Source of the DNA: an uncultured Actinomycetes bacterium
GTDB lineage: Bacteria; Actinomycetota; CADDZG01; JAHWKV01
Reading direction: 5' to 3'
Length of the DNA stretch: 64,000 bases
NCBI GenBank assembly: GCA_964501265.1
Contig: CAZCSK010000003.1
Span: 436 to 64,435 of the forward strand
Part shown: piece by piece, positions 1 through 64,000 of the stretch
Position numbering within the stretch: the first letter of the stretch is position 1
Layout of the letters: each line of letters begins with the position of its first letter
Program-made: the position numbers and the translations under genes
The notes under the pieces: generated by a model
The model's input: only the letters and a program-made list of their open reading frames with translations
Databases searched by the model: none
What the model was told of the DNA's origin: nothing

Positions 1-14
1 GGAGGTCGCAAACA

Positions 15-1055
15 ATGGTCAAGAGATTGCTCACAGCTGTTTTCGGAGCCCTTTTAATGGGGGCCTTGCCTGCTGCCGGCGCATTTGCAGATCTCCCGCC
101 AATCCCCGTCGATCTCCCGACGCTCACAAAAGACTCTGGTCCCTCGCCAATCCCCATCGACCCCCCCCCGGTTCAAAAAGGCTCTGGTCCCACCCTCGCG
201 GCAACGGGTGGAGTGGAATTGAAGGGTCTCTTCCGTCTCGCAAAGGGTGAGTGCACCGGAACCGGCGTAAAGGGAACTTACTTTCAGATGATCGACCGGA
301 GCGGCTCCCCCATCACCAATACCGACTCACCGTGCTCGGACAAATCTTTGAACCCGCTGACTCCGGGGACCGAAGGAGGGCTATCGACCACCGGTGTACA
401 GCCGCACGGCGCAGTCGTCTTCGATGCGAACGGCAACGGACTGACCCGGCGCATCACGCTTCCCGCAAAGTTCTTCAGCGTGGATTTCGCCGTGGCGACC
501 AACGCCAAGGATCCACAAACCAAGCTCGATACAGTTGTGCCGCGCATCGTGCACGATGGAAACGGCAAGATCACCGCTGACAGCGATCTGCGTGCCTTCG
601 CTGCAGCATGGAACGGCAATCAGGCATCACAGGCGGCGGGTGAGGGTCATTACAATCAGGGGGCGCCCAAACCCGACGGCCAGACCCCCGGTCTCACCAA
701 GAAAGCGTCCGGAACATACAACTCATCCACCCGCGCATTCGTCATCGAGTGGACGAGCATGATCGTCGGCGGCGCTTTCGATCAGAACGGAGGACGCTGG
801 CATCTGGAAGGCACGTTCGACCCCGCCATCGTGATCGGGGATCCGGTCCCTCAAGCGGCATCGGTAAAAGGCGGGGCGACTTCTCGCGTAAGTGGCCAGG
901 GACTTGCCTCAACGGGGCCCGCCATCGTCTCCGCCGCCGGAGTGACCCTTCTGGGGGCCGGGTCAACCGGCCTCGCGCTTTCGATTATCCCCTCGCTCTT
1001 GCGCTCTCGGCGAGCTCGGCGGGAGCGCGGGCGATCTTCAGCGAGGCGAAGATGA
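15..1055 (+). CDS. Secreted, probably sortase-anchored surface protein (LAxTG-type sorting signal)
   Basis: 346-aa ORF with GGAGG at 1-5 upstream of ATG 15. N-terminal signal peptide (LLMGALPAAGAFA|DL). C-terminal LASTG followed by a hydrophobic stretch and an Arg-rich tail. The central domain aligns by eye with the C-terminus of the next gene. Confidence 0.75.
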   Translation: MVKRLLTAVFGALLMGALPAAGAFADLPPIPVDLPTLTKDSGPSPIPIDPPPVQKGSGPTLAATGGVELKGLFRLAKGECTGTGVKGTYFQMIDRSGSPITNTDSPCSDKSLNPLTPGTEGGLSTTGVQPHGAVVFDANGNGLTRRITLPAKFFSVDFAVATNAKDPQTKLDTVVPRIVHDGNGKITADSDLRAFAAAWNGNQASQAAGEGHYNQGAPKPDGQTPGLTKKASGTYNSSTRAFVIEWTSMIVGGAFDQNGGRWHLEGTFDPAIVIGDPVPQAASVKGGATSRVSGQGLASTGPAIVSAAGVTLLGAGSTGLALSIIPSLLRSRRARRERGRSSARRR

Positions 1056-2635
1056 GACGGCGTGCCATTTGGTTCTCCCTGGCAATAGGCATAGGGCTGA
1101 TTGCGGCGCCAGCGGTATTTCAGATGTTCACTCGCGCCCCACTCGGGGCCACGATGATCGAGGAGTTTCGTCCCTTCATGAAAGCCTCGACCATCGACAA
1201 CTTTAGCGGCCACCTCGATACCATTGACGAGGCTGCCGGAGAACTCGGGAACCAGACCGCTGCTGGCAACTTTCGCAGTGAGTATTCCTCCGCCGCCTCA
1301 TTCCTCGGCGCGTGGCCCGGGATCGAAGCCGACATGCGCGGGATGCTGGACGTCATGCGCTCCAACCTTGACAACTACGCTGCGGTCGACGCTCTCCCGC
1401 CTTTCTATCTGTTCCCATGGTTCTTCGTCATACCGGGGCTGGCAGTTGCGGGGCTTGCCGTTGCTTCGATTAGGCGCCGCGAGCGATGGATTCGAGTGGC
1501 TATCGCGGTTGCAGGGATTGGGCTAATCGCCGCGCCCGGCATCTTCCAGATGTTCTCGCGCGCGCCCCTTGGTGGAAAGATGATCGAGGACTTCCGCCCC
1601 CTGATGACTCCAGCCAAAGTCACGCAGGTGCAGCTTTACTTCCTTACGATCGGTGCGGCCGAGGGCGAGATCAGGAACAAGCTGATGCCCGACATCCAGG
1701 CCGCCAGCCAATACAACGACGAGGGCTTCCGGAAGGCGTTCCCGGCGCTCTCGACGCTGTCGGATTCATTTCCCAAGATTTCAGGCGACATGGCCCCCAT
1801 GATCGGCGCCATGAGCGACAACCTCGACAATTACGCTGCGGTCGACGCGTTGCCTCCATTTGCTGTCTTCCCCTGGTTCTTCGTCGTTCCCGGAGTGTTG
1901 CTTGTAGCCGCTGGCAGTCTTTCTTCCCTGCGCAACATTGATCGCAGCGCGTCGAAAGCATCCCTGGTCGCGGCGTTACTGATACTTGGCGCCTGCGGAA
2001 GTGGAACGCCGGATACGACATCACAAAAAGCGGCAACGAACTTGACGGGCCTCTTTGCCGTCGACGGTGGCGAGTGTGCTGCTGCCGGGATCACCAAGGG
2101 TTCCTACTTCCGGATGGTGAACCCGGGAGGAGATCCGTCTACCGGCCCCTTCGTCACGAATGCAGACTCGAGCTGTATCGACAAAACATGGACACTTCTG
2201 CTGCCGGGCACAGACGGGGGCCTTAGGACTGGCGAATTCCAGCCTAATCCGGACCCCGCCTTCGATTCCGCCGGACACGCGCTCGCAGGAAAGATAACCG
2301 CGCCAACTCGTTGGTTCGCTGTCAGTTTCGCGTTGTCCACCAACAAGGTTGATCCCCAAACGGGGACGGAGGTCGCGGCGCCTCGGATCGAGGCCAAGGG
2401 GAACACGCTCTCAGGTGATGTGAGAGGATTCGCCGCTGCGTGGAACAAGCAGCATTTCAACCAGGGCTCTCAGAAACCAGATGGGTCCCGCCCAGGTGCA
2501 ACCACTGGACCTTCAGGGACATACGATGCGACTACCGGGCGTTATGCACTCGAGTGGACAAGTCAGATTGTCGGTGGCGCATTCAACAACTTCATAGGTG
2601 TTTGGCACCTCGAAGGCAAATTCACGCCGAACTGA
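1052..2635 (+). CDS. Polytopic membrane protein with an internally duplicated module and a C-terminal extracellular domain paralogous to 15..1055
   Basis: Start placed at in-frame ATG 1052 (MRRRAIWFSLAIG...), which forms an ATGA overlap with the upstream stop. Two tandem copies of one module (IGLIAAPxxFQMFxRAPLG..MIExFRP ... NLDNYAAVDALPPF..FPWFFV). These are followed by LILGACGSG and then a domain (GEC..G..KG.YF.M ... EWTS.IVGGAF ... WHLEG.F) shared with gene 1. Confidence 0.7.
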   Translation: MRRRAIWFSLAIGIGLIAAPAVFQMFTRAPLGATMIEEFRPFMKASTIDNFSGHLDTIDEAAGELGNQTAAGNFRSEYSSAASFLGAWPGIEADMRGMLDVMRSNLDNYAAVDALPPFYLFPWFFVIPGLAVAGLAVASIRRRERWIRVAIAVAGIGLIAAPGIFQMFSRAPLGGKMIEDFRPLMTPAKVTQVQLYFLTIGAAEGEIRNKLMPDIQAASQYNDEGFRKAFPALSTLSDSFPKISGDMAPMIGAMSDNLDNYAAVDALPPFAVFPWFFVVPGVLLVAAGSLSSLRNIDRSASKASLVAALLILGACGSGTPDTTSQKAATNLTGLFAVDGGECAAAGITKGSYFRMVNPGGDPSTGPFVTNADSSCIDKTWTLLLPGTDGGLRTGEFQPNPDPAFDSAGHALAGKITAPTRWFAVSFALSTNKVDPQTGTEVAAPRIEAKGNTLSGDVRGFAAAWNKQHFNQGSQKPDGSRPGATTGPSGTYDATTGRYALEWTSQIVGGAFNNFIGVWHLEGKFTPN

Positions 2636-2704
2636 TTGGCGGCGGCATCCGCAACCGCGGATCGCTGAGCGGCTGGTACCCGCGTAACCCAAGGCCGGGC
2701 TGAG

Positions 2705-3487
2705 TCACGAGATCGAGGGCCGAGGCGCCTCGGGCCGGTCGCCGGATACGAACCTTTCCAGACCGCTCGCAAGCTCGGGGTCATTGACGGTGGGAAGGCA
2801 GAGCTTGGCCTCAAGCATCAAGCCCTCCTCGAGCGGGAGCCCAAACCCGCCGATCAATGCGGCACGGTCGGCGCGAAGGCTTACCTGCGGATAGTCCGCG
2901 ATCCTTGTCGCAAGTTCCATCGCGCGGTCGAGGGCTTTACCGTCGGGAACCACCTCCTGAACGATCCCCATCTCAAAAGCCCGCTCGGCGTTGATACGTA
3001 TCCCGGTCTCGACCAGGTATAGAGCGTTGCCGACTCCGGCGATACGCGCAAACCTCTGCGTCCCTCCATCGGTGAACGGCACTCCCCAGCGACGGTTGAG
3101 TGCCCCGAACTCGGCGTTTTGTGCCGCTATCCGAAAGTCACACCAACAGGCGAGTTCGAATCCTCCCGCGAAGCAATAGCCGTTCACCGCGGCAATGGTC
3201 GGCTTGCCCGGATCTAGCCGGGCAAATCCCATAGGCCCCGCTTCTTCGACAAACGAATGCGAGAGCAGGCTCGATGCATTCTTCAAATCGGCTCCCGAGC
3301 AGAAAGCCTTCTCTCCCGCTCCGGTCACAACCAGGACGCGAGAATCCGCGTCGGCGGCAAATGCCTTGATGGCCTCGGCCAGCAGAGTGGCCGTCTCGCC
3401 GTCGACACAGTTGTGCGCCTCGGGCCGGTTGACCGTCAGCAGACAAACCGAACCGCTGCGCAGTACTTCAACCTTTGCCATCACCAT
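2705..3487 (-). CDS. Enoyl-CoA hydratase/isomerase (crotonase) family protein
   Basis: 260 aa with crotonase-fold motifs LTVNRPEAHN, VVTGAGEKAFCSGADLK and NGYCFAGGFELA. Confidence 0.85.
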   Translation of the reverse strand: MVMAKVEVLRSGSVCLLTVNRPEAHNCVDGETATLLAEAIKAFAADADSRVLVVTGAGEKAFCSGADLKNASSLLSHSFVEEAGPMGFARLDPGKPTIAAVNGYCFAGGFELACWCDFRIAAQNAEFGALNRRWGVPFTDGGTQRFARIAGVGNALYLVETGIRINAERAFEMGIVQEVVPDGKALDRAMELATRIADYPQVSLRADRAALIGGFGLPLEEGLMLEAKLCLPTVNDPELASGLERFVSGDRPEAPRPSIS

Positions 3488-3633
3488 CTCCTTGGAGATC
3501 TCTGCAGGTTCATGGCCTCTCCTCCTATCGGAACGACATGGCTGAAAGCCTTTTGGAAGTTCCCAAGGAGCTCGCCGTGAAGAAGTAGATCTGTTCGGAA
3601 AGCAAACCTACATCGTCGGCCTATAAAATCCGT

Positions 3634-3933
3634 GTGGGAGGGACAACCGAGGTGACCAGGCAGGAGAGGTGGAATCTTGTAGCCGCCAATCTTGGCATAT
3701 TGACGGGACTCATCCTCTTCCTGCTCTTGGTTCCGGCGGTGTGCGTCATCGCAGAGAGCTACCCCGGGCCCACGCTGAAGCATTGTTCGAGCGTCGTGAC
3801 CGGGCTACTGGAATCCGAACTGGGCAAGACTGTGCCCACCAGGGTCTCGGCGCTGGGGGCGCTGCTTATTCCTCCAGGAGGCGGTTTGCTGACCTGGTAC
3901 TTGCTCCGTCGACAGATGACTCGAGATCGTTGA
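3634..3933 (+). CDS. Hypothetical small membrane protein
   Basis: 99-aa ORF with one clear hydrophobic helix (LGILTGLILFLLLVPAVCVI). It is the only sizeable ORF in an otherwise empty 750-nt gap. No family recognised. Confidence 0.3.
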   Translation: MGGTTEVTRQERWNLVAANLGILTGLILFLLLVPAVCVIAESYPGPTLKHCSSVVTGLLESELGKTVPTRVSALGALLIPPGGGLLTWYLLRRQMTRDR

Positions 3934-4244
3934 GAGGGTCGCACCGAAAGTGTTGCACGAGGTCGGTCGTCCCACCCGCGACTACGAATCTGTGCGGAGC
4001 AAAGGGCTCGGTTCAGAAGATCCGCGCCTGGGACTTATGCTGCCCAGTTTGAACTCGTACGCGCAGCGGCGACCGGCACTTTAAGGGATCCTGACTCTTC
4101 CTCGCCTGGCTATTTTCCCACAATTCTCAAGGGAGTTAAGCCACGGCCTGATCTAATCTGGGACGGATCGGAGGAGTCGATGAAGGAACCCGCCCCCAAT
4201 TCCTGCGTGAGGAAACCACTCCATAAGCACTAGTTATCTGCAAG

Positions 4245-6347
4245 GTGGGGAAGGTGGGGAACAAGACCGTCGTCGACATCGCCGAATGGCGATCGTCTAA
4301 GCCCGCGTCCCAGAACCGCTACGATCTGCTGGAGCGTGTCGCTTTGGCTCTCAACTCAACACTCGAACTCAAGGAGGTTCTTCGCCTTCTTGCGCAGATA
4401 ATCCTGGAAGCCACCGGAGGACAGCGGTGCAGCCTCTTCTTGTTGGAGGGTCGGCAACTTCACCCCGCGGTGGCCATCGGGACCTGGTCGGACGAGGACC
4501 TCTGGAACGCCTTTCATTCCATGGCTCCCACCGACCTGGACATACCCCGCTGGCGGCTATTTCTGAAGGGTCAGCCGGTTGCCCTCGAGGACGCCCGAGA
4601 GAGCGACCTGATACCCAAGGATTGGGTGGATCGGTTCTCGTTGCGAGCCCTGGCGCTCGTGCCCCTGATGGCAGGCGATGAGCCCTACGGGCTGATGGCT
4701 GTCGATTGGCCCGAGGCCCGTTCGTTCGACGAATCCGAGATCCGCCGCCTCGGGGCGATCGGCTCCTACGCCGGGGTCGCCGTACGAAACGCCCGCCTTT
4801 TCGAGGTTGTGAAGAAAAGCGCCAGGATCCAGGAGGCCCTCGCAGCCGGCGCTTCCGCCCTCGCCTCCCCCCTGGAGCCAGCCGAGATCGCTCAGCGGCT
4901 GGCAGACGCTTACTTAGATCTTCTCGGCGCAGAGCTTTGTGCGATAGGACTTTTCGACAGCGGCCGCACGAAAGTCACAACCATTGCCGCGCGGGGAACT
5001 CGCGAAATCAGCGGTCCCCTTCCACTGGCCGAGGTGCCCAAGCGAATCGTAGCGCGCCTGGTCGCCGAGTGGACGAAGTCAAAGAATTCGGTCTCGTTCG
5101 GCGACGACCCGTGGCTCAAACGGTTCGTGGCCTGCCAGGACACCAACGCTTCTTGGTATCTGCTGGTTCCAATGGTCGCAGAAGGCCATCCGCGGGGGGT
5201 GGTCCTGCTCGGCTTTGGCCAGAAGACGAGGCTGGGCGACGAGGAGCATGCGGCAGCCGAAACCCTGGCGACCGTGGCGGCCGTCGCGGTTGAGCGAAAC
5301 TTCCTGGTTGAGCGCCTCAACCGGCAGATGCGGCAGCTCGAGATCCTGTACAGGCTGACCGCCTCGATCCACCAGAGCACGGGCGCGGCCGCGCTGATGG
5401 CCAGGCTCAATGAACTTCTCACCGGCTATGGCATCGAAGCAGTCGGGCTAGCGTTCCGAGAGAGCAACTTTGCTCGCCGTCTCGGGGGAGAAAAGCTAAC
5501 GCCCGCAGAGCGAGCGGTCTTTGCAAGAAACGGGGGCCCGAAGCGGCTCGACGACGAAACGCTCGCCGTCCCCATGCGCCTCGGGCGCCGGCTGGTGGGC
5601 GTGCTGCGGGTGCGGGTGGGAGCACTGGAGGCCGAGGAGCAGTCCTTCCTCGAAGCGGTGGGATCAGGCATCGCCGAGGTCGCCACCATGGCGGCGTTGC
5701 GTTCTGCCTTCGAGGAGGCGTCACGGGAACGTGCCGTGGCCGGCGAGCGGGAACGATTCGCCTCCGACCTGCACGACACTGCCGGGCAGCTGTTCGTCGC
5801 GTCGGGGCTATTGGCTCGCAGGTTTGTGGGTCAGCTGCCTTCCGACTCGCCCTGGGCGGAGCGAATTCTCCGGCTCGTCGCGCTCGCCGACCGGGGCAAG
5901 TGGGAGATCGATCAGGCTATACGCGCTCTCAGTTTCGTTCCTGCAGCCCGCAGCGGCCTTCCCACCGCGCTTCGCGCTCTCGCCCGGTCGTTTGAATCCG
6001 ACAGCGGCATCCATGCCCCCTTCCGCACGATCGGCAAACCGCCGCGGCTTGCGGCTGAAGTCGAGCGCACTCTCTACCGAGTGGCCCACGAGGCAACCAG
6101 CAATGCCTGGCGACACGCCCGCTGCACGATTGTCCGCCTCGAACTTGCCTACGAAGACAGTGAAGTCGTTCTGCGGATTCTCGACGACGGCATCGGGCTC
6201 AATGCGAGGGAGAAGGAGGGATCCCCGGGGATCGGGATCTTCAGCATGCGGCGTGCAATGGAGGCGGTCGGCGGTTGCCTTCGCGTTCGGAGCCGCCGGC
6301 CGCGAGGGGTCCTGGTGGAGGCGCGAGTCAAAAGGGGGCCCCGATGA
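4245..6347 (+). CDS. GAF-domain sensor histidine kinase (HisKA_3 / NarL-partner type)
   Basis: 700 aa with N-terminal GAF-like regions. H-box ERERFASDLHDTAGQ. HATPase_c-like motifs (EATSNAWRHA, LDDGIGL, GIGIFSMRR). The stop overlaps the start of a response regulator. Confidence 0.8.
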   Translation: MGKVGNKTVVDIAEWRSSKPASQNRYDLLERVALALNSTLELKEVLRLLAQIILEATGGQRCSLFLLEGRQLHPAVAIGTWSDEDLWNAFHSMAPTDLDIPRWRLFLKGQPVALEDARESDLIPKDWVDRFSLRALALVPLMAGDEPYGLMAVDWPEARSFDESEIRRLGAIGSYAGVAVRNARLFEVVKKSARIQEALAAGASALASPLEPAEIAQRLADAYLDLLGAELCAIGLFDSGRTKVTTIAARGTREISGPLPLAEVPKRIVARLVAEWTKSKNSVSFGDDPWLKRFVACQDTNASWYLLVPMVAEGHPRGVVLLGFGQKTRLGDEEHAAAETLATVAAVAVERNFLVERLNRQMRQLEILYRLTASIHQSTGAAALMARLNELLTGYGIEAVGLAFRESNFARRLGGEKLTPAERAVFARNGGPKRLDDETLAVPMRLGRRLVGVLRVRVGALEAEEQSFLEAVGSGIAEVATMAALRSAFEEASRERAVAGERERFASDLHDTAGQLFVASGLLARRFVGQLPSDSPWAERILRLVALADRGKWEIDQAIRALSFVPAARSGLPTALRALARSFESDSGIHAPFRTIGKPPRLAAEVERTLYRVAHEATSNAWRHARCTIVRLELAYEDSEVVLRILDDGIGLNAREKEGSPGIGIFSMRRAMEAVGGCLRVRSRRPRGVLVEARVKRGPR

Positions 6348-6973
6348 TTCGCATCATGCTGGTGGACGACCACCCTGTCGTGCGAGAGGGCCTGGCGGCG
6401 ATACTCGGCGACGAGCCCGACTTCAATGTCGTAGGCGAGGCCGGGACCGGCGAGCAGGCGGTAGAGCGATTCGATCGTCTGCGAGCCGACTTGGTGCTGA
6501 TCGATGCACGGCTGCCGGGGATGAGCGGCATAGAGGCATGCTCCGAACTGACCCGTCGCTTCCCGGGGGTGAGGGTGGTCATCATTACGAGCTTTCCTTC
6601 AGAGGCGACCATGGTGGACGCATTCGCCGCGGGGGCCCGCGGTCTGGTCGTGAAGGAGAGCGACGCCGCACGAGTGCGAGAAGCCGTGCGGGTTGTGGCA
6701 TCGGGACAAACATTCGTCGATCCCCGGGTCGCTGCAAAAATCGTTGCATTGGCCACCAAGGGCCGTCGGGTATCCGGCCCCTTTGGGCTGACCCTGCAGG
6801 AGATGCGGGTGGTCGAGCTTTTGCCCCGGGGCCTTACGAATCGAGCCATCGGCAAGGAACTCGGGATCTCCGAGGAGACCGTCAAGGTCCATGTCCGGGG
6901 CGCCAAGAGGAAACTGGGCGCCAACCATCGCGCCGAGGCCGCGGCCATAGCCCTGCGGGAGGGGCTGGCATGA
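6344..6973 (+). CDS. NarL/LuxR-family response regulator
   Basis: ATG 6344 sits in an ATGA overlap with the kinase stop. Receiver domain (MIRIMLVDDHPVVREG, LVLIDARLPGMSG) plus LuxR HTH (LTNRAIGKELGISEETVKVHVRGAKRKLGA). Confidence 0.9.
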   Translation: MIRIMLVDDHPVVREGLAAILGDEPDFNVVGEAGTGEQAVERFDRLRADLVLIDARLPGMSGIEACSELTRRFPGVRVVIITSFPSEATMVDAFAAGARGLVVKESDAARVREAVRVVASGQTFVDPRVAAKIVALATKGRRVSGPFGLTLQEMRVVELLPRGLTNRAIGKELGISEETVKVHVRGAKRKLGANHRAEAAAIALREGLA

Positions 6974-7140
6974 GCTCGAAGATGGGTGTTAGGACTACCC
7001 CCCATTTCTTCCCCCAAATACCGAAAAGGGGGAAGACGTGCGGACCCGTTCTGACTAGCCTCCCAGACAGAAGAGGCGTCGCTTCATCAAGCGGATGTCC
7101 GCATCACAACAGAGCAAGTCTTCGCTGGGAGTACCCAGGT
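6935..7140 (+). repeat. Element A, copy 1: about 205-nt duplicated segment (last ~40 nt of the response-regulator gene plus a candidate structured leader RNA)
   Basis: Aligns by eye at roughly nine of ten positions with 28261..28467. Contains hairpin TCTTCCCCC-N12-GGGGGAAGA, local hairpins GCCTC-N10-GAGGC and GCGG-ATGT-CCGC, and possible long-range pairing CTCCCAG/CTGGGAG. Confidence 0.7.
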
Positions 7141-7227
7141 TCGCGTGCGGGTGTCACCAGCCGCAAGAAGGAGGCAAACGGGGTTGAGGACCGGTTCGGT
7201 GAAACTCCTCACGCCCCTGACTCGGAA

Positions 7228-7911
7228 ATGGAGCAGGAGTCAATCGCGAAGCAACAGGAGGTCATAACCATCTCAGTCGTCATTTGCGATGACCATCCGG
7301 CATTCGCCCGGGGTGTCGCCGCGCTCTTTGAACTGGAGCCCGATATCCAAGTGCGTGGCGTGGCGACGAGCGGAAAGGAGGCTGTAGGAATGGTCCGGGA
7401 GCGTCTCCCGGACATCGTGCTGATGGACGTCGTCATGCCGGGAATTGACGGAATCGAAACCACGCGTCGCGTACGGGCGGCTTCCCCGACGACCAAGGTT
7501 GTGGTGCTTACCGTCAAGGACGAGGAGCGAGACCTTTTTCTTGCACTTCGCGCCGGCGCCATGGGCTACATCACGAAAGACAAAGGGATCGAGTTGATCG
7601 CCGACGCAGTGCGCTCCGTCCACCGTGGTCATTTCGTGATCCCCGTAGACCTGGCCAGACGGTTTATCGACGACCTGGAGGACGCCAGTTCCGAGATGTC
7701 CTTGAGCGACATCGAGCGCGAGGTCCTGGCAGGAATCGCTCGCGGCGAGGGCAACAAGGAAATCGCAGCCCGGCTTCATCTGGGCGAGCGGACTCTCAAA
7801 CGACGAGTCGAAGACATCTACGCAAAGCTCCACTTAAAGGACCGGGTCGAGGCGGCGGTGTACGCGGCGACGCGAGGTCTCGGAACGGATCGTGTCCCCC
7901 GAGGGCCGTAA
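7228..7911 (+). CDS. NarL/LuxR-family response regulator (second, orphan-positioned)
   Basis: In-frame ATG 7228 (MEQESIAKQQEVITISVVICDDHP...). Receiver motifs (IVLMDVVMPGIDG, VVVLTVKD) and LuxR HTH (GEGNKEIAARLHLGERTLKRRVEDIYAKL). The remainder of the 796-aa track ORF upstream is rejected. Confidence 0.85.
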   Translation: MEQESIAKQQEVITISVVICDDHPAFARGVAALFELEPDIQVRGVATSGKEAVGMVRERLPDIVLMDVVMPGIDGIETTRRVRAASPTTKVVVLTVKDEERDLFLALRAGAMGYITKDKGIELIADAVRSVHRGHFVIPVDLARRFIDDLEDASSEMSLSDIEREVLAGIARGEGNKEIAARLHLGERTLKRRVEDIYAKLHLKDRVEAAVYAATRGLGTDRVPRGP

Positions 7912-7986
7912 ATCTGGACCAAAAGGGACACAAGTTTTGACCCCCGTGGCCCTAGCGTATGGCCCGAATGAACTAGGAAAATACAT
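7892..7986 (+). repeat. Element B, copy 1: hairpin (GTGTCCC...GGGACAC + GTTTTG) followed by a TTGACC-containing promoter-like segment
   Basis: About 95 nt aligns by eye with 18376..18472. It starts inside the last codons of the response-regulator gene and lies upstream of secreted-protein gene 8055. Confidence 0.65.
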
Positions 7987-8054
7987 GAGAACCATAGGGG
8001 CAACTTCATAACTCGGACCGAGCCGTTTGTTCGACTCGGAAAGGAGTAGATCAA

Positions 8055-8717
8055 GTGAATTTGATAGCAGCGATTAGAAACAACCGTAAGGCAGCAAGCA
8101 TGGTATCGAGGGCGGTAATCGTGGCGCTCATGACCGTGCCGACGCTGGTACTGACCGGGGCCTCACCGGCTCTGGCCTCCCACGGGCTCGGAGGAGGCAC
8201 GGTGACCTTCACGGGAACCGCCACCCTGCCCGAGTTCCCTGACCCCACCGGGACAGGCGGTCAGTTCACGGGCACGGCCAGCGGTTCACTCGACGGCGTT
8301 ACCCCAACTGTCGGGGGCACCGCGTGGGCGGCGGTCTTTGCTAGCGACACCATGACGGCGAGCTTCACCTATGACGAGCCCCCAGAGTGCTTGTCGGGGA
8401 CTGCCGACGGAGAGGGTTGGATAGATGGAGACGCGACGGGGCTATACGGCACGCGAACCGTGATTGACATCCACATCCACTTCAAGTTCAGTTGGGTGCG
8501 GATTGGAACGGCGGCCACCATCACCACCAGGGCCACGGTGGATCTCACCTTCGCAGACCCTCCACGCCGGGTGAGGGTGCTTACCGATGTGCCCGATACG
8601 GCCACGGCTGTGTTCACTCCGACGGATCCTACGCCGGATGACGATGATTGGTGCGCCGGCGGCCCTCAGACGGCCACTGTGGTTGGAACGGACCTTATCG
8701 TCGGCAACCACCTCTAG
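8055..8717 (+). CDS. Secreted hypothetical protein
   Basis: 220 aa with a GTG start preceded by GGAAAGGAG. Signal peptide (ALMTVPTLVLTGASPALA|SHG). The N-terminal NLIAAIRNNRKAA resembles the N-terminus of the 18487 gene. Confidence 0.6.
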   Translation: MNLIAAIRNNRKAASMVSRAVIVALMTVPTLVLTGASPALASHGLGGGTVTFTGTATLPEFPDPTGTGGQFTGTASGSLDGVTPTVGGTAWAAVFASDTMTASFTYDEPPECLSGTADGEGWIDGDATGLYGTRTVIDIHIHFKFSWVRIGTAATITTRATVDLTFADPPRRVRVLTDVPDTATAVFTPTDPTPDDDDWCAGGPQTATVVGTDLIVGNHL

Positions 8718-8751
8718 AAGGGTTGCCTGGCGATTAGCAGAAACAGAGGCG

Positions 8752-11700
8752 ATGATGGGCGCGGATAGGGATTCGACCAACAGGCAAGCGGCTGGCCGCT
8801 CGCTGAAAGGCCGTCCTTCCCGCGCCCATCGCGCTGCTGGGGTCCTGCTTGCCGTCCTCTTTACCACTCTTTCAACGATGCCGCCTGGTGGAGTCGCCGT
8901 CGCCCAAACGGATCCGGAAGTAGAAGGAGGGCTCAGGCGCCTGGGATGGCTTTCACCGCCGGATTGGGCACTTCAGGCTGGCGCTTACGCGAATACGGTT
9001 ATCGACCCAGCAAACCGGCGCCTTTATTCGTTTCCGTCGCTTGGAAGCGCCGGGAGAGCTGTGGAGTACGACCTTAACCAGGCGATACCGGGACTGTTGC
9101 GATCCTCTGCACCTTTCCCTGCTGGTACCCACCTTAACTTATCTAGGCGAAACTCGGTAGCTTTGGACGACGATTCCGGACAAGCGATAGGTAATCGCCA
9201 TCCTCGAGTGTTCTTTATGCAGCAGAACAGTGTCCAGGCGGATCCTTTAATCAACATACTGGATCTCTCACCAGACGACCCGGCTACCCCGCAGCAGGAG
9301 GGGCTAACTCTTTCGCTGGGTTGGAACCTTCGAACAATGCTTCCCGGGTTTGCCCCTCTGGGGATCAACTACTCTTCCCAGGACGACCGGCTGTATGTGG
9401 TGGGCAATATGACTGTCTCCCAGGCTGTGTATAGTCCTTTGATAGCCGCCGGGGTGCCGGTGGTCGTGGCCGCGAGTGTGGTACTGGCTATCAAGGTTGA
9501 AACCGCCGGCGCCACCGATCCCGATCCGTCGAAGACCGTTGCCTGGGTCCGTCCGGTCGCTCAGTGCGCCTACCCAATGAACAACTGGGTCAGCGCAGCC
9601 TTCATAACCCGCAACAAGAGCGAGACCATGCCTGCCCTTTACTTTGCCTGCGTCAAGAAGGACGGCCAACCGGGGGAGTCGGGGCTGGTGCGCCTGCGGA
9701 TCACCCCCACGGCCGACCAGACCGCCGCCGCTTCGTTTCCGGTCGAGTTCTTCCCGATATCGGGCAGCTATTTTGGCGGCAGCAGCACAGGGGGGGATAA
9801 CGGCCAGCTCAACGGCCTTGCCGACTTCGACTTCGTCTCTGAGCGCTTTTTCATGCTCTCGGTATCGGCCAGGACCCCAGGAGTCTGGGTGTTCGACGGC
9901 AAGCTCTCGGCCTGGGTGGGGTTCGCCGCCAACGACGACAACCGCAACCTGGGGATGTCGGTCAACCAGGCAAACGGCCACGTCTACAGCATGGACGGCG
10001 ACCTAGAGGGTATCCGGGTGTTCGATGGACGAGCCACCCCATTGCCCAACGGCAGGGCATTTTCGGGATTCCATCCCAGGCAGTACCAACAGTATTTGGT
10101 CGACCCCGAAACTAACCGCCTGTTTGTAGTCACGAGGACAGACGTCCCGGCAGGATTTGGGGTGGGATCGCAGCAGGATGGTGTCCAGGTTCTCTTAGAC
10201 GAGACTGCCTCGGTGGACCCCCTGCCGACGGGTTACGACGCCCTGACGGCGGATGTTGCCGAAAACTCATACACGCGGACTGTTTTTGCGGGAACGGCGG
10301 GCGGCTTTGGGGTCCGAAGTCTCTTAGTGGGCGGCTGCGGAGGCCTCGAATCGTCCGGGATCGCCGGTGCATGCCTGGGGGCGGCCTCGGACCAAAGTTT
10401 AAACCCCGCAGACCGAGGATTCATCGCTGCTCGAGTGCCCGAGGTAGATGTCCGGGAGAGTGGGGCGGTAGCGACGGCCCAGTCGTTGATTTTGGACAGT
10501 AACACTGCGTCGGACTGGCAGACCCGGCAGCCAACCCAGACCGCTAGAGATTGGCCCTGGTCTCCCGCCTTATGTGCCGACCCGCAAGCAAAGCCGACTG
10601 ACACCGTGACCGCCCCAGCTGGGGAGTCTCGGGTAACCTGTAGCTCCTCCAACAGTTCGGCTTCAGCATCCTCTTTCTACGGGGAGGTCTTCTCTGCAGA
10701 GGGAGTGTCTGTCCGTTCCGCGTCGACCGATGTCTCGGTCTTCCGCGATACGGTAACCGGCACCGTCACCAGCGTCCGCGCTGTCGCGAAAGGCGTAGAG
10801 CTGTCGGTACCCGGGCAGGGGTCGATAACGATCGGCCGGATAGTAAATGAAGCGTGGACCATCGCCCACGGGTTGCCGGGCAGCGCGGACCGGGGCTGGC
10901 GGCGGCGGCTCGAGGGCGTGATACTCAAAGATTCCTCCGGCACGACTCAAACAGTCGAGGCTTGCGAGGAAAGCTCCCTTGTGAAAAGAAACTCCTGCGA
11001 CCAACTCATCGCCGCGATGAACGAGTCGCTTGGGGTCAGGATGAGAATAAGGCTCCCCGAACCTGAACTGACCAAGACTCCCAAGGGCGCATTCTCGGGG
11101 ATACGCCAGAGCGAGGGCGATTTCAGGGAAGGGGAGACGGTTCTCAACCAGGGCACCAGCTTTTCGGATGAGAACAACAAACGTCCCGCACCTGCCCTGG
11201 AGGTCGTAGTTTTCAACGACTCGGCAGAAAAGTCGCGCCTGGTCATGCAGTTCGCAGCCGTTCAGGCCAGCTCCATTTACACGATCTCGTGCCCCGAGCC
11301 GAACAGTATCGTCGGTAAGCAATGCCTGCCTCCCCCCGGGTCTCTCACTATTAGGTTGGGCGACAGGGTGCAGGATCCTGATGCCTGGGATCCCGCATAC
11401 GCGCTCTCGGGAGGCCTCTTCAAAGTCTATTCCGACACCAACTCCGACGGAGTCCTGGATCCGATCGTGGACATGCTCGCCGAGATTCCTGACGGTGGGG
11501 CGGCGACATGTGTATCCGGTGACGGATCGGGGAATTGTCAGTTCGAACTCTCACCGGGCGATTACGTCATCCATCAGGCGGCGGCGCCGCCCGGCTACGC
11601 CACCGGTCCGGACTACCCTCCGGTGGAAGACCGGCCGTTCACCATCGAGCCCGAGTTCGCCTACACCGTCGACTTCGTGAACCTGCGGGCAATCGGGTCA

Positions 11701-12744
11701 ATAGAGATCACATTGGCCGATGCCGCAACCAAGAAGCCGCTGCAAGGTGGGGTTTTCGAGGTCTTCGCCGACAATGGCGACGAGAAGGTGGGTGATGGCG
11801 ACCTCTTATTCGCCACCTGTTCCACCGACGAGGAGGGTGCCTGTCCCTTAACTCTGGCATCGCAAACCCAAGGCCCCACAAACACGGTCGTTGAGGTGCC
11901 TTTTGGCACTTATGTCATCCACCAGAAGCAAGCGCCTCGCGACTACCTCGTGGCCGAACAAGACGCGGCGGTGACTCTGGAGCTTCCCGGACAAGTGGCC
12001 AAGGCGTCGTTTACCAACGCCCTCGGTATCGCTGGGATCCTGATCGCGCTAAGCGACGACGCGCTGCCTCCCAAACCTCTCGCGGGAAGCGTTTTCGAGA
12101 CCTACGAGGGCGGGGCTTCGACTGCCGGCAGGACGAAGCTGGCTTCCTGCACTACCAATGCCACCGGAATTTGCATCTTTAGGTCCGCCGACGTTGCTTC
12201 TCCTAATGGGTCGCTAATCGAGGTGATCCCGGAGTGCCGGGAGGAGGAAGAGGAAAGGTGTCTGCCGACCGAGTTGGGAACCCTTGACTCCTCCGAGGGC
12301 CCCCTCATCATTGTTCGCCCAGGCTCGTATGTAGTGCACCAAGGTACTGCCCCTGCCGGGTACAAGACCGCCGAGGACCTCGCCTTAGATCTCGGCCCCG
12401 GGCAGGCGGCGGCGATCGTCTTTAGGAACGGCGTTCTTGCGTCTTCGGGCAGCGTGAGTGTGAACCCTACCCCCGACACAGAGACAGTTGTTGAGTACGA
12501 GAAGCCGCAAGCTTCGGCGCCTGCACCGACCTTGCAGGCCCAGCCGGTCTACACGCGCGGCGGGACCCTCCCGGAGAAGATCTTCCGTGCGCCGGTCGAC
12601 GCCTTCAAGTTTATCGTCCGCTACCCTCAAGAAGCGGCCCTTTTTGCAGGGATCCTGCTGCTGTTCGTGGCGGCAGCCTCGATGCTCTGGCGTCGGAGCT
12701 TGCTGGCTCGAACCATTGCCAGCCCCGCACTAGGCAGCTCGTGA
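8752..12744 (+). CDS. Large membrane-anchored surface protein with repeated SpaA/Cna-B-like (prealbumin-fold) domains
   Basis: Start placed at in-frame ATG 8752 (MMGADRD...), followed by a signal/anchor helix (VLLAVLFTTLSTM). The N-terminal half has propeller-like repeats (NRRLYSF, DDRLYVVGN, NGHVYSMDG, NRLFVVTR). There are three repeats of the motif G.YV(I/V)HQ..AP.(G/D)Y. C-terminal TM helix (ALFAGILLLFVAAASMLWRR). Confidence 0.7.
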   Translation: MMGADRDSTNRQAAGRSLKGRPSRAHRAAGVLLAVLFTTLSTMPPGGVAVAQTDPEVEGGLRRLGWLSPPDWALQAGAYANTVIDPANRRLYSFPSLGSAGRAVEYDLNQAIPGLLRSSAPFPAGTHLNLSRRNSVALDDDSGQAIGNRHPRVFFMQQNSVQADPLINILDLSPDDPATPQQEGLTLSLGWNLRTMLPGFAPLGINYSSQDDRLYVVGNMTVSQAVYSPLIAAGVPVVVAASVVLAIKVETAGATDPDPSKTVAWVRPVAQCAYPMNNWVSAAFITRNKSETMPALYFACVKKDGQPGESGLVRLRITPTADQTAAASFPVEFFPISGSYFGGSSTGGDNGQLNGLADFDFVSERFFMLSVSARTPGVWVFDGKLSAWVGFAANDDNRNLGMSVNQANGHVYSMDGDLEGIRVFDGRATPLPNGRAFSGFHPRQYQQYLVDPETNRLFVVTRTDVPAGFGVGSQQDGVQVLLDETASVDPLPTGYDALTADVAENSYTRTVFAGTAGGFGVRSLLVGGCGGLESSGIAGACLGAASDQSLNPADRGFIAARVPEVDVRESGAVATAQSLILDSNTASDWQTRQPTQTARDWPWSPALCADPQAKPTDTVTAPAGESRVTCSSSNSSASASSFYGEVFSAEGVSVRSASTDVSVFRDTVTGTVTSVRAVAKGVELSVPGQGSITIGRIVNEAWTIAHGLPGSADRGWRRRLEGVILKDSSGTTQTVEACEESSLVKRNSCDQLIAAMNESLGVRMRIRLPEPELTKTPKGAFSGIRQSEGDFREGETVLNQGTSFSDENNKRPAPALEVVVFNDSAEKSRLVMQFAAVQASSIYTISCPEPNSIVGKQCLPPPGSLTIRLGDRVQDPDAWDPAYALSGGLFKVYSDTNSDGVLDPIVDMLAEIPDGGAATCVSGDGSGNCQFELSPGDYVIHQAAAPPGYATGPDYPPVEDRPFTIEPEFAYTVDFVNLRAIGSIEITLADAATKKPLQGGVFEVFADNGDEKVGDGDLLFATCSTDEEGACPLTLASQTQGPTNTVVEVPFGTYVIHQKQAPRDYLVAEQDAAVTLELPGQVAKASFTNALGIAGILIALSDDALPPKPLAGSVFETYEGGASTAGRTKLASCTTNATGICIFRSADVASPNGSLIEVIPECREEEEERCLPTELGTLDSSEGPLIIVRPGSYVVHQGTAPAGYKTAEDLALDLGPGQAAAIVFRNGVLASSGSVSVNPTPDTETVVEYEKPQASAPAPTLQAQPVYTRGGTLPEKIFRAPVDAFKFIVRYPQEAALFAGILLLFVAAASMLWRRSLLARTIASPALGSS

Positions 12745-14462
12745 GTCAGGACGCGGTTACTATCGAGCAGGCAGCGACAAGGACGTCCTGGCTTAACAAG
12801 GCGTCCGGTCCGCTCTGGATGAAACTGGCGGCAGTATTTCTCGCGGGGGGCCTCCTCGGCGCGATCTCGGTTATCCAGGTCGTGCCTTCGGAGTCGATAT
12901 CGACTTCAGCTGGCCCTCTTTTAAGCAAGGAAGAGGCGGAGAAAGTTGCCCTCGGCGATCCGGGGGCCACCGTTGAGGAGGTCCGTGACTCGAAGGGCAA
13001 CGTTATCGGCTACCGGACAGTTCGGCATCCCGGGAGCGCAGGAAGCACGGCGACTGCCGGGACGGGCGGAACTTCGGGCTCCGGGGCTCTTTTGGCCGGA
13101 GCGGCGGGGACCGGCGGGGCGGGATCCTCCACAGGGGGCGGCTCCTCAGGTGGCACCTCAGGCGGTGGAACGGGCACTGGATGCAGCGGTGGAGCCACCG
13201 CCACCGGGGTCACCAGTTCGAAGATCGTCCTTGGCGTCGCCACGGTCCAGGACGGTATCGGCAAAGACTTCCTGGGAGAGATGTCTCTCGGGATGGAGGC
13301 GGCCAGGATCAAGGCTGGAAAGATCTGCGGCCGGGAGTTGGTGATGAACTACCGCTCCACCAAATGGGAGGAGCCGCAGCTCGGACTGGGTCTCATCAAA
13401 AACTTCATCGAAGGGACCTCCGCTGTCGGCGGCCCCACCTTTGCCCTTGCGGTTGTCCCCCAATCTGAGGGGCTTCGACTGGCAATCAAGAGCGGTGACA
13501 TTAACGGATCCAACAACCCGAAAGGCCCAATCCCGGTCGTCGGCACAGGCGGGATGCTGGTCGGCGAGCACTTGGAGGGCTGGGACTGGCCGGTGGCGGT
13601 CTCCTCGGCTTCTTCGGCGCGGATAATGGCCCTCAACGCCTACAACCGGATGAGTGCTGCGTCTGACCCTGACGCGACTAAATCCTCAAGCTACAGCATC
13701 GTCTTCGACAACAACTATCGCTTTGGGGCGGAAGCCGCTGAGGCGTTCAACAATGAGGTGAAGCGAATCACCGGGAGCAGCGTCCCCGGCTATAGCTCAG
13801 CCCACGGGTGCAGCAGAATCTCCTCAGAACTCGGCACGAGCTTTTGTGGAGTCGTTGCCGGACAATCGAGCTACGGGACCCAGGTCCAAAATTTCCAAAA
13901 GGGCAAGTTCGTGGCTTTGTTCCTGGAGCCGGCGACCGCGCTTGCCTGGATGAATTCGAGTGGACCGCAGCCCTCGCAGGTGACCTACGGAGTCGGCGCC
14001 GGCCAGCCGCTGTTCACCAGGGCCTTCGGGTCCGCCTGCCAGGTCAAATGCCACGGTATGTGGGTGTGGAGCGGCTACAAGCCTTACATCGAGACCTACA
14101 AGAACGATGCTGCGGTGCGCGACTTCGTGACCGACCTGGAGTCGATCAGTACGACGGCAGATCCGTACAACCAGTTCACCGAGGGTGCCTACCTCGGGAT
14201 GCAGGTTCTGATAAAGGCCCTCAGGAATGTGGGGGGGCCGCTTACCCGTCCGGCGCTCCGAGACGCTCTCAACTCCCTTTCTTTAAGTGGAACCACATCG
14301 CTGCAAGGTACGCTCGCTTGGAGCGCGGGTAACCACTTCCCGGCCGCTACCATGAGGGCGTTTGAGTTTCAATACCAGGGGACCTTCAGTTGTTGTCGGG
14401 AAAAGGACATAACTGTAGACCCCAACCCCCAGGGAACGGCCGCAGGGGTGCCGCTGCCATAA
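12741..14462 (+). CDS. Liv-type (type 1 periplasmic-binding fold) ABC substrate-binding protein, membrane-anchored with a Gly/Ser/Thr-rich linker
   Basis: 573 aa with a GTG start in a GTGA overlap with the upstream stop. N-terminal TM helix and a GGxSGG-rich linker. The binding-protein-like body (KIVLGVATVQDGIGKDF...) sits directly upstream of Liv-type permease/ATPase genes. Confidence 0.7.
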   Translation: MSQDAVTIEQAATRTSWLNKASGPLWMKLAAVFLAGGLLGAISVIQVVPSESISTSAGPLLSKEEAEKVALGDPGATVEEVRDSKGNVIGYRTVRHPGSAGSTATAGTGGTSGSGALLAGAAGTGGAGSSTGGGSSGGTSGGGTGTGCSGGATATGVTSSKIVLGVATVQDGIGKDFLGEMSLGMEAARIKAGKICGRELVMNYRSTKWEEPQLGLGLIKNFIEGTSAVGGPTFALAVVPQSEGLRLAIKSGDINGSNNPKGPIPVVGTGGMLVGEHLEGWDWPVAVSSASSARIMALNAYNRMSAASDPDATKSSSYSIVFDNNYRFGAEAAEAFNNEVKRITGSSVPGYSSAHGCSRISSELGTSFCGVVAGQSSYGTQVQNFQKGKFVALFLEPATALAWMNSSGPQPSQVTYGVGAGQPLFTRAFGSACQVKCHGMWVWSGYKPYIETYKNDAAVRDFVTDLESISTTADPYNQFTEGAYLGMQVLIKALRNVGGPLTRPALRDALNSLSLSGTTSLQGTLAWSAGNHFPAATMRAFEFQYQGTFSCCREKDITVDPNPQGTAAGVPLP

Positions 14463-14463
14463 G

Positions 14464-17400
14464 ATGTCGCTCCTGCTCACCTATGCGCTCCTCTCGATCC
14501 CGCTGATTGGCGCCTATGCCCTGTTCTCGCTGGGAATCTCGCTGATCTACCGGGCTTCGCGCGTTCTTAACCTTGCTCACGGCGCAATGGCAATGATTCC
14601 TGCGTACCTTGCTTACGCGATTGTCAAGGCGGGTAAGCCGATGACGGTTGCGCTTCCCGTGGCAGTTGTTTGCGGAGCAGCTCTGGGTGTGTGGGTGGAG
14701 CATACTTTCGTCCGCAGACTCCGCAGGCAGGGGCCCACCGCACAGACGGTGGGGACGGTGGCGGTGACGGGGCTTCTCATCACTTTGGCCGCGAGCATTT
14801 GGGGCAACACTCCGCTCCTGGCGCCTGCCGTGTTCCCGGACGGCCGCATAAACATAGGGCAGGCGGGGGTTCGCTATGGGGAGCTGGGGCTCCTGGGCGC
14901 CGCCGTCGTCGTTTCGCTCGCACTCTTTGCCTTTTTTCGCTTCACAGACTGGGGACTTGCCATGCGAGGGGCGGCGGGGAACCGGCGGGCGGCAGCGCTT
15001 ATGGGGATCGACCCCGACCGGGCCGCCTCGGCGGCTTGGGCCCTTGGAGGAGGAATGGCGGCCCTTGCCGGGGTACTTCTTGCCTCCGTCACTAACCTTG
15101 ACCCCTACACACTCTCGCTGCAGGTTCTTCCGGGATTTGTAGCGGCTCTGATAGGAGGGCTCTTGAGCCTTCCGGGGGCCCTGGTCGGCGCGGTGGTGGC
15201 CGGCCTCGCCTTCGGCCTGGTCCCGTTGATGGGGAATCTTCCGCTGATTGGAGGGGTCATGGGCTCCTCCGGATCCCCCCAATTGGTGTTGACCCTTCTC
15301 GTTCTGGTCGTAATGGCGCTCAGAGGCCGGCGGATAGTGGGTGTGGAGGCGGCAGAGGGGGGCCTGGTGGCTGCGGGTTCGTCTTTCGGCAAGCGCCGCC
15401 GCCGCGGGATGGGGCCGGTATTTGCGCTGGTCGCGATAGCGATGGTTTTCTGGCCGCACTTCGCCTCTTTCTCGATGCTCGGCACGACCCTACTTGCGAT
15501 TTCGCTGGCGCTCGCAGCGATCTCGGTGGTGGTTCTTACCGGCTGGGTTGGTCAAATCTCCCTGGCTCAGGCAAGCTTCGTAGGGATCGGGGCGCTGGTG
15601 AGCGGGATCGCGGTGCGTGCGACTGGCATCGGGTTTCCCTTGAGCCTGGTGATTGGGGCGGCGGCAGCGGGGCTTGTAGCGGGGGTGCTTGGTTTGGTGG
15701 CGCTTCGGGTCCGCGGGCTCTACCTGGCGGTGGCTACGCTGGTATTTGCTTGGATGACCGACACCTTCTTGTTCCGGACCCCATGGATGGGAGCGCAGAC
15801 GGGCACATCCACCATCCCCGGCCAACGGCTGGGAAGGCCGGGAGGCTACCCCACGCTCGACCTCAACAGCAGCAAGACCCTCTATTACGTGATGGCTGCA
15901 GTCCTGATTCTCGTTGTGTTCGCCCTCGCCAACCTAAAAGACACGAAGATCGGGCGGGCGTTTTTCGCGGTGCGTGGATCGGAGATGGCCGCCGCATCGC
16001 TCGGGATCGACGTTACTCGCTACAAGCTCATCGCCTTCGCCCTGGCAGGGACCATCGCCGGAATCGCGGGAAACCTGATCATGACCCAGCAACGCGCGGT
16101 CGTCCCAGGGCAGTTCGTCTTCACCGTCTCCCTTCAGTATCTCGCGATCGCGGTGGTCGGAGGGCTCGGGAGCCTCGGCGGAGCGATCGTCTCCGGGGCG
16201 CTGTTCGCCTCGCTCAACTTACTGTTCTTGCGGTTTACCTTTTTGACCGGCTGGCTTGATGTGGTCTCGACCGGGCTTTTGGCAATTGTGCTTCTGACCT
16301 ACCCAGGAGGGCTTGCGGCCATCCCAGGGTCGGTGGGCAGAGTTTTGGACCGCCACAAAGCTGCGCTTTACCGCGCGGCCGGGACGGTTCTCCCCGCCCT
16401 CCGGCCTGCCGCATGGGTGTTTCGGCCGGTCGTGCTTGCGGTGGGGAAGGCGCTTGCAGGCGCGTCAAGGATCTTCGGTGCAATATTCCTTTTACTCGGG
16501 CGCGCAATCGGCGCCGCATACAAGAATGTCCCGCTTCTATCTCGCCTTCGTCCCAAGCCGCACGCCCCGCGCCCCGGCGCCGCGGAGGACTGGTTCGCGG
16601 ACGCCAAGTCTGCATTCGTGTCGGCGGCCGGGCCGGTACAAACCATTTCTTTGGGAGACGGTTCCCGCGTGCTCAAGCTGTCCGAGCTGGCGGGCAAGTC
16701 CTTAAATCTCCCGATCAAGCGCGGTGACCGGCGTCCTCTGCTTGAGGCCGAGACCGTGACCGTTCGGTTCGGCGGATTGACCGCGGTTAACGACGCATCG
16801 CTTACCGTAAGAGACGGCGAGATCGTAGGACTGATCGGTCCCAACGGCGCAGGGAAGACGACTCTTTTCAACGCCATCCTCGGGCTCAACGATCCTGCCT
16901 CGGGCGCAATTCGACTTCACGGCCACGACGCCACCTCTTTATCGCCGAACCTTAGGGCTCGGCTCGGGGTAGCCCGCACCTTCCAGGTCCTTCAGCTTTT
17001 CGCGGGGCTCACCGTTTTCGACAACCTACTCGTAGGCACTCACATGAACGACCGCTCGGGTTTCGTCTCCAATCTGGTCGCCTCGCGGGCGACGCTCATC
17101 GCCGAGGAAAGGTCGAGGGACCGCGTGCGCAAGGTGCTCACGCTTTTGGACCTCGAAGAAGAGGCGCCGCTTCCGGTGAGAGGGCTCCCGTTCGGGGTGC
17201 TGCGCATGGTGGAGCTGGGGCGAGCCCTGGCCACCGGCGCGCGTCTGTTGCTCTTGGACGAGCCCGCTTCGGGCTTGAACGAGGCCGAGACCGACCGTCT
17301 CTCAGAGGTGATCAAAGGAATGCGCGCCCTTGGCGTGACCGTGCTTCTTATCGAGCACGACGTGAGGATGGTGACCGGCGTCTGCGATTACATCTATGTT

Positions 17401-17550
17401 CTTGACCAGGGGCGGATCATCGCCGAGGGAACCCCGGCGGATATACAGCGAGATCCCAAAGTGATTGCCGCCTACTTGGGCGGCGAAGAGGCGCCGGACG
17501 AGCAGGGCGAAGATGCGACCGCTCGCGCCAAGGCGGAGGTTCGCTCCTGA
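14464..17550 (+). CDS. Fused branched-chain-amino-acid-type ABC permease-permease-ATPase (LivH-LivM-LivG-like in one ORF)
   Basis: Uninterrupted 1028-aa ORF. The N-terminal ~290 aa are LivH-like (LIGAYALFSLGISLIYRASRVLNLAHGA). The middle is LivM-like (VVLTGWVGQISLAQASFVGIGA). The C-terminus is an ABC ATPase (GLIGPNGAGKTTLFN, LSFG.LR, LLLLDEPASGLN, IEHDV). Confidence 0.8.
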   Translation: MSLLLTYALLSIPLIGAYALFSLGISLIYRASRVLNLAHGAMAMIPAYLAYAIVKAGKPMTVALPVAVVCGAALGVWVEHTFVRRLRRQGPTAQTVGTVAVTGLLITLAASIWGNTPLLAPAVFPDGRINIGQAGVRYGELGLLGAAVVVSLALFAFFRFTDWGLAMRGAAGNRRAAALMGIDPDRAASAAWALGGGMAALAGVLLASVTNLDPYTLSLQVLPGFVAALIGGLLSLPGALVGAVVAGLAFGLVPLMGNLPLIGGVMGSSGSPQLVLTLLVLVVMALRGRRIVGVEAAEGGLVAAGSSFGKRRRRGMGPVFALVAIAMVFWPHFASFSMLGTTLLAISLALAAISVVVLTGWVGQISLAQASFVGIGALVSGIAVRATGIGFPLSLVIGAAAAGLVAGVLGLVALRVRGLYLAVATLVFAWMTDTFLFRTPWMGAQTGTSTIPGQRLGRPGGYPTLDLNSSKTLYYVMAAVLILVVFALANLKDTKIGRAFFAVRGSEMAAASLGIDVTRYKLIAFALAGTIAGIAGNLIMTQQRAVVPGQFVFTVSLQYLAIAVVGGLGSLGGAIVSGALFASLNLLFLRFTFLTGWLDVVSTGLLAIVLLTYPGGLAAIPGSVGRVLDRHKAALYRAAGTVLPALRPAAWVFRPVVLAVGKALAGASRIFGAIFLLLGRAIGAAYKNVPLLSRLRPKPHAPRPGAAEDWFADAKSAFVSAAGPVQTISLGDGSRVLKLSELAGKSLNLPIKRGDRRPLLEAETVTVRFGGLTAVNDASLTVRDGEIVGLIGPNGAGKTTLFNAILGLNDPASGAIRLHGHDATSLSPNLRARLGVARTFQVLQLFAGLTVFDNLLVGTHMNDRSGFVSNLVASRATLIAEERSRDRVRKVLTLLDLEEEAPLPVRGLPFGVLRMVELGRALATGARLLLLDEPASGLNEAETDRLSEVIKGMRALGVTVLLIEHDVRMVTGVCDYIYVLDQGRIIAEGTPADIQRDPKVIAAYLGGEEAPDEQGEDATARAKAEVRS

Positions 17551-18356
17551 TGCTGCAGGTCAAAGAGGCCGACGTTTTCTACGGGCCGGTGCAGGCGCTC
17601 CGCGGGGTGTCGCTAGAAGTGGGCGAGGGAGAGAAGGTAGCGCTCCTGGGCTCTAACGGCGCTGGCAAGACGACTACCCTTCGGGCGATCTCCGGGATGC
17701 TCTCACCGGCGCGAGGCGAAATCCTGCTGGAAGGAAAGGAGATCGGACGACTTCCCGCCCAGAAGGTGGTGCGTCTTGGCGTCGCCCACATGCCCGAGGG
17801 AAGGGAGCTGTTTCCCGACCTCACAGTCCATGAGAACCTCGTCCTAGGCCATTGGAGCCGGCGCCGCCAGAAGAAGCTCCTATCCGAACGGCTTGAGCGG
17901 GTATTCGACATGTTTCCGCGCCTCAGGGAGCGATCCTCCCAGCAAGCCTCGACACTTTCTGGTGGAGAGCAGCAGATGCTCACCTTCGGACGGGCGCTCA
18001 TGTGCGAGCCGCGGCTGCTACTGGTCGACGAGCTGTCCCTCGGCCTAGCGCCCAAAATCGTGGCACAACTCTTCAATGCGATCGACGAAGTGAACCGGCA
18101 GGGAACCGCGGTCTTGGTGGTCGAGCAGTTTGTGCACATGGCCCTGCGCAACACCGATCGCGCCTATGTACTTGCCAAAGGAGAGGTCGCGCTGGAAGGA
18201 AAGAGCGCCGAGCTTCTGGCGTCGCCGGATCTGCTGTCCGCTTATCTGGGGGATTCGTCCGCGGAGGCCGCTGATGATTCCAAGCCATCTTCGAACGGAG
18301 TGCCGAAAGGCCGAAGGCCGAAGACACCCAAGAAAACTAAAGGGGAGAACTCGTGA
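17550..18356 (+). CDS. livF: Branched-chain-amino-acid-type ABC transporter ATP-binding protein (LivF-like)
   Basis: 268 aa; the ATG overlaps the upstream TGA by 1 nt. Walker A GSNGAGKTT, signature LSGGEQQML and Walker B LLLVDELSLGL. Unusual Lys/Pro-rich C-terminal tail. Confidence 0.85.
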   Translation: MLQVKEADVFYGPVQALRGVSLEVGEGEKVALLGSNGAGKTTTLRAISGMLSPARGEILLEGKEIGRLPAQKVVRLGVAHMPEGRELFPDLTVHENLVLGHWSRRRQKKLLSERLERVFDMFPRLRERSSQQASTLSGGEQQMLTFGRALMCEPRLLLVDELSLGLAPKIVAQLFNAIDEVNRQGTAVLVVEQFVHMALRNTDRAYVLAKGEVALEGKSAELLASPDLLSAYLGDSSAEAADDSKPSSNGVPKGRRPKTPKKTKGENS

Positions 18357-18375
18357 AGAAAGCAAGAGATAAGCG

Positions 18376-18472
18376 GTGTCCTCCCAGGGCCGCAAATTTG
18401 GACAAAGAGGGACACCAGTTTTGACCCTCGCGACCCTAACAATAGCCCGTATGAACTAGGTAAAGTACACAT
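18376..18472 (+). repeat. Element B, copy 2 (hairpin plus promoter-like segment)
   Basis: Aligns by eye with 7892..7986 (GTGTCCTC...GAGGGACAC, CAGTTTTGACCC, ATGAACTAGG). Lies 20 nt after the livF-like stop and 15 nt before the M23 peptidase gene. Confidence 0.65.
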
Positions 18473-18486
18473 AGAAGGAGCAAAGA

Positions 18487-19755
18487 ATGAATTATCTAGC
18501 TAGGAACAACCGTAAGGCAAAAAGGAAGAAACGGCTCTCGATAGTCTGCGGAGTCGCGCTCGTTGTCTCGGCACTATCCATGGGGCGGGGGCTCGCGCTG
18601 CTTCCTATTGAGGAGGAGCTGCTTCCAATTCCCGGGGACCCGCTTCCGCTCCCCATTCCAACACCGGTGCCGGATCCGACAGAAATCCTCTTCCCCCCGG
18701 AAGAACCATCCCCGACACCTACGCCTACGTCTACTGCCACGCCCGCGCCGGCGCCGGCTCCGGCCGACTCACCGCCTCCAACGACGGGGAGCGGTGGCGG
18801 CTCTGAAGCAATACCCGGTCAACCGATTGGCGTAACCCCGCCGAAGATCGCCCCCCCTCCCGTCGTTCTGCCGGGCTCCGTCCCCGCTCTGAACGTGGCC
18901 CCCCCAACTTCACCAGATGGGGTCGGGGCAGGGTTGGATGAGTTCGGGTTTGCTGCCCGGGCTACCTGGGGCGGGCGGAATGACCCGGGCGGATACCTCC
19001 GCGCTCCCGGAGGCCGCTCCACCTTCAGGATCTTGGAGATCATGCGCTCGATCGGGGCGCTGCCTTATACAGTTGCAAGGATACTTGCCCCCTTCCCGGT
19101 CGCGGGCGAGGCGAACTATTCAGACGACTGGGGACAGCCGAGGGGATCCGAACCCTACCTTCGTTCCCACGAGGGAACCGACATCTTCGCGGATCAAGGG
19201 ACATCGGTGATCGCTTCATCGGCCGGGACCGTAGAGTTGACCACGGGAGGGATTTCGGGTTACGCGGTGAAGCTTGTCGCCTCGGACCGCACTTATTACT
19301 TTTACGCCCACCTTCAAAGCTTCGCACCGCGCCTGGTGGACGGCATGACCGTTAGCCCGGGTCAGGTTCTGGGTTTCGTGGGGACCAGCGGCAACGCCGC
19401 TGGCACCCCTCCGCATCTACACTTCGAGATCCATCCTGGTGGAGGGCCCGCAGTGCCTCCCGTCCCATACCTGGATCGTTGGCTTGCGGAGGCCTTGAGC
19501 GCCTCTGAGGCTCTCGCCGAGTCGCCGGTTCGGCAGTTGGGTCAATGGCTTGGTGCGGTTTCCCAGAAAGGAGCCAAAGCTGTCGCACGGCTGCCCTTGG
19601 TTCTAGGGGAGTTCAAGCCGGTATCCGGGACAGCTGCGGCCTTGGGATGGGCACCCTTGTTCCTGCTGGCCTTCCTCTGGTGGCTGCGCCGGCGTAGCTC
19701 GCTCATAGCCCGCCCAGCGGCAAGCGGCGCTGACAGGTTCCTGGAGTTCCCATAG
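18487..19755 (+). CDS. M23 (LytM-type) metallopeptidase, membrane-associated
   Basis: 422 aa with an N-terminal anchor and a Pro-rich linker. M23 motifs HEGTDIFA and GTSGNAAGTPPHLHFEIHP. C-terminal hydrophobic helix (LGWAPLFLLAFLWWLRRR). Confidence 0.85.
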   Translation: MNYLARNNRKAKRKKRLSIVCGVALVVSALSMGRGLALLPIEEELLPIPGDPLPLPIPTPVPDPTEILFPPEEPSPTPTPTSTATPAPAPAPADSPPPTTGSGGGSEAIPGQPIGVTPPKIAPPPVVLPGSVPALNVAPPTSPDGVGAGLDEFGFAARATWGGRNDPGGYLRAPGGRSTFRILEIMRSIGALPYTVARILAPFPVAGEANYSDDWGQPRGSEPYLRSHEGTDIFADQGTSVIASSAGTVELTTGGISGYAVKLVASDRTYYFYAHLQSFAPRLVDGMTVSPGQVLGFVGTSGNAAGTPPHLHFEIHPGGGPAVPPVPYLDRWLAEALSASEALAESPVRQLGQWLGAVSQKGAKAVARLPLVLGEFKPVSGTAAALGWAPLFLLAFLWWLRRRSSLIARPAASGADRFLEFP

Positions 19756-19799
19756 GTTTACCTCGGGAGAAATGCCCCTGAGGTGAGGGCGGACAGCCG

Positions 19800-21899
19800 G
19801 TGAGAGAGTGGGTTCTCCAGCGATATCAGGTTTACGGGCGCGTCTGCCTTATCATTGCGATCTCCATCTCCCCGCTGGTTTTTTATCGCCGTACCGTCGA
19901 TGCCTTCAACTTGGCGAAGATCACCGTCTTATGGGTTTTCGGCGTTCTGGCGTTGGTGACTTGGCTATCTTGGTCGATGGAGCGAGGCGTGTGGCCTCCG
20001 CTGTCGCGAATCATATACGCCGCCGCCGCCTTCCTCGGAGTATGTGGGCTGGCCACCGTCTTTTCACAAAACTCCCTCGTTTCACTGATCGGGCTCTACC
20101 ATCGCTACGGCGGCCTCATCCCTTTCATCCTTTACGCCGTCATCATGGTGTTGATCGTGGGGCTCTACTGGGAGCGTCCCGATGATCTGAAGGAGATCGC
20201 CAGAGCCTCCGGGATAGCTTCGATCCTAATGGCCGGCTATGTTCTGATCCAGGCCGCAGGTCTCGACTGGATCAGATGGGCGACTCCCGACGGCGAGCTT
20301 CCGAGCTTCCCCGTGGGGACCATGGGCAACTCCAACTTCGCCGGAGGTTACTTGGGGATTGCGGTGCCCTTTTCCCTATACCTGGCTCTCACCGCCAAAC
20401 ACACCATCTCCAAGGTGCTGCTCACCGCTTTCGTGGGCCTAGACCTGTTGGCGCTGTGGTTCACGCAGACCCGGGGCGGCATGATCGCCGCGGGTGCAGG
20501 TTTGGTCACTATGGCCTTCGTATACCGTGACCGGCTTCCAAGATGGGCCAGAGCCGCCGTTGTTTCGGCAGTGATGCTTGCGGTGGTGACTGCGATCTTG
20601 GTTCTATGGCATCCCGGGTCCAAGCGTCCGCCGGAACCGCTGGCTCGCTCCACGACGCTTCGGACCGACACCTTTACCATCCGAACCCATTATTGGGATG
20701 CGGCTTGGCGTGTCTTCAAAGACCATCCCTTGCTGGGAACCGGGCCGGAAACCTATTTCGTCAACTATCCCAGATACCGTTCGGCGGCCGACGGCGCCCG
20801 GCTGGGATCCATCCTGACCGACAAACCCCACAATATCTATCTCGAGTACGCCGCCAACGCGGGAGTGTTGGGGGTTGGCGCCTATCTTCTGCTGGTGAGT
20901 CTGGGCGGGTGGTATGGATACATTGGAGCCCGGCGACGCGAGGGCCACGAGCGCCTTCTTGCGACGACTTTTCTTGGCGTGTTGGCAGGGTATCTAGCCC
21001 AAGGGTTCTTCTCTATAGACGTGCCTCCACTGGCGCTGATGGGGTGGGTGGCCCTGGGAGGGATTACCGCCGCAGTCGATCCAAAAATGGCCGCTGCGCG
21101 CGATCGCAGGCTGGCCGAACGCGAGCAAAAAGGAAGGCCCGGGCTTCGAAAGAACAACCGACCCAGCCCTGCACAAGAAGAATTTCCGGTGCGGCACGGT
21201 TTCCCTCTTTGGCCGGTCCATGCCGTCCTTGCCATGATCGCCGCAGGCCTGCTTGCAGTGGGGACGCGCCCTTTTCTTGCCGACATAAAGGCACAAAATG
21301 CGCAGATTCTGCAAAATGCTAGAGCGCCGTCGAACGTTGTAGCCGCTAATTATCAGCAGGCGATCAAGCTCCATCCGCTCGAGCCGACCTATCGAGTGCT
21401 GGCTGGCTTCTTCTCGGAAAGGCAGGCGAGCTCCACTGGGAGTCGGGTCGAAAAAAGACGGCTCTTCCTCCAAGCGCTGGCCCGTTATCGAGAAGCCCAA
21501 CGGCTCCAGCCGGGAAACATCTTTTACTTGATGAACAGCGCCAGGACGTATGCCACTTGGGGAGAGACCCTTGACGCCAAGAGATTCGCCGAGGCGGATC
21601 GCCTATGGGCCAGAATTGTTGCCGACGACCCCGCCGACTACTCAGTCCACGTCGAATACGCGCTGATGCTCAACTCGTGGGGCAACGCCACTAACAGCCG
21701 GGAGATCCGTCTACGCTCGGCTCAGGAGTTGAAGGAGGTTATACGCATCCGGCCCGATTACGCCGACGCTTGGGTCAACCTCGGAAAGCTCTATCGGGCA
21801 CTCGGGGAGTCGGAGAAGGCCGAGGCTGCCCTGAAGCAAGCGCTCACCATAGAGCCCACCAACCAAGAAGCCAGGCAATTGCTCGCGTCGCCGAGCTGA
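19800..21899 (+). CDS. O-antigen ligase/polymerase (Wzy_C-like) membrane protein with C-terminal TPR repeats
   Basis: 699 aa, polytopic. Wzy_C-like core (WFTQTRGGMIAAGAGL, KPHNIYLEYAANAGVLG). The C-terminal ~200 aa are TPR-like. Confidence 0.75.
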   Translation: MREWVLQRYQVYGRVCLIIAISISPLVFYRRTVDAFNLAKITVLWVFGVLALVTWLSWSMERGVWPPLSRIIYAAAAFLGVCGLATVFSQNSLVSLIGLYHRYGGLIPFILYAVIMVLIVGLYWERPDDLKEIARASGIASILMAGYVLIQAAGLDWIRWATPDGELPSFPVGTMGNSNFAGGYLGIAVPFSLYLALTAKHTISKVLLTAFVGLDLLALWFTQTRGGMIAAGAGLVTMAFVYRDRLPRWARAAVVSAVMLAVVTAILVLWHPGSKRPPEPLARSTTLRTDTFTIRTHYWDAAWRVFKDHPLLGTGPETYFVNYPRYRSAADGARLGSILTDKPHNIYLEYAANAGVLGVGAYLLLVSLGGWYGYIGARRREGHERLLATTFLGVLAGYLAQGFFSIDVPPLALMGWVALGGITAAVDPKMAAARDRRLAEREQKGRPGLRKNNRPSPAQEEFPVRHGFPLWPVHAVLAMIAAGLLAVGTRPFLADIKAQNAQILQNARAPSNVVAANYQQAIKLHPLEPTYRVLAGFFSERQASSTGSRVEKRRLFLQALARYREAQRLQPGNIFYLMNSARTYATWGETLDAKRFAEADRLWARIVADDPADYSVHVEYALMLNSWGNATNSREIRLRSAQELKEVIRIRPDYADAWVNLGKLYRALGESEKAEAALKQALTIEPTNQEARQLLASPS

Positions 21900-22003
21900 A
21901 TTGACGCGCTCCCCTATCCAGGCCCTTGCACCCCAGTCGTTGAGTCTTAGGCCCTCGTCTAAACCACGCGACTTTTCGGGTATCCATTCGTACTGAAGAG
22001 GTT

Positions 22004-23857
22004 ATGGAACTAATAGCCCTGAGAGTAAAGCGTTTTCGTAGCCTTTACGAAACCGGCTGGATCCCGTTTTCCGACATCACAGTCCTCATCGGTGAAAACG
22101 ATGGCGGCAAGACCACGACCATCGACGCGCTGGACGTTCTTCTCGGGAACCGGAGCCTCGATGTCGGAGACTTTTCACACAGCGACAGCGCAGGGGCGGA
22201 AAGCGACGAGATCGAACGCGAGTCAGAACTGGCCATAGAAGTGAAGTTGAGAGTCACCGCTGCTGAGATGGATCAGGTTCGCAACGCAGCGCCTCTCGCC
22301 AAGTTCGATGGCGACACGCTGCACCTTGTCAGGAAAGGATCGCTCACCGAAGAGGGGCCGACGGTGTCGAGGCTCAAGATCGTGGCCATAGCTCCTGAAG
22401 ATCCGAGGCTCCACCGCGACGCCGACGGGCTCCGGCTGCAAGAACTGCGGCAGTTCGTCGACGAGCAGGTCATCAATGTAGCGGGTCCGCGCAACCAAAA
22501 GGATTCCTTCATCCAGGCGATCCTCGCAGCGGAGGAACATCTTTCATGGGGGCCGTGCGAACTGGAGGTGGGACCAGCGATCCTTCGAAGCCTCCCGATT
22601 CTTACCCTCTATCCGAACGATCTCGATCCCGAGCAAGTCGTCTCGACTGTCCTCCGCAGCGTCTTCGCTCAGGAGATCCGCTCGGACCACTATCAAGACC
22701 GGCTCGAGCAGATCGGAAGGGAGATCCGTTCGGTCCTGGATGAGGCCATCTCGCAACTCAAGCCGCTCGTGACGAAGTACCGACCGGACATCGCAGACGT
22801 TCGGGTGACGCCCCGGCTGGACTTCGAGCGGGGATATCAGGGCGCGGGGCTAGAGCTGATCGGGGGCAGCGGACAACCGATCAGTTTGGCCAAGCGGGGA
22901 CTCGGGATTCGGAACCAGGTCACGCTCGCAGTCTACGAATGGAACTCGGAAATTCTCCGGACGCGGATTGCCGAAGGTGTCCGCCCTACCATCCTCGCCT
23001 TCGATGAGCCGGACCTTCACCTCGACTACGGCTCCCAACGAAGACTCTTCGATCTGATTCGCGGTTTTGCAGGGCCGGGCGTACAAGTGGTCGTGGCGAC
23101 CCACTCGCTGAACTTCGTCAACCGAGTACCCATCTACAAGCTCAACGGTTACCGGCTGGATTCGGCGGCGCATACGGTTATCGAGAACGTTCCGTCCGGA
23201 CCTGAGGCTGAAGAACTTTTCCTTTATCAGCTCGGGGCCGGGATGGGATTAGAGAACAGTCTTATGTTCTACGAAAGGTGCTTCCTCGTGGTCGAGGGCC
23301 GCACGGAGATGCCCTTGCTTCCCCGCCTCTACGAACTGTACACGGGAGCGAGCATGTGGTCGGAAGGGATCCGACAGCTAGACGGTGAGGGCAACGGCGG
23401 AGCGCGCCTATTCGCCAAGTTCCTCAACCGAAGCCGGCGAAACGTGGTGTTCCTCGTCGATGAGGACGCGATGACCGCTCCCGGGTCGGGGCGCGTCTTC
23501 TCGAAGGAGCAGCTTCTGGCTGACGGTTTCGATGTTGAGACTCAGGTTCACTTCGTGGGACCACGGGAATTGGAAGAGGCCTTCTCCAACGAAGTCTGGG
23601 CCCGCGTCGGAAATGCCTTCTACCCGCGAGACGGAGATCAGTCTTGGAAGGGTGAGGACTTCGAGCAAATGCGTCACGATCAGCAGCGCAAGTTTAAGGA
23701 CGCCCTGCTGCAGGCCTTTAGAACGGATCCCGCAACCTTAGGTCTGAAGCTTGCGCACGCCGTCGAGGTGGCGGATGAGATTCCGGAGCCAATTCGCAGC
23801 TGCTTCGACGGCGCGCGAACCATCGCCAATAGAATGGCAGGAGAGGGGCTTTCGTGA
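22004..23857 (+). CDS. OLD-family ATP-dependent nuclease (ABC-type ATPase + Toprim)
   Basis: 617 aa. N-terminus RVKRFRSL...VLIGENDGGKTT (Walker A), ILAFDEPDLHLD (Walker B) and VVVATHS. C-terminal Toprim-like LVVEGRTE ... VFLVDEDA. Confidence 0.75.
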   Translation: MELIALRVKRFRSLYETGWIPFSDITVLIGENDGGKTTTIDALDVLLGNRSLDVGDFSHSDSAGAESDEIERESELAIEVKLRVTAAEMDQVRNAAPLAKFDGDTLHLVRKGSLTEEGPTVSRLKIVAIAPEDPRLHRDADGLRLQELRQFVDEQVINVAGPRNQKDSFIQAILAAEEHLSWGPCELEVGPAILRSLPILTLYPNDLDPEQVVSTVLRSVFAQEIRSDHYQDRLEQIGREIRSVLDEAISQLKPLVTKYRPDIADVRVTPRLDFERGYQGAGLELIGGSGQPISLAKRGLGIRNQVTLAVYEWNSEILRTRIAEGVRPTILAFDEPDLHLDYGSQRRLFDLIRGFAGPGVQVVVATHSLNFVNRVPIYKLNGYRLDSAAHTVIENVPSGPEAEELFLYQLGAGMGLENSLMFYERCFLVVEGRTEMPLLPRLYELYTGASMWSEGIRQLDGEGNGGARLFAKFLNRSRRNVVFLVDEDAMTAPGSGRVFSKEQLLADGFDVETQVHFVGPRELEEAFSNEVWARVGNAFYPRDGDQSWKGEDFEQMRHDQQRKFKDALLQAFRTDPATLGLKLAHAVEVADEIPEPIRSCFDGARTIANRMAGEGLS

Positions 23858-24066
23858 AGATTATCCCGGTGGCCTCTACCAACATAGAAGCCATCGGCTA
23901 TGACGAGGCGACTCTCATTTTGCGGGTGGTGTTTCGGAACGGGTCGGTTTATGAATACCTGGGTGTGCCCCTCAAAGTGTTTGGCGAGTTCAAGGCGGCA
24001 CCTTCGAAGGGAAGGTTCGTGAACAGTGCTCTCCGCCGACGTTACAGGTATCGGCGAATCCGATGA
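23854..24066 (+). CDS. KTSC-domain protein
   Basis: 70 aa with a GTG start in a GTGA overlap with the OLD stop. The whole protein fits the KTSC pattern (SSxIxAIGYDxxxxxLxVxFxxGxVYxYxxVPxxVFxxFxxAxSKGxFxN). Confidence 0.8.
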   Translation: MKIIPVASTNIEAIGYDEATLILRVVFRNGSVYEYLGVPLKVFGEFKAAPSKGRFVNSALRRRYRYRRIR

Positions 24067-24223
24067 TCCACACTTGGACCCGCTAGGGCAACGAGGGCCT
24101 GAAGGGTCATGCGCGAGGGAACGGTAGATCCAGCGCGATTGAGTCTAGTCAGGGTGGGACCTGAACCAGCTTGCGTAGGGCCGGACCTCAGCGTCCCTTG
24201 GGTCATTGACCAAAAGTCTTCCT

Positions 24224-24463
24224 TCACTTCCCGATAAACCGGACCCGGGTCGAATCGAAGCGCTCGCGCGAAAGCCAGAAGCTCGACGATGTCGACTCAC
24301 TGCCGACCGGGCTGCCGCGCTGGAAACGAAGGAGTGTGACCGGGCCGAGTAGCGGAGCTAGGTCGTCCTGCAACATCCCCACCTGCCGGAGACGTGTTTC
24401 GGTAAACACACAGCCGATGAGTTTGTCATTGCTGAGGTCGCGGATGTGCTTCGGTTTAGGCAT
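24224..24463 (-). CDS. XRE-family HTH regulator (paralog 1, divergent)
   Basis: Start moved to the internal Met (MPKPKHIRD...) by homology with MPKAKRKR... of 26092..26343. HTH-like core (RLRQVGMLQDDLAPLLG). More degenerate than paralog 2. Confidence 0.55.
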   Translation of the reverse strand: MPKPKHIRDLSNDKLIGCVFTETRLRQVGMLQDDLAPLLGPVTLLRFQRGSPVGSESTSSSFWLSRERFDSTRVRFIGK

Positions 24464-24477
24464 GGTCGTCTTGGGAT

Positions 24478-24527
24478 ACATGCCGCACGCTGGAACCGAA
24501 ATCTCGATATCCAAAAAGTGGATAGAG
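24478..24527 (-). promoter_or_regulatory. Conserved promoter/operator-like segment upstream of XRE paralog 1
   Basis: GAACCGAAATCTCGATATCCAAAAA (24493..24517) is identical at 24 of 25 positions to 26371..26395. Contains the inverted repeat TATCCA-N5-TGGATA. Sits at the same distance from the start codon as in paralog 2. Confidence 0.6.
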
Positions 24528-24597
24528 CGATAGGATTAGATCTTTCCCAACGACGAGGAGTGCGCGTGCTCATGCGGCGACCAAAGGCCAGGCGATT

Positions 24598-26061
24598 ATG
24601 AGCGAGTGGCTGGCCGCCGGAAGATCGCTTAGCAGGATCGGTCAGCCGGATCGCGAAAGGCAGCGTGCCTTGGAAAGAGCCCTCGAGAAGCAAACGATCA
24701 CGGAGCCTCCGAGAAGACTGGTGTGTCCGCTGCTGGAGGCTGGCTCTGAAGGTCGCGACCTCAAAAAGAAGTCCGAAGACGGTAGCAGCAGCGGGTTTGG
24801 AGTCCCGGATTGGCTTCTGGGTCCTCTCGTCGTTGCGGCGATTGCGCTACTAAGACGGGCCTCACAGGTGGGACTGGAGCGGACTGTTCCTCCTCGCTTC
24901 CTTCCGTGGATGGGAGGTCCGCAGAAAGTTGGTTCAAAACAGCAGAAGATGATCCTCAAAGAACTTGGGCAGCACGCGCTCTTTACGCAAGCCGTCTTTG
25001 AACTATTCAATTTGTCCCATGCTCCGTGTGTAAGGACGTACGAGAAGCTCTCTCTCGAACAAGTACTTGATGATTTGGAGCGACGGGACGACGAGCCCGA
25101 CCACCTCGTCTGCCTGCTTCTCGCTTCGGGTCGAGGATCAGATGCGCAGGCGGTTGCAGTTTGGGCAAAGCAGCAAGTGTTGGTGCAAGCATTTGATCCA
25201 CCCTCTCAAGGAAACCTCATTGGGACGAGTGATTCCGATCTGGATGTCAGTGGCCTTCACCGAGCACTCGAGGAAGAACGCCGATCTCGAAAGCGAGCGG
25301 AGCATGCGCTAATAGGGGCCGAGCGCTCCGAGGAAGCACATAGCAAAAGAGCTGTTGATGCCGAGCAGCAAGCGGTGGATGCGTACAGGAAGGTCGCCAC
25401 GGCCGCTGAAGAGGCGATCGAATTGAGCGAACAGATTGCGAAACTCAAGACTGAACTCCGGAAGACCGCTCGTGAACGTCGGACCCTGCTTCTGGAGCGG
25501 GAGCGTCTGCTAGGGCGATTTTTGCGCGCACGTCGCGACCTGAGAATGATCCGAGCTAAAGTGCCGGATCAGGTTCCAATATCTGCTGGATGTTTGTTTG
25601 AGGTCAGTACCTCAAGACCGCCGCCGTCAGTAGGTGAGCTAAACGAGCGGTATCGAAGCGGGGGATCCAGATCAGTCCTGGAGGCAAAGCCGCTGATCTT
25701 GATGATCGATGGGTGGAACGTGGTTCTGGGTCACATGCTGACTGGCAATCTGAGGGACCGCCGCCTTAGGTTGGAGCGGACTCTAGCCGGTTACGAGGCC
25801 CGAACTGGCAACCGGGTGCTGGTCGTTTACGACGGCCGGGAGGACGTATCGATAACAATGCCTCAGGCCCGAGGGATCCTTCGAGTATTCACCCTTGAAG
25901 ATGAATCGGCCGACGACTACATCGTCTCGGAGTTGGAAATCGGAACCGGTTTGCTCGCACCCGTGGTAGCCACCTCGGACCGGGAGCTTGGGCGCAGGTG
26001 CAGAGATTTTGGGGCGTTTGTCGTTACCTCAGACGAGCTTGCCCGTTTCCTCAAATTGTAA
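24598..26061 (+). CDS. Coiled-coil protein with C-terminal YacP/Rae1-like NYN ribonuclease domain
   Basis: 487 aa. Charged coiled-coil-like segment (about residues 225-320). C-terminal NYN pattern ILMIDGWNVV ... VLVVYDG ... VFTLEDESADDYI ... VVATSDRELGRRCRDFGAFVVTSDEL. Confidence 0.7.
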   Translation: MSEWLAAGRSLSRIGQPDRERQRALERALEKQTITEPPRRLVCPLLEAGSEGRDLKKKSEDGSSSGFGVPDWLLGPLVVAAIALLRRASQVGLERTVPPRFLPWMGGPQKVGSKQQKMILKELGQHALFTQAVFELFNLSHAPCVRTYEKLSLEQVLDDLERRDDEPDHLVCLLLASGRGSDAQAVAVWAKQQVLVQAFDPPSQGNLIGTSDSDLDVSGLHRALEEERRSRKRAEHALIGAERSEEAHSKRAVDAEQQAVDAYRKVATAAEEAIELSEQIAKLKTELRKTARERRTLLLERERLLGRFLRARRDLRMIRAKVPDQVPISAGCLFEVSTSRPPPSVGELNERYRSGGSRSVLEAKPLILMIDGWNVVLGHMLTGNLRDRRLRLERTLAGYEARTGNRVLVVYDGREDVSITMPQARGILRVFTLEDESADDYIVSELEIGTGLLAPVVATSDRELGRRCRDFGAFVVTSDELARFLKL

Positions 26062-26091
26062 TCCGCTCGGTCCGAGATGGGGAGCGTCGGT

Positions 26092-26343
26092 TCACCTGAG
26101 CGACCCCCGAAGTTGACGAACGAACCGGGCCGGGTCGAAACTTAGCGCTTCGGCGAAGGTGAGCAACTCGACAACATCCACCCGATGCTGCCCGGCCTCG
26201 ACGTTTGAGACGAACGACTGGGGTCGCCTCAAGAGCTTTCCAACCTGAGCCTGGGTCATACCAAGCTTTCTCCTGCGGTCCGCGAGCAGGCGACCGATGA
26301 CTTCGTACTTCTGGAAGTTCCGCTTGCGTTTCGCTTTGGGCAT
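26092..26343 (-). CDS. XRE-family HTH regulator (paralog 2)
   Basis: 83 aa with the classic pattern RRRKLGMTQAQVGKLLRRPQSFVSNVEAGQHRVDVVELLTFAEAL. Confidence 0.85.
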   Translation of the reverse strand: MPKAKRKRNFQKYEVIGRLLADRRRKLGMTQAQVGKLLRRPQSFVSNVEAGQHRVDVVELLTFAEALSFDPARFVRQLRGSLR

Positions 26344-26355
26344 GACCCCTCCTGG

Positions 26356-26405
26356 GCATGCCGGATGCTAGAACCGAAATCTGGATATCCAAAAACTAGA
26401 TGGTC
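26356..26405 (-). promoter_or_regulatory. Conserved promoter/operator-like segment upstream of XRE paralog 2
   Basis: Duplicate of 24478..24527. Contains the perfect palindrome TGGATATCCA (26382..26391). Lies in the divergent region shared with the ECF sigma gene. Confidence 0.6.
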
Positions 26406-26659
26406 TCCACCGGCTGGCAAAGTCACCGCCGGGTAAATGCTCGGGAGGACGCTGGTTTGCGGACCTCGTCTGCGCGAGAGAATCTTGTTCTGGCTTAGTT
26501 GGCCGCCGTTCGAGATTTCTGGTGGCCACGAATCAGGAGTTTGGTGGCCGTTAGTCGGGACTTTCGAGCTCCTTGTGACCTTGTCCTCGAGGGCCCTGGT
26601 ATTGTACACTTACCGCCGTCGGACGGGTCGAGGGTGCAGTCGGAAGCCAGGGGCTAACA

Positions 26660-27748
26660 GTGGCCGTTGATATCTCAGAGATCTCGGATGGTGCTCTGGT
26701 CAGGCGCCACCTGGAGGGAGAGGAGCAGGCTTTCGAGGAACTATTCGACCGTTACTACACTCGCCTATTCCGGTTTTGCCTCCAACGAGTCGGCGATCGG
26801 TCTGCATCGGAAGACATCGCCCAGGACACCCTGCTTCAGGCGCTCAAGTATCTGCAGGGTTTCGATCCGAAGCGCCCCATGTGGCCGTGGCTCAAGACCA
26901 TCGCCGGGCACCTGATCGGCCGGTTTATTGGTGTCAAACACGAAGAGCAGTCCCTCATCGAAACTTGGGTCCCGAGCGCTGCCAGCGTACACGACGCAGC
27001 CGACCTACTTGGGGAAAAGGAACTCCTCGGCTTGGCCCTCAAAAGGCTCGCCCCCTCGCAGCGAAATGCGATCAGTCTTCGTTACCTCGACGAGTGGAGC
27101 CCTAAAGAGTTGGCTGAGTTTCTCGGGGTAGGCAAACACGCAGTCGAGCAACTGCTCTCGAGGGCGCGAGTGAAACTGCGCGAAGAGTACCGCCGCTTGT
27201 CGAGTGAGGGCCGGGAGAGACTCGGATTGGTCTGTCCCCCGCTGCTGGTGCGTGTTCGAAACAGGTTTCGACAGTGGGCTGCAAACCTTCGCGGCGAGAA
27301 CGGGCTGGTCCAAGCCGGCGCGAGCGGTGCGCCTCTCATTAATCAGCTGCTGGGTCTGATCGCCGCAGGTGTTGCGATCGTGCTACTCGCAGCCGGAAGC
27401 ATTCATGGCCCGAATGCGTCTGGAGCCGCCGCGGCCCGGCAAGGGCAAGGGCACATAGGGTCGCCGCACGCTGGCATCCAGGACGCCGGGCAACGCGAGA
27501 CCATCTTCAAGAGAAGTTCCCGGTCGGTGCATATCTCGACAGACCAGATGGTCGGCGGCGCACCGGGGTCTGCTTCGGGATCCGTGGAAGTTAAGAAGAA
27601 TTCACTGCGCGCCAGGCTTGAGGCAAAAACCCCTGGGGATCACCACATCATCGTTCCGGTCTGGATCGAGACCAATGCCGAATGTGATTATTCCGCCGTC
27701 CAACAGGCTTTGTGCGAGATGGTCGATAGGTTGCCGGACCAAGACTGA
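26660..27748 (+). CDS. ECF-type sigma-70 factor with fused C-terminal transmembrane/extracytoplasmic extension
   Basis: 362 aa with a GTG start. Region 2 (FEELFDRYYTRLFRFC, DIAQDTLLQAL) and region 4 (LAPSQRNAISLRYLDEWSPKELAEFLGVGKHAVEQLLSRAR). These are followed by a TM helix (LLGLIAAGVAIVLLAAG) and a ~110-aa tail. Confidence 0.8.
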   Translation: MAVDISEISDGALVRRHLEGEEQAFEELFDRYYTRLFRFCLQRVGDRSASEDIAQDTLLQALKYLQGFDPKRPMWPWLKTIAGHLIGRFIGVKHEEQSLIETWVPSAASVHDAADLLGEKELLGLALKRLAPSQRNAISLRYLDEWSPKELAEFLGVGKHAVEQLLSRARVKLREEYRRLSSEGRERLGLVCPPLLVRVRNRFRQWAANLRGENGLVQAGASGAPLINQLLGLIAAGVAIVLLAAGSIHGPNASGAAAARQGQGHIGSPHAGIQDAGQRETIFKRSSRSVHISTDQMVGGAPGSASGSVEVKKNSLRARLEAKTPGDHHIIVPVWIETNAECDYSAVQQALCEMVDRLPDQD

Positions 27749-27812
27749 TTCGCGCTTCGAGGCGGGGCGATTACCTAATCACACAAGACCACCCATCTCT
27801 ACTTTTTTAAGT

Positions 27813-28067
27813 TCAGACAGGCCTCGGTACGCGGACACTGAAGCCAGCGCCATACCCGTCAACGGTCGGATCGGCCCCGGCGCCAATATGAGCCCACTCA
27901 TCAAACACCGTAACGCAGTCGCCCACGGGGGTTGAATTCCCCGCTTGCCAGATTCGCACTTCCGCGCAAACTTCTGCACTAGCGGCCGGAGCAAACAGGC
28001 CAATAACTCCTACGACTACCAGCACGACCGTCAGAAGAATTGTGATGCGCCTCGACTGTGTTCTCAT
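27813..28067 (-). CDS. Small secreted hypothetical protein
   Basis: 84 aa with a signal peptide (ILLTVVLVVVGVIGLFAPAASA|EV) and two Cys residues in the mature part. Confidence 0.5.
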   Translation of the reverse strand: MRTQSRRITILLTVVLVVVGVIGLFAPAASAEVCAEVRIWQAGNSTPVGDCVTVFDEWAHIGAGADPTVDGYGAGFSVRVPRPV

Positions 28068-28260
28068 CTGCTTCTCCCTCTCCCCGAGTTCCTTCGACGA
28101 CTTTGCATGATTCGTCCGTCAATTTCTTCCCCCTACCCGGTAGAACGGCCAAAAAAAAGGGGTTAGTCATTACCCCCAATTTGCCGGATGGCGGCCGCTG
28201 TGCAAAGGCCCTCAAGCTTTTCGGCTACCGCCGTAAAGTGGCATCGCGTGGTACCGCGCT

Positions 28261-28467
28261 GAGGCCGCGGCCATAGCCCAGCGGGAGGAAGCTAGGCATG
28301 ACCTCGAAGGTTGGTGTTAGGACTACCCCCCATTTCTTCCTCCAAATACCGAAAAGGGGGAAGAACTGCGGGCCCGTTCCGACTAGCCTCCCAGACAGAA
28401 GAGGCGTTGCTTCATCACCGGATGTCCGCATCACAACAGACCAAGTCTTCGCTGGGAGTGGCCAGGT
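28261..28467 (+). repeat. Element A, copy 2 (candidate structured leader upstream of the tad operon, with a relic of a response-regulator 3' end)
   Basis: Aligns by eye with 6935..7140. The single difference inside the 9-bp hairpin (C to T) converts a G-C pair to G-U. Ends 84 nt upstream of the cpaB start. Confidence 0.7.
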
Positions 28468-28550
28468 GCAGGGAAAGGGCTACGACCCGGAATCTCTCTC
28501 GGAAGAGGCGTTTCTGAAACTGCTGGCAACTCATGTGAAGGAGGGCTCTG

Positions 28551-29192
28551 ATGCAGGCCGCTGAAGCCGTCGTTCCTCGCACCGCCGCTAGGCTCCGCCG
28601 GATTGATCTTCGGGTGGGGGTTGGAATTTTTCTCATGGCGCTTTCGCTGATCGGCTCGACCGCGCTTATTCGAAAAGCCGAGGCAAGATTGTCGGTCCTT
28701 GTGGCCGCTCACACTGTGGAGCCTGGTTCGGTTATCCAAGCGTCGGACCTGCGCGTAGAGAGCATCTCGTTAACCGGTGGAGTGGCCTACCTCGGCGAAA
28801 AGCGAAGGAACGCGGTCGTCGGCAAGATCGCAGCCGAGCAGCTTTGGCCCGGGAAGCTTCTCAGTTCATCCTCGGTCGCGGACACGGCGAAGCTGCCCGC
28901 CGGGTATGTGGCGATGAGCCTCGCCTTAAAGCCCGACCGCGCGGCGGGAGGGCAGCTGCGCCCCGGCGACCACGTGGCCGTGATCGCTTCGACTTCGCCC
29001 GACCGTCCTAACGCGAGCACCAGACTTCTCTTGACCGACGTTCCCGTCCTTTCTATAAGGCAGGGGGATGCCGCCGATGGCGGCGCCGTGATCGTTACTC
29101 TCCGGCTGCGCTTGGAGGAAGCTCGCGACCTTGCCGAAGCGCGATCCGCCGGGTCGATCGATCTTGTGCTTCTCTCGGGGGCTAAGTCGTGA
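28551..29192 (+). CDS. cpaB: Flp pilus assembly protein CpaB-like (SAF domain)
   Basis: 213 aa with GAAGGAGGG upstream. N-terminal TM helix and a SAF-like segment (VLVAAHTVEPGSVIQASDLRV). First gene of the tad operon. Confidence 0.75.
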   Translation: MQAAEAVVPRTAARLRRIDLRVGVGIFLMALSLIGSTALIRKAEARLSVLVAAHTVEPGSVIQASDLRVESISLTGGVAYLGEKRRNAVVGKIAAEQLWPGKLLSSSSVADTAKLPAGYVAMSLALKPDRAAGGQLRPGDHVAVIASTSPDRPNASTRLLLTDVPVLSIRQGDAADGGAVIVTLRLRLEEARDLAEARSAGSIDLVLLSGAKS

Positions 29193-29920
29193 GCCTGATC
29201 GCGGTCGGCTGTGGCAAGGGGTCACCGGGTTGTACATTCGTCGCGATCAACCTCGCTGCTGCCATTGCGGCCTCGGTCGGCGAGGCTCTGCTCATTGACT
29301 TGGACTCTCAGGGCGCCGATATTTCTGCTTATCTCGGGCTTGATCCAATGCGTGGTCTTTACCCGCTGATGCGATTAGAGGGCAGAGTGCCCTCCCCCGA
29401 CTCGCTTCTGCGCGAGGCAGAGCCTTGCGGAGACCTCCTGTGTATTGGTGGTTTCCCAAGGGCAGAGGACGCCGATGTCGAAATGATCCGCAAGGTCCTC
29501 GACGCTTGCCGCGAAACCCCCGGCACCGTCGTGGCGGACCTTGGCCGCGTCTCCCCTCAAACCGCCGATCTGTTCACGAAGGCGGACCTCGTACTGATCG
29601 CGGTCGGCCCCGACATGATCGGCACCTACGGCGCAGAGCGAGCCATCGAAACTCTCAAAAGATCGGGCGTCGCCGAGGCCAAAGTTGGCGCAGTGATAAC
29701 CGGGTGGGAGTGGCGGCGCGCGGGCGACCTCGCCGAGGTCGTGCAGGCAGTGTCGGCAAAAGTAATCGGGACGATCCCGCTCGACCGTCGAGAAGCGCGC
29801 AGGGCTCTTGCACAACAACGGCCCCTCAACCGCGGATCAGCCGCCAAGGCCTTCAGTGCGCTGGCTGCGGAGACGCTGGCAGTGATCGACGAGCGAACCG
29901 AGAAAGTGTTTGCGCGATGA
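29189..29920 (+). CDS. tadZ: TadZ/CpaE-like ParA/MinD-fold protein with a degenerate P-loop
   Basis: 243 aa with a GTGA overlap. Its position between cpaB and tadA is typical. The P-loop position reads GCGKGSPGCT rather than KGGxGKT. Confidence 0.6.
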   Translation: MSLIAVGCGKGSPGCTFVAINLAAAIAASVGEALLIDLDSQGADISAYLGLDPMRGLYPLMRLEGRVPSPDSLLREAEPCGDLLCIGGFPRAEDADVEMIRKVLDACRETPGTVVADLGRVSPQTADLFTKADLVLIAVGPDMIGTYGAERAIETLKRSGVAEAKVGAVITGWEWRRAGDLAEVVQAVSAKVIGTIPLDRREARRALAQQRPLNRGSAAKAFSALAAETLAVIDERTEKVFAR

Positions 29921-31203
29921 GCGGCATCGATTCACTCATCGCGCAGGCCCGGGAAGCCCTTAGCTTAAAACTGGCCGAGTCGTCCCTGATCCGTCCGACC
30001 GAGAGCGAGGAAAGAGAAGCGATAGAGGTTCTCGAAGATCTGATCGAGAAGGAGAACCGTCGCCGCGTCCACTCGTCAGAGGCAACGTTGTCCGAACCCG
30101 AGCAGAAGCGCCTCCAGCGCAGGCTCTTCGACCTCTTCTTTCGCCTTGGTCCCCTTCAGCCGTATCTCGACGACGAGAGCCTGGAAGAAATCACTGTGAA
30201 CGCGCCGCACCGGGCATTCGTCGTTCAGGCCGGGGGCGAAAAGCGTGAGATCGACCCGGGCTTTTCCTCCGACGATGAAGTGCGGACCTTTGTATCGCGC
30301 GTCGTAGCGCGCGCCGGCCGTCGTGTCGATGATGCCTCGCCGTCGATCGACGTAAGGCTGCCCGACGGCGAGCGACTGCATGCGATGCTGCCGCCGATCT
30401 CGCGACACGTTTGCATCACCATCCGACGTCACCGCCTCGTCGCCGAAACTCTGGACGATCTGATCACTTTGGGCACCGTCACGCGGGAGGCCGCCGGATT
30501 TCTCACCGATGCTGTCAAGAGCGGGGTAAACATCCTTGTCTCTGGAGGCACCGCCTCCGGCAAGACCACAACACTCAATGCCCTCGGCCGAGCGATCCCG
30601 GTGAATGAGCGCGTCGTCACTGTGGAGGAGACGAATGAGCTGCGGCTCGAGGAGCTGCTCGCGGACTGCGTGGCTCTTGAAGCCCGGCCGCCGAACGCCG
30701 AAAGGGTCGGGGAGGTCTCGATTCGAGAGCTGGTTCGGGCGGCTCTTCGCATGCGCCCAAGCCGAATCATTGTCGGTGAGGTTCGCGGACCCGAGGCGCT
30801 CGACATGCTCTCGGCGATGAACACCGGCCACGAAGGTTCGATGGGGACTATCCACGCCAACAACGCCCGCCAGGCCATCACCAAACTTCGGACCTACTTG
30901 CTCATGGCCAAAGAGGAAGTGCCGGCTGAGGTCGCCGCCGACATGATCGCCGAGACGATCCAACTAGTCGTGCATCTTGAACTCGACAAGTCGGGCAAGC
31001 GCAGGGTGGTCCAGATAGCAGAGGTCGCCGGGCTCGAAGGCGGCCGCGTTCTGACCAACGACCTATATCGGCTGGAGCGCGGAGAGCTCACGGCGACCGG
31101 CCTGCGCCCAAGGTGGAATGACCGACATTCCGAGTTCGGGCCTCATGAACCGCTGGCTGTCGGCTCGGTCGACGGTAACGGGAGCGCGTCATGGAAGCGC
31201 TAG
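29917..31203 (+). CDS. tadA: Tad pilus secretion ATPase CpaF/TadA
   Basis: In-frame ATG 29917 (MSGIDSLIAQ...) in an ATGA overlap. Walker A VSGGTASGKTTTLNAL. T2SS-E motifs (RPSRIIVGEVRGPEALDML, NTGHEGSMGTIHAN). Confidence 0.9.
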   Translation: MSGIDSLIAQAREALSLKLAESSLIRPTESEEREAIEVLEDLIEKENRRRVHSSEATLSEPEQKRLQRRLFDLFFRLGPLQPYLDDESLEEITVNAPHRAFVVQAGGEKREIDPGFSSDDEVRTFVSRVVARAGRRVDDASPSIDVRLPDGERLHAMLPPISRHVCITIRRHRLVAETLDDLITLGTVTREAAGFLTDAVKSGVNILVSGGTASGKTTTLNALGRAIPVNERVVTVEETNELRLEELLADCVALEARPPNAERVGEVSIRELVRAALRMRPSRIIVGEVRGPEALDMLSAMNTGHEGSMGTIHANNARQAITKLRTYLLMAKEEVPAEVAADMIAETIQLVVHLELDKSGKRRVVQIAEVAGLEGGRVLTNDLYRLERGELTATGLRPRWNDRHSEFGPHEPLAVGSVDGNGSASWKR

Positions 31204-31982
31204 CCCTCGGGGTCATCTTCGCTCTCGGCGTCCTTTTTATATACGACGCGCTCACAAGACCGGACGCCAAGCTTGAGCCGAGGAAGTGGATCTCACGAAT
31301 CGGTCCTCGGGGAGCTGGTGCAATCGCTGGCGCGGCGACCGCCTTCCTTCTGACTCGCTGGCCAATGGCCGGAGTTGCCGGAGCAATCCTTGGAGGGCTA
31401 GCCCCGGCGCTAGTCGCCCGGGCACGCGCAGAGCGAGAGCGAGTCCGCCGGATGGAAGCAATCGCCGAACTAGCCATGCGCCTTCGCGACGCCATTCGTT
31501 CCGGCATTGGAATTCACGACGCCCTCTCACAGGCCGCCGCCAGGCCGCCGGTCGCGATCGCGTCTGAACTTCGAAGACTCGCCGCCGACGCCAAGGTGTC
31601 CGGGATGGACGTGGGGACCGCGACCTTCGCAGCGCGACTGGGGCAGGACGCTGAACTGCTTGCCGGCGCACTCCTCCTCGGCGAACAGCTGGGAGCGCGC
31701 AACACGTCTGACGTTCTGGACGCTCTTGCCGAGGCCACGTCCGCCAAAGCGGCGACCCTTCGTGAAGCGAGAGCGCGGCAGACAAGAGCCAAATCCTCTG
31801 CTCGGATCGTTGCGGCGATCCCGCTCCTGCTGCTCCTGGCAATTCGTTACTCCAATCCCGCTTACCTCGCACCATTCAACGCAGTGCAAGGTCAGCTCGT
31901 TCTAATGTTTGCCTTCGCGCTTATCGGTTTGGGCTACGCGGCGATGTTGCGGGTGGCCCGTCTCGAAGGAAGGAGCGGGTAG
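31191..31982 (+). CDS. tadB: Tad pilus inner-membrane platform protein TadB (T2SS-F family)
   Basis: 263 aa. Position and TM/cytoplasmic-domain pattern are typical of TadB. Confidence 0.75.
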   Translation: MEALALGVIFALGVLFIYDALTRPDAKLEPRKWISRIGPRGAGAIAGAATAFLLTRWPMAGVAGAILGGLAPALVARARAERERVRRMEAIAELAMRLRDAIRSGIGIHDALSQAAARPPVAIASELRRLAADAKVSGMDVGTATFAARLGQDAELLAGALLLGEQLGARNTSDVLDALAEATSAKAATLREARARQTRAKSSARIVAAIPLLLLLAIRYSNPAYLAPFNAVQGQLVLMFAFALIGLGYAAMLRVARLEGRSG

Positions 31983-32912
31983 ATGGGCGCGGCTTTCATG
32001 GTCGGACTTACCTTCGGGGTCGGGATCCTTCTTGTTCTCACCGGGCAACCGATAGGGCGCGCCCGCCCGAGCATTGCCTCGCGCCTTCAGGCTCTTCGGC
32101 CTGATCGCCCACCGCAAACAACGTCTGAGAGGGTGCCAGCTTTCCGCACGAGGATTTTCGAGGAGATCCTGCGCCCATTGATCGAGCGCGGCGGCGAGGC
32201 GCTTCTGGCGGTTGCGCGCCGTCTTGGTCTCGATCTTGGAGAAACAGCTTCGCGCCTGATGGCTACCGGCGACCCCGGAGGGCTCGGCCTGTTCCTCGGC
32301 CAGAAGATTACCACCGGACTTCTCGGCCTCGCCTTCCTACCGGCGGCCGCAGCACTCGGCGCTTTTCCGCAGACTCCGAGCTGGATCTGGGTCTCGGCAG
32401 GCCTCATGGGCTTTCTGATGCCGGATGCCATTCTTCGCTCCAAAGCGGAGGCGCGCCGGCGGGAACTTCGCGAGGGCCTTGCGCGGTTCGCGGATCTAGT
32501 GTCGCTTTCGGTCTCGGCGGGGCTCGGTCTTGAGGGCGCGCTCGAGGAGGTGTCGCGGCGCTCCGAAGGTCCTTTCTTCGAATATCTACGGCGAGCCCTT
32601 CGTGAGACCCGACTACGCGGCGAGCCGGCATCGACGGCCCTCACCCAACTCGCACAGGATCTCAGGTTGGCCGACGCCGAACCCCTTGCGAGCGCGCTGG
32701 CGTCCGCCCAGTCCCACGGGATCCCCGTTTCGCAGGTCCTTCGCGCTCAAGCGCGCTCTATCCGGGAGCGACGCCGCATCGAACTGGTCGAAGCCGGCGA
32801 GCGGGCACAGACTCGGATGGTCTTGCCGGTCGGTCTTTTGATCCTTCCGGCTTTCTTCCTGCTCGTTTTGTATCCGGCCGCCGTGCAATTGCTGCAAGTG
32901 ACGGCGAAATAG
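31983..32912 (+). CDS. tadC: Tad pilus inner-membrane platform protein TadC (T2SS-F family)
   Basis: 309 aa. Directly follows tadB (the stop is immediately followed by ATG). T2SS-F-like C-terminal part (LPVGLLILPAFFLLVLYPA). Confidence 0.75.
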   Translation: MGAAFMVGLTFGVGILLVLTGQPIGRARPSIASRLQALRPDRPPQTTSERVPAFRTRIFEEILRPLIERGGEALLAVARRLGLDLGETASRLMATGDPGGLGLFLGQKITTGLLGLAFLPAAAALGAFPQTPSWIWVSAGLMGFLMPDAILRSKAEARRRELREGLARFADLVSLSVSAGLGLEGALEEVSRRSEGPFFEYLRRALRETRLRGEPASTALTQLAQDLRLADAEPLASALASAQSHGIPVSQVLRAQARSIRERRRIELVEAGERAQTRMVLPVGLLILPAFFLLVLYPAAVQLLQVTAK

Positions 32913-32929
32913 TGAAGGGGGGTGGTGAG

Positions 32930-33112
32930 ATGCGGTTCAAGTTGTGGAGGTTTTGGTCCCGGGTGTCCGGCGATGGCGGAGAGGTCTATGTCGAGTACGC
33001 CGTGCTAGCGGCCGTTGCAGTACTCGTGATCCTGTTCGCGATCCAGTACTTCTTCGGAGGAATCGCCCAGGTGTTCCAACGCATGGGTGATGTTTTGAGA
33101 GGAATCGGATGA
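32930..33112 (+). CDS. flp: Flp-family pilin
   Basis: Start chosen at ATG 32930 after GGGGGGTGGTGAG. The processing-site-like GDGG|EVYVEYAVLAAVAVLVILFAI fits the Flp G|xxxxEY motif plus a hydrophobic helix. Confidence 0.75.
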   Translation: MRFKLWRFWSRVSGDGGEVYVEYAVLAAVAVLVILFAIQYFFGGIAQVFQRMGDVLRGIG

Positions 33113-33507
33113 AGTGGATAGACGACCGTGGCGAGGTCGCTCTGGAATTGGCGATTGTCGCGCCGGTGCTAATGGTGCTCTTGCTGGGCGTGCTTCAGTT
33201 CGGGCTCTGGTACCACGCGCAACACGTCGTTCAGACCGCCGCCCTTGAAGCTTCGAGGGTGGCTGCAGCAGGGGACGGAACTCCGGACGAGGGTCAAGCG
33301 CGGGCGTTCGACGTTATGCGCGCCGGTTTGGGATCGGCTCCCGAGGGAACCGTGGTGGAGGTCAACATCGCGAGCGAGTCGGTGAGAACGACGGTAGAGG
33401 CGAACATGCGCGGATTGTTGCCGATCCCAGGGCTGACGTCCATCGGTCTTCGTGCCCAAGCAGTGACGTACCGGGAACGATTCCGCCCTGTGGGAGAACG
33501 GCCGTGA
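33109..33507 (+). CDS. tadE: TadE-like pseudopilin
   Basis: 132 aa with an ATGA overlap. TadE N-terminal motif DDRGEVALELAIVAPVLMVLLLGVLQFG. Confidence 0.8.
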   Translation: MKWIDDRGEVALELAIVAPVLMVLLLGVLQFGLWYHAQHVVQTAALEASRVAAAGDGTPDEGQARAFDVMRAGLGSAPEGTVVEVNIASESVRTTVEANMRGLLPIPGLTSIGLRAQAVTYRERFRPVGERP

Positions 33508-33917
33508 AACTCCGAGACGACCAGGGCACCGCGGCGTTGGAACTTGTGATGATCGCGCCGGCTCTGCTGCTGCTGATCGCTGTGATCGTTGGCGCCGGGA
33601 GGATTGTTTCGACGAAGTCTGCGGTCGAGTCGGTTGCGCGCGAGGCGGCGAGGGCGGCGTCTGATGCAAGCGATCCCGTCTCAGCGCGGGCGAAGGGAGA
33701 GGTAAGCGCTTCCGATGCCGCGGACGGGCTCGGTCTCGATCCTCGCCGGCTGGAGGTCGCAACCGATGCCGGGGATTTCAATCGCGGCGAGCCCCTGACG
33801 GTGAGAGTGGCCTACGGGGTGAGGCTCGCCGATCTTCCGGCTTTCGGACTCCTACCCGGCTCGTTCGTCGTCTCGGCAAGGCACACCGAGATCATAGAAA
33901 GGCACAAGTCGAGATGA
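33504..33917 (+). CDS. TadE/TadF-like pseudopilin
   Basis: 137 aa with a GTGA overlap. N-terminal motif DDQGTAALELVMIAPALLLLIAVIVGAG. Confidence 0.8.
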   Translation: MKLRDDQGTAALELVMIAPALLLLIAVIVGAGRIVSTKSAVESVAREAARAASDASDPVSARAKGEVSASDAADGLGLDPRRLEVATDAGDFNRGEPLTVRVAYGVRLADLPAFGLLPGSFVVSARHTEIIERHKSR

Positions 33918-34336
33918 GATTCGAAAGGGTCGGTGACGAGTCCGGTCAGGTTGCACCCCTTGTGGCCGTAACCCTTCTGGGCCTGATGGCGGTAACCGCG
34001 CTGGTTGTGGATGGCGGAGTCCTTTTCTCGGTACGCCGCAACTTACAGACCCTGGCCGACGGCGCGGCCCGGGCCGGAGCCATGATCATCGACGAGGAAG
34101 ACTTGCGCCGAAGTGGAGGAGAGATTGTTCAGTTGGACCCCGACGGGGCGCGAGTTGCCGTTCGTCGCTACCTACAAGAGTCCGAGTTCGAAGGTGCCGC
34201 CGATGTTGAGGTCGACAGCGCCTCAGTTACGGTCCGGCTATCCGAGGAAAGCCCTACCGTCTTGCTGTCGGTGATAGGAGTCAAACGGTTTGACGTTGGG
34301 GCGCTTGCGACCGCGAGCCCGAGGAGCGAAGGCTGA
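33914..34336 (+). CDS. tadG: TadG-like (TadE/G-like) pilus assembly protein
   Basis: 140 aa with an ATGA overlap. N-terminal DESGQVAPLVAVTLLGLMAVTALVVDGG...LQTLADGAARAGA. Confidence 0.65.
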   Translation: MRFERVGDESGQVAPLVAVTLLGLMAVTALVVDGGVLFSVRRNLQTLADGAARAGAMIIDEEDLRRSGGEIVQLDPDGARVAVRRYLQESEFEGAADVEVDSASVTVRLSEESPTVLLSVIGVKRFDVGALATASPRSEG

Positions 34337-34337
34337 G

Positions 34338-34865
34338 ATGGAGAACAAATCTCGCTCCCTCTTGGTCGGCGGAGTCATGACGGCCGTCATTCTCGGCGGA
34401 TTGGCTCTTGGCTTCTTTCTGTTGCAAAGTCCGGACCGCTCTCCCGGACCGTCCGAGTCACCGACACCCGCAGCGACGGAGGAGCGGCTGCAGGTCGAGA
34501 AGGCCTATCTAAGATTCTGGGACGCATGGGCCAAGGCCAACGAAACGCTGGATCCCGCCCTCCTCGACGATGCGATGACCGGCGAGGCCCTCGCACAAGC
34601 GCGCGCCCTAGTTGAGGAAGGCCGCGCAAAGAACGAACCGATTCGTATTCGGGTCGAGCACAACTATCACATTGTTATTACTCACGATTCACTAGCGACC
34701 GTCGAGGACTCTTTCCTTGATCGATCGGTCGAACTCGAACCGGAAACTGGCAAACCGGTGGGCCCAGAAGTAAACGAAACCGTCCGCAACAGTTACACGC
34801 TAAAGAAGGAGGGAGGAACATGGAAGGTCGCCGAAATCATCGCCTATCGATCGCCCTCGCCTTAG
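34338..34865 (+). CDS. Membrane-anchored hypothetical protein (tad operon)
   Basis: In-frame ATG 34338 (MENKSRSLLVGGVMTAVILGGLALGFFLL). Single TM helix plus a ~140-aa soluble domain. No family recognised. Confidence 0.55.
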   Translation: MENKSRSLLVGGVMTAVILGGLALGFFLLQSPDRSPGPSESPTPAATEERLQVEKAYLRFWDAWAKANETLDPALLDDAMTGEALAQARALVEEGRAKNEPIRIRVEHNYHIVITHDSLATVEDSFLDRSVELEPETGKPVGPEVNETVRNSYTLKKEGGTWKVAEIIAYRSPSP

Positions 34866-35653
34866 CCTTAGCCTTAATTCTCCCTTTGATGGGAGTTCGG
34901 GCGGCGGCCGATGATGAACAGCAGGCTCGCTATCGGAACAAGCGGCTCTCCACCGCGACTGTCTACACGACGCCGGATGCCGCCGTCGTTGAGGCCGATA
35001 GCGCGGGTGGCGTGTCCGCGGCATCTTCAGTCAAGGCGACCCGGAGAAGGCAATGCCGGCTAGAACCGGTTCTCGCCAATGTCACCTCGAGCAACGTCGA
35101 CATTTACGCGGCACATCAAGGTGAGACGGATTTCTTTCTCTACTGTGACGGCGAGTACGTGGGTCTAGTGTGGCGCAAGATAGACTCCGAACCCCGGGCG
35201 GGCATTTCGATGACACCGGGCGATGTCGCCGAGCACCTCCGTGACGAGATTCCAATGCCGACAGTAAATGTCCGCATCAACCCGGACGTGGGTCTGGTTG
35301 GCGCCGAGTCGTGGTTCTGGATCGAAGGATACTCAGGGGAGGCGATCACCAACTCGACCGACGCACTCGGAAGAGCGGTTGAGGTCGAGGCGAGGGCCAT
35401 TCATTACGAGTGGTTCTTCGGAGACGGATCTACGGCCGCAGCGACGACAACGGGCACGGCCTATCCCGAGAGGTCGCAGATCCGGCATGTGTTTCAGCGG
35501 GCCTCGTCCGGTGGGTATGGGGTCGATGTGCGCTTTACATTTGCGGTCCGGTATCGCGTGGACGGCGGGGCATGGATCGAGCTTCCCGGTATCAGCCGGA
35601 CGGCAACGGCGACCTATCGGGTTAGGGAATCTCAAGCAGTGATATCGAAATGA
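34820..35653 (+). CDS. Secreted hypothetical protein (tad operon)
   Basis: 277 aa with a signal peptide (LALALALILPLMGVRAAA|DD). PKD-like W.FGDGS motif. The start is uncertain (46-nt overlap with the upstream gene). Confidence 0.5.
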   Translation: MEGRRNHRLSIALALALALILPLMGVRAAADDEQQARYRNKRLSTATVYTTPDAAVVEADSAGGVSAASSVKATRRRQCRLEPVLANVTSSNVDIYAAHQGETDFFLYCDGEYVGLVWRKIDSEPRAGISMTPGDVAEHLRDEIPMPTVNVRINPDVGLVGAESWFWIEGYSGEAITNSTDALGRAVEVEARAIHYEWFFGDGSTAAATTTGTAYPERSQIRHVFQRASSGGYGVDVRFTFAVRYRVDGGAWIELPGISRTATATYRVRESQAVISK

Positions 35654-38559
35654 AACGCATTCTCTCTTTCGCCGGATTGGTGCTCGTGCTCGTGGGCATG
35701 CCTTTTGTTCTGAATGTGCTCGTGGGCAGGCCCCACATGCTTCGCGTGGACCTATCAGAGGTGAAGGAGACTCTGTCGGGTTCTTTCCTGTCGGTCGATT
35801 CTGTCATTCGAGGCCTTGGGCTTCTTACGTGGGTCTTGTGGGCATACCTCTTTATTGTCGCGAGCCTGAGGGTGGCGGCGATCATCTTCGTGCAGCGGGG
35901 ATCGCCGGCCGGCAATGCACTGATGTCCGCGACATCACGCATGGCGCCCTCTCTGCTGCTCAAACTCGTCGATGTCGCGCTCGGAGGCATTATGTTGCTG
36001 GGCCCGATTTCCATGGCCAGAGCCGGTCCCGGAGTCTTCCCCACGCCTGCAGCTGGCATCATTCAGACAGCAATGCAACGCGCGGACGTCCCGAACGACC
36101 GTGACCAACCTGAAGTTTCGCGTTCTTACCTTGTCCGGCCGGGTGATTCCCTTTGGCGGATAGCGGAACGTGAACTCGGCTCGGGTAGCTCATGGCAGGC
36201 GATTTACGCGCTCAACCAGGGCCGGCACTTCTCTGACGGCCGAGTCCTCGACAACCCGCGCCTCATCCGGCCGAACTGGGTTCTATGGCTTCCCGGGGCG
36301 GCCGAACCGACATCGAGTACGCCCGTTCAATCAACGACCGCGCCCGTTCAATCAACGACTGAACTTGGATCGATCGAGGTGGTCCCTTCGGTCAACGGAC
36401 ACACCGCCCCAATCTCCCCTCCTCCTGCTGGCGTCGAACCCTCCCGTGACCCAATCTCCCCTCCTCATGCTCCTGTCCAACCCTTCCCTGACCCGATCGT
36501 GAACCTTCCGTCGGGCACCGGGCTTGCGGCATCGTTCGCCTCCGGCATTCTCGCTTCCCAGGCCGTGGTGGCGCTCCGACGACGACGGCGTTATATCCCC
36601 GGCGAACCTAAAGTAGATTCGGCCGAGCCGGCCCTTGTAGTCGACCTTCGTCGCGCCCGTCTCTCCCCGGAGACCGATCTTCTCGAATCCGCCGGTGCAG
36701 AACTAGCGGCCGTCTGGAAGGAACAGTCGGGGAGATGGCCGCCGATTGTTTGCGCGACCGAGCACAAGGATCGGGCAACATTTCTGATCGACGATGCGGG
36801 GGAGATGGAGCTGAAGTCCACCTCGCGCGTCGCCTTTACCCGTCTGGACAAATACGTGCGCGCGGAGATCAAGAAGCCTTTTGTTCAGAGCATGGATCGT
36901 CCCTCGGCTCTGGAGGAGGGTCTTCTGATTCCCATTGGTTCAACGCGTTCGGCAGGGGCAGTGCACGCTGGACTCCTCGCGACCGGGGCGCTGGCCATGA
37001 CCGGGCCAGATGCTCACCGGTTGATGATCCAATCTGTGCTGGCCTGCGTCGGCGGACGCAGCCCGGACGATGTTGAGATCTACTTACTAGGCGCGCCCGA
37101 GGGGTTTGGTCGATGCGTCGAATTGCCCCACATCAAACGAACAAGCTCTTGGGAGGATGCCGAGGCGACCCTACGCGCGATCGAGCTAGAGATTCTGAGG
37201 CGCTCGCGGGTCTTCCTCGACGGAGGATTCTCAGACCTTTGGGAACGGCTGGCTTCAGACCAGGACGAGTTTGGGCCCGCCCTCTTGGTTGTCGCGAGCG
37301 ATCCACCTGCCGCATTGACCGGAGTGCTCGATGGGCTTGCCGCCCAGACCTTGAACAACGGATGCGCCCTCCTAGCCTCGGGGTGGCGCCCGTCTGTCGC
37401 GCGAATCGAGCTTAAGGTTGATTCCACGATCGAAGTTGTTGCCGATGTGCCCGTAGCTTCCGAACCACTGCGCCCGACCCTGCTCGATGACGGCGCCGTC
37501 GAAGAGGTGATCGAGATCATCCTTGCTGCACACCCGCGGAATGCCGAGCCTCGCGAGATCCAGGTCTTCCCCGAGGTGGAGGCGATCAGTGAGAGCCCGG
37601 AGCCGAGCCCGTCGAGCGAACTTGAGTCAGAACTGCGCGCATCGACGGAGCAAGTACTCGACATTTCCGAAGACGAGGAACTTGGGGAAGGTCATGTTGA
37701 GTTGCCGGCCGGAGAAGCGCGCACAGTCATGACCACGCGGCTGATAGATCGGATCGGTCCGCCCGATGAGCACCAGGCCGGAGAACCAGTTGAGGCGCGT
37801 TGCTTGGGTAATTTTCTCGTGTCTCGCGACAGTCTGGCTCTCAATGGGTGGAAAGCGAGATCAAAGGAGCTGCTCGCGTATCTCATCGCTCACCCGGATG
37901 GTGTTTCTAAGGATCGAATAATCGATACGTTTTGGCGAGACTCCAAGAAAAAGAGCGGAGATCATCTACTTAGAGATGCGATCTACCACCTTCGGCGACA
38001 GGTTGCCGGAGGGGAGGACTACAAGTGGTCCGAGGGTTACGTAACCCGCGCGGGCGATCTGATAGCTCTGGAGTCGGGACGTTGGTGGTCGGACGCGTGG
38101 ACGTTCGAGGCGCTCATCAACAAGGCCCGCGAACTTGAGAACGGGGATTCAATTGCGACCTTGCGCCTGGCCCTGGACTTGTACCGTGGAGACTTCTGCG
38201 ACGACACATACTATGCGTGGAACGAGCCTATCCGTGAGCGCTACCGGCGTCTCTTTATTGACGCAACATTCAAACTCGCGGAACTGCTGGAGGTTCAAGG
38301 AGAAGTGGAGTCGGCCGTCCATGCGCTAAATCGTGGTATCGAGGTCGATCCCCTTTGCGAGGAATTTTACCGAAGGGCGATCAAGATCGAAGCATCACTT
38401 GGCCGTACGAGCGCAGCACGGACTCGTTATCAGAAACTAACGTCGGTTCTCGCCGATGAACTCGGTGAGGACCCCGATCCGCAAACGCAAGAACTGATGA
38501 GAAGGCTAAGGAAACCAGAACGGACTCACCCCGAACCGACAGCGATCCACCCTCGCTGA
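35650..38559 (+). CDS. Membrane-anchored LysM / degenerate FtsK-like / winged-helix + BTAD (SARP-type) regulator
   Basis: 969 aa with an ATGA overlap. N-terminal TM helices. LysM (YLVRPGDSLWRIAERELGSGSSWQAIYALN). Pro-rich repeats. The middle shows an FtsK/SpoIIIE-like pattern lacking a Walker A Lys. C-terminal OmpR-type wHTH (VEARCLGNFLV...ELLAYLIAHPDGVSKDRIIDTFW) and BTAD (LDLYRGDF...YRRAIKIEASLGRTSAARTRYQKL). Confidence 0.75.
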   Translation: MKRILSFAGLVLVLVGMPFVLNVLVGRPHMLRVDLSEVKETLSGSFLSVDSVIRGLGLLTWVLWAYLFIVASLRVAAIIFVQRGSPAGNALMSATSRMAPSLLLKLVDVALGGIMLLGPISMARAGPGVFPTPAAGIIQTAMQRADVPNDRDQPEVSRSYLVRPGDSLWRIAERELGSGSSWQAIYALNQGRHFSDGRVLDNPRLIRPNWVLWLPGAAEPTSSTPVQSTTAPVQSTTELGSIEVVPSVNGHTAPISPPPAGVEPSRDPISPPHAPVQPFPDPIVNLPSGTGLAASFASGILASQAVVALRRRRRYIPGEPKVDSAEPALVVDLRRARLSPETDLLESAGAELAAVWKEQSGRWPPIVCATEHKDRATFLIDDAGEMELKSTSRVAFTRLDKYVRAEIKKPFVQSMDRPSALEEGLLIPIGSTRSAGAVHAGLLATGALAMTGPDAHRLMIQSVLACVGGRSPDDVEIYLLGAPEGFGRCVELPHIKRTSSWEDAEATLRAIELEILRRSRVFLDGGFSDLWERLASDQDEFGPALLVVASDPPAALTGVLDGLAAQTLNNGCALLASGWRPSVARIELKVDSTIEVVADVPVASEPLRPTLLDDGAVEEVIEIILAAHPRNAEPREIQVFPEVEAISESPEPSPSSELESELRASTEQVLDISEDEELGEGHVELPAGEARTVMTTRLIDRIGPPDEHQAGEPVEARCLGNFLVSRDSLALNGWKARSKELLAYLIAHPDGVSKDRIIDTFWRDSKKKSGDHLLRDAIYHLRRQVAGGEDYKWSEGYVTRAGDLIALESGRWWSDAWTFEALINKARELENGDSIATLRLALDLYRGDFCDDTYYAWNEPIRERYRRLFIDATFKLAELLEVQGEVESAVHALNRGIEVDPLCEEFYRRAIKIEASLGRTSAARTRYQKLTSVLADELGEDPDPQTQELMRRLRKPERTHPEPTAIHPR
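36321..36359 (+). repeat. Short in-frame tandem repeat (21-nt period) in the Pro-rich linker
   Basis: GCCCGTTCAATCAACGAC occurs at 36321..36338 and 36342..36359, encoding PVQSTT twice. Confidence 0.8.
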
Positions 38560-38608
38560 GCACGGGAAGGAATCAGTACCTATAACCGCTGGGGTGACTC
38601 GCGCAGGT

Positions 38609-39244
38609 TCACTCCGGAAGCTCGAAACGATAAATGACAGAAGCCTCAAACTGATGGCCTGGCCTCGACCAAGACACTTCATACTGCCCTCCGGTCAATG
38701 CGGGGGCCTGAGGGCCAAATTCATCTGGATACCTCGCAGACGTAGCCATATCCATGGACGCAACAGGGATCTTCACCTCCTTCCCTATGCTGATCCCAGA
38801 TGGATGCTTCAATACGCACCTTAGGATTCCCCAGGTAGAACTGACAGGACGAATCCTCAACATGAGCGCACCGCCCTCTAGCCAGTGGCTAGGGTGGGGA
38901 GGCCACTCCGGCAGACTCGGCTTTGTGGGCAGGGATGACTCTCTGGGCCTGGCAGCCGCGACGCCAGCGTCGAGACTGCGACTTGGGGTCGATGGTCGTC
39001 GAGTCCCACGTCTGACACCAACCCAGGACCCGAGCTCCTGCGACCAAACAGAAAGGGCAATTATCAGGAGCCCGGCCAACATTAGGCCCGTGCGGAACAA
39101 ATCCGAAGACACAAACGAAAGTGGATCGGTTTCTGCGACCTCGTTCAGTAACTCGGGTCCAGTCCATCCAGTCCAGGTGAGGAGGCCGCCGATTGCTACA
39201 GCAACGGCTCGGATTACTCTCAGGATGGTTACTTTTTTCGACAT
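38609..39244 (-). CDS. Hypothetical membrane protein
   Basis: 211 aa with two N-terminal hydrophobic helices. Lies in a region that looks lower in GC by eye. No family recognised. Confidence 0.5.
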   Translation of the reverse strand: MSKKVTILRVIRAVAVAIGGLLTWTGWTGPELLNEVAETDPLSFVSSDLFRTGLMLAGLLIIALSVWSQELGSWVGVRRGTRRPSTPSRSLDAGVAAARPRESSLPTKPSLPEWPPHPSHWLEGGALMLRIRPVSSTWGILRCVLKHPSGISIGKEVKIPVASMDMATSARYPDEFGPQAPALTGGQYEVSWSRPGHQFEASVIYRFELPE

Positions 39245-39537
39245 CGTTCAATTCGCCTCAGAACCAAGGTTTGCACAGCAGTACATCTGGAAGCACGATT
39301 TCCGAAAAGACTCAAACGTGAAGGAGGGTGCAAAGGAGATCTATGGCAGAAACCCTTCCGCACCGTAAGAGCGCAGTTCCAACTAGGCAATAGTGTTCGG
39401 TACATATGGATTCATGCTGACAACACCAACGCCTCTCAATTTGTAGAGAATCTGACGAGGCACCCGCACGAGAGGGAGCTGCTTATTGCGCGCGCACCGC
39501 GCGGCAGACTTGTTCCAGACCCATCAAACGCCTCCAC

Positions 39538-40722
39538 CTACTCCTCGATTGACTCGAGCGGATGAGTGCGCCTCATAAATTTGTCGAACTGCGGCACGGT
39601 GAACTCATTGAGCCCGTGAGAGGGGCTAAAGATAAGCCCCTTTTCGATAAGTCGAGCTCGTGTGGGGGCTACGTTTTCCGGCCCCGGTCGGCCAAGCCCG
39701 GTTGCAATCTCTCCAGATCGATAAGGTCCCTCACCCAGATCTGCCATCGCGGCCAGATACCTCAGTTCCGCATGTGTCACCCTCGCTACTCGAACGCGAA
39801 AGAAGTTCTCGTCGAGCTGTTGCTCAACGAGAGGCTTCGCGTCGAGGGCGTCCTGATGGGTGATTGCGTCACCCGTCGCCAAATTCCAAACATGTTTTCC
39901 GTATTCCTGGAGAAAGTACGGGTAGCCCTGCGTGTATTCCAAGATTTCGCTAGTAGCCTCTGGTTCGAAGCTCGCGCCCTCATCATCGGCTGGTAGTTCA
40001 AGGGCCTGCCGAGCGGCCTCCGAGTCCAACTGACCGATCATCGGAAAGTCGAACAAGCGCTCCGCGTAGGACTTAGCAGCGCCAGCTAGTGCCGGTAGCT
40101 GAGGCAAACCCGCACCCACAAGGGTTACAGGGAGAGAGCGTTGGGCGACTTGATGCAAGGCGGCGATCAGCGCTTCTAGCTCTGGTCGATCGAGAAACTG
40201 AATCTCATCTATCAGAAATGCGATACCGGTCTTATGCTCTTCGGCGGCCTGCCCGAGCGCCACGAAAAGGTCAGAAAGATCGTCCCCCAAGCTCCCCGAG
40301 TCGGCCTGACCTCTTATAGCTTCCACATCTATTCCGATTTCTGCACCATCTGGAAGTCTCAGCGTGAAGGCCTTAAGTACCCCGGCTGCTCGAAGCGCTC
40401 GCTCCTTGAGCCGCTCAAGAGGGCTCAGGGAAAGCAACGCGCGCCTCACCAGTCGGGCCACCATAGGCTTAAAGTCTGTCTCGTGCGTGATCTCTGTCTT
40501 CGCCGTTCGGAATTCAGCCTCTTCCGCAATATTCTCGAACGTGTTCAGCAAAACGGTTTTTCCGACCCCCCTGAGTCCGGTGACGATCATGCTCTTTTCG
40601 GGCTTGCCTAAGCGCAGGCGTTCCAGCAGGATCCGGAAGGCGTCAAGCTGGGCATCTCGGCCCGTGAGGGCCGGAGGCCTCGATCCCGCCCCTGGGGTGT
40701 AAGGGTTTCGAATTGGATCCAT
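39538..40722 (-). CDS. AAA/STAND-like ATPase (Arch_ATPase / AAA_16-like) with probable C-terminal winged helix
   Basis: 394 aa. N-terminus NPYTPGAGSRPPALTGRDAQLDAF. Walker A TGLRGVGKTVLL and Walker B IAFLIDEIQFL. Confidence 0.7.
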   Translation of the reverse strand: MDPIRNPYTPGAGSRPPALTGRDAQLDAFRILLERLRLGKPEKSMIVTGLRGVGKTVLLNTFENIAEEAEFRTAKTEITHETDFKPMVARLVRRALLSLSPLERLKERALRAAGVLKAFTLRLPDGAEIGIDVEAIRGQADSGSLGDDLSDLFVALGQAAEEHKTGIAFLIDEIQFLDRPELEALIAALHQVAQRSLPVTLVGAGLPQLPALAGAAKSYAERLFDFPMIGQLDSEAARQALELPADDEGASFEPEATSEILEYTQGYPYFLQEYGKHVWNLATGDAITHQDALDAKPLVEQQLDENFFRVRVARVTHAELRYLAAMADLGEGPYRSGEIATGLGRPGPENVAPTRARLIEKGLIFSPSHGLNEFTVPQFDKFMRRTHPLESIEE

Positions 40723-40752
40723 GTCTGCACAAGTGTAGCTAGTTATGAGGTA

Positions 40753-40771
40753 CTTATCAAGACTTGATAAG
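40753..40771. promoter_or_regulatory. Perfect 9+1+9 palindrome upstream of the AAA ATPase gene
   Basis: CTTATCAAG-A-CTTGATAAG lies 31 nt upstream of the ATPase start codon (40722, minus strand). Confidence 0.6.
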
Positions 40772-40834
40772 GTGCCTATAACCCCGACACATTACAAGGG
40801 CTTCCGATGATTCGTGGAACCTAGCCGCCGTCCT

Positions 40835-41359
40835 TCATTGATCTAGTTTGCCGTCCGGCCACCTGCGCCATCGGCTCCCGTGGTTATCGGTGAAAGTCAG
40901 ACGGATTGGCGGTCGCGGGAGTCCCCAATCCCTTTTCAAGTGTTTCGGCTGTGGGGCAACGGAAAATTCGAGTTCCGTAGTTTCGCTCTCAGGCTGGATG
41001 TTGCTCACCCATAGGGAGGACAGAGCCTTGGACGACCTGCCTTTCCAGTCCCATGAGAGGAGCGACACCTCGCAGTCATAGATCGAAACAGGGTTGCGAT
41101 TGGCAACTCGTACGAGGGCTTCCCCAGATTCCTCGACCTGACCCGTTTGTTGGTTTGACTTTTGCTGGTACGAAATCCGTTGGTGAATGACCGAGACTCG
41201 ACCTGCCTGTTCCTTCCGACGATTGTCCACTGCCCGGCGGTATGTGATGGCTGCGAACCATAGTGCCCCGCCAGTTGCAATAGCACCCACCCACGTAGGC
41301 ACATCTCCAAAGTCGAAAGCGCCGCATACGGAACGGATGTTGTCCAAGAACCCGCTCAT
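40835..41359 (-). CDS. Hypothetical membrane protein
   Basis: Start chosen at the internal Met (MSGFLDNIRSV...), just before the single TM helix (WVGAIATGGALWFAAITY). The upstream 68 codons of the track ORF have no support. Confidence 0.45.
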   Translation of the reverse strand: MSGFLDNIRSVCGAFDFGDVPTWVGAIATGGALWFAAITYRRAVDNRRKEQAGRVSVIHQRISYQQKSNQQTGQVEESGEALVRVANRNPVSIYDCEVSLLSWDWKGRSSKALSSLWVSNIQPESETTELEFSVAPQPKHLKRDWGLPRPPIRLTFTDNHGSRWRRWPDGKLDQ

Positions 41360-41696
41360 TATCTCAGCTCCGCTCGTGGCAGAGTTGGCTCCGGTGCAAT
41401 GGGTATCCAGAATTGCCGCTTTCAGCGGACGGGACCACCGGATTTTCAAAGCATGGGACCATCTCTCGTTCCCTTGGTTGGCCGGAGCGGATGCTAACGA
41501 TTGTAGTTGTAGACGGTAGGTCCGGATTCGGTTTTCATCAAACCGGGGGTAAACCGCTTTCATGCCAGGACCCGAGAATCCACAACTCTCGGTGATAGCA
41601 CACGCCAGATGGGATCACGCAGAAAGTCATGAGGAGGTCGGCGGGGCGATCGAAGCATCTCGATAGTTAAAGCGCTGACATCGCTCGCGGGCTTGC

Positions 41697-41737
41697 TCCG
41701 ACGTTAGTCCGACGCTTTTCCGACGTTAGTCCGACGC
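41697..41737 (+). repeat. Iterons: four TCCGACG copies at 11-bp phasing (two 19-nt units TCCGACGTTAGTCCGACGC)
   Basis: Direct reading: TCCGACGTTAG TCCGACGCTTT TCCGACGTTAG TCCGACGC. Lies 22 nt upstream of gene 41759. Confidence 0.85.
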
Positions 41738-41758
41738 GGCCCCTTCAGGCTGCTTGGT

Positions 41759-42454
41759 ATGGCTTGGATGCGAACGGTTGAGAAGAATTTCGAGCGGCTC
41801 AGGGCGAACAGCCGCATAGAGGACGCCTTCCAGGGTTGGAAGGAAGATCAGCCCGCCCTTGAGGGGTTCGAGGGTGTCGAGGAGCTGATCCGCTTCTGCC
41901 GCAACCGGAATGATGACCTCCTGCACGAAAAGAACCGAGTCATCGCTGCCGTTTGCGCCGAGGCCGCGCAAGACGACGACGAAGCCGGGCTCCTGCTGGT
42001 CTGGCTCTTCATAGGCATCTTTCGCAATTTGGCAGGAAGAATCGGGGAGTGTCCTCTCAGCCCGGACGAGTTGGAATCCGAGATGCTGGCGGCCTTCTGG
42101 GAGGAGGTCAGACGAGCCGAGGAGGAAAAGCTCGTGGGCAACCTCTTCTACGCGGTCAAGCATCGCTTATGGGAAGCGATTCGGGAGAAGAGGGCGGAGC
42201 TTTCACGACGGTCGGATTTCAATCTGGAGCCCGCCGGAGCCTCTCCATTCGTGAACAACCCTGCTCTGGTCGTCGAACGAGCTGCCAAAGAGGGGGTTCT
42301 CTCGGCGGCTGACGCCGAACTCGTCATCGCCACGCGCTTGGAGGACCTGTCGGTCGAGGATTTTGTGCGAAAGCATGGCTTGAGCCTGGAAGGAACCCAC
42401 AAGAGGCGACAGCGCGCCGAGCAGAAGCTGATCGACTGGCTTCGGTCCGAGTGA
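41759..42454 (+). CDS. Sigma-70 region-4-like / HTH regulatory protein of the conjugative element
   Basis: 231 aa. The C-terminus (LSAADAELVIATRLEDLSVEDFVRKHGLSLEGTHKRRQRAEQKLIDWL) resembles sigma-70 region 4. First plus-strand gene before the T4SS genes. Confidence 0.45.
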   Translation: MAWMRTVEKNFERLRANSRIEDAFQGWKEDQPALEGFEGVEELIRFCRNRNDDLLHEKNRVIAAVCAEAAQDDDEAGLLLVWLFIGIFRNLAGRIGECPLSPDELESEMLAAFWEEVRRAEEEKLVGNLFYAVKHRLWEAIREKRAELSRRSDFNLEPAGASPFVNNPALVVERAAKEGVLSAADAELVIATRLEDLSVEDFVRKHGLSLEGTHKRRQRAEQKLIDWLRSE

Positions 42455-42474
42455 GCCCTCAGGGGGTCCCCGCC

Positions 42475-42506
42475 GCGTCGGACTCGCGTCGGACTAGCGT
42501 CGGACA
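42475..42506 (+). repeat. Iterons: three GCGTCGGAC copies at 11-bp phasing, inverted relative to 41697..41737
   Basis: Direct reading: GCGTCGGACTC GCGTCGGACTA GCGTCGGACA. CGTCGGA is the reverse complement of TCCGACG. Confidence 0.85.
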
Positions 42507-42650
42507 AGTGTCTGTGTCCAAAACAGGCCCCTTTTTCGACCTTTCTTAAGTACCGGACCTGTGGGGCGAAAGGTTCCCAGCCTCCACTCACGAGAGAAAG
42601 GAGACCGTCTTCGTCCCCAGGTCCTGTCCACAACATCAAGGAGGACGACT

Positions 42651-42929
42651 ATGAACGGGATCCGGATCTTGCAACTGGCTGCAGCCGACGAGGGGTTGGG
42701 GGAGATAGTGCGGATTCTCGACGGGGTCCGCAATTTCCTTATCGCCATTTTGACGGCTCTGGCCATCCTGGCCATGACCTACGCCGGCATCCGCTACGTC
42801 ATGGCGGCCGGCGACCCGGCGGGAGTGGAACGGGCCAAGACCGCCGCGAGGTCGGCCGTCGTGGGCTTGGCTCTCGCTCTCCTAGCCCCTGTACTCGTTT
42901 CCATCGTCAAGCGGATCATCGGAGTCTGA
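42651..42929 (+). CDS. T4SS pilin-like (TrbC/VirB2-type) small membrane protein
   Basis: In-frame ATG 42651 preceded by AAGGAGGA. 92 aa with two hydrophobic helices (FLIAILTALAILAMTYAGIRYV; AVVGLALALLAPVLVSIV). Confidence 0.6.
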   Translation: MNGIRILQLAAADEGLGEIVRILDGVRNFLIAILTALAILAMTYAGIRYVMAAGDPAGVERAKTAARSAVVGLALALLAPVLVSIVKRIIGV

Positions 42930-42934
42930 CGCGG

Positions 42935-43951
42935 GTGAGCCAGCGCATAGCGTTCGTCACGCTCCTCGCCGTTGTGGCTGTGACCATCATGGCGAGTCCC
43001 GTCGCGGCCCAACAGAGTGAAAGCGCTCCCCCGCCTACCACTCCAAGTCCCGCGCCCAACATCGACCAGCCCGCCGGGAGTGAGCCGTCACCCTTCGATA
43101 TTGGAGGGCGAATCCGATCCGCAATCAGCGAGTGGTTCTCCGATCTTGTCGCCTCGGCCCTCAAGCCTGTGTTCGATCTGCTGGGACGCACCGTCTTCTC
43201 CACACCACAACTGGGCGATCACGGCCGCGTCAGAGATCTCTGGCGCTTCTCCATCGGCGTCGCAGATTCGCTACTTCTGATCATGGTCCTGGTAGGGGCT
43301 GGCCTGGTTACGGTCAACGGCGGCCTTGGCGTCCAGCTCACCGCGAAGGAATTGATTCCGCGCGTTCTTCTGGCCGCGGGCGCCGCCAATCTGAGCCTTC
43401 TGTTTCTCGGCATCGCGATCTCGCTCTCCAACGCGCTTGCGAGAGGGATGCTCGGATCGATCGATGCCGATGCAGTCGCCAAGAAAATGACGGAGTCTCT
43501 CTTCGGCGAGGGGTTCGTCAATCCTTTCTACGCCATCCTCGCTCTCGCGGTGGTCGTGTTGGGTCTGCTCGTCGTGGTGGCCTACGTCTTGCGCGTCGCG
43601 ATTCTGGTTGTCCTGGCGTCGGCGGCTCCCCTAATGTTGATCGCTCACGCCCTGCCCCAGTCTGAGAACTGGGCGCGGCTTTGGTGGAGAGCGGTTGTGG
43701 CGAGTCTGGTGGCTCCAGTCGCCCAGGCACTGCTTCTGTCGGTCGCCTTCCGGATCTTTCTTTCAAGCGACGGGCTGCTAGGACTGACCAGCGGAGGTCT
43801 GATCGACCTCCTGGTAATCGGCTGCATCCTCTATTTGCTTTTCAAGATTCCTTTTTGGGCGCTCAACACTGCGCTCGCGGGCGCGGGATCCTCGACATGG
43901 GGAGCCACCAAGCGCTATGCAGGAATGGCCGTCAAGGCGGTGGTCGCATGA
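42935..43951 (+). CDS. TrbL/VirB6-like polytopic conjugal-transfer membrane protein
   Basis: 338 aa with a signal peptide and a Pro-rich segment, then multiple TM helices. Positioned between the pilin and PrgI/VirB4 genes. Confidence 0.55.
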   Translation: MSQRIAFVTLLAVVAVTIMASPVAAQQSESAPPPTTPSPAPNIDQPAGSEPSPFDIGGRIRSAISEWFSDLVASALKPVFDLLGRTVFSTPQLGDHGRVRDLWRFSIGVADSLLLIMVLVGAGLVTVNGGLGVQLTAKELIPRVLLAAGAANLSLLFLGIAISLSNALARGMLGSIDADAVAKKMTESLFGEGFVNPFYAILALAVVVLGLLVVVAYVLRVAILVVLASAAPLMLIAHALPQSENWARLWWRAVVASLVAPVAQALLLSVAFRIFLSSDGLLGLTSGGLIDLLVIGCILYLLFKIPFWALNTALAGAGSSTWGATKRYAGMAVKAVVA

Positions 43952-44850
43952 GCACCCGAATCCCCGCCGACGTCGACATGCCCGACCGCATCTTCGCGGG
44001 GCTGACCGCGCGGCAACTTGCCATCTTGTCCTGCTGCGGCCTGCTGCTATGGGGGATGTACATGACCTTCGGGGCAGAGATCCCGCTGGTTGCCTTCGGA
44101 GCAATGGCGGCCCCGGTCGCGGCTGCAGGACTCGTCGTCGCGACTACGACGCCCGGCCGGGTTCCCCTTGAGAAGCTCTTCGTGCTCGGACTTCGTCATC
44201 TGGCGACGACGAACAAGAGGGTCCTTGCCCCGGAGGGCATCCCCGATGTCGCCCGATGGGCCCGAAAGCTCACCGGGAAGATTGCGCCGCTCGACACACC
44301 ACTGCAGGGGCTGCACGCATCCGGCATCCTGAATCTGGGTGCCGACGGAGCCGCCTCCGTCTGCGAGTCCTCCTCAATCAATTTCGCTCTGCGTTCGGAG
44401 GATGAGAAGGCGGCGCTCATTGAGGGATTCGAGCGCGTCCTCAACTCACTCGACGCTCCCGTCCAGTTCCTGGTGAGATCCGAAAAGGCGGACCTGCACT
44501 CGATGATCGCTTCGTTGGAACGCGAAGCGGCGTTTCTGCCCAATCCGGGACTCACGGCAGCGGCCCTCGAACACGCCTCATTTCTAAAACTCATGGCATC
44601 GCAAGAAGACACGCTAAGACGGCGCGTCCTCGTTTGCGTGAGGGAAACGCGCCTCGACGCGCGGGGAACCTCAAAACTCGAGCACAGGACCGAGGAGACC
44701 TCCTCTTTGCTTCGAGGAATGGGGATACATCTCGATGGTCTCGGGGCGGAGGAGTTTCTTCCGTTGATACGTCGCGCCCTTGACGATGACAACGTTGCCG
44801 GTTCGCGGATGCACCTTCCGGACGAGGTCGTGAAGGGAGCCCGGACGTGA
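43948..44850 (+). CDS. PrgI/VirB3-like membrane protein fused to a VirB4 N-terminal-like region
   Basis: In-frame ATG 43948 (ATGA overlap). PrgI-type N-terminus (DRIFAGLTARQLAILSCCGLLLWGMY). About 200 further residues resemble the N-terminal domain usually found in VirB4-type ATPases. Confidence 0.6.
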   Translation: MSTRIPADVDMPDRIFAGLTARQLAILSCCGLLLWGMYMTFGAEIPLVAFGAMAAPVAAAGLVVATTTPGRVPLEKLFVLGLRHLATTNKRVLAPEGIPDVARWARKLTGKIAPLDTPLQGLHASGILNLGADGAASVCESSSINFALRSEDEKAALIEGFERVLNSLDAPVQFLVRSEKADLHSMIASLEREAAFLPNPGLTAAALEHASFLKLMASQEDTLRRRVLVCVRETRLDARGTSKLEHRTEETSSLLRGMGIHLDGLGAEEFLPLIRRALDDDNVAGSRMHLPDEVVKGART

Positions 44851-46544
44851 AGCCGAGCCGGAGCACTCTGCTGGGCCCCGACTCTGTCGAGGTGTTTGCC
44901 CGACGACTTAAGGCGGGAGAAGTCTGGCATCAAACGCTGGCGATCACCGGGTACCCGCGCGAGGTGAGTCCGGGATGGCTGACCCCGCTTCTCACCTACC
45001 CCGGCCGAGTGGATGTCGCCATCCATGTTGAGCCCGTTCCCAACGAGGTCGCCGTCAGGGGGCTGCGTCGGCAATCGGCCCGTTTCGAGTCGACTCGGCA
45101 GATCGATTCGACTCGGGGAAAGCTCCCCGATCCGGAGATAGACGCCGCAGCGGAGGACGCGAACCGGCTCATGTCGGGAGTGGCGCGCGGAGAAGGCCGG
45201 CTCTTTAAGGTTGGGCTGTACATCACCGTCTCGGCATCGACCGCGGAAGCGCTCGAAGCTGAGGTGGAAAGAGTCCGCGCGCTCTGCGGATCGATGCTAC
45301 TGGACGCGCGCCCGCTGGCTTTCCGGGCGCTTCAGGGATGGATCAGCACTCTGCCTTTGGGTCTTGACGCGGTGCGTCTTCGTCGCACCTTCGACACCAG
45401 GGCGCTCGCGGCGTGCTTTCCGTTCGCGAGTTCTGAAATCGGGGGCTCGTATGGGATTCTTCTCGGAAGAAACGCCGTCAGCGGCAGTCTCATGTTTCTC
45501 GACCGTTTTGCTCTGGAGAACCATAACCAGGTCATCCTCGCCCACTCCGGCAAGGGCAAGAGCTTCTTCGCCAAGCTCCAGGTTCTTCGGTCGCTTTACC
45601 AGGGCATCGACGTTCTGGTAGTCGATCCGGAGAACGAGTATCAGCGGCTCGCAACCGCCGTCGGGGGATCGGTCATCCGTCTCGGCAGCGAGGAGGGCAG
45701 ATTGAACCCTCTGGACCTCGCCGAGGCGGGCCGTGCCGACGCGCTTACTCGCCAGAGCCATTTCGTTGCGACCCTCGTGGATTCGATGCTCGACGGACTC
45801 CCGCAGGTTCACAGAGCGGAGCTAGACCGGGCGGTCCTCGCCGCCTACGACCGCTCGGGCATAACCCTTGACGTGCGGACCCACGGGCGCAAGACCCCGG
45901 TTCTGGGCGACGTAGTCGAGGCGCTCAAGGCAGACGGCGCCGAGGGTTTTGCCAGGCAGCTCGAGCCCTACGTCCACGGGTCAAGCCGCGGGCTCTTCGA
46001 CGCACCGACAAGTGTGAGACCCGAGGGTCGCCTGGTGGTCTTCTCGCTCAAAGACGTGCCCGCGGAACTCAAAGGCCCAGCGACTTTGATGGCGCTTGAA
46101 ACGATCTGGCGCACGGTGTCTCGCGGCGAAACGAAGCGGCGGGTCGTGGTGGTCGACGAAGCTTGGCTTCTGCTTCAGACCGACGCGGGAGCGAAGTTCT
46201 TGGAGCGTCTTGCGCGCTCTTCCCGCAAGTATCTGTGCGGCCTCACCACGATCACCCAGGACGTGAGGGACGCGCTTTCCAGCCACATCGGCCACACCAT
46301 CGTCACGAATGCAGCGAGCCAGGTAATCCTCGGCCAGCACCCGCAGGCGATCGAGGCACTGGCGGAGGCGTTCGGTCTGTCGAAGGGGGAGTGCTCTTAT
46401 CTGGTCGCCTGCCCTCAAGGTCAGGGACTTTTGTGCATCGGAAACGAAAGGGCGCCGCTTCGCGTCGTGGCTTCGGAATTCGAGCACGCACTCGTCACAT
46501 CCAATCCTGCCGAACTCATCGCTCTGGAAAAGGAGGCTTCATGA
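44847..46544 (+). CDS. VirB4/TraE-like T4SS ATPase (C-terminal ATPase portion)
   Basis: 565 aa with a GTGA overlap. WHQTLAITGYPREVSPGWL. Walker A LAHSGKGKSFFAK and Walker B VVVVDEAWLLL. Confidence 0.8.
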   Translation: MKPSRSTLLGPDSVEVFARRLKAGEVWHQTLAITGYPREVSPGWLTPLLTYPGRVDVAIHVEPVPNEVAVRGLRRQSARFESTRQIDSTRGKLPDPEIDAAAEDANRLMSGVARGEGRLFKVGLYITVSASTAEALEAEVERVRALCGSMLLDARPLAFRALQGWISTLPLGLDAVRLRRTFDTRALAACFPFASSEIGGSYGILLGRNAVSGSLMFLDRFALENHNQVILAHSGKGKSFFAKLQVLRSLYQGIDVLVVDPENEYQRLATAVGGSVIRLGSEEGRLNPLDLAEAGRADALTRQSHFVATLVDSMLDGLPQVHRAELDRAVLAAYDRSGITLDVRTHGRKTPVLGDVVEALKADGAEGFARQLEPYVHGSSRGLFDAPTSVRPEGRLVVFSLKDVPAELKGPATLMALETIWRTVSRGETKRRVVVVDEAWLLLQTDAGAKFLERLARSSRKYLCGLTTITQDVRDALSSHIGHTIVTNAASQVILGQHPQAIEALAEAFGLSKGECSYLVACPQGQGLLCIGNERAPLRVVASEFEHALVTSNPAELIALEKEAS

Positions 46545-47077
46545 AACTGGTAATCGCAGGCGTTGCTTTGATTCTCACCTTCCCCGTGGTGGCGGCGGGC
46601 GCCGTTGTAGACGCGCTTGCGGCAGAGGCGCCGCCAGCGGTAGTAGCAGGCGACATTGATGCACTGCGAACCCAGGTTCTATCAGACCCTCGCGTACGGC
46701 TTTCTGCGAACGCGAGACAAGACATTGAGGACGGAAGAGTCGATGCGCGGGTCCTTAACGCTTTGGTCTTCCTGTCCGCGAGACACGATCTCGGTTGGGT
46801 GGGACCTTTCGTGAGCGGGCACTCCTACTTCGTGAAGGGAACGATGCGCGTCTCCAATCATGTTCGCGGCCGCGCTGTGGACATTTCGGTTATCGACGGT
46901 GCCATGGTTTCTACTCGAAATGCCTCCGCCCTAGAAGCGGCTCGCGCCGCCCTTTCATTGCCCGCGCCGCTCCGTCCCGATGAGGTCGGCTCGCCGTGGT
47001 CCTTGTCGGAGCCGGGTGCCTTTAGCAACGTTATGCATCAGGACCATCTTCATCTCGGTTGGGGAGGTAACCCATGA
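46541..47077 (+). CDS. Secreted LAS-type (M15/VanY-like) cell-wall hydrolase
   Basis: In-frame ATG 46541 after AAGGAGG (ATGA overlap). Signal peptide. SNHVRGRAVD fits SxHxxGxAxD, and the downstream HQDHLH could supply further metal ligands. Confidence 0.65.
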   Translation: MKLVIAGVALILTFPVVAAGAVVDALAAEAPPAVVAGDIDALRTQVLSDPRVRLSANARQDIEDGRVDARVLNALVFLSARHDLGWVGPFVSGHSYFVKGTMRVSNHVRGRAVDISVIDGAMVSTRNASALEAARAALSLPAPLRPDEVGSPWSLSEPGAFSNVMHQDHLHLGWGGNP

Positions 47078-47703
47078 TTATTCGGAACTTTATCTGCTCG
47101 CGATGCGGTAGTCACATCCGGTGTCCTCTGCGCGGCGGAACACCGACCTGCCCTAGGTGTGCCTCTTCGGCTCTCACGGCTGCCTCCTCGGATTTCATGA
47201 CTCTAAAGGCGACAGCGGAAAAGGAGGCCATCCTGCGAGAGCTGGCGTGGATGGAGCCGGATCTTTCCGAGAAAACGATCCTCGCCGTAATCGACCGCGC
47301 GGCCCCCAACGCGCAATCGCTCGCCAGTATCGCCCGGCAGGTGGCCAAGGACATCGACCTGCTGTACGGATCATGGAGGGCAACTCCGCTAATGTCTGGC
47401 TTCATCTGGCTTCTGCGCAGGGCCGGAGCGCGCAACATCCAAATGCCGCGGTGCTACGACTGCGAACAGGTCACTCCGCTCACGTACAGTTTCGAAGACA
47501 AACGTCTATGCGAGCGGTGCTACCGACGGTTTTCCCGCCTGGACGTTTGCGCGGGTTGTGGCAGGGACGAGATTGCACGCACGACCGAATGGGGTGAGCC
47601 TCTCTGTAAGGACTGCGATTCAGATGAGAGGGATTGGGCTCCGCCGAGCCGTCTTGAGAAAGGCGGCTCGGCTCGAGGACGAGAGAGGCTCGATCTTAAA
47701 TGA
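47074..47703 (+). CDS. Cys-rich (multiple CxxC) zinc-ribbon-like hypothetical protein
   Basis: 209 aa with an ATGA overlap. CxxC pairs: CSRCG...CPRC, and CYDC...CERC...CAGCG...CKDC. Confidence 0.55.
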   Translation: MIIRNFICSRCGSHIRCPLRGGTPTCPRCASSALTAASSDFMTLKATAEKEAILRELAWMEPDLSEKTILAVIDRAAPNAQSLASIARQVAKDIDLLYGSWRATPLMSGFIWLLRRAGARNIQMPRCYDCEQVTPLTYSFEDKRLCERCYRRFSRLDVCAGCGRDEIARTTEWGEPLCKDCDSDERDWAPPSRLEKGGSARGRERLDLK

Positions 47704-50216
47704 GCGAGTCCACTTCATTGCCTACATCCGACGGCCCGCTTTCTCGCTATCTGCTCGACCCGGGCAAGTACAACCGCCAGATCTTCGGGGCCATGACCGA
47801 GTGGGTGTACCGGGTCCTGCCTCAGCTCGTCATCATCGCCGCCGGTCTGCTTCTCCTGCTGGCCGCCTTGCTTCTTTACGCACGATTCCGCAACCGTCGA
47901 ATGCAACGCGACGCGCGCCGTGTTCGAATCCTTCCACCCCCGGAAGTCGATCCGCGGGGTGGGCTCGCGTTCTGGATGGGATTGCACTCGCTCCTGCGCC
48001 CCTGGTGGGCGCGGCTGCTTTTCGGCCAGCCTTACTTGTCTTGGGAAGTTGTCGGTCGTCCTGAGGAGATCGAGATTGCGGTTTGGATTCCCAGCACGGT
48101 GCCCCCAGGAATGATCGAGCGGGCAATAGAGGCCGCCTGGCCCGGGGCGCGCGCCCTTGGGGCCGACGACGGCGTACTTGGGGATCGGAGAGAGGTCGTG
48201 GTCGCGGAGTTGGCGCTGGCACAGGCCGACTGGTTCCCAATCGGCTCGGGGCCCGACGACGACGCACTTCGCCTAGCTCTCGCGCCCCTAACCGGTCTGT
48301 CGGAGGGAGAGGAAGCCGTGGTCCAGATTATTGCGAGGCCCGTAACCTCTGTCAGACGAGTGAGGTTGTTGAAGGCCGCCCGCGCTTTGAAGGCGGGGAT
48401 CCCTCACGGGAGATGGAACCGGGGGGCGACCGAAAAGCGCGGGCAGTACCGTCCCCCGCCGGACCCCACGGTCGAGGCCGACGTGCGAGCGATCCTCCAA
48501 AAGGCTGCGTCGCCACTCTTTGCCTCGCTCGTAAGGGTCTCCGCTGTGGCTCGGGAACGGCACGTGGCTCGCGGCCGGATTCACTCTCTAGCCGGGGCCT
48601 TCGCGGTGTTCGAGGGCCGCAACGGCTTTCGCCGTCGCCGCCTGCCTGGCGCGCTTCGGCGAATGAAAGAACGTCGCTTGTCTCGGCCCTATCTGCTGTC
48701 GGCGCCCGAACTTGCCCAGATTGCCACTCTGCAGGCGGCGGGCACACTCCCAGGCCTTGAGGCAGCGGGCGCTCGAACCGCTGCCCCTTCGCGGGCTCTC
48801 CCCTCTTCGGGCAGGGTGCTGGGTATCGCCGACTATCCGGGGCTAAAAAACCGCGACGCGGCCCTGTCGATTTCGGACGCGCGTCACCACGTCCACCTGA
48901 TCGGAGAGACCGGTACCGGGAAGTCGACCCTGATCGCACAGATGGTCCTTGAGGACGCAGCGGCCGGACGGGCTGCGGTCGTCGTCGATCCGAAGGGCGA
49001 TCTGGTCGAATCGATACTCGAACGCCTTCCGCAGGGGGCCGAGGAGCGGACGTGCGTGCTCGATCCGGACGACCCCGACTGGGCCGTGGGGCTCGATCCG
49101 CTGCGAGGCGAGAATCACGACCTCATCGTCGACCACATCCTCGGGGTTTTCCAGCGGATATTCGAACCGCACTGGGGACCTCGCACCGACGACCTCATGC
49201 GTGCTGCCTGCCTGACTTTAAAACAGATACCTGGAGCGACCCTCACCGAGGTTTCGCTGTTGCTAACCGACGCGGACTGGCGTCGGGAAATCAACTACAG
49301 ACTTCGTCACGTCGCCGGACTCAACGATTTCTGGGCTTGGTACGAAAAGTTGCCGGAGAAGATCCGAAACGAAGCGATAGCCCCGCTGCTCAACAAGCTA
49401 AGGGCTTTCGATCTGCGGGGCCCGATGCGGACCATCATTGGCCAGTCGATGCCGAAAAGAAACATCGAGAACCTGATTGATTTGGGGGGCTTGCTTCTAG
49501 TCCGGCTTCCGAAGGGGACGCTCGGTGAGGGCACTTCGCGGCTTCTTGGGGCACTTGTGATCGCTCGAATCTGGCAGGCGTGCATGAAAAGGGCGTCACG
49601 AACCGAAAATGAACGACCCGACGCGACGCTCTATGTCGACGAGATGCACAACTACCTCGCGCTGCCGCGCTCTTTCGATGACCTGCTGGCCGAGGCCAGG
49701 GGGTATCGCTTGTCGCTAGTCCTAGCTCACCAGCACATGGGCCAACTCCCGCGCGACATGCGAGAAGCCCTCGGGGCCAACGCTCGGACCAAGGTCGTCA
49801 TGGCGTGCTCTCCGGAGGACGCACACTTGCTCGAACGCCACTTCGCGCCCGAACTGACCTCGCACGACCTGTCCCACCTGGCCGCGTTTCAGGGGGCGTG
49901 CCGGCCGTGCATCGACGGCGGTCATGGCCGCGCCTTCACATTCACAACTAGGCCACTTGGCCCCGGATCGCCCGAGCGGGCCGAAGAGGTCCGCCGAAGG
50001 AGCAGGGAGCTTTTTTCCAAGAGCAAGGAAGAAGTCGAGAGGATGATCCGGGCAAAGCATCGCAATGCGGCCAAGGAGCTGTTGCCGAAGCAACCCAGCG
50101 AACCATCGGATCAGCATCCCGCTCGCCATCCCGGTTCATATGAGGGTGGATATGGCGCGCAACCTTCACTGCGCGCCATTGACGACGGCGAAAGAGCTGG
50201 TGACGGGGGCCGATGA
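47700..50216 (+). CDS. Type IV coupling protein (TraD/VirD4/TrwB-like)
   Basis: 838 aa with an N-terminal TM helix. Walker A LIGETGTGKST and Walker B-like TLYVDEMHNYL. Also RGYRLSLVLAHQHMGQL. Confidence 0.8.
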   Translation: MSESTSLPTSDGPLSRYLLDPGKYNRQIFGAMTEWVYRVLPQLVIIAAGLLLLLAALLLYARFRNRRMQRDARRVRILPPPEVDPRGGLAFWMGLHSLLRPWWARLLFGQPYLSWEVVGRPEEIEIAVWIPSTVPPGMIERAIEAAWPGARALGADDGVLGDRREVVVAELALAQADWFPIGSGPDDDALRLALAPLTGLSEGEEAVVQIIARPVTSVRRVRLLKAARALKAGIPHGRWNRGATEKRGQYRPPPDPTVEADVRAILQKAASPLFASLVRVSAVARERHVARGRIHSLAGAFAVFEGRNGFRRRRLPGALRRMKERRLSRPYLLSAPELAQIATLQAAGTLPGLEAAGARTAAPSRALPSSGRVLGIADYPGLKNRDAALSISDARHHVHLIGETGTGKSTLIAQMVLEDAAAGRAAVVVDPKGDLVESILERLPQGAEERTCVLDPDDPDWAVGLDPLRGENHDLIVDHILGVFQRIFEPHWGPRTDDLMRAACLTLKQIPGATLTEVSLLLTDADWRREINYRLRHVAGLNDFWAWYEKLPEKIRNEAIAPLLNKLRAFDLRGPMRTIIGQSMPKRNIENLIDLGGLLLVRLPKGTLGEGTSRLLGALVIARIWQACMKRASRTENERPDATLYVDEMHNYLALPRSFDDLLAEARGYRLSLVLAHQHMGQLPRDMREALGANARTKVVMACSPEDAHLLERHFAPELTSHDLSHLAAFQGACRPCIDGGHGRAFTFTTRPLGPGSPERAEEVRRRSRELFSKSKEEVERMIRAKHRNAAKELLPKQPSEPSDQHPARHPGSYEGGYGAQPSLRAIDDGERAGDGGR

Positions 50217-51061
50217 CCCGCGCATTCGAAAGGCCGACTCGTTCTATAACGCTAAAGCGTTATAGAACACGAGACTTCTCGGTTCTAAATCATCTGACTG
50301 AAAGAGACTCCAACATTTGTCTTGACATCTACGAACATCGGTTCCTCACGACTCATCAACTCTTTCAACTCCACTTCACCAGCTACTCAAGGGCTAGAGT
50401 CCGCTCGCGACAACTCTGTGAACTCGGTGTCTTAAGCAGGTTTCGACCTCCACAAAACCCTGGTTCCGCCCCCTGGCATTACGTGTTGGATCGTCTCGGA
50501 TCCGAGATCGTTTCCGGTATTCGAAACATCGATGCAGACAAGCTCTACTTCGAAAGAAACAGGCCCGCGAAGCTTCGCCAAAGTCCGCGACTCGATCACA
50601 TGCGCGACGTCAACGAGTTCTTCTGCCGCCTCGTCTACGCCGGCCGCCAGAAGCACCACATCAAGCTCACCAGATGGCTTGGCGAGAATCGCAGCATTGG
50701 CCTCTGCAAAGCAGTTGTCCGACCCGACGGAATCGGTACTTTGCGAGGAGGCAACATGTCGCGCGAGTTCTTCTTCGAGATGGACCGCGGAACAGAAACG
50801 TTCCAACGTCTGCATGAAAAAGTTGTCGACTATGAAGAGGCCGTCATCTCTCGTCACATGCCGAGGGTTCTTCTATTCTGCTTCCTCAAAGAAAGACGCG
50901 AGCAGTTCGCCATACCCGCTCTTCAGACGGGCAAGCTGACAATAGCCACCACCACCTTCGAGAGACATCTACAGGACCCTCTTGGACCCAACTGGCTCCC
51001 GGTTCGCGGAGAAAGACGTAAGCGGCTGCTAGAGATCCCCCTTCCGGAACTGCAACCGTGA
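50213..51061 (+). CDS. Replication-relaxation (Replic_Relax) family protein, candidate relaxase
   Basis: 282 aa with an ATGA overlap. N-terminal wHTH pattern LTERDSNICLDIYEHRFLTTHQLFQLHF...RSRQLCELGVLSRFR, later VRPDGIG...FFFEMDRGTE. Confidence 0.7.
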   Translation: MTRAFERPTRSITLKRYRTRDFSVLNHLTERDSNICLDIYEHRFLTTHQLFQLHFTSYSRARVRSRQLCELGVLSRFRPPQNPGSAPWHYVLDRLGSEIVSGIRNIDADKLYFERNRPAKLRQSPRLDHMRDVNEFFCRLVYAGRQKHHIKLTRWLGENRSIGLCKAVVRPDGIGTLRGGNMSREFFFEMDRGTETFQRLHEKVVDYEEAVISRHMPRVLLFCFLKERREQFAIPALQTGKLTIATTTFERHLQDPLGPNWLPVRGERRKRLLEIPLPELQP

Positions 51062-51309
51062 GCGACGTTCAAACTGCTGCTACGAAAGTCCATGGCGTCG
51101 GGGTCGCCCCAATGAGTGATGGACTCGCTGTCGTGATCGAGGTCAACCTGTCCACACCCGAGGAAGCCGCGGCTCTTCGCCACAAGCAAACGGCGGCGAT
51201 ACGCCGCTTCCTTGAGAGCGTGGCGGATAACCGTCGAAAATCGGGATTGTCGGGCGCGCGGGGTAGTCTCGGAGGTTCAAGAGCAGAGCGGAAGGTGGTG
51301 AACGAATGA
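51058..51309 (+). CDS. Hypothetical small protein (ICE)
   Basis: 83 aa with GTGA and ATGA overlaps to its neighbours. No family recognised. Confidence 0.45.
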   Translation: MSDVQTAATKVHGVGVAPMSDGLAVVIEVNLSTPEEAAALRHKQTAAIRRFLESVADNRRKSGLSGARGSLGGSRAERKVVNE

Positions 51310-53093
51310 GTCCTCTTGATCGCCCACGTTCGGAACCGGAAGTATCGCGTCTGAGGGTCGCCTGGCTCGGCCGAGTCTCGACAGACGACCTTCAGGATCC
51401 GACGCTTTCCCTTCCGCGACAACTCCGCAAGTCCAAAGAAGCTTTGCCGGCGGAAGCCGTCGTTGTCGCGCACTTCTACGACATCGAGTCCGGTCGTAAG
51501 GATCTGGAAGAGCGAGGGCATAGTACTGCTCACGAGAAGTTCGACATTCCGATCCCAAGGGACGGGGGGATCCAACAGCTTCTCGACGAGTCACGACAGA
51601 CGGATCGCCGATTCGACGCGGTGATTTGCGAATCCATCGAACGCGTCGCTCGCCGCACCTATTACGGGACAAAGATCGAACACGATCTTGAGCGTGAGGG
51701 GGTCGCTCTTTTTGCCGCTGACGAACCAATCGCCCTCAATGGGAAGAAGGCTGCAGGCATCCTGATGCGGAGAGTCAAGCAGAGCGTGGCCGAATGGTAC
51801 GTCCTTGAGATTCTGGAGAAGTCGTGGGATGGATTGGCCGAGCACATCCGTCAAGGCTGGAACATAGGACGACCGCCCTACGGATATCAGGCGGACAAGA
51901 TCCCCCATCCCGTGCCTGCTCGCAGGGCCTCGGGAGCCACCAAAACCAGGCTGGTGCCAGATCCATTGCGCGCCCCAGTTGTGAATCAGATATTCGTCTG
52001 GAGGGTAGTGGACATGCTTGGCTATCAGGCGATTCAGGCTCGCCTCAACGCCGATCTGGAGCGGTACCCATCACCAGAGTCACCCGATCCAGCGCGACGC
52101 AGGGATCAGTGGTCGCGTTCATCGGTGAGAGACATTCTGACTAACCCTAAACACACGGGGTACATGGTTTGGAATCGGCGAGCAACCAAGAAGGGAGGTC
52201 GAGTCAATCCTCCAAGCTCGTGGGTCTGGTCCCCTCAACCGACCCACGAGCCCATAGTGACGATGGAGATGTTCAAGGCCGCGAACACCATCCCAGATAC
52301 TCGCCAAGGTTCCCGTCACGGAGCGGCGATCAACAGCCATCCCGACACAAAGAGGAGCTATCTACTCCGCTCGTTCGTCTTCTGCGAGCTTTGTGGAAAG
52401 CGCATGGGTGGAAAGACCATGAGGAAGCACTCCTACTTCGCCTGCGAGCCCGCCAAGAACTTAGGGCCCAAGGCGCAGGAGCTTTATCCGGATCATCCCC
52501 AATCGATCTACGTTCGTGAAGAGGCGCTGGCGGAGTCTGTAGCTGAATTCTTCGCTAGGAGAATCTTTGGCCCGCACAGGGAGAAGTTTCTTGAGGACCA
52601 AATTTCCGAACCAGAGTCGGACGATCTTCACGAGCGCCAGAAACGCCTCCGTTTGGTCCAGGGGCAATTACGGCAGATCGATGCACGCCTGGCCCGTCAG
52701 GTGAGGGTGTTGGAGTCCGACGACGATCTGAGCACGTCCCTGCTGAGGCGGGTTAGTGATCGCGTGGCCGAGCTCGAAAATGAGAGAAGGCAAAAGATCG
52801 ATGAGAGTAGCGAGCTCCAGAATGTCTCTCCTGTCCCTGCAGGTGACCCCGCTGAGCTCCTCAGATGCTTCCCAATCGTCGAAGACGACTTCGTCCTAGC
52901 TCCGGAAGTTCGAGTTCGAGAACTCCTCGAGGCGTTCAAGCTAGTGGTCGCTTACGACAAGAAGAAGGATCGGGTGCGGATCCAAGTGACGGTCGAGGGG
53001 AGGGACGTCGAATCGATCCAGCGTCTTATCACCCATGTTGTTGGTGCCCCCAACGGGATTCGAACCCGTGTTACCACCTTGAGAGGGTGGTGA
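51306..53093 (+). CDS. Large serine recombinase (resolvase domain + recombinase domain + zinc ribbon + coiled coil)
   Basis: 595 aa. Catalytic region VAWLGRVSTDDLQD...SLPRQL. Recombinase domain (GRPPYGY, VNQIFVW). Zinc-ribbon-like C.LCG...FACEP. Coiled coil. The last 52 nt are antisense to tRNA-Glu. Confidence 0.85.
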   Translation: MSPLDRPRSEPEVSRLRVAWLGRVSTDDLQDPTLSLPRQLRKSKEALPAEAVVVAHFYDIESGRKDLEERGHSTAHEKFDIPIPRDGGIQQLLDESRQTDRRFDAVICESIERVARRTYYGTKIEHDLEREGVALFAADEPIALNGKKAAGILMRRVKQSVAEWYVLEILEKSWDGLAEHIRQGWNIGRPPYGYQADKIPHPVPARRASGATKTRLVPDPLRAPVVNQIFVWRVVDMLGYQAIQARLNADLERYPSPESPDPARRRDQWSRSSVRDILTNPKHTGYMVWNRRATKKGGRVNPPSSWVWSPQPTHEPIVTMEMFKAANTIPDTRQGSRHGAAINSHPDTKRSYLLRSFVFCELCGKRMGGKTMRKHSYFACEPAKNLGPKAQELYPDHPQSIYVREEALAESVAEFFARRIFGPHREKFLEDQISEPESDDLHERQKRLRLVQGQLRQIDARLARQVRVLESDDDLSTSLLRRVSDRVAELENERRQKIDESSELQNVSPVPAGDPAELLRCFPIVEDDFVLAPEVRVRELLEAFKLVVAYDKKKDRVRIQVTVEGRDVESIQRLITHVVGAPNGIRTRVTTLRGW

Positions 53094-53117
53094 CCTAGGC
53101 CGCTGGTCGATGGGGGC
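53042..53117 (-). tRNA. tRNA-Glu (anticodon CUC), CCA encoded
   Basis: Reverse complement GCCCCCA TC GACC AGCGGCCTA GGTC A CCACC CTCTCAA GGTGG TAAC ACGGG TTCGAAT CCCGT TGGGGGC A CCA folds as a canonical 76-nt cloverleaf. Confidence 0.9.
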
Positions 53118-53175
53118 TTAAGCAGCAGGTACGGCGAGACAACATACTACCGCCGCCCGGAGTTACCATCGGAGC

Positions 53176-53448
53176 ATGACAGATCCGAACGAAGCGGAGA
53201 GAATTTTCCGCCAACTTGACGACGCGACTGAGGCTCTACGTCGGCGCGCGAATGCGTTCAGGCGAGGTCTGTTTATTTTCTGGGCCGCACTGTCCCTCAT
53301 CGGCCTTGTGATCACTTTCTACACATTCGTCTGGCCGGGTAGTCGGTTCAAGGTAGGTATCTTGATCTTCCCAATCGTCCCGGCGATCTGGTCGGGGCTC
53401 CGCTGGAGAGGGGCAGGCGCCCTCCGCCGACAAGACGACGACAGCTAA
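53176..53448 (+). CDS. Hypothetical small membrane protein
   Basis: 90 aa with two hydrophobic helices (LFIFWAALSLIGLVITFYTFVW; ILIFPIVPAIWSGL). Lies between the two tRNA genes. Confidence 0.4.
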   Translation: MTDPNEAERIFRQLDDATEALRRRANAFRRGLFIFWAALSLIGLVITFYTFVWPGSRFKVGILIFPIVPAIWSGLRWRGAGALRRQDDDS

Positions 53449-53484
53449 TCGACTTCTGGGCCCCTGCTAAACTTCCGGATGAAT

Positions 53485-53560
53485 TGCCGGGTAGATCAAT
53501 TGGCAGATCGTCTGACTCTGAATCAGAAGGTTGAAGGTTCAAGTCCTTCCCCGGCAGCCA
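53485..53560 (+). tRNA. tRNA-Gln (anticodon CUG), CCA encoded
   Basis: TGCCGGG TA GATC AATTGGCA GATC G TCTGA CTCTGAA TCAGA AGGTT GAAGG TTCAAGT CCTTC CCCGGCA G CCA folds as a canonical 76-nt cloverleaf. Confidence 0.9.
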
Positions 53561-54986
53561 TTGCAGCCCTTAGGCGTTCGAGGCTGATCTGCTTGCCGAT
53601 TATTGCCATCACGTCGAAGATGGGCAACCCCACGGTCGATCCAGTTATCGCCACGAAAAATGGCAGAAACGCTGTCTTGGGTTTGAGATCCATCTCCTGC
53701 TGAATAGCGCGCAGCGTCGCCTCCACCGACTCTTTGTCCCAGGAAGCAACCTCCTCCAAGGCCGCGATCGCCTTGCGAAGAAGTTCGGGAACGTGATCTT
53801 GGTCCAGACCTTTTGCCACCGCCGCGGGATACATCTCGACACCATTTAGAACGGGCCCCAGGTAGGAAGCCGCCTCTTCCAATCGTTTTATTCTTGTCTT
53901 CAATAAAGGCGCGGCGGCCTGAAGACGCTCCGCCTGCTCCGCCGAAGGAGGGTCGTCGACCAATCCTTTCAACCAAGGTCGCAGGCGCTTCTCGAACTCC
54001 TCGTCCGACAAGCCCCGAACGTATTCGCCATTCATCCAGTCCAGCTTCTTAACATCGAGTCTTGCCGGAGACGCGTGTACGTGCCCGATGTCGAACCGCG
54101 AAATCAGGTCGTCTTTGCTCATGATTGTTTCGTCGGCAGTCCCCCACCCGAGCAGGGCCATGTAGTTCAGCATCGCCTCCGGCAAGAAGCCCTCGTCGCG
54201 GAAGTCTTCGACAGAAACCGAACCGTGACGCTTTCCCAGTGGTCTTTGATCCCCCACCACTTGCGGGACGTGCGCGAACTCCGGCACGGTGTTGCCCAGA
54301 GCCCGGTGAAGCAGAATCTGTCTCGGCGTATTCGAAAGATGGTCGTCCCCGCGTATCACATGTGTTATTTGCATGGCAGCGTCGTCAACAACTACTCCAA
54401 GTTGGTACAGAGGCGACCCGTCGGACCGAGCGATGACGAAGTCGTCCATTTGATCGTTCTGGACTTCAACGTCGCCGACCACCAAGTCGTGAAAAACTGT
54501 CACACCTTCATCGGGAACGTGGAAACGAAGCCCAGACGGCTTGCCGGCGGCTTCGTTGTCGGCGCGCTCGGAGTCGCTCAGCAAGTAGCAACGTCCGTCG
54601 TAGCCCGGCCTGCGCTTCTCGGCCTCCGCCGCCTTCCTCCGCTCCCCCAGTTCCTCCGGCGTGCAGTAGCAACGGTAGGCGGCTCCCGACTCCAAGAGAC
54701 TCGCCGCGGCGGCCCCATGCGAGTCTTCTCGCTCGGATTGACGGTACGGGCCGAACTCGCCGGGCACCTCCGGCCCTTCATCCCAATCGAGTCCGAGCCA
54801 GCGAAGATCTTCGAGTACTGACCGATAGGCCTCTTCAGTGAATCGGGCCTTGTCGGTGTCCTCGATTCTGAGAATGATGACGCCCCCTTTGTTGCGGGCG
54901 AAAAGCCAGTTGAAAAGAAAGGTCCGAACATTGCCGACATGCAGTGACCCGCTCGGCGCGGGTGCCATACGAACCCGAACGGTCAC
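53523..54986 (-). CDS. gltX: Glutamate--tRNA ligase
   Basis: 487 aa. Class I motifs APAPSGSLHVGNVRTFLFNW (HIGH-like) and LGKRHGSVS (KMSKS-like). Typical GluRS body (ILRIEDTD, VIRGDDHLSNT). Confidence 0.9.
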   Translation of the reverse strand: MTVRVRMAPAPSGSLHVGNVRTFLFNWLFARNKGGVIILRIEDTDKARFTEEAYRSVLEDLRWLGLDWDEGPEVPGEFGPYRQSEREDSHGAAAASLLESGAAYRCYCTPEELGERRKAAEAEKRRPGYDGRCYLLSDSERADNEAAGKPSGLRFHVPDEGVTVFHDLVVGDVEVQNDQMDDFVIARSDGSPLYQLGVVVDDAAMQITHVIRGDDHLSNTPRQILLHRALGNTVPEFAHVPQVVGDQRPLGKRHGSVSVEDFRDEGFLPEAMLNYMALLGWGTADETIMSKDDLISRFDIGHVHASPARLDVKKLDWMNGEYVRGLSDEEFEKRLRPWLKGLVDDPPSAEQAERLQAAAPLLKTRIKRLEEAASYLGPVLNGVEMYPAAVAKGLDQDHVPELLRKAIAALEEVASWDKESVEATLRAIQQEMDLKPKTAFLPFFVAITGSTVGLPIFDVMAIIGKQISLERLRAAMAAGEGLEPSTF

Positions 54987-55759
54987 GGGGAAGGAGAACC
55001 CTTAACCGTTACGGCCAGAGTCCCGATGCCCTCAATTTCAACTTCAATTTTGTCGCCCGTCACCAGCTCGCCGATCCCAGCAGGCGTACCCGTCATGATC
55101 ACGTCGCCGGGCAGCAGCGTCACGAATCGACTCACAAACTCGATCACGGCGCTCACGTCGAATATGAGTTGAGATGTGCGGCTCTTCTGCTTCGTTTGAC
55201 CGTTGATTCGCGTCTCGATCGCAAGGTCTCCAGGGTCCACGTCAGTCTCGATCCAGGGGCCGAGTGGCGCGGAAGTGTCGAAGCCCTTGGCCCTCCCCCA
55301 CTGAAGATCCTTCATTTGCTGGTCGCGAGCGGTAGCGTCGATTGCACATGTGTATCCGAGCACGACATCTTTCCAATCCTCCCGTCGCACTCTTTTTGCC
55401 AAGGCGCCGATGACCACCGCGAGTTCCCCTTCGTAATCGAGCCTCTGGCAGTCCGGCGGCCAGACGACGTTGTCGCCGTGACTGATCACAGCGGTCGACG
55501 GCTTGTAGAAAAACATCGGCGTCTCCGGGAGTTCTCGGCCCATCTCAGCCGCGTGGTCTTTGTAGTTGACTCCGATGGCAATGATCTTGGATGGAAGACA
55601 AGGGGCGAGCAGGCGCAAATCACCCAAATCGTAGGTGATGCCGGTCTTTTCGTAAGGAAGAAATGGCGTTGAGGAGATCTCCTCAACTGTGACTAAATCC
55701 GCATGAAGCAGGCCGTACGCGATCCGGCCGCCCTTTTCTGTATAGCGTACAAATTTCAT
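54983..55759 (-). CDS. Fumarylacetoacetate hydrolase (FAH) family protein
   Basis: 258 aa. IIAIGVNYKDHAAEMG, FFYKPSTAV, DYEGELAVVIG, GDVIMTGTPAGIG. Its stop forms an ATGA overlap with the gltX start. Confidence 0.85.
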   Translation of the reverse strand: MKFVRYTEKGGRIAYGLLHADLVTVEEISSTPFLPYEKTGITYDLGDLRLLAPCLPSKIIAIGVNYKDHAAEMGRELPETPMFFYKPSTAVISHGDNVVWPPDCQRLDYEGELAVVIGALAKRVRREDWKDVVLGYTCAIDATARDQQMKDLQWGRAKGFDTSAPLGPWIETDVDPGDLAIETRINGQTKQKSRTSQLIFDVSAVIEFVSRFVTLLPGDVIMTGTPAGIGELVTGDKIEVEIEGIGTLAVTVKGSPSP

Positions 55760-55775
55760 GGATTCGAAGCGTAGT

Positions 55776-56702
55776 CTACGCGACGGGTGCGAGCTTGCGG
55801 GACCAACTCTCTAGGACTCCGACCCAATAATCGATGGGCTGGCCATGTTCGTGAAGCCAACGAATTGTGGAGGTTGCCCTCGCCATGCCGTAGGCGGGCA
55901 ACTTGGTCCGAAGTCGGTCCTGGGTCGCGCCGGTGGGATCGTAGCCCTGCAAGACCTCCGAGTAACCACGGGATTCGTGCGTAAACATGACTCCGAACTC
56001 CCAGTCCGGGTCTCCGCACTTGACGTCTCCGAAATCGATGAGCGCCGTGATGGACTCGGTGGCAGGGTCGACAAAGACATGCCGGAAGTCAAAATCACCA
56101 TGCAACAGACAGCTTCGGCCGGACCACTCCAGAAGCGAAGAATCGCGCAACTCTTGAGTGGCTCGCCGCAGATCCGGTGGAATTAGATCTTGCGGGATCA
56201 AGTACTCGAGACCCCAGTCAATGGTGCCCGCAATTTCCGACTTCCACTCATCACGCGCCCCTCGAACCTCACCTTTGGCAAACGCCTCGCGCGAAAGCCA
56301 CCCGTAGCCGTCGAGCGTAGCGGAGTGCAACTGTCGGATCAGCTCCCCTATTTCCTCATAGAGCCGAGGCCGCGCCTGGACGGAGATCTCAGCTTGTTCG
56401 AGGGCGACTCCATCGATCTTGGTCATGATGAAGTAAGCCTGCGGGAGGAGGCTCTTGCTGTAGTCCTCGGCCAAAACTTGCGGAACCGGCACTCCAAGAC
56501 TTGCAGCGCGGCCAAGCGCCCAGGCCTCGAGCCCCAAGTTGCCTTCCCACCCGGCCTTAAGGATTACATCGCCCGACGTGTAGACCGCTTCGTAAACGAA
56601 GTTGTCCCAAGCGGCAACCAGCCGGACATCGTCTGGCGTTTTTCCGAGAGTCTTGGACAACACGTCGGCGACCAGCGCCGCGGCATAGGGCTCAACTTTC
56701 AT
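55776..56702 (-). CDS. Aminoglycoside/phosphotransferase (APH) family kinase
   Basis: 308 aa. Catalytic LLHGDFDFRHVFVD and LIDFGD motifs. Confidence 0.8.
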   Translation of the reverse strand: MKVEPYAAALVADVLSKTLGKTPDDVRLVAAWDNFVYEAVYTSGDVILKAGWEGNLGLEAWALGRAASLGVPVPQVLAEDYSKSLLPQAYFIMTKIDGVALEQAEISVQARPRLYEEIGELIRQLHSATLDGYGWLSREAFAKGEVRGARDEWKSEIAGTIDWGLEYLIPQDLIPPDLRRATQELRDSSLLEWSGRSCLLHGDFDFRHVFVDPATESITALIDFGDVKCGDPDWEFGVMFTHESRGYSEVLQGYDPTGATQDRLRTKLPAYGMARATSTIRWLHEHGQPIDYWVGVLESWSRKLAPVA

Positions 56703-56713
56703 GGTTGATGCAG

Positions 56714-58531
56714 TCAGCCGACGAGGCTATCGGCCCACTGGCTGTGGAGGGCCGCATAGCGGCCCTCGCCGCCGATCAAGTCTGCCGGAGCGCCGTCTTC
56801 CACAATGCGTCCGTCCTCTATGACGAGCACGCGGTCGGCGATTTCCACCGTGGAAAGACGATGGGCGATGATGAATGCAGTCCGGTCGGAAAGAAGTGTC
56901 CGAAGGGCGTGCTGAACCAACCGCTCTGTCGGAATGTCGAGCGATGACGTGGCCTCGTCAAGGATCAAAACAGACGGGTCGGCAAGAAATGCTCGGGCGA
57001 ACGCGATCAACTGGCGCTGACCGGCAGACAATCTTCCTCCGCGCTTCTTGACGTCGGTGTCGTATCCGTTGAGCAACTTCGATATGAACCCGTGCGCCCC
57101 TATAGCTGTCGCCGCCGCCTCGATCTCGGCCCGAGTGGCATCGGGACGCCCAAAGGCAATGTTGTCCGCAACGCTGCCACCGAACAGGAAACTCTCCTGC
57201 GTGACGACTGTGATGGCGCGGCGAAGCCGCCACTCTGGCAGCTCTCGAAGATCAATGCCGTCGACTAGCACACGCCCCTCGCTCGGATCGTAGAAACGCG
57301 CGATCAACTTTGCGATCGTCGACTTGCCGGCGCCGGTTGCGCCTACCAGCGCGACTGTTTGCGCCGCGGGAACGTCCAACGACACGTTGTGCAGCACAGG
57401 CTTTTCCCCATAGGCGAATGTGACATCGTCAAGTGTCACCCGCCCGGCAACCAGCTCCGGTATCACGGGAAACTGCGGCTCCGCAACCCACGGGACCTCG
57501 TCAATCACTCCGGCCAGCTTTTCCAGAGCCGCTGAAGCTGCCTTGAACACGTTGTAGAACTGACTCAAATCCTGTAGCGGTCCAAAGAACCGGTTGAGAT
57601 AGAAGACGAAGCTGAGCAAGATTCCGATTGTGATTTCGTCGTCGATCACCAAAATCGCGCCGTAAAGCAAGACGATCGCCGTTGACAGGCGCCCGAGGAA
57701 TCGAATGCCCGGCCCGAACTTGGCCGCAAGTAAGTCGGAGTCAAGACGCGCCGCGCGATAGCGCTCGGTGAGCCCCTCGAATATCTCGGTATTGCGGGCC
57801 TCACGCCGGAAGGCGTGACCGGCCCGGATGCCGCCTAGAGACTCGTTATAGAAGATAATCACCAATGCCACGGCGTCTCTGACTGCCCGGTAAATCTTTT
57901 CCGAATGATTGCGGAACCACAAGGTGAGCAAGATCACCAGCGGGAAGGTCACCAACGAAACCGCCGCCAGTTTTGGGTCCTTGAAGAACAAGATCACGAC
58001 AATACCGATCACCGCAAGCATGTTCACTACGACCTCATGAAGACCGGTCTGCAGCAACTCCGAGAGGGCCTCTATATCGGATGTGAGCCGTGCCACGACG
58101 CGCCCGGACGTGTATTTTTCATGGAACGAGAGGCTCAGTTCCTGGAATTTCTTGAAAACCATTCGGCGCAGATCGAAAAGCACATCCTGGCCCATCTTTC
58201 CTGAGATCCAAAGGAAAAATCCCCACGTGATGTTGTTGACGATGAAAACACCAACGACAAGGAAAACCAGTCGCACGAGGGCGTCGACGTTTTGCGCCTC
58301 GACGCCCTTGTCCAGAACGACACCCAAGAGGTGTGGCTCCAAAAGCCAGGTGGCAAGGTTGATGACCATCAGGGCCGTGGTGATAGCGAGCGCTTTTCGG
58401 TAGGGACGAAGCAGGGTGCCGAGGAGCGCGCGGCTTCGCCGACGCAGGAGCGCGGACGCCTTGGCGCTGAACTCATCTTCATCTTCTTTTGCTTCCGTGA
58501 CTACGCCTCGCCAGGCATTAGCGTCGGTCAT
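56714..58531 (-). CDS. ABC exporter, fused permease/ATPase (MdlB-like half transporter)
   Basis: 605 aa with six-TM N-terminal half. GATGAGKST, LSAGQRQLIAFARA, ILILDEATSSLD. Confidence 0.85.
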   Translation of the reverse strand: MTDANAWRGVVTEAKEDEDEFSAKASALLRRRSRALLGTLLRPYRKALAITTALMVINLATWLLEPHLLGVVLDKGVEAQNVDALVRLVFLVVGVFIVNNITWGFFLWISGKMGQDVLFDLRRMVFKKFQELSLSFHEKYTSGRVVARLTSDIEALSELLQTGLHEVVVNMLAVIGIVVILFFKDPKLAAVSLVTFPLVILLTLWFRNHSEKIYRAVRDAVALVIIFYNESLGGIRAGHAFRREARNTEIFEGLTERYRAARLDSDLLAAKFGPGIRFLGRLSTAIVLLYGAILVIDDEITIGILLSFVFYLNRFFGPLQDLSQFYNVFKAASAALEKLAGVIDEVPWVAEPQFPVIPELVAGRVTLDDVTFAYGEKPVLHNVSLDVPAAQTVALVGATGAGKSTIAKLIARFYDPSEGRVLVDGIDLRELPEWRLRRAITVVTQESFLFGGSVADNIAFGRPDATRAEIEAAATAIGAHGFISKLLNGYDTDVKKRGGRLSAGQRQLIAFARAFLADPSVLILDEATSSLDIPTERLVQHALRTLLSDRTAFIIAHRLSTVEIADRVLVIEDGRIVEDGAPADLIGGEGRYAALHSQWADSLVG

Positions 58532-60291
58532 GCGTTCACCTCCTCTTCGTGCATGGTTTCCAAATCTTCAGCTTCTTGCGACAGCACCGCGCGGTACAGG
58601 GGCTCGGTGGCCATCAGGTCATGGTGAGTGCCGACCGCGACGATGGTGCCGCCGTCGAGCAATGCCACGCGGTCCGCCAGGGCAAGCGTCGAGGGCCGGT
58701 GGACCACAAGGATCGCGGTCACGCCGGCGAGCACCCGGTGAAGGGCCTCTTCAATAGCCGCCTCGGTGTGAACGTCGACCGACGACAGCGGGTCGTCGAG
58801 AACGAGCACACGCGGACTACCCAGCACGGCCCGGGCCAAGGCGAGACGCTGGCGCTGACCGCCGGACAATGTGTGCCCCTGCTCCCCCACGCGCGTTTCC
58901 AGCCCGAACGGCAACTCAAACACGAACTCTGCCTGAGCGGTCCGCAGGGCAACGCCTATCTCGTCGTCTGTCGCGCCGGGACGACCCATGACCAAGTTCT
59001 CGCGAACGCTCGCAGAGAAAAGGATTGGATCCTCGAACGCAACGCCGATTTGCTTCCTGAGCGAAGACACAGTTAGGTCCGCAACATCCTCACCGTCGAG
59101 CGCGATCCGTCCCTCCGTGACGTCGTAGAGGCGCGGGATCAACATCGCAAGAGTGGTCTTCCCGCATCCGGTTTTACCCACCACGGCAAGCGTCTCTCCC
59201 GGAACAATCTTTAGGTTCACGTCCTTTAGGACCCAGTCGGCTGTACCGTCATATCGGAACCAAACGTGGTCGAAAACGATTTCGCCTTCAGCGGTTTCGA
59301 GGACGCGGGCGCCGGGACGATCGGTGATCTCGGGCTGCGTGTCGAACACCTCGAACAACCGCTCAGTCGCCGTGCGGGCCTCTTCGGAAATCGCGATTAT
59401 CCAACCCATCGCATCAAGCGGCCAGACCAGCATCTGAACAAAGAGAATGAATGCCACCAGATCGCCCAAAAGCATGTCGCCGTCAATAACGGCCATGCCG
59501 CCGACCACAAGGATGAGAGCCAGCACAGTGTTGGGGAACACACCGAACATCGGCCAGAGCCGGGACGAAAGCCGGACCCAACCCATGCTTGACTCGCGCA
59601 GAAGCTCGGCTGCCGCCCGGAACTTCTTGCGCACCTCCGGGCCTCGGCCGAAGGCCTTGATGATTCTGATGCCGGTCGCCGACTCCTCGATGACCGTGCC
59701 CAAATCGCCCTGTTGATCCTGGATGCGCCGCGCGATCTTGCGGTATTGGCGTCCGAACGTGTAGCTAATAAAACCCACAGGAAGTATTCCTATGGTTGAA
59801 ATCAATGCCAAGCGTGTGTCTATTTTGAAGAGACGCGTGACTATATAGACGAACTGGTAACTAAGGATCACAAGGAAGGGAAGAGCAAACCCTACAAACC
59901 GTCGGATGGAACTGACGTCCTGGATGGCGCGCGAAAGCAGCTGCCCTGTCTGCCAGCCATCGTGGAACGAGACATCCAGCCTCTGGAGATGGTTGTATAG
60001 GTCGTTACGGACGTTCATCTCGACGGCATGCGACACCCTCGAAAGCGCCCTTCGTCGAGCGTAGGCGAGGGTCACCTCGGCTATTCCAAACGCGATCATT
60101 AGTCCGATCAAGGGCCAAAGGCGACTTCGCTCGGCCGCATGGGCGATCGGGCCATCGATCACCTGCTTTGTCAGGACCGGAATCCGAGCCTCAAACGTGA
60201 CCTCGACAAAAGAGAGCGCGATCGCAAGGAGCAGCATGCGGGCGTGAGGCTTGACGTATGGAATTATTCGTAACAACGCATGCGAACGCAT
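58528..60291 (-). CDS. ABC exporter, fused permease/ATPase (MdlA-like half transporter)
   Basis: 587 aa with a 4-nt overlap to the downstream partner. GKTGCGKTT, LSGGQRQRLALARA, VLVLDDPLSSVD. Confidence 0.85.
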   Translation of the reverse strand: MRSHALLRIIPYVKPHARMLLLAIALSFVEVTFEARIPVLTKQVIDGPIAHAAERSRLWPLIGLMIAFGIAEVTLAYARRRALSRVSHAVEMNVRNDLYNHLQRLDVSFHDGWQTGQLLSRAIQDVSSIRRFVGFALPFLVILSYQFVYIVTRLFKIDTRLALISTIGILPVGFISYTFGRQYRKIARRIQDQQGDLGTVIEESATGIRIIKAFGRGPEVRKKFRAAAELLRESSMGWVRLSSRLWPMFGVFPNTVLALILVVGGMAVIDGDMLLGDLVAFILFVQMLVWPLDAMGWIIAISEEARTATERLFEVFDTQPEITDRPGARVLETAEGEIVFDHVWFRYDGTADWVLKDVNLKIVPGETLAVVGKTGCGKTTLAMLIPRLYDVTEGRIALDGEDVADLTVSSLRKQIGVAFEDPILFSASVRENLVMGRPGATDDEIGVALRTAQAEFVFELPFGLETRVGEQGHTLSGGQRQRLALARAVLGSPRVLVLDDPLSSVDVHTEAAIEEALHRVLAGVTAILVVHRPSTLALADRVALLDGGTIVAVGTHHDLMATEPLYRAVLSQEAEDLETMHEEEVNA

Positions 60292-60506
60292 GGATAGAAC
60301 CTTTCGAATAAATTGCTGGACTGTTTGCCGTCCTGGCCCCGAGGGGACGACCTTTGTCGGCCGTTGGAGGGTGTTCAGCCCGAAGAGTGCTGGCTTGAAG
60401 TGCGCCGGCCCGACCCGAGAAGGAAATTTATTGTAGCAGACCTTGGCTTCCCCGCGCTACTCTTCTGAAAGATTTCAACTACGATCGTGAGGAAGGAGGG
60501 CGCTGA

Positions 60507-62027
60507 ATGGAAAGTCGCGACGGTCCTCAGTTCCTTCTCGGCCGCTACCGGCTGGAGGAGGAGGTTGGGGCGGGCGGTATGGGGACCGTGGTACGGGGCC
60601 GAGACGAGTTGCTCGGCCGAACTGTGGCGGTCAAGTTGCTCAAGGACGAGTTCGCCCGCGATCCGAAGACGGTCGAGCGGTTCGCGAGGGAAGCTCGCAT
60701 CGCCGCATCGCTCTCCCATCCGGGGATTGCCCCGGTCTATGACTTCGGCGAGGAAGATGGCCGGTCCTTCATCGTCATGGAGTACCTCGATGGCGAGGAT
60801 CTCCGTTCCCTGATCGCTCGGGAGGGCCCGATAGATCCGACAACAGCCGCAGATATTGTCGCCCGCGCCGCTGAAGCCCTCGACCACGCGCATAGCAGCG
60901 GCGCGGTTCACCGAGACGTCAAGCCCGCCAACATATTCCTGACCCAGGGCGGCGAGGTGAAGGTAACCGACTTTGGGATCGCACAAGCTGCTGACGAGGC
61001 CGCCGTTACAGCCACGGGAGCTTTCCTTGGAACGCTTCGATACGTCTCCCCCGAGCAGGCCAAGGGTGAACCGGCCACGCCGGCGAGCGACATCTATTCG
61101 CTCGGTTGCGTTCTCTTCGAATTACTTGTTGGTGCCCCTCCTTTCGAAGGGGCACCGGCCGCCCTCTCGATGGCCCACGTCTCGAAGACTCCGCCGCAGA
61201 TCAGTGACTTCATAAAGGAGATCCCGGAGGGGATTAATGAGGTGGTGGCACGAGCGCTTGAGAAGGATCCAGCTGACCGATTTGAAACGGCGGAGGCGAT
61301 GGCAGGCGCCCTGAGGGCCACCGCCGGCGACCCCACGTTGGAATCTCCCGTCGCGCCGGTGATCGACGGCGCCCCCACTATCGCGATGTCTCTGGGCGAC
61401 AAGACCCTGCAGCTTGAGCCAGAAGTGCAGCTGCAAAAGCAGGCGCTTCCGATAATTAAGCCAGCTTTTTCCTTATTCAGGCCGCAACTGCGCCGGGGCC
61501 GCAGCAAGCGCGTTTCCCGCTCTGTTCTAGCGGTTGCTGCGCTCGCCGGGGCTGTCTTAGTGGCGCTCGCGTTATCGGGGCCGCTCGGAGGAGGTGACTC
61601 GGGCTCGCTTCCCGAGTTCGTAGGCAAGCAGATCGAGGAGGCCCGACGATTGGCGGAGGACAGCAACGTCAACTTGCAGGAAGTTTCGACCCCCTCCGAA
61701 GAGCCTGTCGGCAGAGTCCTTCGACAGGAGCCTGGGCCGGGCGCTGAAGTTCAGCCTGGCTTGACCGTTCGGCTTTTCGTATCCACAGGCGTCCCCCTGA
61801 TCCCAGTCCCCAACGTCGTAGGCAAAAACATCGAAGACGCCAAGAAGCAACTGGAAGATGCCGGATTCAAAGCGACCGTCGTGGGCACGGTCGAGGGCGA
61901 CCGCGACGGCATCGTGACCGCTCAGGATCCCCCGGGAGGAACCCCTGCCGCCAAGGACTCGACCGTTGGCCTTACGATTTCCGAGGAGGGAGACGGACAC
62001 GGAAAGGGGCGGGGAGGGAAGGACTGA
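60507..62027 (+). CDS. Ser/Thr protein kinase with C-terminal PASTA domains (PknB-like)
   Basis: 506 aa. GAGGMGTVVRG, VAVKLL, HRDVKPANIF, DFGIA. A TM helix followed by two PASTA-like repeats (LPEFVGKQIEEARRLAE...; VPNVVGKNIEDAKKQLEDAGF...). Confidence 0.85.
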   Translation: MESRDGPQFLLGRYRLEEEVGAGGMGTVVRGRDELLGRTVAVKLLKDEFARDPKTVERFAREARIAASLSHPGIAPVYDFGEEDGRSFIVMEYLDGEDLRSLIAREGPIDPTTAADIVARAAEALDHAHSSGAVHRDVKPANIFLTQGGEVKVTDFGIAQAADEAAVTATGAFLGTLRYVSPEQAKGEPATPASDIYSLGCVLFELLVGAPPFEGAPAALSMAHVSKTPPQISDFIKEIPEGINEVVARALEKDPADRFETAEAMAGALRATAGDPTLESPVAPVIDGAPTIAMSLGDKTLQLEPEVQLQKQALPIIKPAFSLFRPQLRRGRSKRVSRSVLAVAALAGAVLVALALSGPLGGGDSGSLPEFVGKQIEEARRLAEDSNVNLQEVSTPSEEPVGRVLRQEPGPGAEVQPGLTVRLFVSTGVPLIPVPNVVGKNIEDAKKQLEDAGFKATVVGTVEGDRDGIVTAQDPPGGTPAAKDSTVGLTISEEGDGHGKGRGGKD

Positions 62028-62028
62028 C

Positions 62029-62958
62029 TCAACTGGTCAGGACGTACTCGTTCCAATCGGAGTACTTCTCGACCTCGCCCCGCACGCTTGCGAAGAAAAT
62101 CTCTTGGATTTTCTTGGTCACCGCGCCTGGGTCCCCAAGATCGCGCTCGTCCACCGAGCGGATGGGCACCAGTTCGGCCGCGGTCCCGGTCATGAAAGCC
62201 TCATCGGCAGTGTAGAGGTCGGTGCGAACCAGGTTGGTCTCATGCACTCCAATGCCGAGGTCGCGAGCAATCGTCATGATCGAATCTCTCGTTATGCCGC
62301 CGAGCGGCCCCGCAGACAAAGGCGGGGTTAACAAAACCCCGTCGCGGACCACAAAGACGTTTTCCCCCGTCGCATCCGCGATGTACCCCTCCGAGTTGAG
62401 CATGATCGCCTCGTCGTAGCCACTCTTGATGGCTTCGACTTTGGCGAGGCCCGAGTTCAAGTACTGTCCGGTGGCCTTCGCGGCGGGCGGAAGGTTGTTG
62501 TGGTCGTAACGCCGCCACGAGGAGATCTTGGTTCGGACGCCCTTGGTGATGCCATCCTCTCCGAGATACGCCCCCCATACCCAGCTGATGATCGCGACAT
62601 TGACGGGCGCGACCAAGGGATTGAGCCCCATCTCGCCGTAACCGTGGTAGACGATCGGACGGATGTAACAAGATTTTAGTTCGTTAGCTCTAACTGTCTC
62701 TTTGGTCGCCTCGATGATCTGATCGACGCCGTACGGAAGGTCGATCATGTAGATCTTCGCCGAGCGCTTAAGGCGCTGGATGTGATCCGTCAATCTGAAG
62801 ACGGCCGGACCCTTTTTTGTTTCGTAGGCCCTGATCCCCTCAAAAACTCCTGACCCGTAGTGCAGCGTATGGGTCAGAACATGAACTGTGGCTTTCTCCC
62901 ACTCGACCAATTGGCCGTCCATCCATATGTATTTCGTTGGCGTAATTGGCATCCTCAA
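62029..62958 (-). CDS. ilvE: Branched-chain amino acid aminotransferase
   Basis: 309 aa. IWMDGQLVEWEKATVHVLTHTLHYGSGVFEGIRAY, and the fold-type IV PLP pattern including GENVFVV and GITRDS. Confidence 0.85.
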   Translation of the reverse strand: MRMPITPTKYIWMDGQLVEWEKATVHVLTHTLHYGSGVFEGIRAYETKKGPAVFRLTDHIQRLKRSAKIYMIDLPYGVDQIIEATKETVRANELKSCYIRPIVYHGYGEMGLNPLVAPVNVAIISWVWGAYLGEDGITKGVRTKISSWRRYDHNNLPPAAKATGQYLNSGLAKVEAIKSGYDEAIMLNSEGYIADATGENVFVVRDGVLLTPPLSAGPLGGITRDSIMTIARDLGIGVHETNLVRTDLYTADEAFMTGTAAELVPIRSVDERDLGDPGAVTKKIQEIFFASVRGEVEKYSDWNEYVLTS

Positions 62959-63093
62959 ATCCTCCCGGCGGTTAAGTCTTAATTGTAGTGCTAGTAGCTA
63001 GGTTTTTTCCCGTCGCGCATGAGTGCTCGAGAGCGCGACCCCCGTCCTCCGTGGCCCGTTGCGCGGTAGAGGGTCACGCCTCCCCGTTTCGGT

Positions 63094-64000
63094 TCATCCG
63101 ACGCCAAGATCGATGAACTTGGCGTCTCTCGCGCCGATCGCTTCGACGATCTGCTGCAAAACGCCGGGGGGGATGGCGTCGTCAACGGTGAGACCCATAA
63201 GCGCCTCGCCGCCGATGTTCTCGCGGCTCACTTGCATGCTGGCTATGTTGATGCCTCCCTCCCCCAAAACCGATCCAACCTTCCCGATGACTCCGGGGCG
63301 GTCCTGATAGCGAAGGAAGCACATCAGCCGCTCGGGTGGCATATCGATGGTGTAGTCGTAGATGCCCACGATGCGCTCTGCGTCTTTTTTGCCCACTAAA
63401 GATCCTGCAACCGTGATGGTCCCCGCATCGGACTCGCCTCGAAGCATTATCACGTTGACGTAGTCGTGCGACCCCGCCGACTTGGTCTCTTTGACTTCTA
63501 TGCCGCGCTCGGCCGCGACCAAAGGCGCATTCACATACGTGACCGGCTCATGCACGACCGACGAGAACAGACCTTTAAGACCGGCCAGTGTGAGGATGCG
63601 CGTGTCCTGCTCGGCCACCGTGCCCTGAAACTCAAAGTGGACGGAGTGCAGCGGCCCTTCCGCGATGCCGGTCAAGATTTTGCCCAGCTTCTCCGTCAGC
63701 GGAATGAACGGCCGCAGCATTTCGACGAATTGCGCTCCGCCCTCGATGTTCACCGCGTAAGGGGCGAACTCACCTCGGAGCGCCAGCAGAACCTGCTCGG
63801 CTATCGATGCTCCGGCTTTGACTTGAGCCTCCTCAGTTGATCCCCCCAGGTGAGGTGTGACGATTATCGACGGATGGTCAAAAAACGCGTGTCGTCCGGG
63901 GGGTTCGGTATCGAACACGTCGACCGCCGCTCCGGCCACTCGCCCACTGCGGACTGCCTCGAGCAATGCATCTTCATCAACGATGCCGCCGCGCGCAGTG
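63094..64000 (-). CDS. serA: D-3-phosphoglycerate dehydrogenase, C-terminal part (5' end lies beyond the window)
   Basis: GAAVDVFDTEPP, VTPHLGGSTEEAQ, then an intervening domain and a C-terminal ACT-like domain (PGVIGKVGSVLGEGGINIASMQV). The reading frame is open to the window edge. Confidence 0.8.
   Translation of the reverse strand, partial: TARGGIVDEDALLEAVRSGRVAGAAVDVFDTEPPGRHAFFDHPSIIVTPHLGGSTEEAQVKAGASIAEQVLLALRGEFAPYAVNIEGGAQFVEMLRPFIPLTEKLGKILTGIAEGPLHSVHFEFQGTVAEQDTRILTLAGLKGLFSSVVHEPVTYVNAPLVAAERGIEVKETKSAGSHDYVNVIMLRGESDAGTITVAGSLVGKKDAERIVGIYDYTIDMPPERLMCFLRYQDRPGVIGKVGSVLGEGGINIASMQVSRENIGGEALMGLTVDDAIPPGVLQQIVEAIGARDAKFIDLGVG

Follow-up and report, generated by a model that had tools for sequence, protein, structure and literature searches.

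An OLD-family nuclease gene and a KTSC-domain gene, adjacent on the forward strand at positions 22004-24066 of the 64,000-nucleotide stretch of DNA analysed here (the window), belong to a conserved unit that consists of one clade of OLD proteins plus one exchangeable small partner, and not strictly of OLD plus KTSC. The two genes probably make up a single operon for a two-component OLD-family system, whose most likely function is anti-phage or anti-mobile-DNA defence and in which the KTSC partner would serve as the input subunit. OLD with an exchangeable small partner looks like an undescribed two-part variant of the OLD defence systems, whose defence activity and mechanism are predicted. OLD nucleases rank among the most widespread effector families of bacterial immunity, and how the 'stand-alone' OLDs sense infection is a question raised in the review of the field (PMC10568477). 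The present data show a tiny partner gene, easy to overlook, in a sizeable clade of OLDs that seemed to stand alone and that has a broad phylogenetic spread.

The following features of the pair were located in the window.

22004..23857, + strand: OLD-family gene, ATG start, 617 aa (ORF list)
22091..22117, + strand: Walker A / P-loop GENDGGKTT; G30, N32, G35 and K36 invariant in 36 homologues
22991..23026, + strand: Walker B and D-loop ILAFDEPDLHLD; D334, E335, P336 and D337 invariant, followed by the H-loop histidine H367
23201..23242, + strand: helix 400-413, between ATPase and Toprim (predicted model and partner correlation)
23285..23308, + strand: Toprim catalytic glutamate motif LVVEGRTE; E431 and G432 invariant
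23447..23470, + strand: Toprim metal-binding DxD motif VFLVDEDA; D486 and D488 invariant
23840..23848, + strand: Shine-Dalgarno-like GGAGAGGGG within the 3' end of the OLD gene, 5-10 nt before the KTSC GTG (read from the sequence)
23854..23857, + strand: GTGA overlap of the KTSC GTG start and the OLD TGA stop (ORF list and sequence)
23854..24066, + strand: bare KTSC-domain gene, GTG start, 70 aa, pI 10.7

The original prediction had assigned the ABC-ATPase plus Toprim organisation of OLD nucleases to the 617-aa protein, and all four motifs quoted for it (GENDGGKTT, ILAFDEPDLHLD, LVVEGRTE and VFLVDEDA) were present in the translation. Analysis with Pfam detected AAA_15 (83 bits), AAA_21 and OLD-like_TOPRIM (PF20469; 32.7 bits against a cutoff of 23.2, residues 422-488). 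In the alignment with 36 homologues, the ATPase residues G30/K36, D334/E335 and H367 and the Toprim residues E431, D486 and D488 were invariant, and the ABC ATPase and the Toprim lie in one polypeptide with all catalytic motifs intact. The AF2 model of the protein (pLDDT 85.7) had an SMC/Rad50/PtuA/GajA-type head, and its best PDB fold matches were GajA, TsOLD and retron-Eco8 OLD. By the criteria of the family, it is an ATPase-Toprim protein with predicted nuclease activity, in agreement with the organisation first proposed.

When genes were called independently on a second contig with the same DNA, both had identical boundaries. The GTGA stop/start overlap at 23854-23857 was found as claimed, and this overlap of the OLD stop by the KTSC reading frame, together with the KTSC gene's own Shine-Dalgarno-like site, favours the operon reading. 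Scans for consensus promoters and terminators gave no signal beyond shuffle expectation.

The second protein is, as had been stated, a bare KTSC domain. Pfam KTSC (PF13619) matched residues 8-64 with 77.6 bits (cutoff 25), covering profile positions 2-58, and the protein has the ~58-residue domain, the central YxY (Y33-E-Y35, conserved) and the beta4-alpha2-beta fold of the family. Its sequence matched 4rgi, 7x8c and 8wiv (HerA residues 633-696) in the PDB, and the AF2 model (pLDDT 90.5) gave TM values of 0.90-0.92 to 4rgi and 7x8c and of 0.86 to the HerA C-terminal domain. The C-terminal tail of the protein is basic (RRRYRYRRIR). Because the pI of OLD-associated KTSC proteins spans 4.7 to 10.7, a basic nucleic-acid-binding surface is not generally conserved among them; nucleic-acid binding by KTSC is predicted by the database and the literature. 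In the ten multidomain proteins scanned among the 150 best KTSC matches, the domain was fused to Sel1/TPR repeats or present in tandem copies, and no OLD-KTSC fusion was seen; the Sel1/TPR fusions are as compatible with an adaptor between proteins as with a sensor. A word-indexed homologue search with the 70-aa protein returned one relative, a lone gene whose neighbours are an integrase and a CBASS-like operon and not an OLD, and KTSC is therefore not exclusive to OLD.

Recurrent co-occurrence of OLD and KTSC had been set beforehand as the test of the original prediction. The OLD protein had 104 homologous clusters. A profile scan of metagenome contigs was used to find relatives, and 38 non-redundant OLD loci with enough flanking DNA were counted. 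A bare KTSC gene was directly adjacent on the same strand in 11 of these 38, and the pair recurs in relatives from 67% down to about 28% identity. KTSC proteins make up only about 7,400 of 1.84 billion cluster representatives, so that this adjacency is far above chance. A bare WYL-domain gene took the place of KTSC in 16/38 relatives, a ~65-aa CRWCG protein in 5/38 and a ~180-aa protein family in 3/38. In all, a recurrent small neighbour lay within about 70 nt of OLD in 35/38 relatives; three (L013, L031 and L034) had no small partner. No such neighbour was found beside the more distant, outgroup OLD genes (0/26). Pfam confirmed KTSC in 16/16 partner ORFs, and the WYL-like partners were matched by Pfam in 7/19 and by PADLOC WYL models in 10/19 cases. 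The WYL- and KTSC-type partners are bare domains of 70-110 aa without an HTH, in which Pfam matched KTSC alone or WYL alone.

The KTSC and WYL partners were interleaved on the tree of OLD proteins, each being encoded upstream or downstream of OLD, and one partner type was encoded convergently. Common ancestry of the two domains was considered and rejected: hhalign gave a probability of 0.1% that KTSC and WYL are distant homologues of one fold, and no WYL structure was among the Foldseek matches of the KTSC model. Since the two are interleaved on the tree, occur on both sides and are unrelated by profile and fold, the pattern points to functional equivalence and not to common descent. The gaps between OLD and partner in the relatives were 10-31 nt where the partner was not upstream, and the stop/start overlap was seen at the window pair only. 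The candidate two-gene module thus stands as a recurrent pair that is neither Gabija nor PARIS, but its partner is exchangeable and its overlap is specific to the window.

These observations suggest how the system may work. The 617-aa OLD would be the effector, with an ABC-type ATPase and a Toprim two-metal nuclease in the same chain, and would nick or degrade DNA, as characterised OLD proteins do; DNA is its presumed target. The 70-aa KTSC protein would be an accessory subunit dedicated to OLD, produced together with it and binding to it, possibly near helix 400-413. In this helix, the position of L408 was occupied by Leu in 8 of the 9 OLDs linked to KTSC and by no aliphatic residue in the 13 linked to WYL, in a small and phylogenetically structured sample; on this sequence correlation, the helix around L408 is tentatively a putative partner-docking site. 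The KTSC protein may supply the missing input by recognising a nucleic-acid or small-ligand infection signal, which would switch the ATPase-gated nuclease on or guide it to the target. Sister lineages have a bare WYL or one of two other small proteins in the KTSC slot. Because WYL and other small proteins fill the same slot, the partner is probably a sensor or regulator that is modular and can be exchanged. The multi-gene OLD classes examined to date all have a partner that takes on sensing or regulation (PMC10568477, PMC11464382).

The genomic setting was as originally described, beside XRE and NYN genes and between envelope genes and the tad locus. Gene calls with Pfam placed an M23 peptidase and a Wzy_C+TPR protein upstream of the pair, and an NYN_YacP protein, an XRE HTH protein and an ECF sigma factor downstream, followed by the tad locus (RcpC, CpaF-type T2SSE, T2SSF and TadE). 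The NYN and XRE genes were examined as members of the module and rejected: an NYN gene was near one other locus only and belonged to a different NYN family, and the XRE-like ORFs were weak and restricted to the two closest relatives. The proposed defence-islet context had weak support, namely a mild GC dip, but no integrase, tRNA or second recognisable defence system was found near the window pair. In Desulfofundulus kuznetsovii, an OLD+WYL pair lies inside a glycosyltransferase/Wzy operon. Because a Wzy_C gene precedes the window pair and a Wzy operon surrounds that of D. kuznetsovii, neither locus is a classic defence island. Elsewhere, one relative is beside Tsp45I restriction-modification and HEPN genes, one is near a recombinase and a transposase, one on a Streptomyces plasmid has a restriction endonuclease and IS3 and Mu transposases nearby, and some are near plasmid ends; contexts differed even among 65-67%-identical relatives.

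The distribution of the clade is very patchy. About 100 OLD clusters were scattered over Firmicutes, Actinomycetota, Chloroflexota, Deltaproteobacteria and Bacteroidota, and a single-sequence scan of one-genome-per-species GTDB contigs, in which patterns were used, gave one distant, truncated OLD match. Two distant matches in IMG/VR and one unverified scaffold with a CRWCG-type partner in GenBank phages were the only viral hits; the clade hardly occurs on viral contigs, in contrast to P2 Old and PARIS. Sister variants occur in the cultured D. kuznetsovii DSM 6115 and Pimelobacter simplex and on Streptomyces plasmids. The mobile or defence contexts of relatives favour the defence reading, whereas the lack of defence genes near the window pair, the Wzy settings and the near-absence from viral contigs weigh against it.

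Three other explanations bear on these data. It is unlikely that the small partner acts as in a toxin-antitoxin pair, that is, as a stoichiometric inhibitor ('immunity' subunit) of a dangerous OLD nuclease that infection or loss of the element would free, with abortive infection or addiction as the outcome. Type II toxin-antitoxin pairs typically have such a small partner and such tight coupling within the operon, non-homologous partners exchange readily as antitoxins do, some of them are acidic (pI 4.6-6), and the resting complexes of PARIS and retron-Eco8 keep the nuclease inactive (PMC11464382; bioRxiv 10.64898/2025.12.04.692459). However, the partner may be upstream, downstream or, in one type, convergent, whereas most toxin-antitoxin pairs keep a fixed, autoregulated gene order. 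Neither WYL nor KTSC has a known precedent as a nuclease inhibitor, WYL being documented as a ligand sensor, and the partnerless loci L013, L031 and L034 would be lethal if OLD were constitutively toxic, unless these copies are inactive.

The very patchy distribution, the varying contexts of 65-67%-identical relatives, the location of others beside restriction-modification, HEPN, transposases or plasmid ends, and a rapid partner swapping that is typical of conflict systems and not of housekeeping genes also make a non-defence function rather improbable. The pair would then be a DNA repair, replication-restart or chromosome-maintenance module in which KTSC or WYL targets OLD to single-stranded DNA, as WYL does in PafBC and PIF1 contexts, or would have a Cran1-like cell-cycle role. 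WYL domains act in the DNA-damage response (PafBC), which counts for such a function, as do the chromosomal location of the window pair, with envelope and tad genes around it and no hallmarks of mobile elements, and the scarcity of the clade on viral contigs. Moreover, the archaeal OLD class Cran1 has a housekeeping role in the cell cycle (PMC12796447). Finally, it is highly improbable that the small partner, instead of being an enzyme subunit, controls transcription of the OLD gene, as the WYL proteins BrxR and CapW do for BREX and CBASS. WYL-domain regulators commonly flank defence systems, to judge from the titles of Luyten 2022 and Makarova 2014 cited in PMC12839542, but the partners here are bare 70-110 aa domains without an HTH, and a translational overlap with the 3' end of its target gene would be unusual for a regulator.

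If the partner is an input subunit, as in the preferred two-component reading, its exchange among unrelated small domains gives a handle on the input side of OLD enzymes and a natural experiment, with one effector type joined to different sensors. It would also offer a first testable function for KTSC, which is found on the antiphage HerA as well.

When the pair was compared with catalogued systems, no PADLOC-DB v2.0.0 system contained both genes. The OLD protein gave partial matches to AriA, Old and GajA (≤83 bits), the KTSC protein matched 0 families, and the WYL-type partners matched generic WYL, AbiEii and RT-WYL models only. No OLD linked with KTSC or a bare WYL was found in the searchable open literature, although an earlier mention may exist in Krishnan et al. 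2020 (NAR 48:10045). The original prediction had held that KTSC has no assigned role in immunity; this needs qualifying, because KTSC is the HerA C-terminal domain in SIR2-HerA, a validated antiphage system of Paenibacillus sp. 453MF whose effector is a SIR2 NADase (PMC11472057). The same study calls the KTSC-like region of HerA the 'arm domain' and assigns no sensing role to it (PMC11472057), and systems combining a HerA-like ATPase, a KTSC protein and an endoDNase have been mentioned by the Aravind laboratory (PMC9503650). As in the window pair, KTSC in SIR2-HerA belongs to a defence NTPase that partners an effector, and HerA residues 633-696 share 40% identity with the window KTSC. There, however, KTSC is fused to the HerA translocase, whereas in the window it is free and beside an OLD nuclease. 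The WYL sensors and regulators of defence (BrxR, CapW and the Cas13d accessory WYL1) are similar in that a small beta-rich ligand-binding domain is tied to a defence effector. In defence systems, WYL is known to sense ligands and single-stranded nucleic acids, and BrxR-type regulators have ~300 aa with HTH-WYL-WCX domains, whereas the WYL proteins linked to OLD consist of the domain alone and have no HTH.

Among the multi-gene OLD systems, Gabija (Class 2; GajA and the UvrD-like helicase GajB) is likewise a two-gene system, and its partner controls the nuclease. GajA was the best fold match (8x5i, E 1.7e-16) and the commonest family in the top 25 PADLOC matches, although these matches were partial and reached at most 80 bits. 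The absence of an adjacent helicase was borne out, as no UvrD/PcrA/Rep helicase was detected by Pfam on called genes within 10 kb on either side of the pair, and the partner in the window is a 70-aa KTSC domain without an enzymatic motif. PARIS (Class 4; the AriA ATPase and the DUF4435 Toprim AriB) shares the OLD-type ABC ATPase, the Toprim nuclease and a sensor separate from the effector. In the window, by contrast, ATPase and Toprim are fused, as originally noted, and the second gene encodes no nuclease: the reading frame is single, the Toprim matches PF20469, and the OLD protein had no Pfam match to DUF4435 at E≤0.01. The PADLOC match to AriA covered the generic AAA_15 C-terminal region alone (residues 227-372). 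Retron-associated OLD (Class 3, Retron-Eco8) gave fold matches (9lpa and 9lp9), and its OLD effector, restrained by a non-enzymatic partner, the msDNA, can be likened to the window pair. No reverse transcriptase (RVT domain) was found in the window neighbourhood, and no Rfam RNA family matched at E≤0.1 in 19000-29000, where a novel ncRNA is possible.

Class 1 OLDs (P2 Old, Thermus scotoductus OLD 6P74, Vibrio cholerae OLD and E. coli YbjD) are similar in architecture, with ATPase and Toprim in one ~520-620 aa polypeptide and no helicase, RT or separate Toprim partner. TsOLD was the only OLD-family sequence match in the PDB and was among the top fold matches, but its identity was only about 16% and the phmmer E-value was 1e-5 over 45 residues. 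The definition of Class 1 is a single gene that has no conserved neighbour (PMC10568477), whereas the window clade has a conserved small neighbour at 35 of 38 testable loci and is not stand-alone in that sense. We tentatively propose, at somewhat less than even confidence, that the clade may be a fifth, unrecognised context class of OLD, defined by a small, exchangeable input slot filled by non-homologous proteins, with KTSC as a general adaptor or sensor for defence NTPases of different superfamilies (the OLD ABC ATPase and HerA). If so, this would be the first biological role for KTSC, a 'domain of unknown function'.

The window encodes an intact ATPase-Toprim OLD and a KTSC mini-protein translationally overlapped, and predicted to be co-transcribed, with it, and the partner slot beside such OLDs is exchangeable across their clade. 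The features of the pair are as follows.

22004-23857 (+): OLD-family ORF, ATG start, 617 aa
23840-23848: Shine-Dalgarno-like stretch GGAGAGGGG, by direct reading of the sequence
23854-24066 (+): bare KTSC ORF, GTG start, 70 aa

The original prediction of an ATPase and a Toprim domain in the 617-aa protein was borne out. The four motifs it quoted were present, and the protein matched the Pfam families AAA_15 (83 bits), AAA_21 and OLD-like_TOPRIM (32.7 bits; cutoff, 23.2). Because the residues of Walker A (G30, N32, G35 and K36), Walker B and the D-loop (D334, E335, P336 and D337), the H-loop (H367), the Toprim glutamate motif (E431 and G432) and the Toprim DxD (D486 and D488) were all invariant across 36 aligned homologues, the enzyme looks catalytically competent as predicted from sequence. 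An AlphaFold2 model built from this 36-sequence alignment was confident (pLDDT 85.7, pTM 0.70), and its top PDB matches were Gabija GajA (8x5i, 8u7i and 8sm3), Thermus scotoductus OLD (TsOLD; 6p74) and retron-Eco8 OLD (9lpa and 9lp9), with Septu PtuA and SMC/Rad50 heads ranking next. The identity of all these fold matches to the window OLD was 12-16%, and the only one of them that sequence comparison detected was TsOLD, in the P-loop region only (E 1e-5). The protein is a genuine OLD, roughly equidistant from every characterised class.

The KTSC GTG start overlaps the OLD TGA stop (GTGA), as originally described, and genes called separately on another metagenomic contig with the same DNA had identical boundaries; this stop/start overlap is specific to the window locus. 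The match to PF13619 (77.6 bits; cutoff, 25) covered almost the whole 70-aa protein. Its model (pLDDT 90.5) had a beta4-alpha2-beta topology and resembled both solved KTSC proteins, 7x8c and 4rgi (TM ~0.9). It also matched the C-terminal domain of HerA from the Paenibacillus SIR2/HerA antiphage complex (8wof and 8wld; TM 0.86, 40% identity), with a sequence match to HerA residues 633-696 (E 7e-10). HerA residues 576-696 have been termed the "C-terminal arm domain", which wraps the adjacent subunit, and the name KTSC is absent from that description (PMC11472057). The earlier statement that KTSC has no assigned role in immunity needs refining, since a KTSC-like domain is already present in one validated antiphage protein. 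KTSC proteins are scarce (~7,400 of 1.84 billion cluster representatives). The nearest KTSC relative from a word-indexed search, P0106 (42% identical; loci L088-L093), is a lone gene with no OLD adjoining, flanked by a HEAT-repeat/N6_N4 methyltransferase pair on one side and a phage-integrase fragment on the other, with a CD-NTase and patatin (CBASS-like) operon 2 kb away; KTSC genes are therefore found alone too in defence or mobile islands.

A protein search with the OLD yielded 104 homologous clusters of ~600 aa each, and a profile-based scan of metagenome contigs added 80 further loci. The nearest relative (67% identity) had a 71-aa KTSC gene 10 nt downstream on both sufficiently long contigs (L002 and L003), and relatives of ~45% identity (L005-L007) had an 86-103-aa bare WYL gene instead of KTSC (26-28 bits; cutoff, 21.8). 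For a census of partners, all loci were translated in six frames and searched with HMMs made from the partners, duplicates were collapsed, and adequate flanking DNA was demanded. The OLD clade containing the window protein was delimited by a family-HMM score of at least 340 bits.

Partners adjoining OLD genes
Window OLD clade, 38 loci: KTSC, 11; bare or WYL-like, 16; ~180-aa family, 3; ~65-90-aa CRWCG ORF, 5; none, 3
Distant OLD genes, 26 loci: KTSC, 0; WYL, 0; ~180-aa family, 0; CRWCG ORF, 0; none, 26

The predicted recurrence of OLD-KTSC adjacency in other genomes was therefore found within the clade and not among distant OLDs, with 11 adjacencies observed versus ~3e-4 expected by chance. 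KTSC identity was confirmed by Pfam in 16/16 partner ORFs. Among 19 WYL-like partners, Pfam WYL matched seven and PADLOC WYL models matched ten, the remainder being grouped solely by our own HMM. KTSC and WYL partners always lay on the OLD strand within ~70 nt, either upstream or downstream. At one divergent OLD locus (L053; OLD, 3914-5827), a KTSC gene, a ~330-aa ORF with a second KTSC domain at its C-terminus and a WYL gene lie upstream at 2198-3683 (+); the two partners can therefore co-occur and are not strict alternatives.

Neither of the other two partners had a significant Pfam match, the CRWCG ORF giving only a sub-threshold match to DUF7374. Members of the ~180-aa family are mutually 40-43% identical, share the motifs GEFxRFY(I/L)RG(V/L)C and PRPES...GPNSGLG, and lie upstream of OLD on the same strand or convergently downstream. 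The CRWCG ORF (64-89 aa; TPDGCRWCG...H...W..PT..QR.ARM.ARR) is convergent to OLD, its 3' end abutting or overlapping the OLD stop codon, in a high-GC, mostly actinobacterial OLD subclade; it was present on an unverified phage scaffold too. Copies of both, on contigs carrying OLD relatives, are listed below.

~180-aa family: L096 4450-4998 (Pimelobacter simplex CP182501); L015 2400-2939; L022 2851-3381 (-)
CRWCG ORF: L019 5769-6029 (-); L021 1991-2188 (-); L027 5793-6062 (-); L041 5826-6020 (-)
CRWCG ORF, further copies: L098 (Streptomyces linear plasmid pADI95-16b); L099 (MT835746)

In a neighbour-joining tree of full-length OLDs, KTSC-linked and WYL-linked proteins were interleaved. Sister pairs had different partners (L014 with KTSC and L020 with WYL; L040 with KTSC and L036 with WYL), the window OLD clade (KTSC) was sister to L005-L008 (WYL), and OLDs without a partner formed a separate deep clade. 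Homology between KTSC and WYL was rejected (hhalign probability 0.1%; WYL structures absent among the Foldseek matches of the KTSC model). The repeated replacement of non-homologous small domains at the same position argues that KTSC and WYL do the same job for OLD. In a column-by-column comparison, OLD residue 408, in the helix between ATPase and Toprim, was Leu in 8/9 KTSC-linked OLDs and aliphatic in 0/13 WYL-linked OLDs, sister pairs included; this is a tentative pointer to the helix as a candidate partner-docking surface.

The context agreed with the original description. Upstream genes encode an M23 peptidase and a protein with Wzy_C and TPR domains, and downstream, ahead of the tad pilus locus, are genes for NYN_YacP and XRE HTH proteins and an ECF sigma factor. 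The proposed defence islet fared less well, the evidence being weak: a slight GC dip around the pair (0.57-0.60 versus 0.62-0.65 in the flanks), with no tRNA or integrase nearby. Other loci have the OLD module next to a HEPN gene and Tsp45I restriction-modification genes, next to recombinase and transposase genes or, close to one end of a linear Streptomyces plasmid, next to a restriction endonuclease together with transposases of the IS3 and Mu types. Because upstream genes differ among 65-67%-identical relatives, the two-gene unit moves as a cassette. At L002, a locus of the nearest relative, a >668-aa protein with an SbcC/Rad50-like Walker B motif (2-2008, +) directly precedes OLD-KTSC where the window has Wzy_C. 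The Wzy_C+TPR gene (19800-21899) directly before the window pair recalls Desulfofundulus kuznetsovii DSM 6115 (CP002770.1 2064475-2076298), in which OLD+WYL is flanked on both sides, at distances of 25 nt and 6 nt, by glycosyltransferase genes that belong to a Wzy-type polysaccharide operon; the resemblance may be accidental or may reflect a preference for variable loci of envelope polysaccharides. The clade is almost missing from IMG/VR viral contigs. On Streptomyces/Kitasatospora linear plasmids, several members map no more than a few kb from an end (e.g., NZ_CP107856.1 1627-3459; NZ_CP108821.1 3855-5726; NZ_CP107961.1 669261-671141 of 674441), and the presence of two copies on some records suggests a location in terminal inverted repeats.

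The NYN and XRE genes were ruled out as module components, as neither recurred at other OLD loci; an NYN gene adjoining OLD+WYL at L005 (8376-8918) belongs to a different NYN family. The window NYN_YacP protein (24598-26061, +; 487 aa) carries its YacP-like ribonuclease domain only at the C-terminus (residues 368-485), after a long, charged, coiled-coil-like extension. Two small genes, 24224-24481 (-) and 26092-26343 (-), are each immediately preceded by a copy of a 45-nt direct repeat (24479-24523 and 26357-26401; 87% identical), one gene encoding the XRE HTH protein and the other an 85-aa ORF without a Pfam match and with a similar N-terminus (MPKPKH.. versus MPKAKR..). Both are divergent from plus-strand genes, NYN_YacP and the ECF sigma factor (26660-27748), and the arrangement looks like a duplicated regulator/operator cassette.

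The original proposal of a two-gene OLD-KTSC module was essentially right, except that the slot is modular and not reserved for KTSC. We consider it rather probable that the pair forms a two-component OLD module for defence in which KTSC serves as the dedicated accessory subunit. By analogy with the multi-gene OLD systems, in all of which the nuclease is under the control of GajB, the retron msDNA or the AriA scaffold, and in view of the documented sensing of ligands and single-stranded nucleic acids by WYL domains, the partner would bind OLD and supply regulation or sensing. Within such a module, the partner more likely activates or targets OLD on sensing a signal than inhibits it constitutively, and a small partner acting as a constitutive inhibitor seems unlikely. 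Caution is warranted because the charge of OLD-linked KTSC partners is not conserved (pI 4.7 to 10.7), the domain is joined to Sel1/TPR protein-interaction repeats in other KTSC proteins, and the window locus is without classic defence-island hallmarks. We regard a non-defence role in DNA maintenance as quite improbable, and a partner acting purely as a transcription factor would be very surprising. For OLD and Gabija specialists, the existence of a hidden partner gene that can be exchanged is noteworthy and directly testable.

A full-text search of the open literature found no link of OLD nucleases with KTSC or bare WYL. Krishnan et al. 2020, reportedly a catalogue of OLD neighbourhoods, lay outside this search. 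Two Aravind-lab papers mention KTSC, one of them (PMC9503650) in systems that combine a KTSC protein with a HerA-like ATPase and an endoDNase; its occurrence in conflict systems has therefore been recorded before, though not beside OLD. As predicted, the pair is not catalogued in PADLOC-DB v2: the OLD gave partial matches to the AriA, Old and GajA models (at most 83 bits), the KTSC gave none, and the WYL partners matched generic WYL-containing models only. Published OLDs are classified by context as single genes (Class 1), linked to a UvrD-like helicase (Class 2), retron-linked (Class 3) or PARIS (Class 4) (PMC10568477), and the window locus fits none of these. Its conserved neighbour places it outside Class 1. 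The claimed distinctions from Gabija and PARIS were upheld: no gene for a UvrD-like helicase, a reverse transcriptase or a stand-alone Toprim protein lay within 10 kb on either side, the Toprim part fitted the OLD-like model with no Pfam match to DUF4435 reported, and window 19-29 kb gave no Rfam matches. The locus differs from Gabija and retron OLDs, to which its OLD has fold matches, and from PARIS in having ATPase and Toprim in one polypeptide. In SIR2/HerA, the KTSC-like domain is part of HerA itself. The window locus is an OLD-family system with a novel accessory-subunit class, and not a categorically new mechanism.

Follow-up and report, generated by a model that had tools for sequence, protein, structure and literature searches.

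Does a nuclease gene lying between two XRE-like repressor loci answer to them, and what does its product do? The question arises from a stretch of 64,000 nucleotides from an uncultured Actinomycetes bacterium (hereafter the window), in which the gene for a 487-aa NYN protein is transcribed divergently from an upstream XRE-like locus (24224-24463) and convergently with a downstream XRE gene (both on the - strand). The original prediction, which described this gene layout correctly, read it as a repressor-controlled RNase effector of the toxin or abortive-infection type. In our analysis the nuclease and the duplicated leader are confirmed, one of the two repressor genes turns out to be dead, and the relatives of the nuclease point to another kind of partner.

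The NYN gene (24598..26061, + strand; evidence from the reading frame, Pfam, AF2 and Foldseek) encodes a long-form YacP/Rae1-type protein. Its residues 368-485 match the Pfam family NYN_YacP (PF05991) at 52.4 bits (E = 8e-14, cut-off 24.6), a family also matched by all 18 aligned relatives, and the motifs from which a C-terminal NYN domain had been predicted (DGWNV, VYDG, SADDYI and TSDREL) are all found. Ten alignment columns are invariant among 18 members, and four of them are D371, D412, D439 and D461, which align with D7, D53, D81 and D104 of Bacillus subtilis Rae1 (PDB sequence match 5mq8/5mq9, E = 7e-10). Absence of these aspartates on alignment had been named as one outcome that would tell against the prediction; all four are kept. 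In Rae1, a D7N D81N mutant is catalytically dead (PMC10351889). Two marks of YacP/Rae1 proteins are four or more conserved Asp and, behind the first of these, a 'GYN' motif (Matelska 2017, PMC5499597). The NYN protein has both; its motif reads D371-G-W-N, this sub-clade having W where remote members have Y. The predicted fold is also Rae1-like, the top three Foldseek matches being 5mq9_B, 5mq9_A and 5mq8_A (E = 2.5e-6 to 2e-5, TM(target) 0.60-0.63). Pfam, the PDB sequence match, the family alignment and Foldseek place the catalytic domain at codons 345-485 (25630..26052, +). Sequence and models together show a YacP/Rae1-type NYN nuclease with an intact predicted four-Asp metal site. Rae1's two C-terminal basic alpha-helices are not present: the Pfam match ends at model position 127 of 166, and 26 residues follow the last catalytic Asp, versus about 66 in Rae1.

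The AF2 model (mean pLDDT 82) lays the protein out as a disordered segment (residues 1-60), an all-alpha domain (71-198), a long helix (215-321) and the NYN domain (345-485). The all-alpha domain (24808..25191, +) is family-specific. Modelled by itself it reaches a pLDDT of 90 and a pTM of 0.82, no fold relative was found for it (best PDB Foldseek match E = 0.84), and no Pfam domain covers this region in any of the 18 members, among which the alignment shows a kept VPPxLxPLAG motif. A possible transmembrane helix had been proposed; we rejected it, as the segment concerned (residues about 71-91) forms helix 1 of a predicted soluble helical bundle (pLDDT >90) and carries charged residues in homologues. 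The charged coiled-coil-like segment seen originally fares better: codons 215-321 (25240..25560, +) form one helix of about 107 residues in the AF2 model (pLDDT 80-96), consistent with a coiled coil. Its sequence matches are weak, to keratin and dynein coiled coils with nothing stronger, and from the model it is probably a coiled-coil oligomerisation stalk.

How unusual is such a protein? The search returned 1803 family hits, and among the top representative family clusters 114 of 153 are at least 360 aa long. Judged from these lengths, the usual architecture in Actinomycetota is the long one, so that setting this protein apart from short housekeeping YacP proteins does not hold. The long actinobacterial family is widespread and uncharacterised, its members being named 'predicted RNA-binding protein with PIN domain' or 'NYN domain-containing protein' by JGI/NCBI. 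Long actinobacterial proteins of COG3688 share the three-part architecture of the window protein, align with it at full length and have the motifs VPPxLxPLAG, DG[YW]NV, VVFDG, TADD and TSD in common with it. The closest relatives are 33-43% identical over residues 65-487, including the N-terminal domain and the long helix. The window protein is the most divergent member of this clade (33-42% identity, versus 44-84% among the others) and keeps 82 of the 97 positions invariant in nine other members (85%, versus 90-99% in the others). These comparisons place it, intact and divergent, in a clade of long actinobacterial NYN nucleases of the YacP/Rae1 type. Remote COG3688 members (20-25% identity) are found near qcrCAB/trpD; in two lineages, such long members are divergent from an adjoining gene for an Rv2191-like RNase_T/GIY-YIG nuclease.

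The distinct clade loci seen number about nine, all on metagenome or MAG contigs, and six of the nine have the context RmuC-NYN-AdnA-AdnB. In loci L001 and L004-L008, RmuC lies upstream of the NYN gene and a UvrD-helicase plus PD-(D/E)XK protein (AdnA/AdnB-like) downstream; a second such protein comes next in L005-L007, and genes overlap by 4 nt in the operons of L001 and L004. These loci show that, in the closest relatives, the NYN gene is normally the second gene of an RmuC-NYN-AdnA-AdnB operon. The RmuC context is missing from three of the about nine: the window, L002/L003 (with an Lhr helicase fragment near the NYN gene) and L022 (adjoining an integrase and a VapBC pair). No RmuC or AdnA-like remnant was detected in the 64-kb window by tblastn with six RmuC and four AdnA-like proteins. 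Within the RmuC/AdnAB-linked sub-clade the window protein is thus the outlier, encoded outside that operon. A housekeeping gene with constant neighbours across the lineage would have told against the original prediction, and the relatives go half way in that direction: they keep RmuC/AdnAB beside the gene in six of nine loci, and the window copy stands apart. As to a conserved XRE-NYN adjacency, neither an ORF resembling XRE2, the downstream XRE gene (tblastn, E up to 10), nor the motif ATCCA-N5-TGGAT was found near NYN genes in the 12 relative loci scanned, and the gene tables of L022-L024 hold no HTH gene.

In the window, the neighbours of the NYN gene are instead an OLD nuclease, a KTSC protein, XRE, an ECF sigma factor and tad pilus genes. 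The OLD-family ATPase/TOPRIM nuclease gene (22004-23857, +; Pfam AAA_15 and OLD-like_TOPRIM) matches the PADLOC models AriA, Old and GajA at about 1e-24 and overlaps by 4 nt the KTSC-domain gene (23854-24066, +; Pfam KTSC); homologues on Streptomyces plasmids are stand-alone genes. The GC content of the NYN patch is 0.57-0.58, versus 0.60-0.65 in the flanks. Relative to its clade, the NYN gene has been relocated to a slightly GC-poorer accessory patch beside the OLD nuclease-KTSC pair. On the other side, the ECF sigma factor gene (26660..27748, +; Pfam Sigma70_r2 and r4_2, NCBIfam sigma70-ECF), with a long C-terminal extension, is divergent from XRE2 across a 316-nt intergenic region; the cross-regulation once suggested between the two is a possibility drawn from their adjacency only. 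Reading of the sequence also reveals a strong Shine-Dalgarno element, GAGGAG, at 24555-24560, ahead of what may, speculatively, be a 9-codon upstream ORF (MRRPKARRL*, 24572..24601, +) whose TGA overlaps the NYN ATG (ATGA).

XRE2 (26092..26343, -) is an intact gene for an 83-aa XRE-family repressor (Pfam HTH_31, E = 4.5e-11), with the Shine-Dalgarno AGGAGG at 26348-26353. Its supposed upstream paralog is a pseudogene (24218..24463, -), as identified from DNA alignment, three-frame translation and tblastn. Compared with XRE2 DNA, it has two 1-nt indels causing frameshifts inside the recognition-helix region and an in-frame TGA, so that the similarity is spread over three reading frames. Pfam gives no match for the ORF as called, and tblastn recovers a C-terminal remnant alone (24222-24314), in another frame. 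A hand-repaired translation, and none other, is 45% identical to XRE2 (E = 3e-22) and matches HTH_31. The Shine-Dalgarno has decayed to AAGACGA, where XRE2 has AGGAGG, the -10 is lost as well, and the sequence is identical in a second assembly. The NYN gene is flanked not by two working paralogs, as first thought, but by two direct copies of a unit made up of an XRE gene and its promoter, the upstream copy being dead.

What kind of repressor is XRE2? Like autoregulated XRE proteins of the Cro/C1 type, including the controller (C) proteins of restriction-modification systems, it is small, with a single HTH_31 domain. It matches the PADLOC model 'Control_protein' (E = 3e-5), its promoter has a dyad across the likely -35, and, as far as sequence can tell, it has the C-protein hallmark of an about 80-aa HTH protein with a dyad just upstream of its own gene. 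Its nearest homologues occur in restriction-modification and OLD contexts: in L011 the best homologue, C-protein-like and 54% identical, comes before genes for a nuclease-methylase pair (DUF7690/DUF7687, D12 methylase), and another adjoins a further OLD-like nuclease (L012). Unlike in C-protein systems, XRE2 is partnered in the window by the NYN gene (convergent) and the ECF sigma gene (divergent), no restriction endonuclease or methyltransferase gene lies in its window neighbourhood, and the dead gene copy leaves behind a putative orphan operator. Its score with the Y4mF/HipB antitoxin model is 31.6 bits, far under the cut-off of 71.65.

The leaders are the best kept part of the duplication. 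Copies 1 (24479..24523, -) and 2 (26357..26401, -) are 87% identical over 45 nt, close to the ~50 nt originally estimated, and their 25-mer core, identical at 24 of 25 positions as had been noticed, occurs twice only in the window, with no occurrence expected by chance. Outside this core the two units have diverged further, to 61% identity in the CDS and 38-44% in the flanks (permutation p about 0.007 for the excess conservation of the core). Most substitutions in the leaders change the amino acid in the overlapping ORF, which speaks against coding constraint; neither an RNA structure signal (z = +0.67 and -0.62) nor an Rfam match was obtained for them. The symmetric elements of the prediction are also there: copy 1, a putative orphan promoter/operator core recognised by repeat alignment and dyad, holds the perfect dyad TATCCA-N5-TGGATA (24508-24524), and copy 2, the putative XRE2 promoter by alignment, palindrome and reading of the sequence, holds the palindrome TGGATATCCA (26382-26391) together with a dyad that is imperfect and reads ATCCA-N5-TAGAT on the + strand (26387-26401). 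The palindrome and imperfect dyad lie 39-58 nt upstream of the XRE2 ATG, near hexamers read by eye as TTGGAT and TAGCAT with a 16-nt spacer. The leader lies 15 nt from the ATG in one copy and 13 nt in the other, rather than at identical spacing. The NYN start codon follows copy 1 at a distance of about 75 nt, and the -10 position of this copy reads CAGCGT. A strict sigma-70 scan gave 0 sites and identified no promoter for the NYN gene. A duplicated operator-like segment upstream of both XRE loci is thus supported, and the conservation of the 25-mer suggests that the leader is still in use.

We propose, with about even confidence, that a relocated, repair-linked long NYN nuclease is repressed in trans by XRE2 through the orphan dyad. 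The NYN protein would be a metal-dependent endonuclease oligomerising through its long helix, with an N-terminal domain that may serve in partner or substrate binding. To judge from gene association, the family would originally have worked in the processing of broken or recombining DNA, or of RNA-DNA hybrids there, and A-site cleavage on the ribosome, as by Rae1, is probably not its role. XRE2, the sole functional copy, would autoregulate at its own dyad and also bind the perfect orphan dyad ahead of the NYN start; such binding would repress the relocated nuclease gene in trans, so that the orphan operator may put the gene under the intact XRE2. Certain observations sit uneasily with this proposal: the live XRE2 copy has the less perfect N5 dyad, and retention of the 25-mer could instead reflect a gene conversion patch. 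To our knowledge, the sole characterised member of the family, Rae1, is an RNase acting on translated mRNA, which speaks against a repair role. Moreover, as the window copy has no RmuC/AdnAB nearby, the DNA-repair assignment is transferred from relatives only 33-43% identical. A bolder version, which we find doubtful, would make the long actinobacterial YacP-type NYN proteins in general accessory nucleases of recombination and double-strand-break pathways, unlike Rae1, and the window copy an exapted stress or defence effector that acts with OLD, having left the repair operon and passed under XRE control by way of the orphan operator. The gene partners behind that version, which recur, are RmuC-AdnAB, Lhr, or an Rv2191-like exonuclease/GIY-YIG protein.

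Could the protein simply be the actinobacterial Rae1 orthologue, a housekeeping, ribosome-associated mRNA endonuclease that rescues stalled or collided ribosomes, beside an XRE duplication that is an accident without regulatory meaning? Catalytic domain, fold, D-G-[YW]-N motif and four Asp are common to it and Rae1 (YacP; PDB 5MQ8/5MQ9; PF05991), Rae1 homologues were reported in 45% of Actinobacteria genomes (2026 survey, PMC13622287), and remote long members occupy core-genome positions near qcrCAB/trpD. However, Rae1 has about 170 aa, and the N-terminal extension of about 340 residues (disordered tail, all-alpha domain and long helix) is absent from it, while the C-terminal ~40 residues of the YacP model are missing from the NYN protein. 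The A-site of the ribosome is where Rae1 acts; its gene lies with gltX-cysS-mrnC-yacO, and Firmicutes yacP is surrounded by translation and RNA genes (PMC5499597), whereas the partners of the relatives are the DNA-repair genes RmuC/AdnAB. The window copy, moreover, is a clade outlier in an accessory context, and the 25-mer conservation does not suit an accident. We consider this explanation unlikely.

Still less probable is the toxin-antitoxin or abortive-infection system of the original prediction, with the NYN protein as a toxic RNase silenced by XRE in a defence island with the OLD nuclease. The resemblance is real: PIN/VapC toxins with HTH/RHH antitoxins and the Bacteroides fragilis CRISPR-associated NYN RNase are PIN-like metal-dependent conflict nucleases, and an HTH gene is nearby in the window too. 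The window copy lies outside the RmuC/AdnAB context and adjoins a nuclease matching PADLOC Old, GajA and AriA, which leaves room for a defence-type role, and the low local GC, the putative orphan operator, the 'Control_protein' match of XRE2, the contexts of its homologues in L011 and L012 and the VapBC pair and integrase beside the L022 member all go the same way. Those conflict nucleases, however, are short single-domain proteins in co-directional two-gene operons, or CRISPR ancillary genes; the NYN protein is large and multi-domain, in a layout (dead, divergent pseudogene; live, convergent XRE2) that provides no such operon with an HTH gene. It matches 0 PADLOC models and 0 PHROG families, relatives of it were found neither in phages or plasmids nor on viral contigs, and no fold match to viral proteins was significant; XRE2 falls far short of the HipB/Y4mF model, and an XRE2-like gene or dyad accompanies NYN in 0 of 12 relative loci. 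As most close relatives lie in DNA-repair operons, a toxin or phage-defence role is not supported.

It is very unlikely that the whole patch is decaying accessory DNA and the NYN gene no longer functional: the XRE neighbour is indeed a pseudogene and the protein the most divergent of its clade, with fewer invariant positions kept, but the ORF runs uninterrupted over 1464 nt at a local GC of 58%, the protein retains its four catalytic Asp along with 82 of 97 invariant positions, and all three domains have predicted folds of high confidence. Also very unlikely, finally, is the leader as a + strand ECF promoter placing sigma and NYN genes in one regulon: GGAACC (24492-24497), pointing toward the NYN gene, and AGAACC (26370-26375), toward the sigma gene, resemble an ECF-type -35, but neither copy has a recognisable ECF -10 (CGT or GTT) at 16-18 nt, the sigma start is about 285 nt away, and dyad symmetry and overlap with the XRE2 -35 better fit a repressor site.

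The window itself holds nothing dramatic (one live and one dead repressor beside an uncharacterised nuclease gene), and the useful result is comparative. If the idea of an orphan operator is true, the locus offers a small, clean case of a relocated gene drawn into the regulon of a repressor that had been duplicated and had then lost one copy. More generally, many of the actinobacterial 'Rae1 homologues' counted in about 45% of genomes are probably proteins of 400-500 aa with an architecture unlike that of Rae1. Given this architecture and their DNA-repair partners (RmuC, AdnAB, Lhr and the Rv2191-like nuclease), transferring the ribosome-rescue function of Rae1 to them may be wrong.

The NYN ORF (487 codons, 24598-26061, plus strand) lies 134 nt from the supposed 'XRE paralog 1' (XRE1, an 80-codon ORF at 24224-24463, minus strand) and is convergent with XRE2 ('XRE paralog 2', 83 codons, 26092-26343, minus strand), located 30 nt beyond it. 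A further 316 nt separate XRE2 from a divergent ECF sigma gene (26660-27748, plus strand), downstream of which are tad/Flp pilus genes. GC content is 0.57-0.58 over about 23-26.5 kb, against 0.60-0.65 on both sides. Just before the NYN gene (24555-24601, plus strand), a strong Shine-Dalgarno sequence, GAGGAG, precedes a nine-codon ORF (MRRPKARRL) whose TGA overlaps the NYN ATG (ATGA). The NYN start has only a weak Shine-Dalgarno sequence of its own, so that its translation may possibly be coupled through this leader peptide. Farther away, the pilus cluster (28551-33000, plus strand; RcpC/CpaB, a ParA-like ATPase and further genes) begins beyond an 800-nt gap containing an 84-codon ORF with an N-terminal hydrophobic segment (27813-28067, minus strand). 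Two large plus-strand ORFs, in 8587-12744 and 35650-38559, encode one protein of 1385 aa with a SpaA prealbumin-like domain and another of 969 aa with LysM and BTAD transcriptional activator domains; both fit an actinobacterial origin of the contig.

The catalytic domain of the NYN protein is a true Rae1/YacP-type NYN domain, as had been proposed. Pfam NYN_YacP matches residues 368-485 with 52.4 bits (cut-off 24.6), a profile built from the protein and four homologues matched Bacillus subtilis Rae1/YacP in the PDB (5MQ8/5MQ9, E 7e-10), and Foldseek ranked Rae1 first for the AlphaFold2 model (E 2.5e-6, TM(target) 0.6). The PDB profile alignment places Rae1 residues D7, D53, D81 and D104 opposite D371, D412, D439 and D461. 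An alignment of 18 sequences (21-42% identity) has just ten invariant columns, and these four Asp are among them; Rae1 D7N D81N is a published catalytically dead mutant (PMC10351889). Unlike Rae1, the protein ends only 26 residues beyond the last catalytic Asp and thus lacks the last 40 or so positions of the YacP model (the Pfam match spans model positions 1-127 of 166), where the YacP family has its two basic C-terminal helices.

The AlphaFold2 model (mean pLDDT 82) has four parts: a disordered tail (residues 1-60), a helical domain (N-domain, 71-198), a single uninterrupted helix (215-321) and the NYN domain (345-485). The N-domain folds confidently when modelled by itself (pLDDT 90, pTM 0.82); Foldseek found no structural relative for it in the PDB (best E 0.84), and searches with a PDB sequence profile, Pfam (18 members) and NCBIfam found no remote homologue. 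What had been suspected to be a TM helix is the first helix of this N-terminal bundle: the model puts residues 71-91 within a soluble fold, and homologues have charged residues there.

The long architecture, first thought unusual, proves to be the norm in Actinomycetota. An exhaustive NYN profile search returned 1803 proteins, and 114 of the 153 best representative clusters reach at least 360 aa, many being matched over their full length. Those with a name, from Actinomycetota or Acidimicrobiia MAGs, are annotated as 'predicted RNA-binding protein with PIN domain' or 'NYN domain-containing protein'. A further word-indexed protein search, using a profile of 18 sequences, added only one useful protein, the remote long member P0159. 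Rae1 homologues are reported in 45% of Actinobacteria (2026 preprint, PMC13622287), and the literature searched yielded no work on the long form. The NYN protein is the outlier of its clade, 33-42% identical to the other members, which share 44-84% among themselves, and of the 97 positions that do not vary in nine others it retains 82 (85%, versus 90-99% for the others). It is a new, divergent and relocated member of a large, unstudied actinobacterial YacP/Rae1 variant.

DNA-repair genes recur among the neighbours of its relatives. In the nearest clade, whose members share 33-43% identity with the NYN protein, six loci (L001, L004 and L005-L008) present the order RmuC, NYN, AdnA-like UvrD-helicase with PD-(D/E)XK domain, with 4-nt gene overlaps where gene calls exist; a second, AdnB-like protein follows in L005-L007, where the contig extends far enough. 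The operon is conserved in these Actinomycetota MAGs (6559-15486 of L005 is an example), its stop and start codons overlapping. No description of an RmuC-NYN-AdnAB operon was found in the literature searched, and no rmuC or adnA relic is present in the window. Elsewhere in this clade the gene follows an Lhr helicase fragment and an AAA_14/DUF4143 gene (L002/L003) or adjoins an integrase and a VapBC pair (L022). In the more remote long member P0017 it occurs near trpD. P0159 and P0015, also remote and long (8118-11443 of L010 and 4547-8347 of L023), are divergent from an Rv2191-like gene (RNase_T exonuclease/GIY-YIG/UvrC_M) that adjoins qcrCAB and trpD and is a second, independent DNA-repair-type neighbour of the family. 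Is the NYN protein, then, a housekeeping RNase like Rae1? The shared catalytic domain would suit such a role; however, these recurrent neighbours argue against a simple transfer of the ribosomal function of Rae1, and we consider this account unlikely.

The original prediction, an XRE-controlled effector of the toxin or abortive-infection type, appears more doubtful still. Its main remaining support is the mobile or defence-associated look of XRE2, together with the plasmid homologues of the OLD gene. XRE2 is an HTH_31 protein (E 4.5e-11) with a Shine-Dalgarno sequence, AGGAGG, 5 nt before its ATG. Few relatives were found: the best (54% identity), on a ParA-bearing contig, is directly followed by a DUF7690/DUF7687 protein and a D12 methyltransferase, a gene order resembling that of restriction-modification controller proteins, and another (42% identity), accompanied by a further HTH gene, is convergent with an OLD-like TOPRIM ATPase. 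PADLOC 'Control_protein' matches XRE2 as well (E 3e-5), and with these contexts it has the look of a mobile regulator or one associated with defence. On the other side, a scan of 12 relative loci found neither an XRE2-like ORF nor the ATCCA-N5-TGGAT motif in any of them; the NYN protein matches no PADLOC or PHROG family and has no significant BFVD fold match, and no relative of it was found in viral contigs, phage genomes or plasmids.

The OLD-family gene upstream of the XRE/NYN block (22004-23857, plus strand) encodes a 617-aa ATPase/TOPRIM nuclease with AAA_15/AAA_21 and OLD-like TOPRIM domains. The PADLOC models Old, GajA and AriA all match it at around 1e-24, and it has neither a GajB nor an AriB partner. 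Its stop overlaps by 4 nt (GTGA) the start of a 70-aa KTSC-domain gene (23854-24066, plus strand), and we know of no described OLD-KTSC pairing. On linear plasmids of Streptomyces, OLD homologues (~30% identity) occur as stand-alone genes amid transposases and restriction genes, which does not support a conserved OLD-KTSC-XRE module. The arrangement around the 42% XRE2 homologue (L012, 6001-8189; OLD-like TOPRIM/AAA_21 gene) echoes that of OLD and pseudo-XRE in the window; the two OLD proteins have only the domain in common, and this too does not support such a module.

Of the two XRE paralogs described, XRE2 stands and XRE1 is a pseudogene. Its called ORF has no Pfam match, and tblastn recovers only a C-terminal remnant in another frame. 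The DNA alignment with XRE2 contains two separate 1-nt indels, located in the recognition-helix region, across which similarity passes from frame 0 (MPKPK...LLGPV) to frame 1 (SHSFVSS) and then frame 2 (Q, a stop and VDIVELLAFARALRFDPGPVYREVKE). Once these are repaired, a TGA remains at the position of an XRE2 Arg; translated after repair by hand, XRE1 shares 45% identity with XRE2 (E 3e-22) and matches HTH_31. The Shine-Dalgarno sequence has decayed to AAGACGA, and the -10-position hexamer is CAGCGT, versus TAGCAT in XRE2. A second assembly has the same XRE1 sequence. The gene is dead, and the lasting conservation of its putative operator suggests that this operator is still in use. That the locus, NYN gene included, is a decaying relic seems very improbable.

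The conserved leader claimed before both XRE loci is real. The duplicated unit, an XRE gene with about 65 nt upstream, occurs in direct orientation on each side of the NYN gene. Identity between copies is 87% over a 45-nt leader core (24479-24523 before XRE1, 26357-26401 before XRE2), 24/25 in a 25-mer inside it, 61% over the XRE coding sequence and 38-44% in the flanks. When matches were shuffled over the 300 aligned columns, 0.7% of trials attained the 25-nt or 45-nt maximum that was observed, and the 25-mer occurs in the window only in the two leaders. Three half-sites with a central TGGAT are found in both copies, ATCCA-N5-TGGAT-ATCGA in copy 1 and ATCTA-N5-TGGAT-ATCCA in copy 2; the perfect N5 dyad, its half-site centres 10 bp apart, is therefore retained by the dead copy, and the abutting palindrome by the live one. 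A 10-bp spacing is typical of an HTH dimer. As we read it, the core covers a -35-like TTGGAT, a 16-nt spacer and the -10 position; a strict sigma-70 consensus scan of 23800-26800 found no site, so these promoter assignments are our own reading of the sequence. Such an absence is unsurprising in a high-GC actinobacterium.

The leader is best read as a candidate DNA-level promoter/operator. An RNA element was rejected (fold z +0.67 and -0.62, no Rfam match at E up to 1), as was the idea that the leader encodes an N-terminal extension or a small ORF: copy 2 is shifted out of the XRE2 frame by a 2-nt indel, and three of the four substitutions in the shared leader ORF read as non-synonymous. An exact leader 21-mer has no match in viral contigs and two in JGI metagenomes (L017 3547-3567, L018 127-147), both chance matches within AMMECR1-like coding sequence (..ELDIEISVLSP..). 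GGAACC (24492-24497, toward the NYN gene) and AGAACC (26370-26375, toward the sigma gene) in the plus-strand cores resemble an ECF-type -35 element, but no matching -10 element is seen and an ECF promoter is very improbable. In the ECF sigma factor itself (362 aa), regions 2 and 4 finish near residue 180; beyond them, a hydrophobic segment at about residues 218-240 (LINQLLGLIAAGVAIVLLAAGSI) is followed by a tail of some 120 residues, so that the protein may be membrane-tethered or fused to its own regulatory domain.

The locus was largely as first described, save for one 'paralog' that is a pseudogene and a TM helix that is absent. We favour, at roughly even odds, a coiled-coil NYN endonuclease that descends from a repair operon and is repressed by XRE2. 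Through the orphan operator of XRE1, XRE2 would repress in trans transcription toward the NYN gene, whose start is 75 nt away; this would be the simplest use of that operator. Of more interest than the locus itself is the comparative lead that it provides, the RmuC-NYN-AdnAB operon.

What the first reader, a model, noticed from the sequence alone, without database searches (positions are those of the whole stretch)
41697..42506. Helically phased iterons in inverted orientation flank the first gene of the conjugative element
Upstream of gene 41759..42454 the heptamer TCCGACG occurs four times at exactly 11-bp spacing (41697, 41708, 41719, 41730). Twenty nucleotides after its stop, the complement occurs three times at 11-bp spacing within GCGTCGGAC units (42475, 42486, 42497). 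One helical turn of phasing on both sides of a regulator-like gene suggests cooperative binding or looping. Candidate binders are the gene product, the Replic_Relax protein (making this an oriT) or a replication initiator. The site lies at the inferred left edge of the T4SS module.
Basis: seen in the sequence. Interest (0 to 1): 0.6.

Follow-up and report, generated by a model that had tools for sequence, protein, structure and literature searches.

The report
SARP-type repeat boxes switching on conjugation
The phased repeats are real and look like docking sites for a SARP-type activator that the mobile element itself encodes, placed so as to switch on a sigma-factor-like gene that in turn probably drives the DNA-transfer machinery; binding has not been tested.

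Summary
Observation confirmed. TCCGACG lies at 41697, 41708, 41719 and 41730. GCGTCGGAC lies inverted at 42475, 42486 and 42497. A third array sits on contig C16, and these are the only three in the 2.78-Mb genome.

Gene 41759-42454 is a divergent ECF-type sigma-like protein that always precedes the T4SS pilin gene. Each unit is 8 conserved plus 3 variable bases. The upstream 8-mers lie at -63..-56, -52..-45, -41..-34 and -30..-23 from the start codon. A NANNNT hexamer sits at -13..-8, and there is no Shine-Dalgarno sequence. This is the published layout of SARP boxes on a leaderless promoter. It recurs in 15 of 17 related loci, although the unit sequence differs between elements.

The repeats do not track the sigma-like protein's DNA-reading helix. 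A separate -35-like block before the pilin gene does.

The element encodes a LysM-SARP protein (35650-38559). Synteny, including a circularly permuted copy, shows that this gene and a Tad pilus operon belong to the ICE.

Best reading (about 0.55): SARP boxes start a cascade of SARP, then sigma-like factor, then T4SS operon. An oriT bound by Replic_Relax is not excluded. The role of the inverted array is open.

The parts
41696..41739 (+). Upstream array of four 11-nt direct repeats. The 8-mers lie at 41696-41703 (CTCCGACG), 41707-41714, 41718-41725 and 41729-41736. Relative to the A of the start codon (+1) these are -63..-56, -52..-45, -41..-34 and -30..-23. I read it as a SARP-type box overlapping the -35 region of the promoter of the sigma-like gene.
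   Evidence: The geometry matches the published SARP rule (PMC10936776).
41746..41751 (+). Candidate -10 hexamer CAGGCT (A at position 2, T at position 6) at -13..-8. It implies that transcription starts at or next to the ATG, giving a leaderless mRNA. No Shine-Dalgarno sequence precedes the ATG.
   Evidence: NANNNT lies at -12..-7 or -13..-8 in 15 of 17 family loci. The background rate is 0.073 and the binomial probability is 1e-15. The start site is inferred, not mapped.
41759..42454 (+). Gene for a divergent ECF-type sigma-like protein (P0001, 231 aa). It has a family-specific N-terminal extension of about 60 residues, followed by sigma-2-like and sigma-4-like domains.
   Evidence: The single sequence gives no Pfam hit. 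A family profile of 83 members hits ECF sigma factors in the PDB (2q1z, 5.9e-8, spanning sigma-2 and sigma-4). Of the 83 members, 17 hit Sigma70_r4_2. The AF2 model has pLDDT 93, and all listed Foldseek matches are sigma factors or RNA-polymerase complexes, although with weak E-values.
42475..42505 (-). Downstream array of three 11-nt units in inverted orientation. Read on the minus strand the 8-mers GTCCGACG occupy 42498-42505, 42487-42494 and 42476-42483. The array ends 9 nt before the -35-like block of the T4SS operon. Its role is unresolved.
   Evidence: It is conserved in L001 and L003, where it is split into 2+3 and 2+2 units.
42515..42541 (+). Candidate promoter of the T4SS operon, read by the sigma-like factor: -35-like TGTCCAAAA (from 42515) and -10-like CGACC (42537-42541), separated by 17 nt.
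   Evidence: The block is conserved before the pilin gene across the family, while the repeats change. The -35-like word tracks the sigma-4 helix: THKRRQR with TGTCC, xxMRRxR with GTTAC or GTTAG, and xxMQxTR with GTTTC. The start site is not mapped.
42549..42630 (+). Structured leader of the pilin/T4SS mRNA: one long closed hairpin that starts at the conserved G(U/A)xCCGG.
   Evidence: z-scores run from -2.3 to -5.0 in six lineages whose helix sequences differ. Rfam gives no match.
42651..42929 (+). T4SS pilin gene, the first structural gene of the operon. It has a strong Shine-Dalgarno sequence (AAGGAGG).
   Evidence: Pfam T4SS_pilin, 1.1e-11.
42935..51061 (+). Rest of the T4SS module: TrbL/VirB6-like, PrgI-like, VirB4 ATPase, a hydrolase, a Cys-rich protein, the coupling protein and Replic_Relax (50213-51061).
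35650..38559 (+). Membrane LysM-SARP protein (969 aa). It carries an OmpR-type winged helix and a BTAD domain at its C-terminus. It is the proposed binder of the arrays.
   Evidence: Pfam BTAD 3.8e-23, LysM, and a weak Trans_reg_C hit. The C-terminal 269 aa match the whole SARP domain of AfsR (8hvr_I, 1.7e-6). The gene is syntenic with the T4SS module in G094:C2, G101:C61 and L003, and in permuted order in G094:C1.
28551..35653 (+). Tad/Flp pilus operon (RcpC/CpaB, a ParA-like ATPase, TadA, two T2SSF proteins, TadE/G-like). It travels with the SARP gene and the T4SS module.
   Evidence: Pfam; synteny.
38609..41563 (-). Variable cargo between the SARP gene and the sigma-like gene: a 211-aa membrane protein, an AAA_16 ATPase and a 242-aa protein. 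L003 carries an OLD-TOPRIM/UvrD pair at this place.
   Evidence: Homology between the window, L001 and L003 begins only at the array.
51306..53117 (+). Large serine recombinase gene, whose end overlaps tRNA-Glu (53042-53117, minus strand). This marks the right edge of the element.

Best explanation
**What the arrays are.** I read them as SARP-type activator boxes belonging to a regulatory cascade of an integrative conjugative element (ICE).

**Proposed steps**
1. The element encodes a membrane-anchored LysM-SARP protein (35650-38559).
2. Its OmpR-type winged helix would bind head to tail, one protomer per 11-nt unit, contacting the 8 conserved bases.
3. At the upstream array the units lie at -30..-23, -41..-34 and further upstream. 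They replace a -35 element, so the host's principal RNA polymerase can fire from a weak -10 hexamer (CAGGCT). This would yield a leaderless mRNA for the ECF-type sigma-like protein.
4. The sigma-like factor would then direct RNA polymerase to its own kind of promoter (TGTCCAAAA-N13-CGACC, from 42515). That promoter transcribes the pilin/T4SS/coupling-protein/Replic_Relax operon through a long 5' hairpin leader.
5. The inverted array (42475-42505) and the third array on contig C16 each lie just upstream of such a sigma-type promoter block. They would bind the same protein. Whether that gives co-activation, repression or looping is not resolved.

**Shown here**
- The arrays, their conservation and their rarity in the genome.
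- The fixed geometry across the family.
- The sigma-like nature of the flanked gene.
- The SARP domain, and its membership of the element.

**Inferred**
- Who binds the arrays.
- Both transcription start sites.
- The direction of regulation.
For: **Unit anatomy and geometry**
- The 11 units in this genome are (G/t/c)TCCGAC(G/a) plus 3 variable bases at an 11-bp period.
- PMC10936776 states that SARP repeats are spaced 11 or 22 bp. It states that each protomer contacts the first 8 bp of an 11-nt repeat and not the last 3, and that the 3' repeat lies 8 bp from the -10 element. In afsS the two repeats span -40..-30 and -29..-19.
- Here the last 8-mer spans -30..-23 from the start-codon A, and a NANNNT hexamer sits at -13..-8.
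- In 15 of 17 related loci the last unit ends at -22 or -23 and NANNNT lies at -12..-7 or -13..-8, although the unit sequence differs.
- The background rate is 0.073. The binomial probability is 1e-15, or 5e-11 for about 11 lineages.

**The SARP protein**
- The C-terminal 269 aa of the 969-aa protein align with the whole AfsR SARP domain (1.7e-6). Pfam BTAD scores 3.8e-23.
- It is the only BTAD match in this genome.

**The SARP gene belongs to the element**
- The order Tad operon, SARP, variable cargo, sigma-like gene, T4SS, Replic_Relax is shared with G094:C2. There gltX lies 450 kb away.
- SARP followed by the sigma-like gene is also seen in G101:C61 and L003.
- The order is circularly permuted in G094:C1.
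- Full-length homologues occur in 5 of 10 genomes with a strong sigma-like hit, against 2 of 103 others. Fisher's exact test gives 3.5e-5, but the genomes are related and so not independent.

**Recognition helix against unit sequence**
- The SARP recognition helix is identical in the window and L003, which share units.
- It reads GERLLR(D/E)ALYHLRKQ in G094:C2 and G101, which share GCGACG units.

- Its sigma-4 helix tracks the -35-like block, not the repeats.
Against: - No binding or start-site data exist. The -10 hexamer and the leaderless start are inferred from sequence regularities.
- L001 has the same arrays but an ABC-transporter gene 0.8 kb upstream and no SARP within its 6.5-kb contig.
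- L004 has no SARP within 5 kb upstream.
- Five of the ten genomes with a strong sigma-like hit show no LysM-SARP homologue. Four of those assemblies are 78-85% complete and the fifth about 90%, so absence is not shown.
- The L004/L006 group and G094:C1 do not show the leaderless geometry. They have a Shine-Dalgarno sequence, and their arrays lie further upstream.
- Inverted arrays upstream of a promoter are not the textbook SARP arrangement. The canonical geometry read leftward from the inverted array gives no good -10 hexamer (my reading).
- Other winged-helix proteins, such as OmpR/PhoB response regulators, use the same 11-bp geometry. Replic_Relax is described in the literature as carrying a winged-helix domain.
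- The window and G094:C2 SARPs carry the same residues at the two positions that align with AfsR's base-contacting T88 and R92. Their units share only CGACG.
Confidence: 0.55

Rival explanations
1. The arrays are part of the origin of transfer. Replic_Relax, the putative relaxase, would bind the phased repeats either alone or with an accessory protein. It would nick nearby, and relaxosome assembly would at the same time regulate the two promoters.
For: - Replic_Relax is the one candidate DNA-processing protein present in every complete relative.
- The arrays lie in intergenic DNA at the head of the transfer operon and form a 41-nt, 83% complementary inverted pair.
- The C16 array sits next to an ArdC-N-like gene and a DnaN gene, which resembles a leading region. 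It could therefore mark a mobilisable island.
- From my own knowledge of pIP501 and R388 (not checked here), relaxosome proteins often regulate transfer promoters as well.
Against: - Nothing ties Replic_Relax to these sites specifically.
- An oriT gives no reason for the last unit to keep a fixed distance of 22-23 nt from the start codon, with NANNNT at -12..-7, in 15 of 17 loci.
- No conserved nick-like sequence or hairpin lies next to the arrays across the family.
- The C16 locus copies the promoter block as well as the array.
Confidence: 0.13
2. The arrays are operators for another element-specific DNA-binding protein. Examples are a small ribbon-helix-helix or HTH protein such as the 83-aa ORF at 51058-51309, the Cys-rich zinc-ribbon protein, or an unrecognised factor. 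It would repress both promoters, possibly by looping, as a conjugation on/off switch.
For: - The repeats are element-specific and lie over or next to both promoters.
- Arrays in opposite orientation are a recurring feature.
- By eye the 83-aa ORF has a strand-helix-helix pattern.
Against: - tblastn finds no homologue of the 83-aa ORF in G094, G100 or G012. The Cys-rich protein is found in L003 and G094:C1 only.
- Neither has a Pfam DNA-binding hit.
- The 8+3-nt unit and its position fit an activator that replaces a -35 element better than a repressor.
Confidence: 0.15
3. The sigma-like protein binds the arrays itself, through its sigma-4 domain. It would autoregulate and mark its target promoters with multiple -35-like sites.
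For: - It is the only gene that always lies between or next to the arrays.
- In the window family the unit begins GTCC, like the -35-like TGTCC.
Against: - L016 and L017 share the same sigma-4 recognition helix (MRRKR) and a similar -35-like word (GTTAG, GTTAC). Yet their repeats are unrelated: YCCGACRC against GTGACCGGAA.
- L004 and L018 fall in the same helix class with two further repeat types.
- The family-specific N-terminal extension is acidic and does not look DNA-binding (my reading).
- From my own knowledge, free sigma factors rarely bind DNA in arrays.
Confidence: 0.07
4. The arrays are replication iterons for maintenance of the excised element.
For: They are direct repeats spaced one helical turn apart.
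Against: - No Rep-family hit appeared among the ORFs I scanned with Pfam.
- There is no DnaA box within one mismatch and no AT-rich unwinding stretch; the lowest 30-mer has 40% GC.
- From my own knowledge, the units are shorter than typical iterons of 17-22 bp.
Confidence: 0.03

Closest known systems
SARP boxes of Streptomyces antibiotic regulatory proteins (AfsR/afs box, ActII-ORF4, DnrI; PMC10936776)
   Same: - Direct repeats at an 11-bp period, with 8 contacted plus 3 free bases per unit.
- The repeats overlap the -35 region, and the last unit lies about 8-9 bp from a weak -10 hexamer.
- An OmpR-type winged helix plus BTAD protein is encoded in the same gene cluster.
   Different: - The regulator is the C-terminus of a 969-aa membrane LysM protein.
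- It is carried by an ICE, not a biosynthetic cluster.
- Its target is a leaderless sigma-like gene.
- There are four units rather than two or three, and further arrays in inverted orientation lie upstream of other promoters.
- No binding data exist.
Pho boxes of PhoB and other OmpR-family response regulators
   Same: They use 7-8-bp direct repeats with 3-4-bp spacers at an 11-bp period, replace the -35 element, and are bound head to tail. This rests on my own knowledge and was not checked here.
   Different: No receiver-domain regulator is conserved in the element. The unit sequence is specific to each element, so a host regulator is unlikely.
ECF (group 4) sigma factors
   Same: - The protein has a two-domain sigma-2/sigma-4 architecture.
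- The candidate promoter has a -35 word followed by an A-tract and a CGTC-like -10 word.
- The sigma-4 helix covaries with the -35 word.
   Different: - It has an N-terminal extension of about 60 residues.
- The single sequence fails all Pfam sigma models.
- No anti-sigma gene lies next to it.
- It is apparently not self-transcribed but SARP-dependent.
- It is dedicated to a T4SS operon.
Repeat-array switches of conjugative plasmids (pLS20 Rco operators; R388 StbA with its stbDR repeats; R1 ParR with parC)
   Same: They use two sets of short repeats, phased by about one helical turn, beside the first gene of a transfer or maintenance operon, and binding is cooperative. This rests on my own knowledge and was not checked here.
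   Different: - Those binders are Xre-type HTH, StbA-type HTH or ribbon-helix-helix proteins encoded next to the repeats.

Membership tests
SARP-dependent promoter (SARP box) | Direct repeats separated by 11 or 22 bp | tested here: met
   There are four units at exactly 11 bp. The same period is seen across the family. The rule is quoted from PMC10936776.
SARP-dependent promoter (SARP box) | An 11-nt unit with its first 8 bp conserved (contacted) and its last 3 bp free | tested here: met
   All 11 units in the genome are (G/t/c)TCCGAC(G/a) plus 3 variable bases.
SARP-dependent promoter (SARP box) | [quoted passage not shown] | tested here: inconclusive
   The last 8-mer ends 9 bp before the NANNNT hexamer, at -30..-23 from the start-codon A. 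This geometry recurs in 15 of 17 loci. The -10 hexamer and the start site are inferred, not mapped.
SARP-dependent promoter (SARP box) | A SARP-domain protein (OmpR-type winged helix plus BTAD) encoded in the same cluster | tested here: met
   The candidate is 35650-38559. It scores BTAD 3.8e-23 and matches the AfsR SARP domain at 1.7e-6. Its synteny with the T4SS module is shown.
SARP-dependent promoter (SARP box) | The SARP binds the repeats and activates transcription | not testable with these tools
   This needs EMSA or footprinting and in vitro transcription.
ECF-type sigma factor | Sigma-2 and sigma-4 domains | tested here: met
   This holds at profile level only. The family profile hits 2q1z RpoE at 5.9e-8 over both domains. 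Of the 83 members, 17 hit r4_2 and 4 hit r2. All listed Foldseek matches are sigma factors or RNA-polymerase complexes, with E-values of 2.6e-3 or weaker. P0001 alone gives no Pfam hit.
ECF-type sigma factor | Binds core RNA polymerase and directs it to a cognate promoter | not testable with these tools
   Indirect support only: the sigma-4 helix covaries with the -35-like word.
Origin of transfer | A nick site cut by the element's relaxase, usually beside an inverted repeat | not testable with these tools
   No conserved nick-like motif was seen by eye across the family. Replic_Relax has no characterised nick site.
Replication iterons | An adjacent Rep initiator gene, an AT-rich unwinding element and DnaA boxes | tested here: not met
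   No Rep-family hit appeared among the scanned ORFs. There is no DnaA box within one mismatch, and the lowest 30-mer has 40% GC.

The most novel reading that the evidence does not exclude
The LysM-SARP protein is a membrane-tethered sensor. It would read a cell-wall or cell-contact signal through its LysM part. It would then turn on, through the phased boxes, a private sigma factor that fires the T4SS operon of an ICE which also carries its own Tad pilus. The same boxes would also wire in an unlinked island on contig C16, carrying DnaN and an ArdC-like gene next to defence genes. The inverted arrays would tune or loop the switch. This would be a one-component, contact-sensing, three-tier control circuit for conjugation, outside the known roles of SARPs.
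Probability: 0.25. Interest if true: 0.75.

Novelty: new variant of a known kind. Interest (0 to 1): 0.6.

Why it matters
**Known role of SARPs.** SARPs are known as switches for antibiotic gene clusters. In the papers I could search I found none that links a SARP to a conjugative T4SS.

**What would be new.** If the reading holds, a family of ICEs in uncultured bacteria uses a membrane-bound SARP and a private sigma factor in series to decide when to build the transfer machine. Atlas look-alikes of the sigma-like protein are commonest in Actinomycetota.

**Why it is testable.**
- The sites, the candidate binder and the two promoters are all defined to the base.
- Each element has its own unit sequence. 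The family therefore offers a natural set of matched SARP-and-box pairs for working out how these proteins read DNA.

**Other consequences.**
- The sigma-like family (880 representative proteins at E up to 0.001) gets a first functional context.
- Tad pilus genes turn out to travel with a monoderm-type T4SS.

Tried and rejected
**Searches for more loci**
- Scans of genome contigs and metagenome contigs with the close-family alignment A1 returned nothing beyond L001 and L003.
- A VirB4-seeded scan returned 80 loci, mostly Patescibacteria. None carries the sigma-like gene.

**Searches on the sequence itself**
- P0001 alone gave no Pfam hit even at E=10.
- A five-sequence profile gave only spurious PDB hits.
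- Rfam gave no match on 41000-43000.
- The sigma-70 promoter scan found no promoter in 41400-42800.

**Same repeat pattern in viral contigs**
- Six viral contigs carry tandem 11-mers of the same heptamer.
- No homologue of any element protein lies nearby, so I treat them as unrelated.

**Readings considered and dropped**
- RNA pairing of the two arrays across the sigma-like mRNA. Only the 8-mers are conserved, not the spacers, which points to protein sites.
- An antisense promoter fired from the inverted array. The expected -10 position reads CCCCCT in the window and is not conserved in L003 or L004.
- The SARP gene as mere chromosomal neighbour. Synteny in a different genomic place and the permuted copy argue against this.

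**Leader structure**
- A consensus fold of the pilin leaders on a MAFFT alignment recovered only the outer helix. Single-sequence folds were used instead.
Full report
**1.

All seven heptamers are at the stated coordinates. The ORF is 41759-42454, and the first downstream unit starts 20 nt after the stop codon.

The conserved unit is 8 bases, (G/t/c)TCCGAC(G/a), followed by 3 variable bases. From the genome's own heptamer frequency, 1.2e-5 in-phase triples are expected. A one-mismatch scan of all 114 contigs finds only three arrays of three or more good units:
- the two arrays in the window;
- a four-unit array at C16:16096-16135.

**2. The flanked gene**

P0001 (231 aa) has no Pfam hit on its own. 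A full HMMER search with its close relatives found 880 representative proteins at E up to 0.001.

A profile of 83 of them gave these results:
- It matches solved ECF sigma factors over both the sigma-2 and sigma-4 domains (2q1z, 5.9e-8).
- 17 members hit Sigma70_r4_2, 4 hit Sigma70_r2 and 3 hit Sigma70_ECF.
- The AlphaFold model is confident (pLDDT 93).
- All listed Foldseek matches are sigma factors or RNA-polymerase complexes, but with weak E-values.

So this is a divergent ECF-type sigma-like protein with an N-terminal extension of about 60 residues. In every locus with enough DNA it sits directly before a T4SS pilin gene.

**3. The arrays are a family trait, but their sequence is not**

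L001 and L003 keep GTCCGACG arrays on both sides of the gene.

More distant members carry different units at the same places and the same 11-bp (sometimes 22-bp) period:

| Locus | Unit |
|---|---|
| L004, L006 | GTGTGAY or GGTGACG |
| L016 | YCCGACRC |
| L017 | GTGACCGGAA |
| L018 | CCGTCGCGG |
| L021 | ACCGCG |
| G094:C2, G100, G101 | GCGACG |
| L107 | TCTCTCC |
| L104 | CCTCCC |

The binder is therefore specific to each element.

**4. The sigma-like protein does not read the repeats**

A second block just before the pilin leader is conserved across the family. In the window it reads TGTCCAAAA-N13-CGACC-TTTCTTAAGTACCGG.

Its first word tracks the sigma-4 recognition helix:

| Sigma-4 helix | -35-like word | Loci |
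|---|---|---|
| THKRRQR | TGTCC | window, L001, L003 |
| xxMRRxR | GTTAC or GTTAG | L004, L016, L017, L018 |
| xxMQxTR | GTTTC | L015, L105, L106 |

Within the MRRxR class the repeats are four unrelated sequences. L016 and L017 have the same helix, MRRKR. I therefore read the block as the promoter used by the sigma-like factor, and the repeats as sites for something else.

The RNA that follows the block folds into one long hairpin in six lineages, with z-scores from -2.3 to -5.0.

**5. Geometry of the upstream array**

Relative to the A of the start codon:
- The window's 8-mers lie at -63..-56, -52..-45, -41..-34 and -30..-23.
- CAGGCT (A at position 2, T at position 6) lies at -13..-8.
- There is no Shine-Dalgarno sequence, whereas the pilin gene has AAGGAGG.

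In 15 of 17 loci the last unit ends at -22 or -23, and a NANNNT hexamer lies at -12..-7 or -13..-8. For L003 I take the in-frame ATG 9 nt upstream of the called start, which restores the family N-terminus MAWMR.

The background rate for such a hexamer is 0.073. That gives a binomial probability of 1e-15, or 5e-11 if close relatives are collapsed to about 11 lineages.

The simplest reading is a leaderless mRNA from a promoter with a weak -10 hexamer and no -35 element, with the repeats in the -35 position. The exceptions have a Shine-Dalgarno sequence, and their arrays lie further upstream. They are L004 and L006 (both counted among the 17) and G094:C1 (checked by eye, not counted).

**6. This is the published SARP layout**

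PMC10936776 states the following:
- SARP target promoters carry direct repeats 11 or 22 bp apart.
- The 3' repeat lies 8 bp from the -10 element.
- In the AfsR complex each protomer contacts the first 8 bp of an 11-nt repeat and not the last 3.
- The two repeats span -40..-30 and -29..-19 and overlap the -35 element.

**7. The element encodes a SARP**

The 969-aa protein at 35650-38559 has LysM, a weak Trans_reg_C hit and BTAD. Its last 269 residues align with the whole SARP domain of AfsR (1.7e-6). It is the only BTAD match in this genome.

It is not a core chromosomal gene:
- Homologues occur in 4 of 20 genomes of the taxonomic family, while gltX occurs in 18 of 20.
- In G094:C2 the block Tad operon, SARP, about 3 kb of variable cargo, sigma-like gene, T4SS, coupling protein, Replic_Relax is collinear with window 28551-51061. 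There gltX lies 450 kb away.
- G101:C61 and L003 show the same SARP-to-sigma order.
- G094:C1 holds the same genes in circularly permuted order: sigma-like gene through Replic_Relax, then the Tad operon, then SARP. This is what a circular element integrated at another point would give.

Across 113 genomes of the class, a full-length LysM-SARP occurs in 5 of 10 with a strong sigma-like hit, against 2 of 103 others. Fisher's exact test gives 3.5e-5, but related genomes are not independent.

The SARP recognition helix is identical in the window and L003, which share units. In G094:C2 and G101, which share GCGACG units, it reads GERLLR(D/E)ALYHLRKQ.

**8. What remains open**

- The inverted array ends 9 nt before the -35-like word. 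The C16 array stands in the same orientation 19 nt before a copy of that block, TGTCCAAAA...GTCCTTTTATAAGT. The 10-nt difference keeps roughly the same helical face.
- On C16 the block points at small ORFs, a DnaN gene and an ArdC-N-like gene, beside a defence island.
- Across the family the distance from the inverted array to the block varies from 0 to 22 nt, by my reading. I cannot say whether these sites activate, repress or loop.
- An oriT role for the arrays is not excluded.
- L001 and L004 show no SARP gene in the little DNA available.

**9. Provenance**

- L104 comes from genome G061, which is unpublished. It is one of the 17 loci.
- The tallies include unpublished genomes: G061, G112, G111, G069, G034, G036, G104, G078, G076, G024, G028, G099, G039, G040 and G047.
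- G112 counts among the five genomes that hold both a sigma-like gene and a SARP gene.
- None of the other claims depends on these genomes.

Noticed in passing
G000:C16:16096-16135 (L010 1480-1545; L012 10097-10136): This is a third four-unit GTCCGACG array, on another contig. It lies between a minus-strand defence island (OLD-TOPRIM/UvrD pair, PIN, helicase, MmeI, reverse transcriptase) and a plus-strand operon. The operon holds a 93-aa ORF, an 89-aa HTH-like ORF, DnaN, an ArdC-N-like gene and a phosphatase. A copy of the sigma-type promoter block precedes the operon. No other element gene has a paralogue in the genome.
   Followed up: partly
window 42549-42630, and the same place in L003, L004, L021, L105, L106: The pilin/T4SS mRNA leader folds into one long closed hairpin that starts at the conserved G(U/A)xCCGG. 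The helix sequence differs between lineages, and z-scores run from -2.3 to -5.0. Rfam has no match.
   Followed up: partly
window 28551-53117; G094:C2 121478-143513; G094:C1 25717-50674: The mobile element is larger than the T4SS module. A Tad/Flp pilus operon and the LysM-SARP gene travel with it. One relative carries the same genes in circularly permuted order.
   Followed up: yes
window 38609-41563; L003 1032-4765: The gap between the SARP gene and the sigma-like gene is a cargo hot spot. The window holds an AAA_16 ATPase with two orphan genes. L003 holds an OLD-TOPRIM ATPase with a UvrD-like helicase, plus a Trans_reg_C protein.
   Followed up: partly
window 44847-46544; L023-L102: Among named genomes, the nearest relatives of the VirB4 ATPase (33-40% identity) are almost all Patescibacteria, mainly Saccharibacteria. 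One is a Chloroflexota MAG. None of those loci has the sigma-like gene.
   Followed up: partly
window 26660-27748: A regular ECF sigma factor with clear Pfam hits and a C-terminal extension of about 180 residues lies just left of the Tad operon. It is outside the block shared with G094.
   Followed up: no
window 51058-51309: An 83-aa ORF overlaps the end of the Replic_Relax gene. By eye it has a strand-helix-helix pattern. It has no Pfam hit, and tblastn found no homologue in G094, G100 or G012.
   Followed up: partly
L135-L140 (IMG/VR contigs): Six viral contigs carry tandem 11-mers built on the same TCCGACG heptamer, with 3 to more than 10 copies. No homologue of any gene of this element lies nearby.
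   Followed up: partly
L107 (G016:C11) and L108 (G012:C82): In two relatives the open frame of the sigma-like gene runs on for 70-90 residues with no intergenic gap, and the DNA just past its stop codon already looks like pilin coding sequence. Arrays and a promoter-like block all lie upstream of the sigma-like gene.
   Followed up: no
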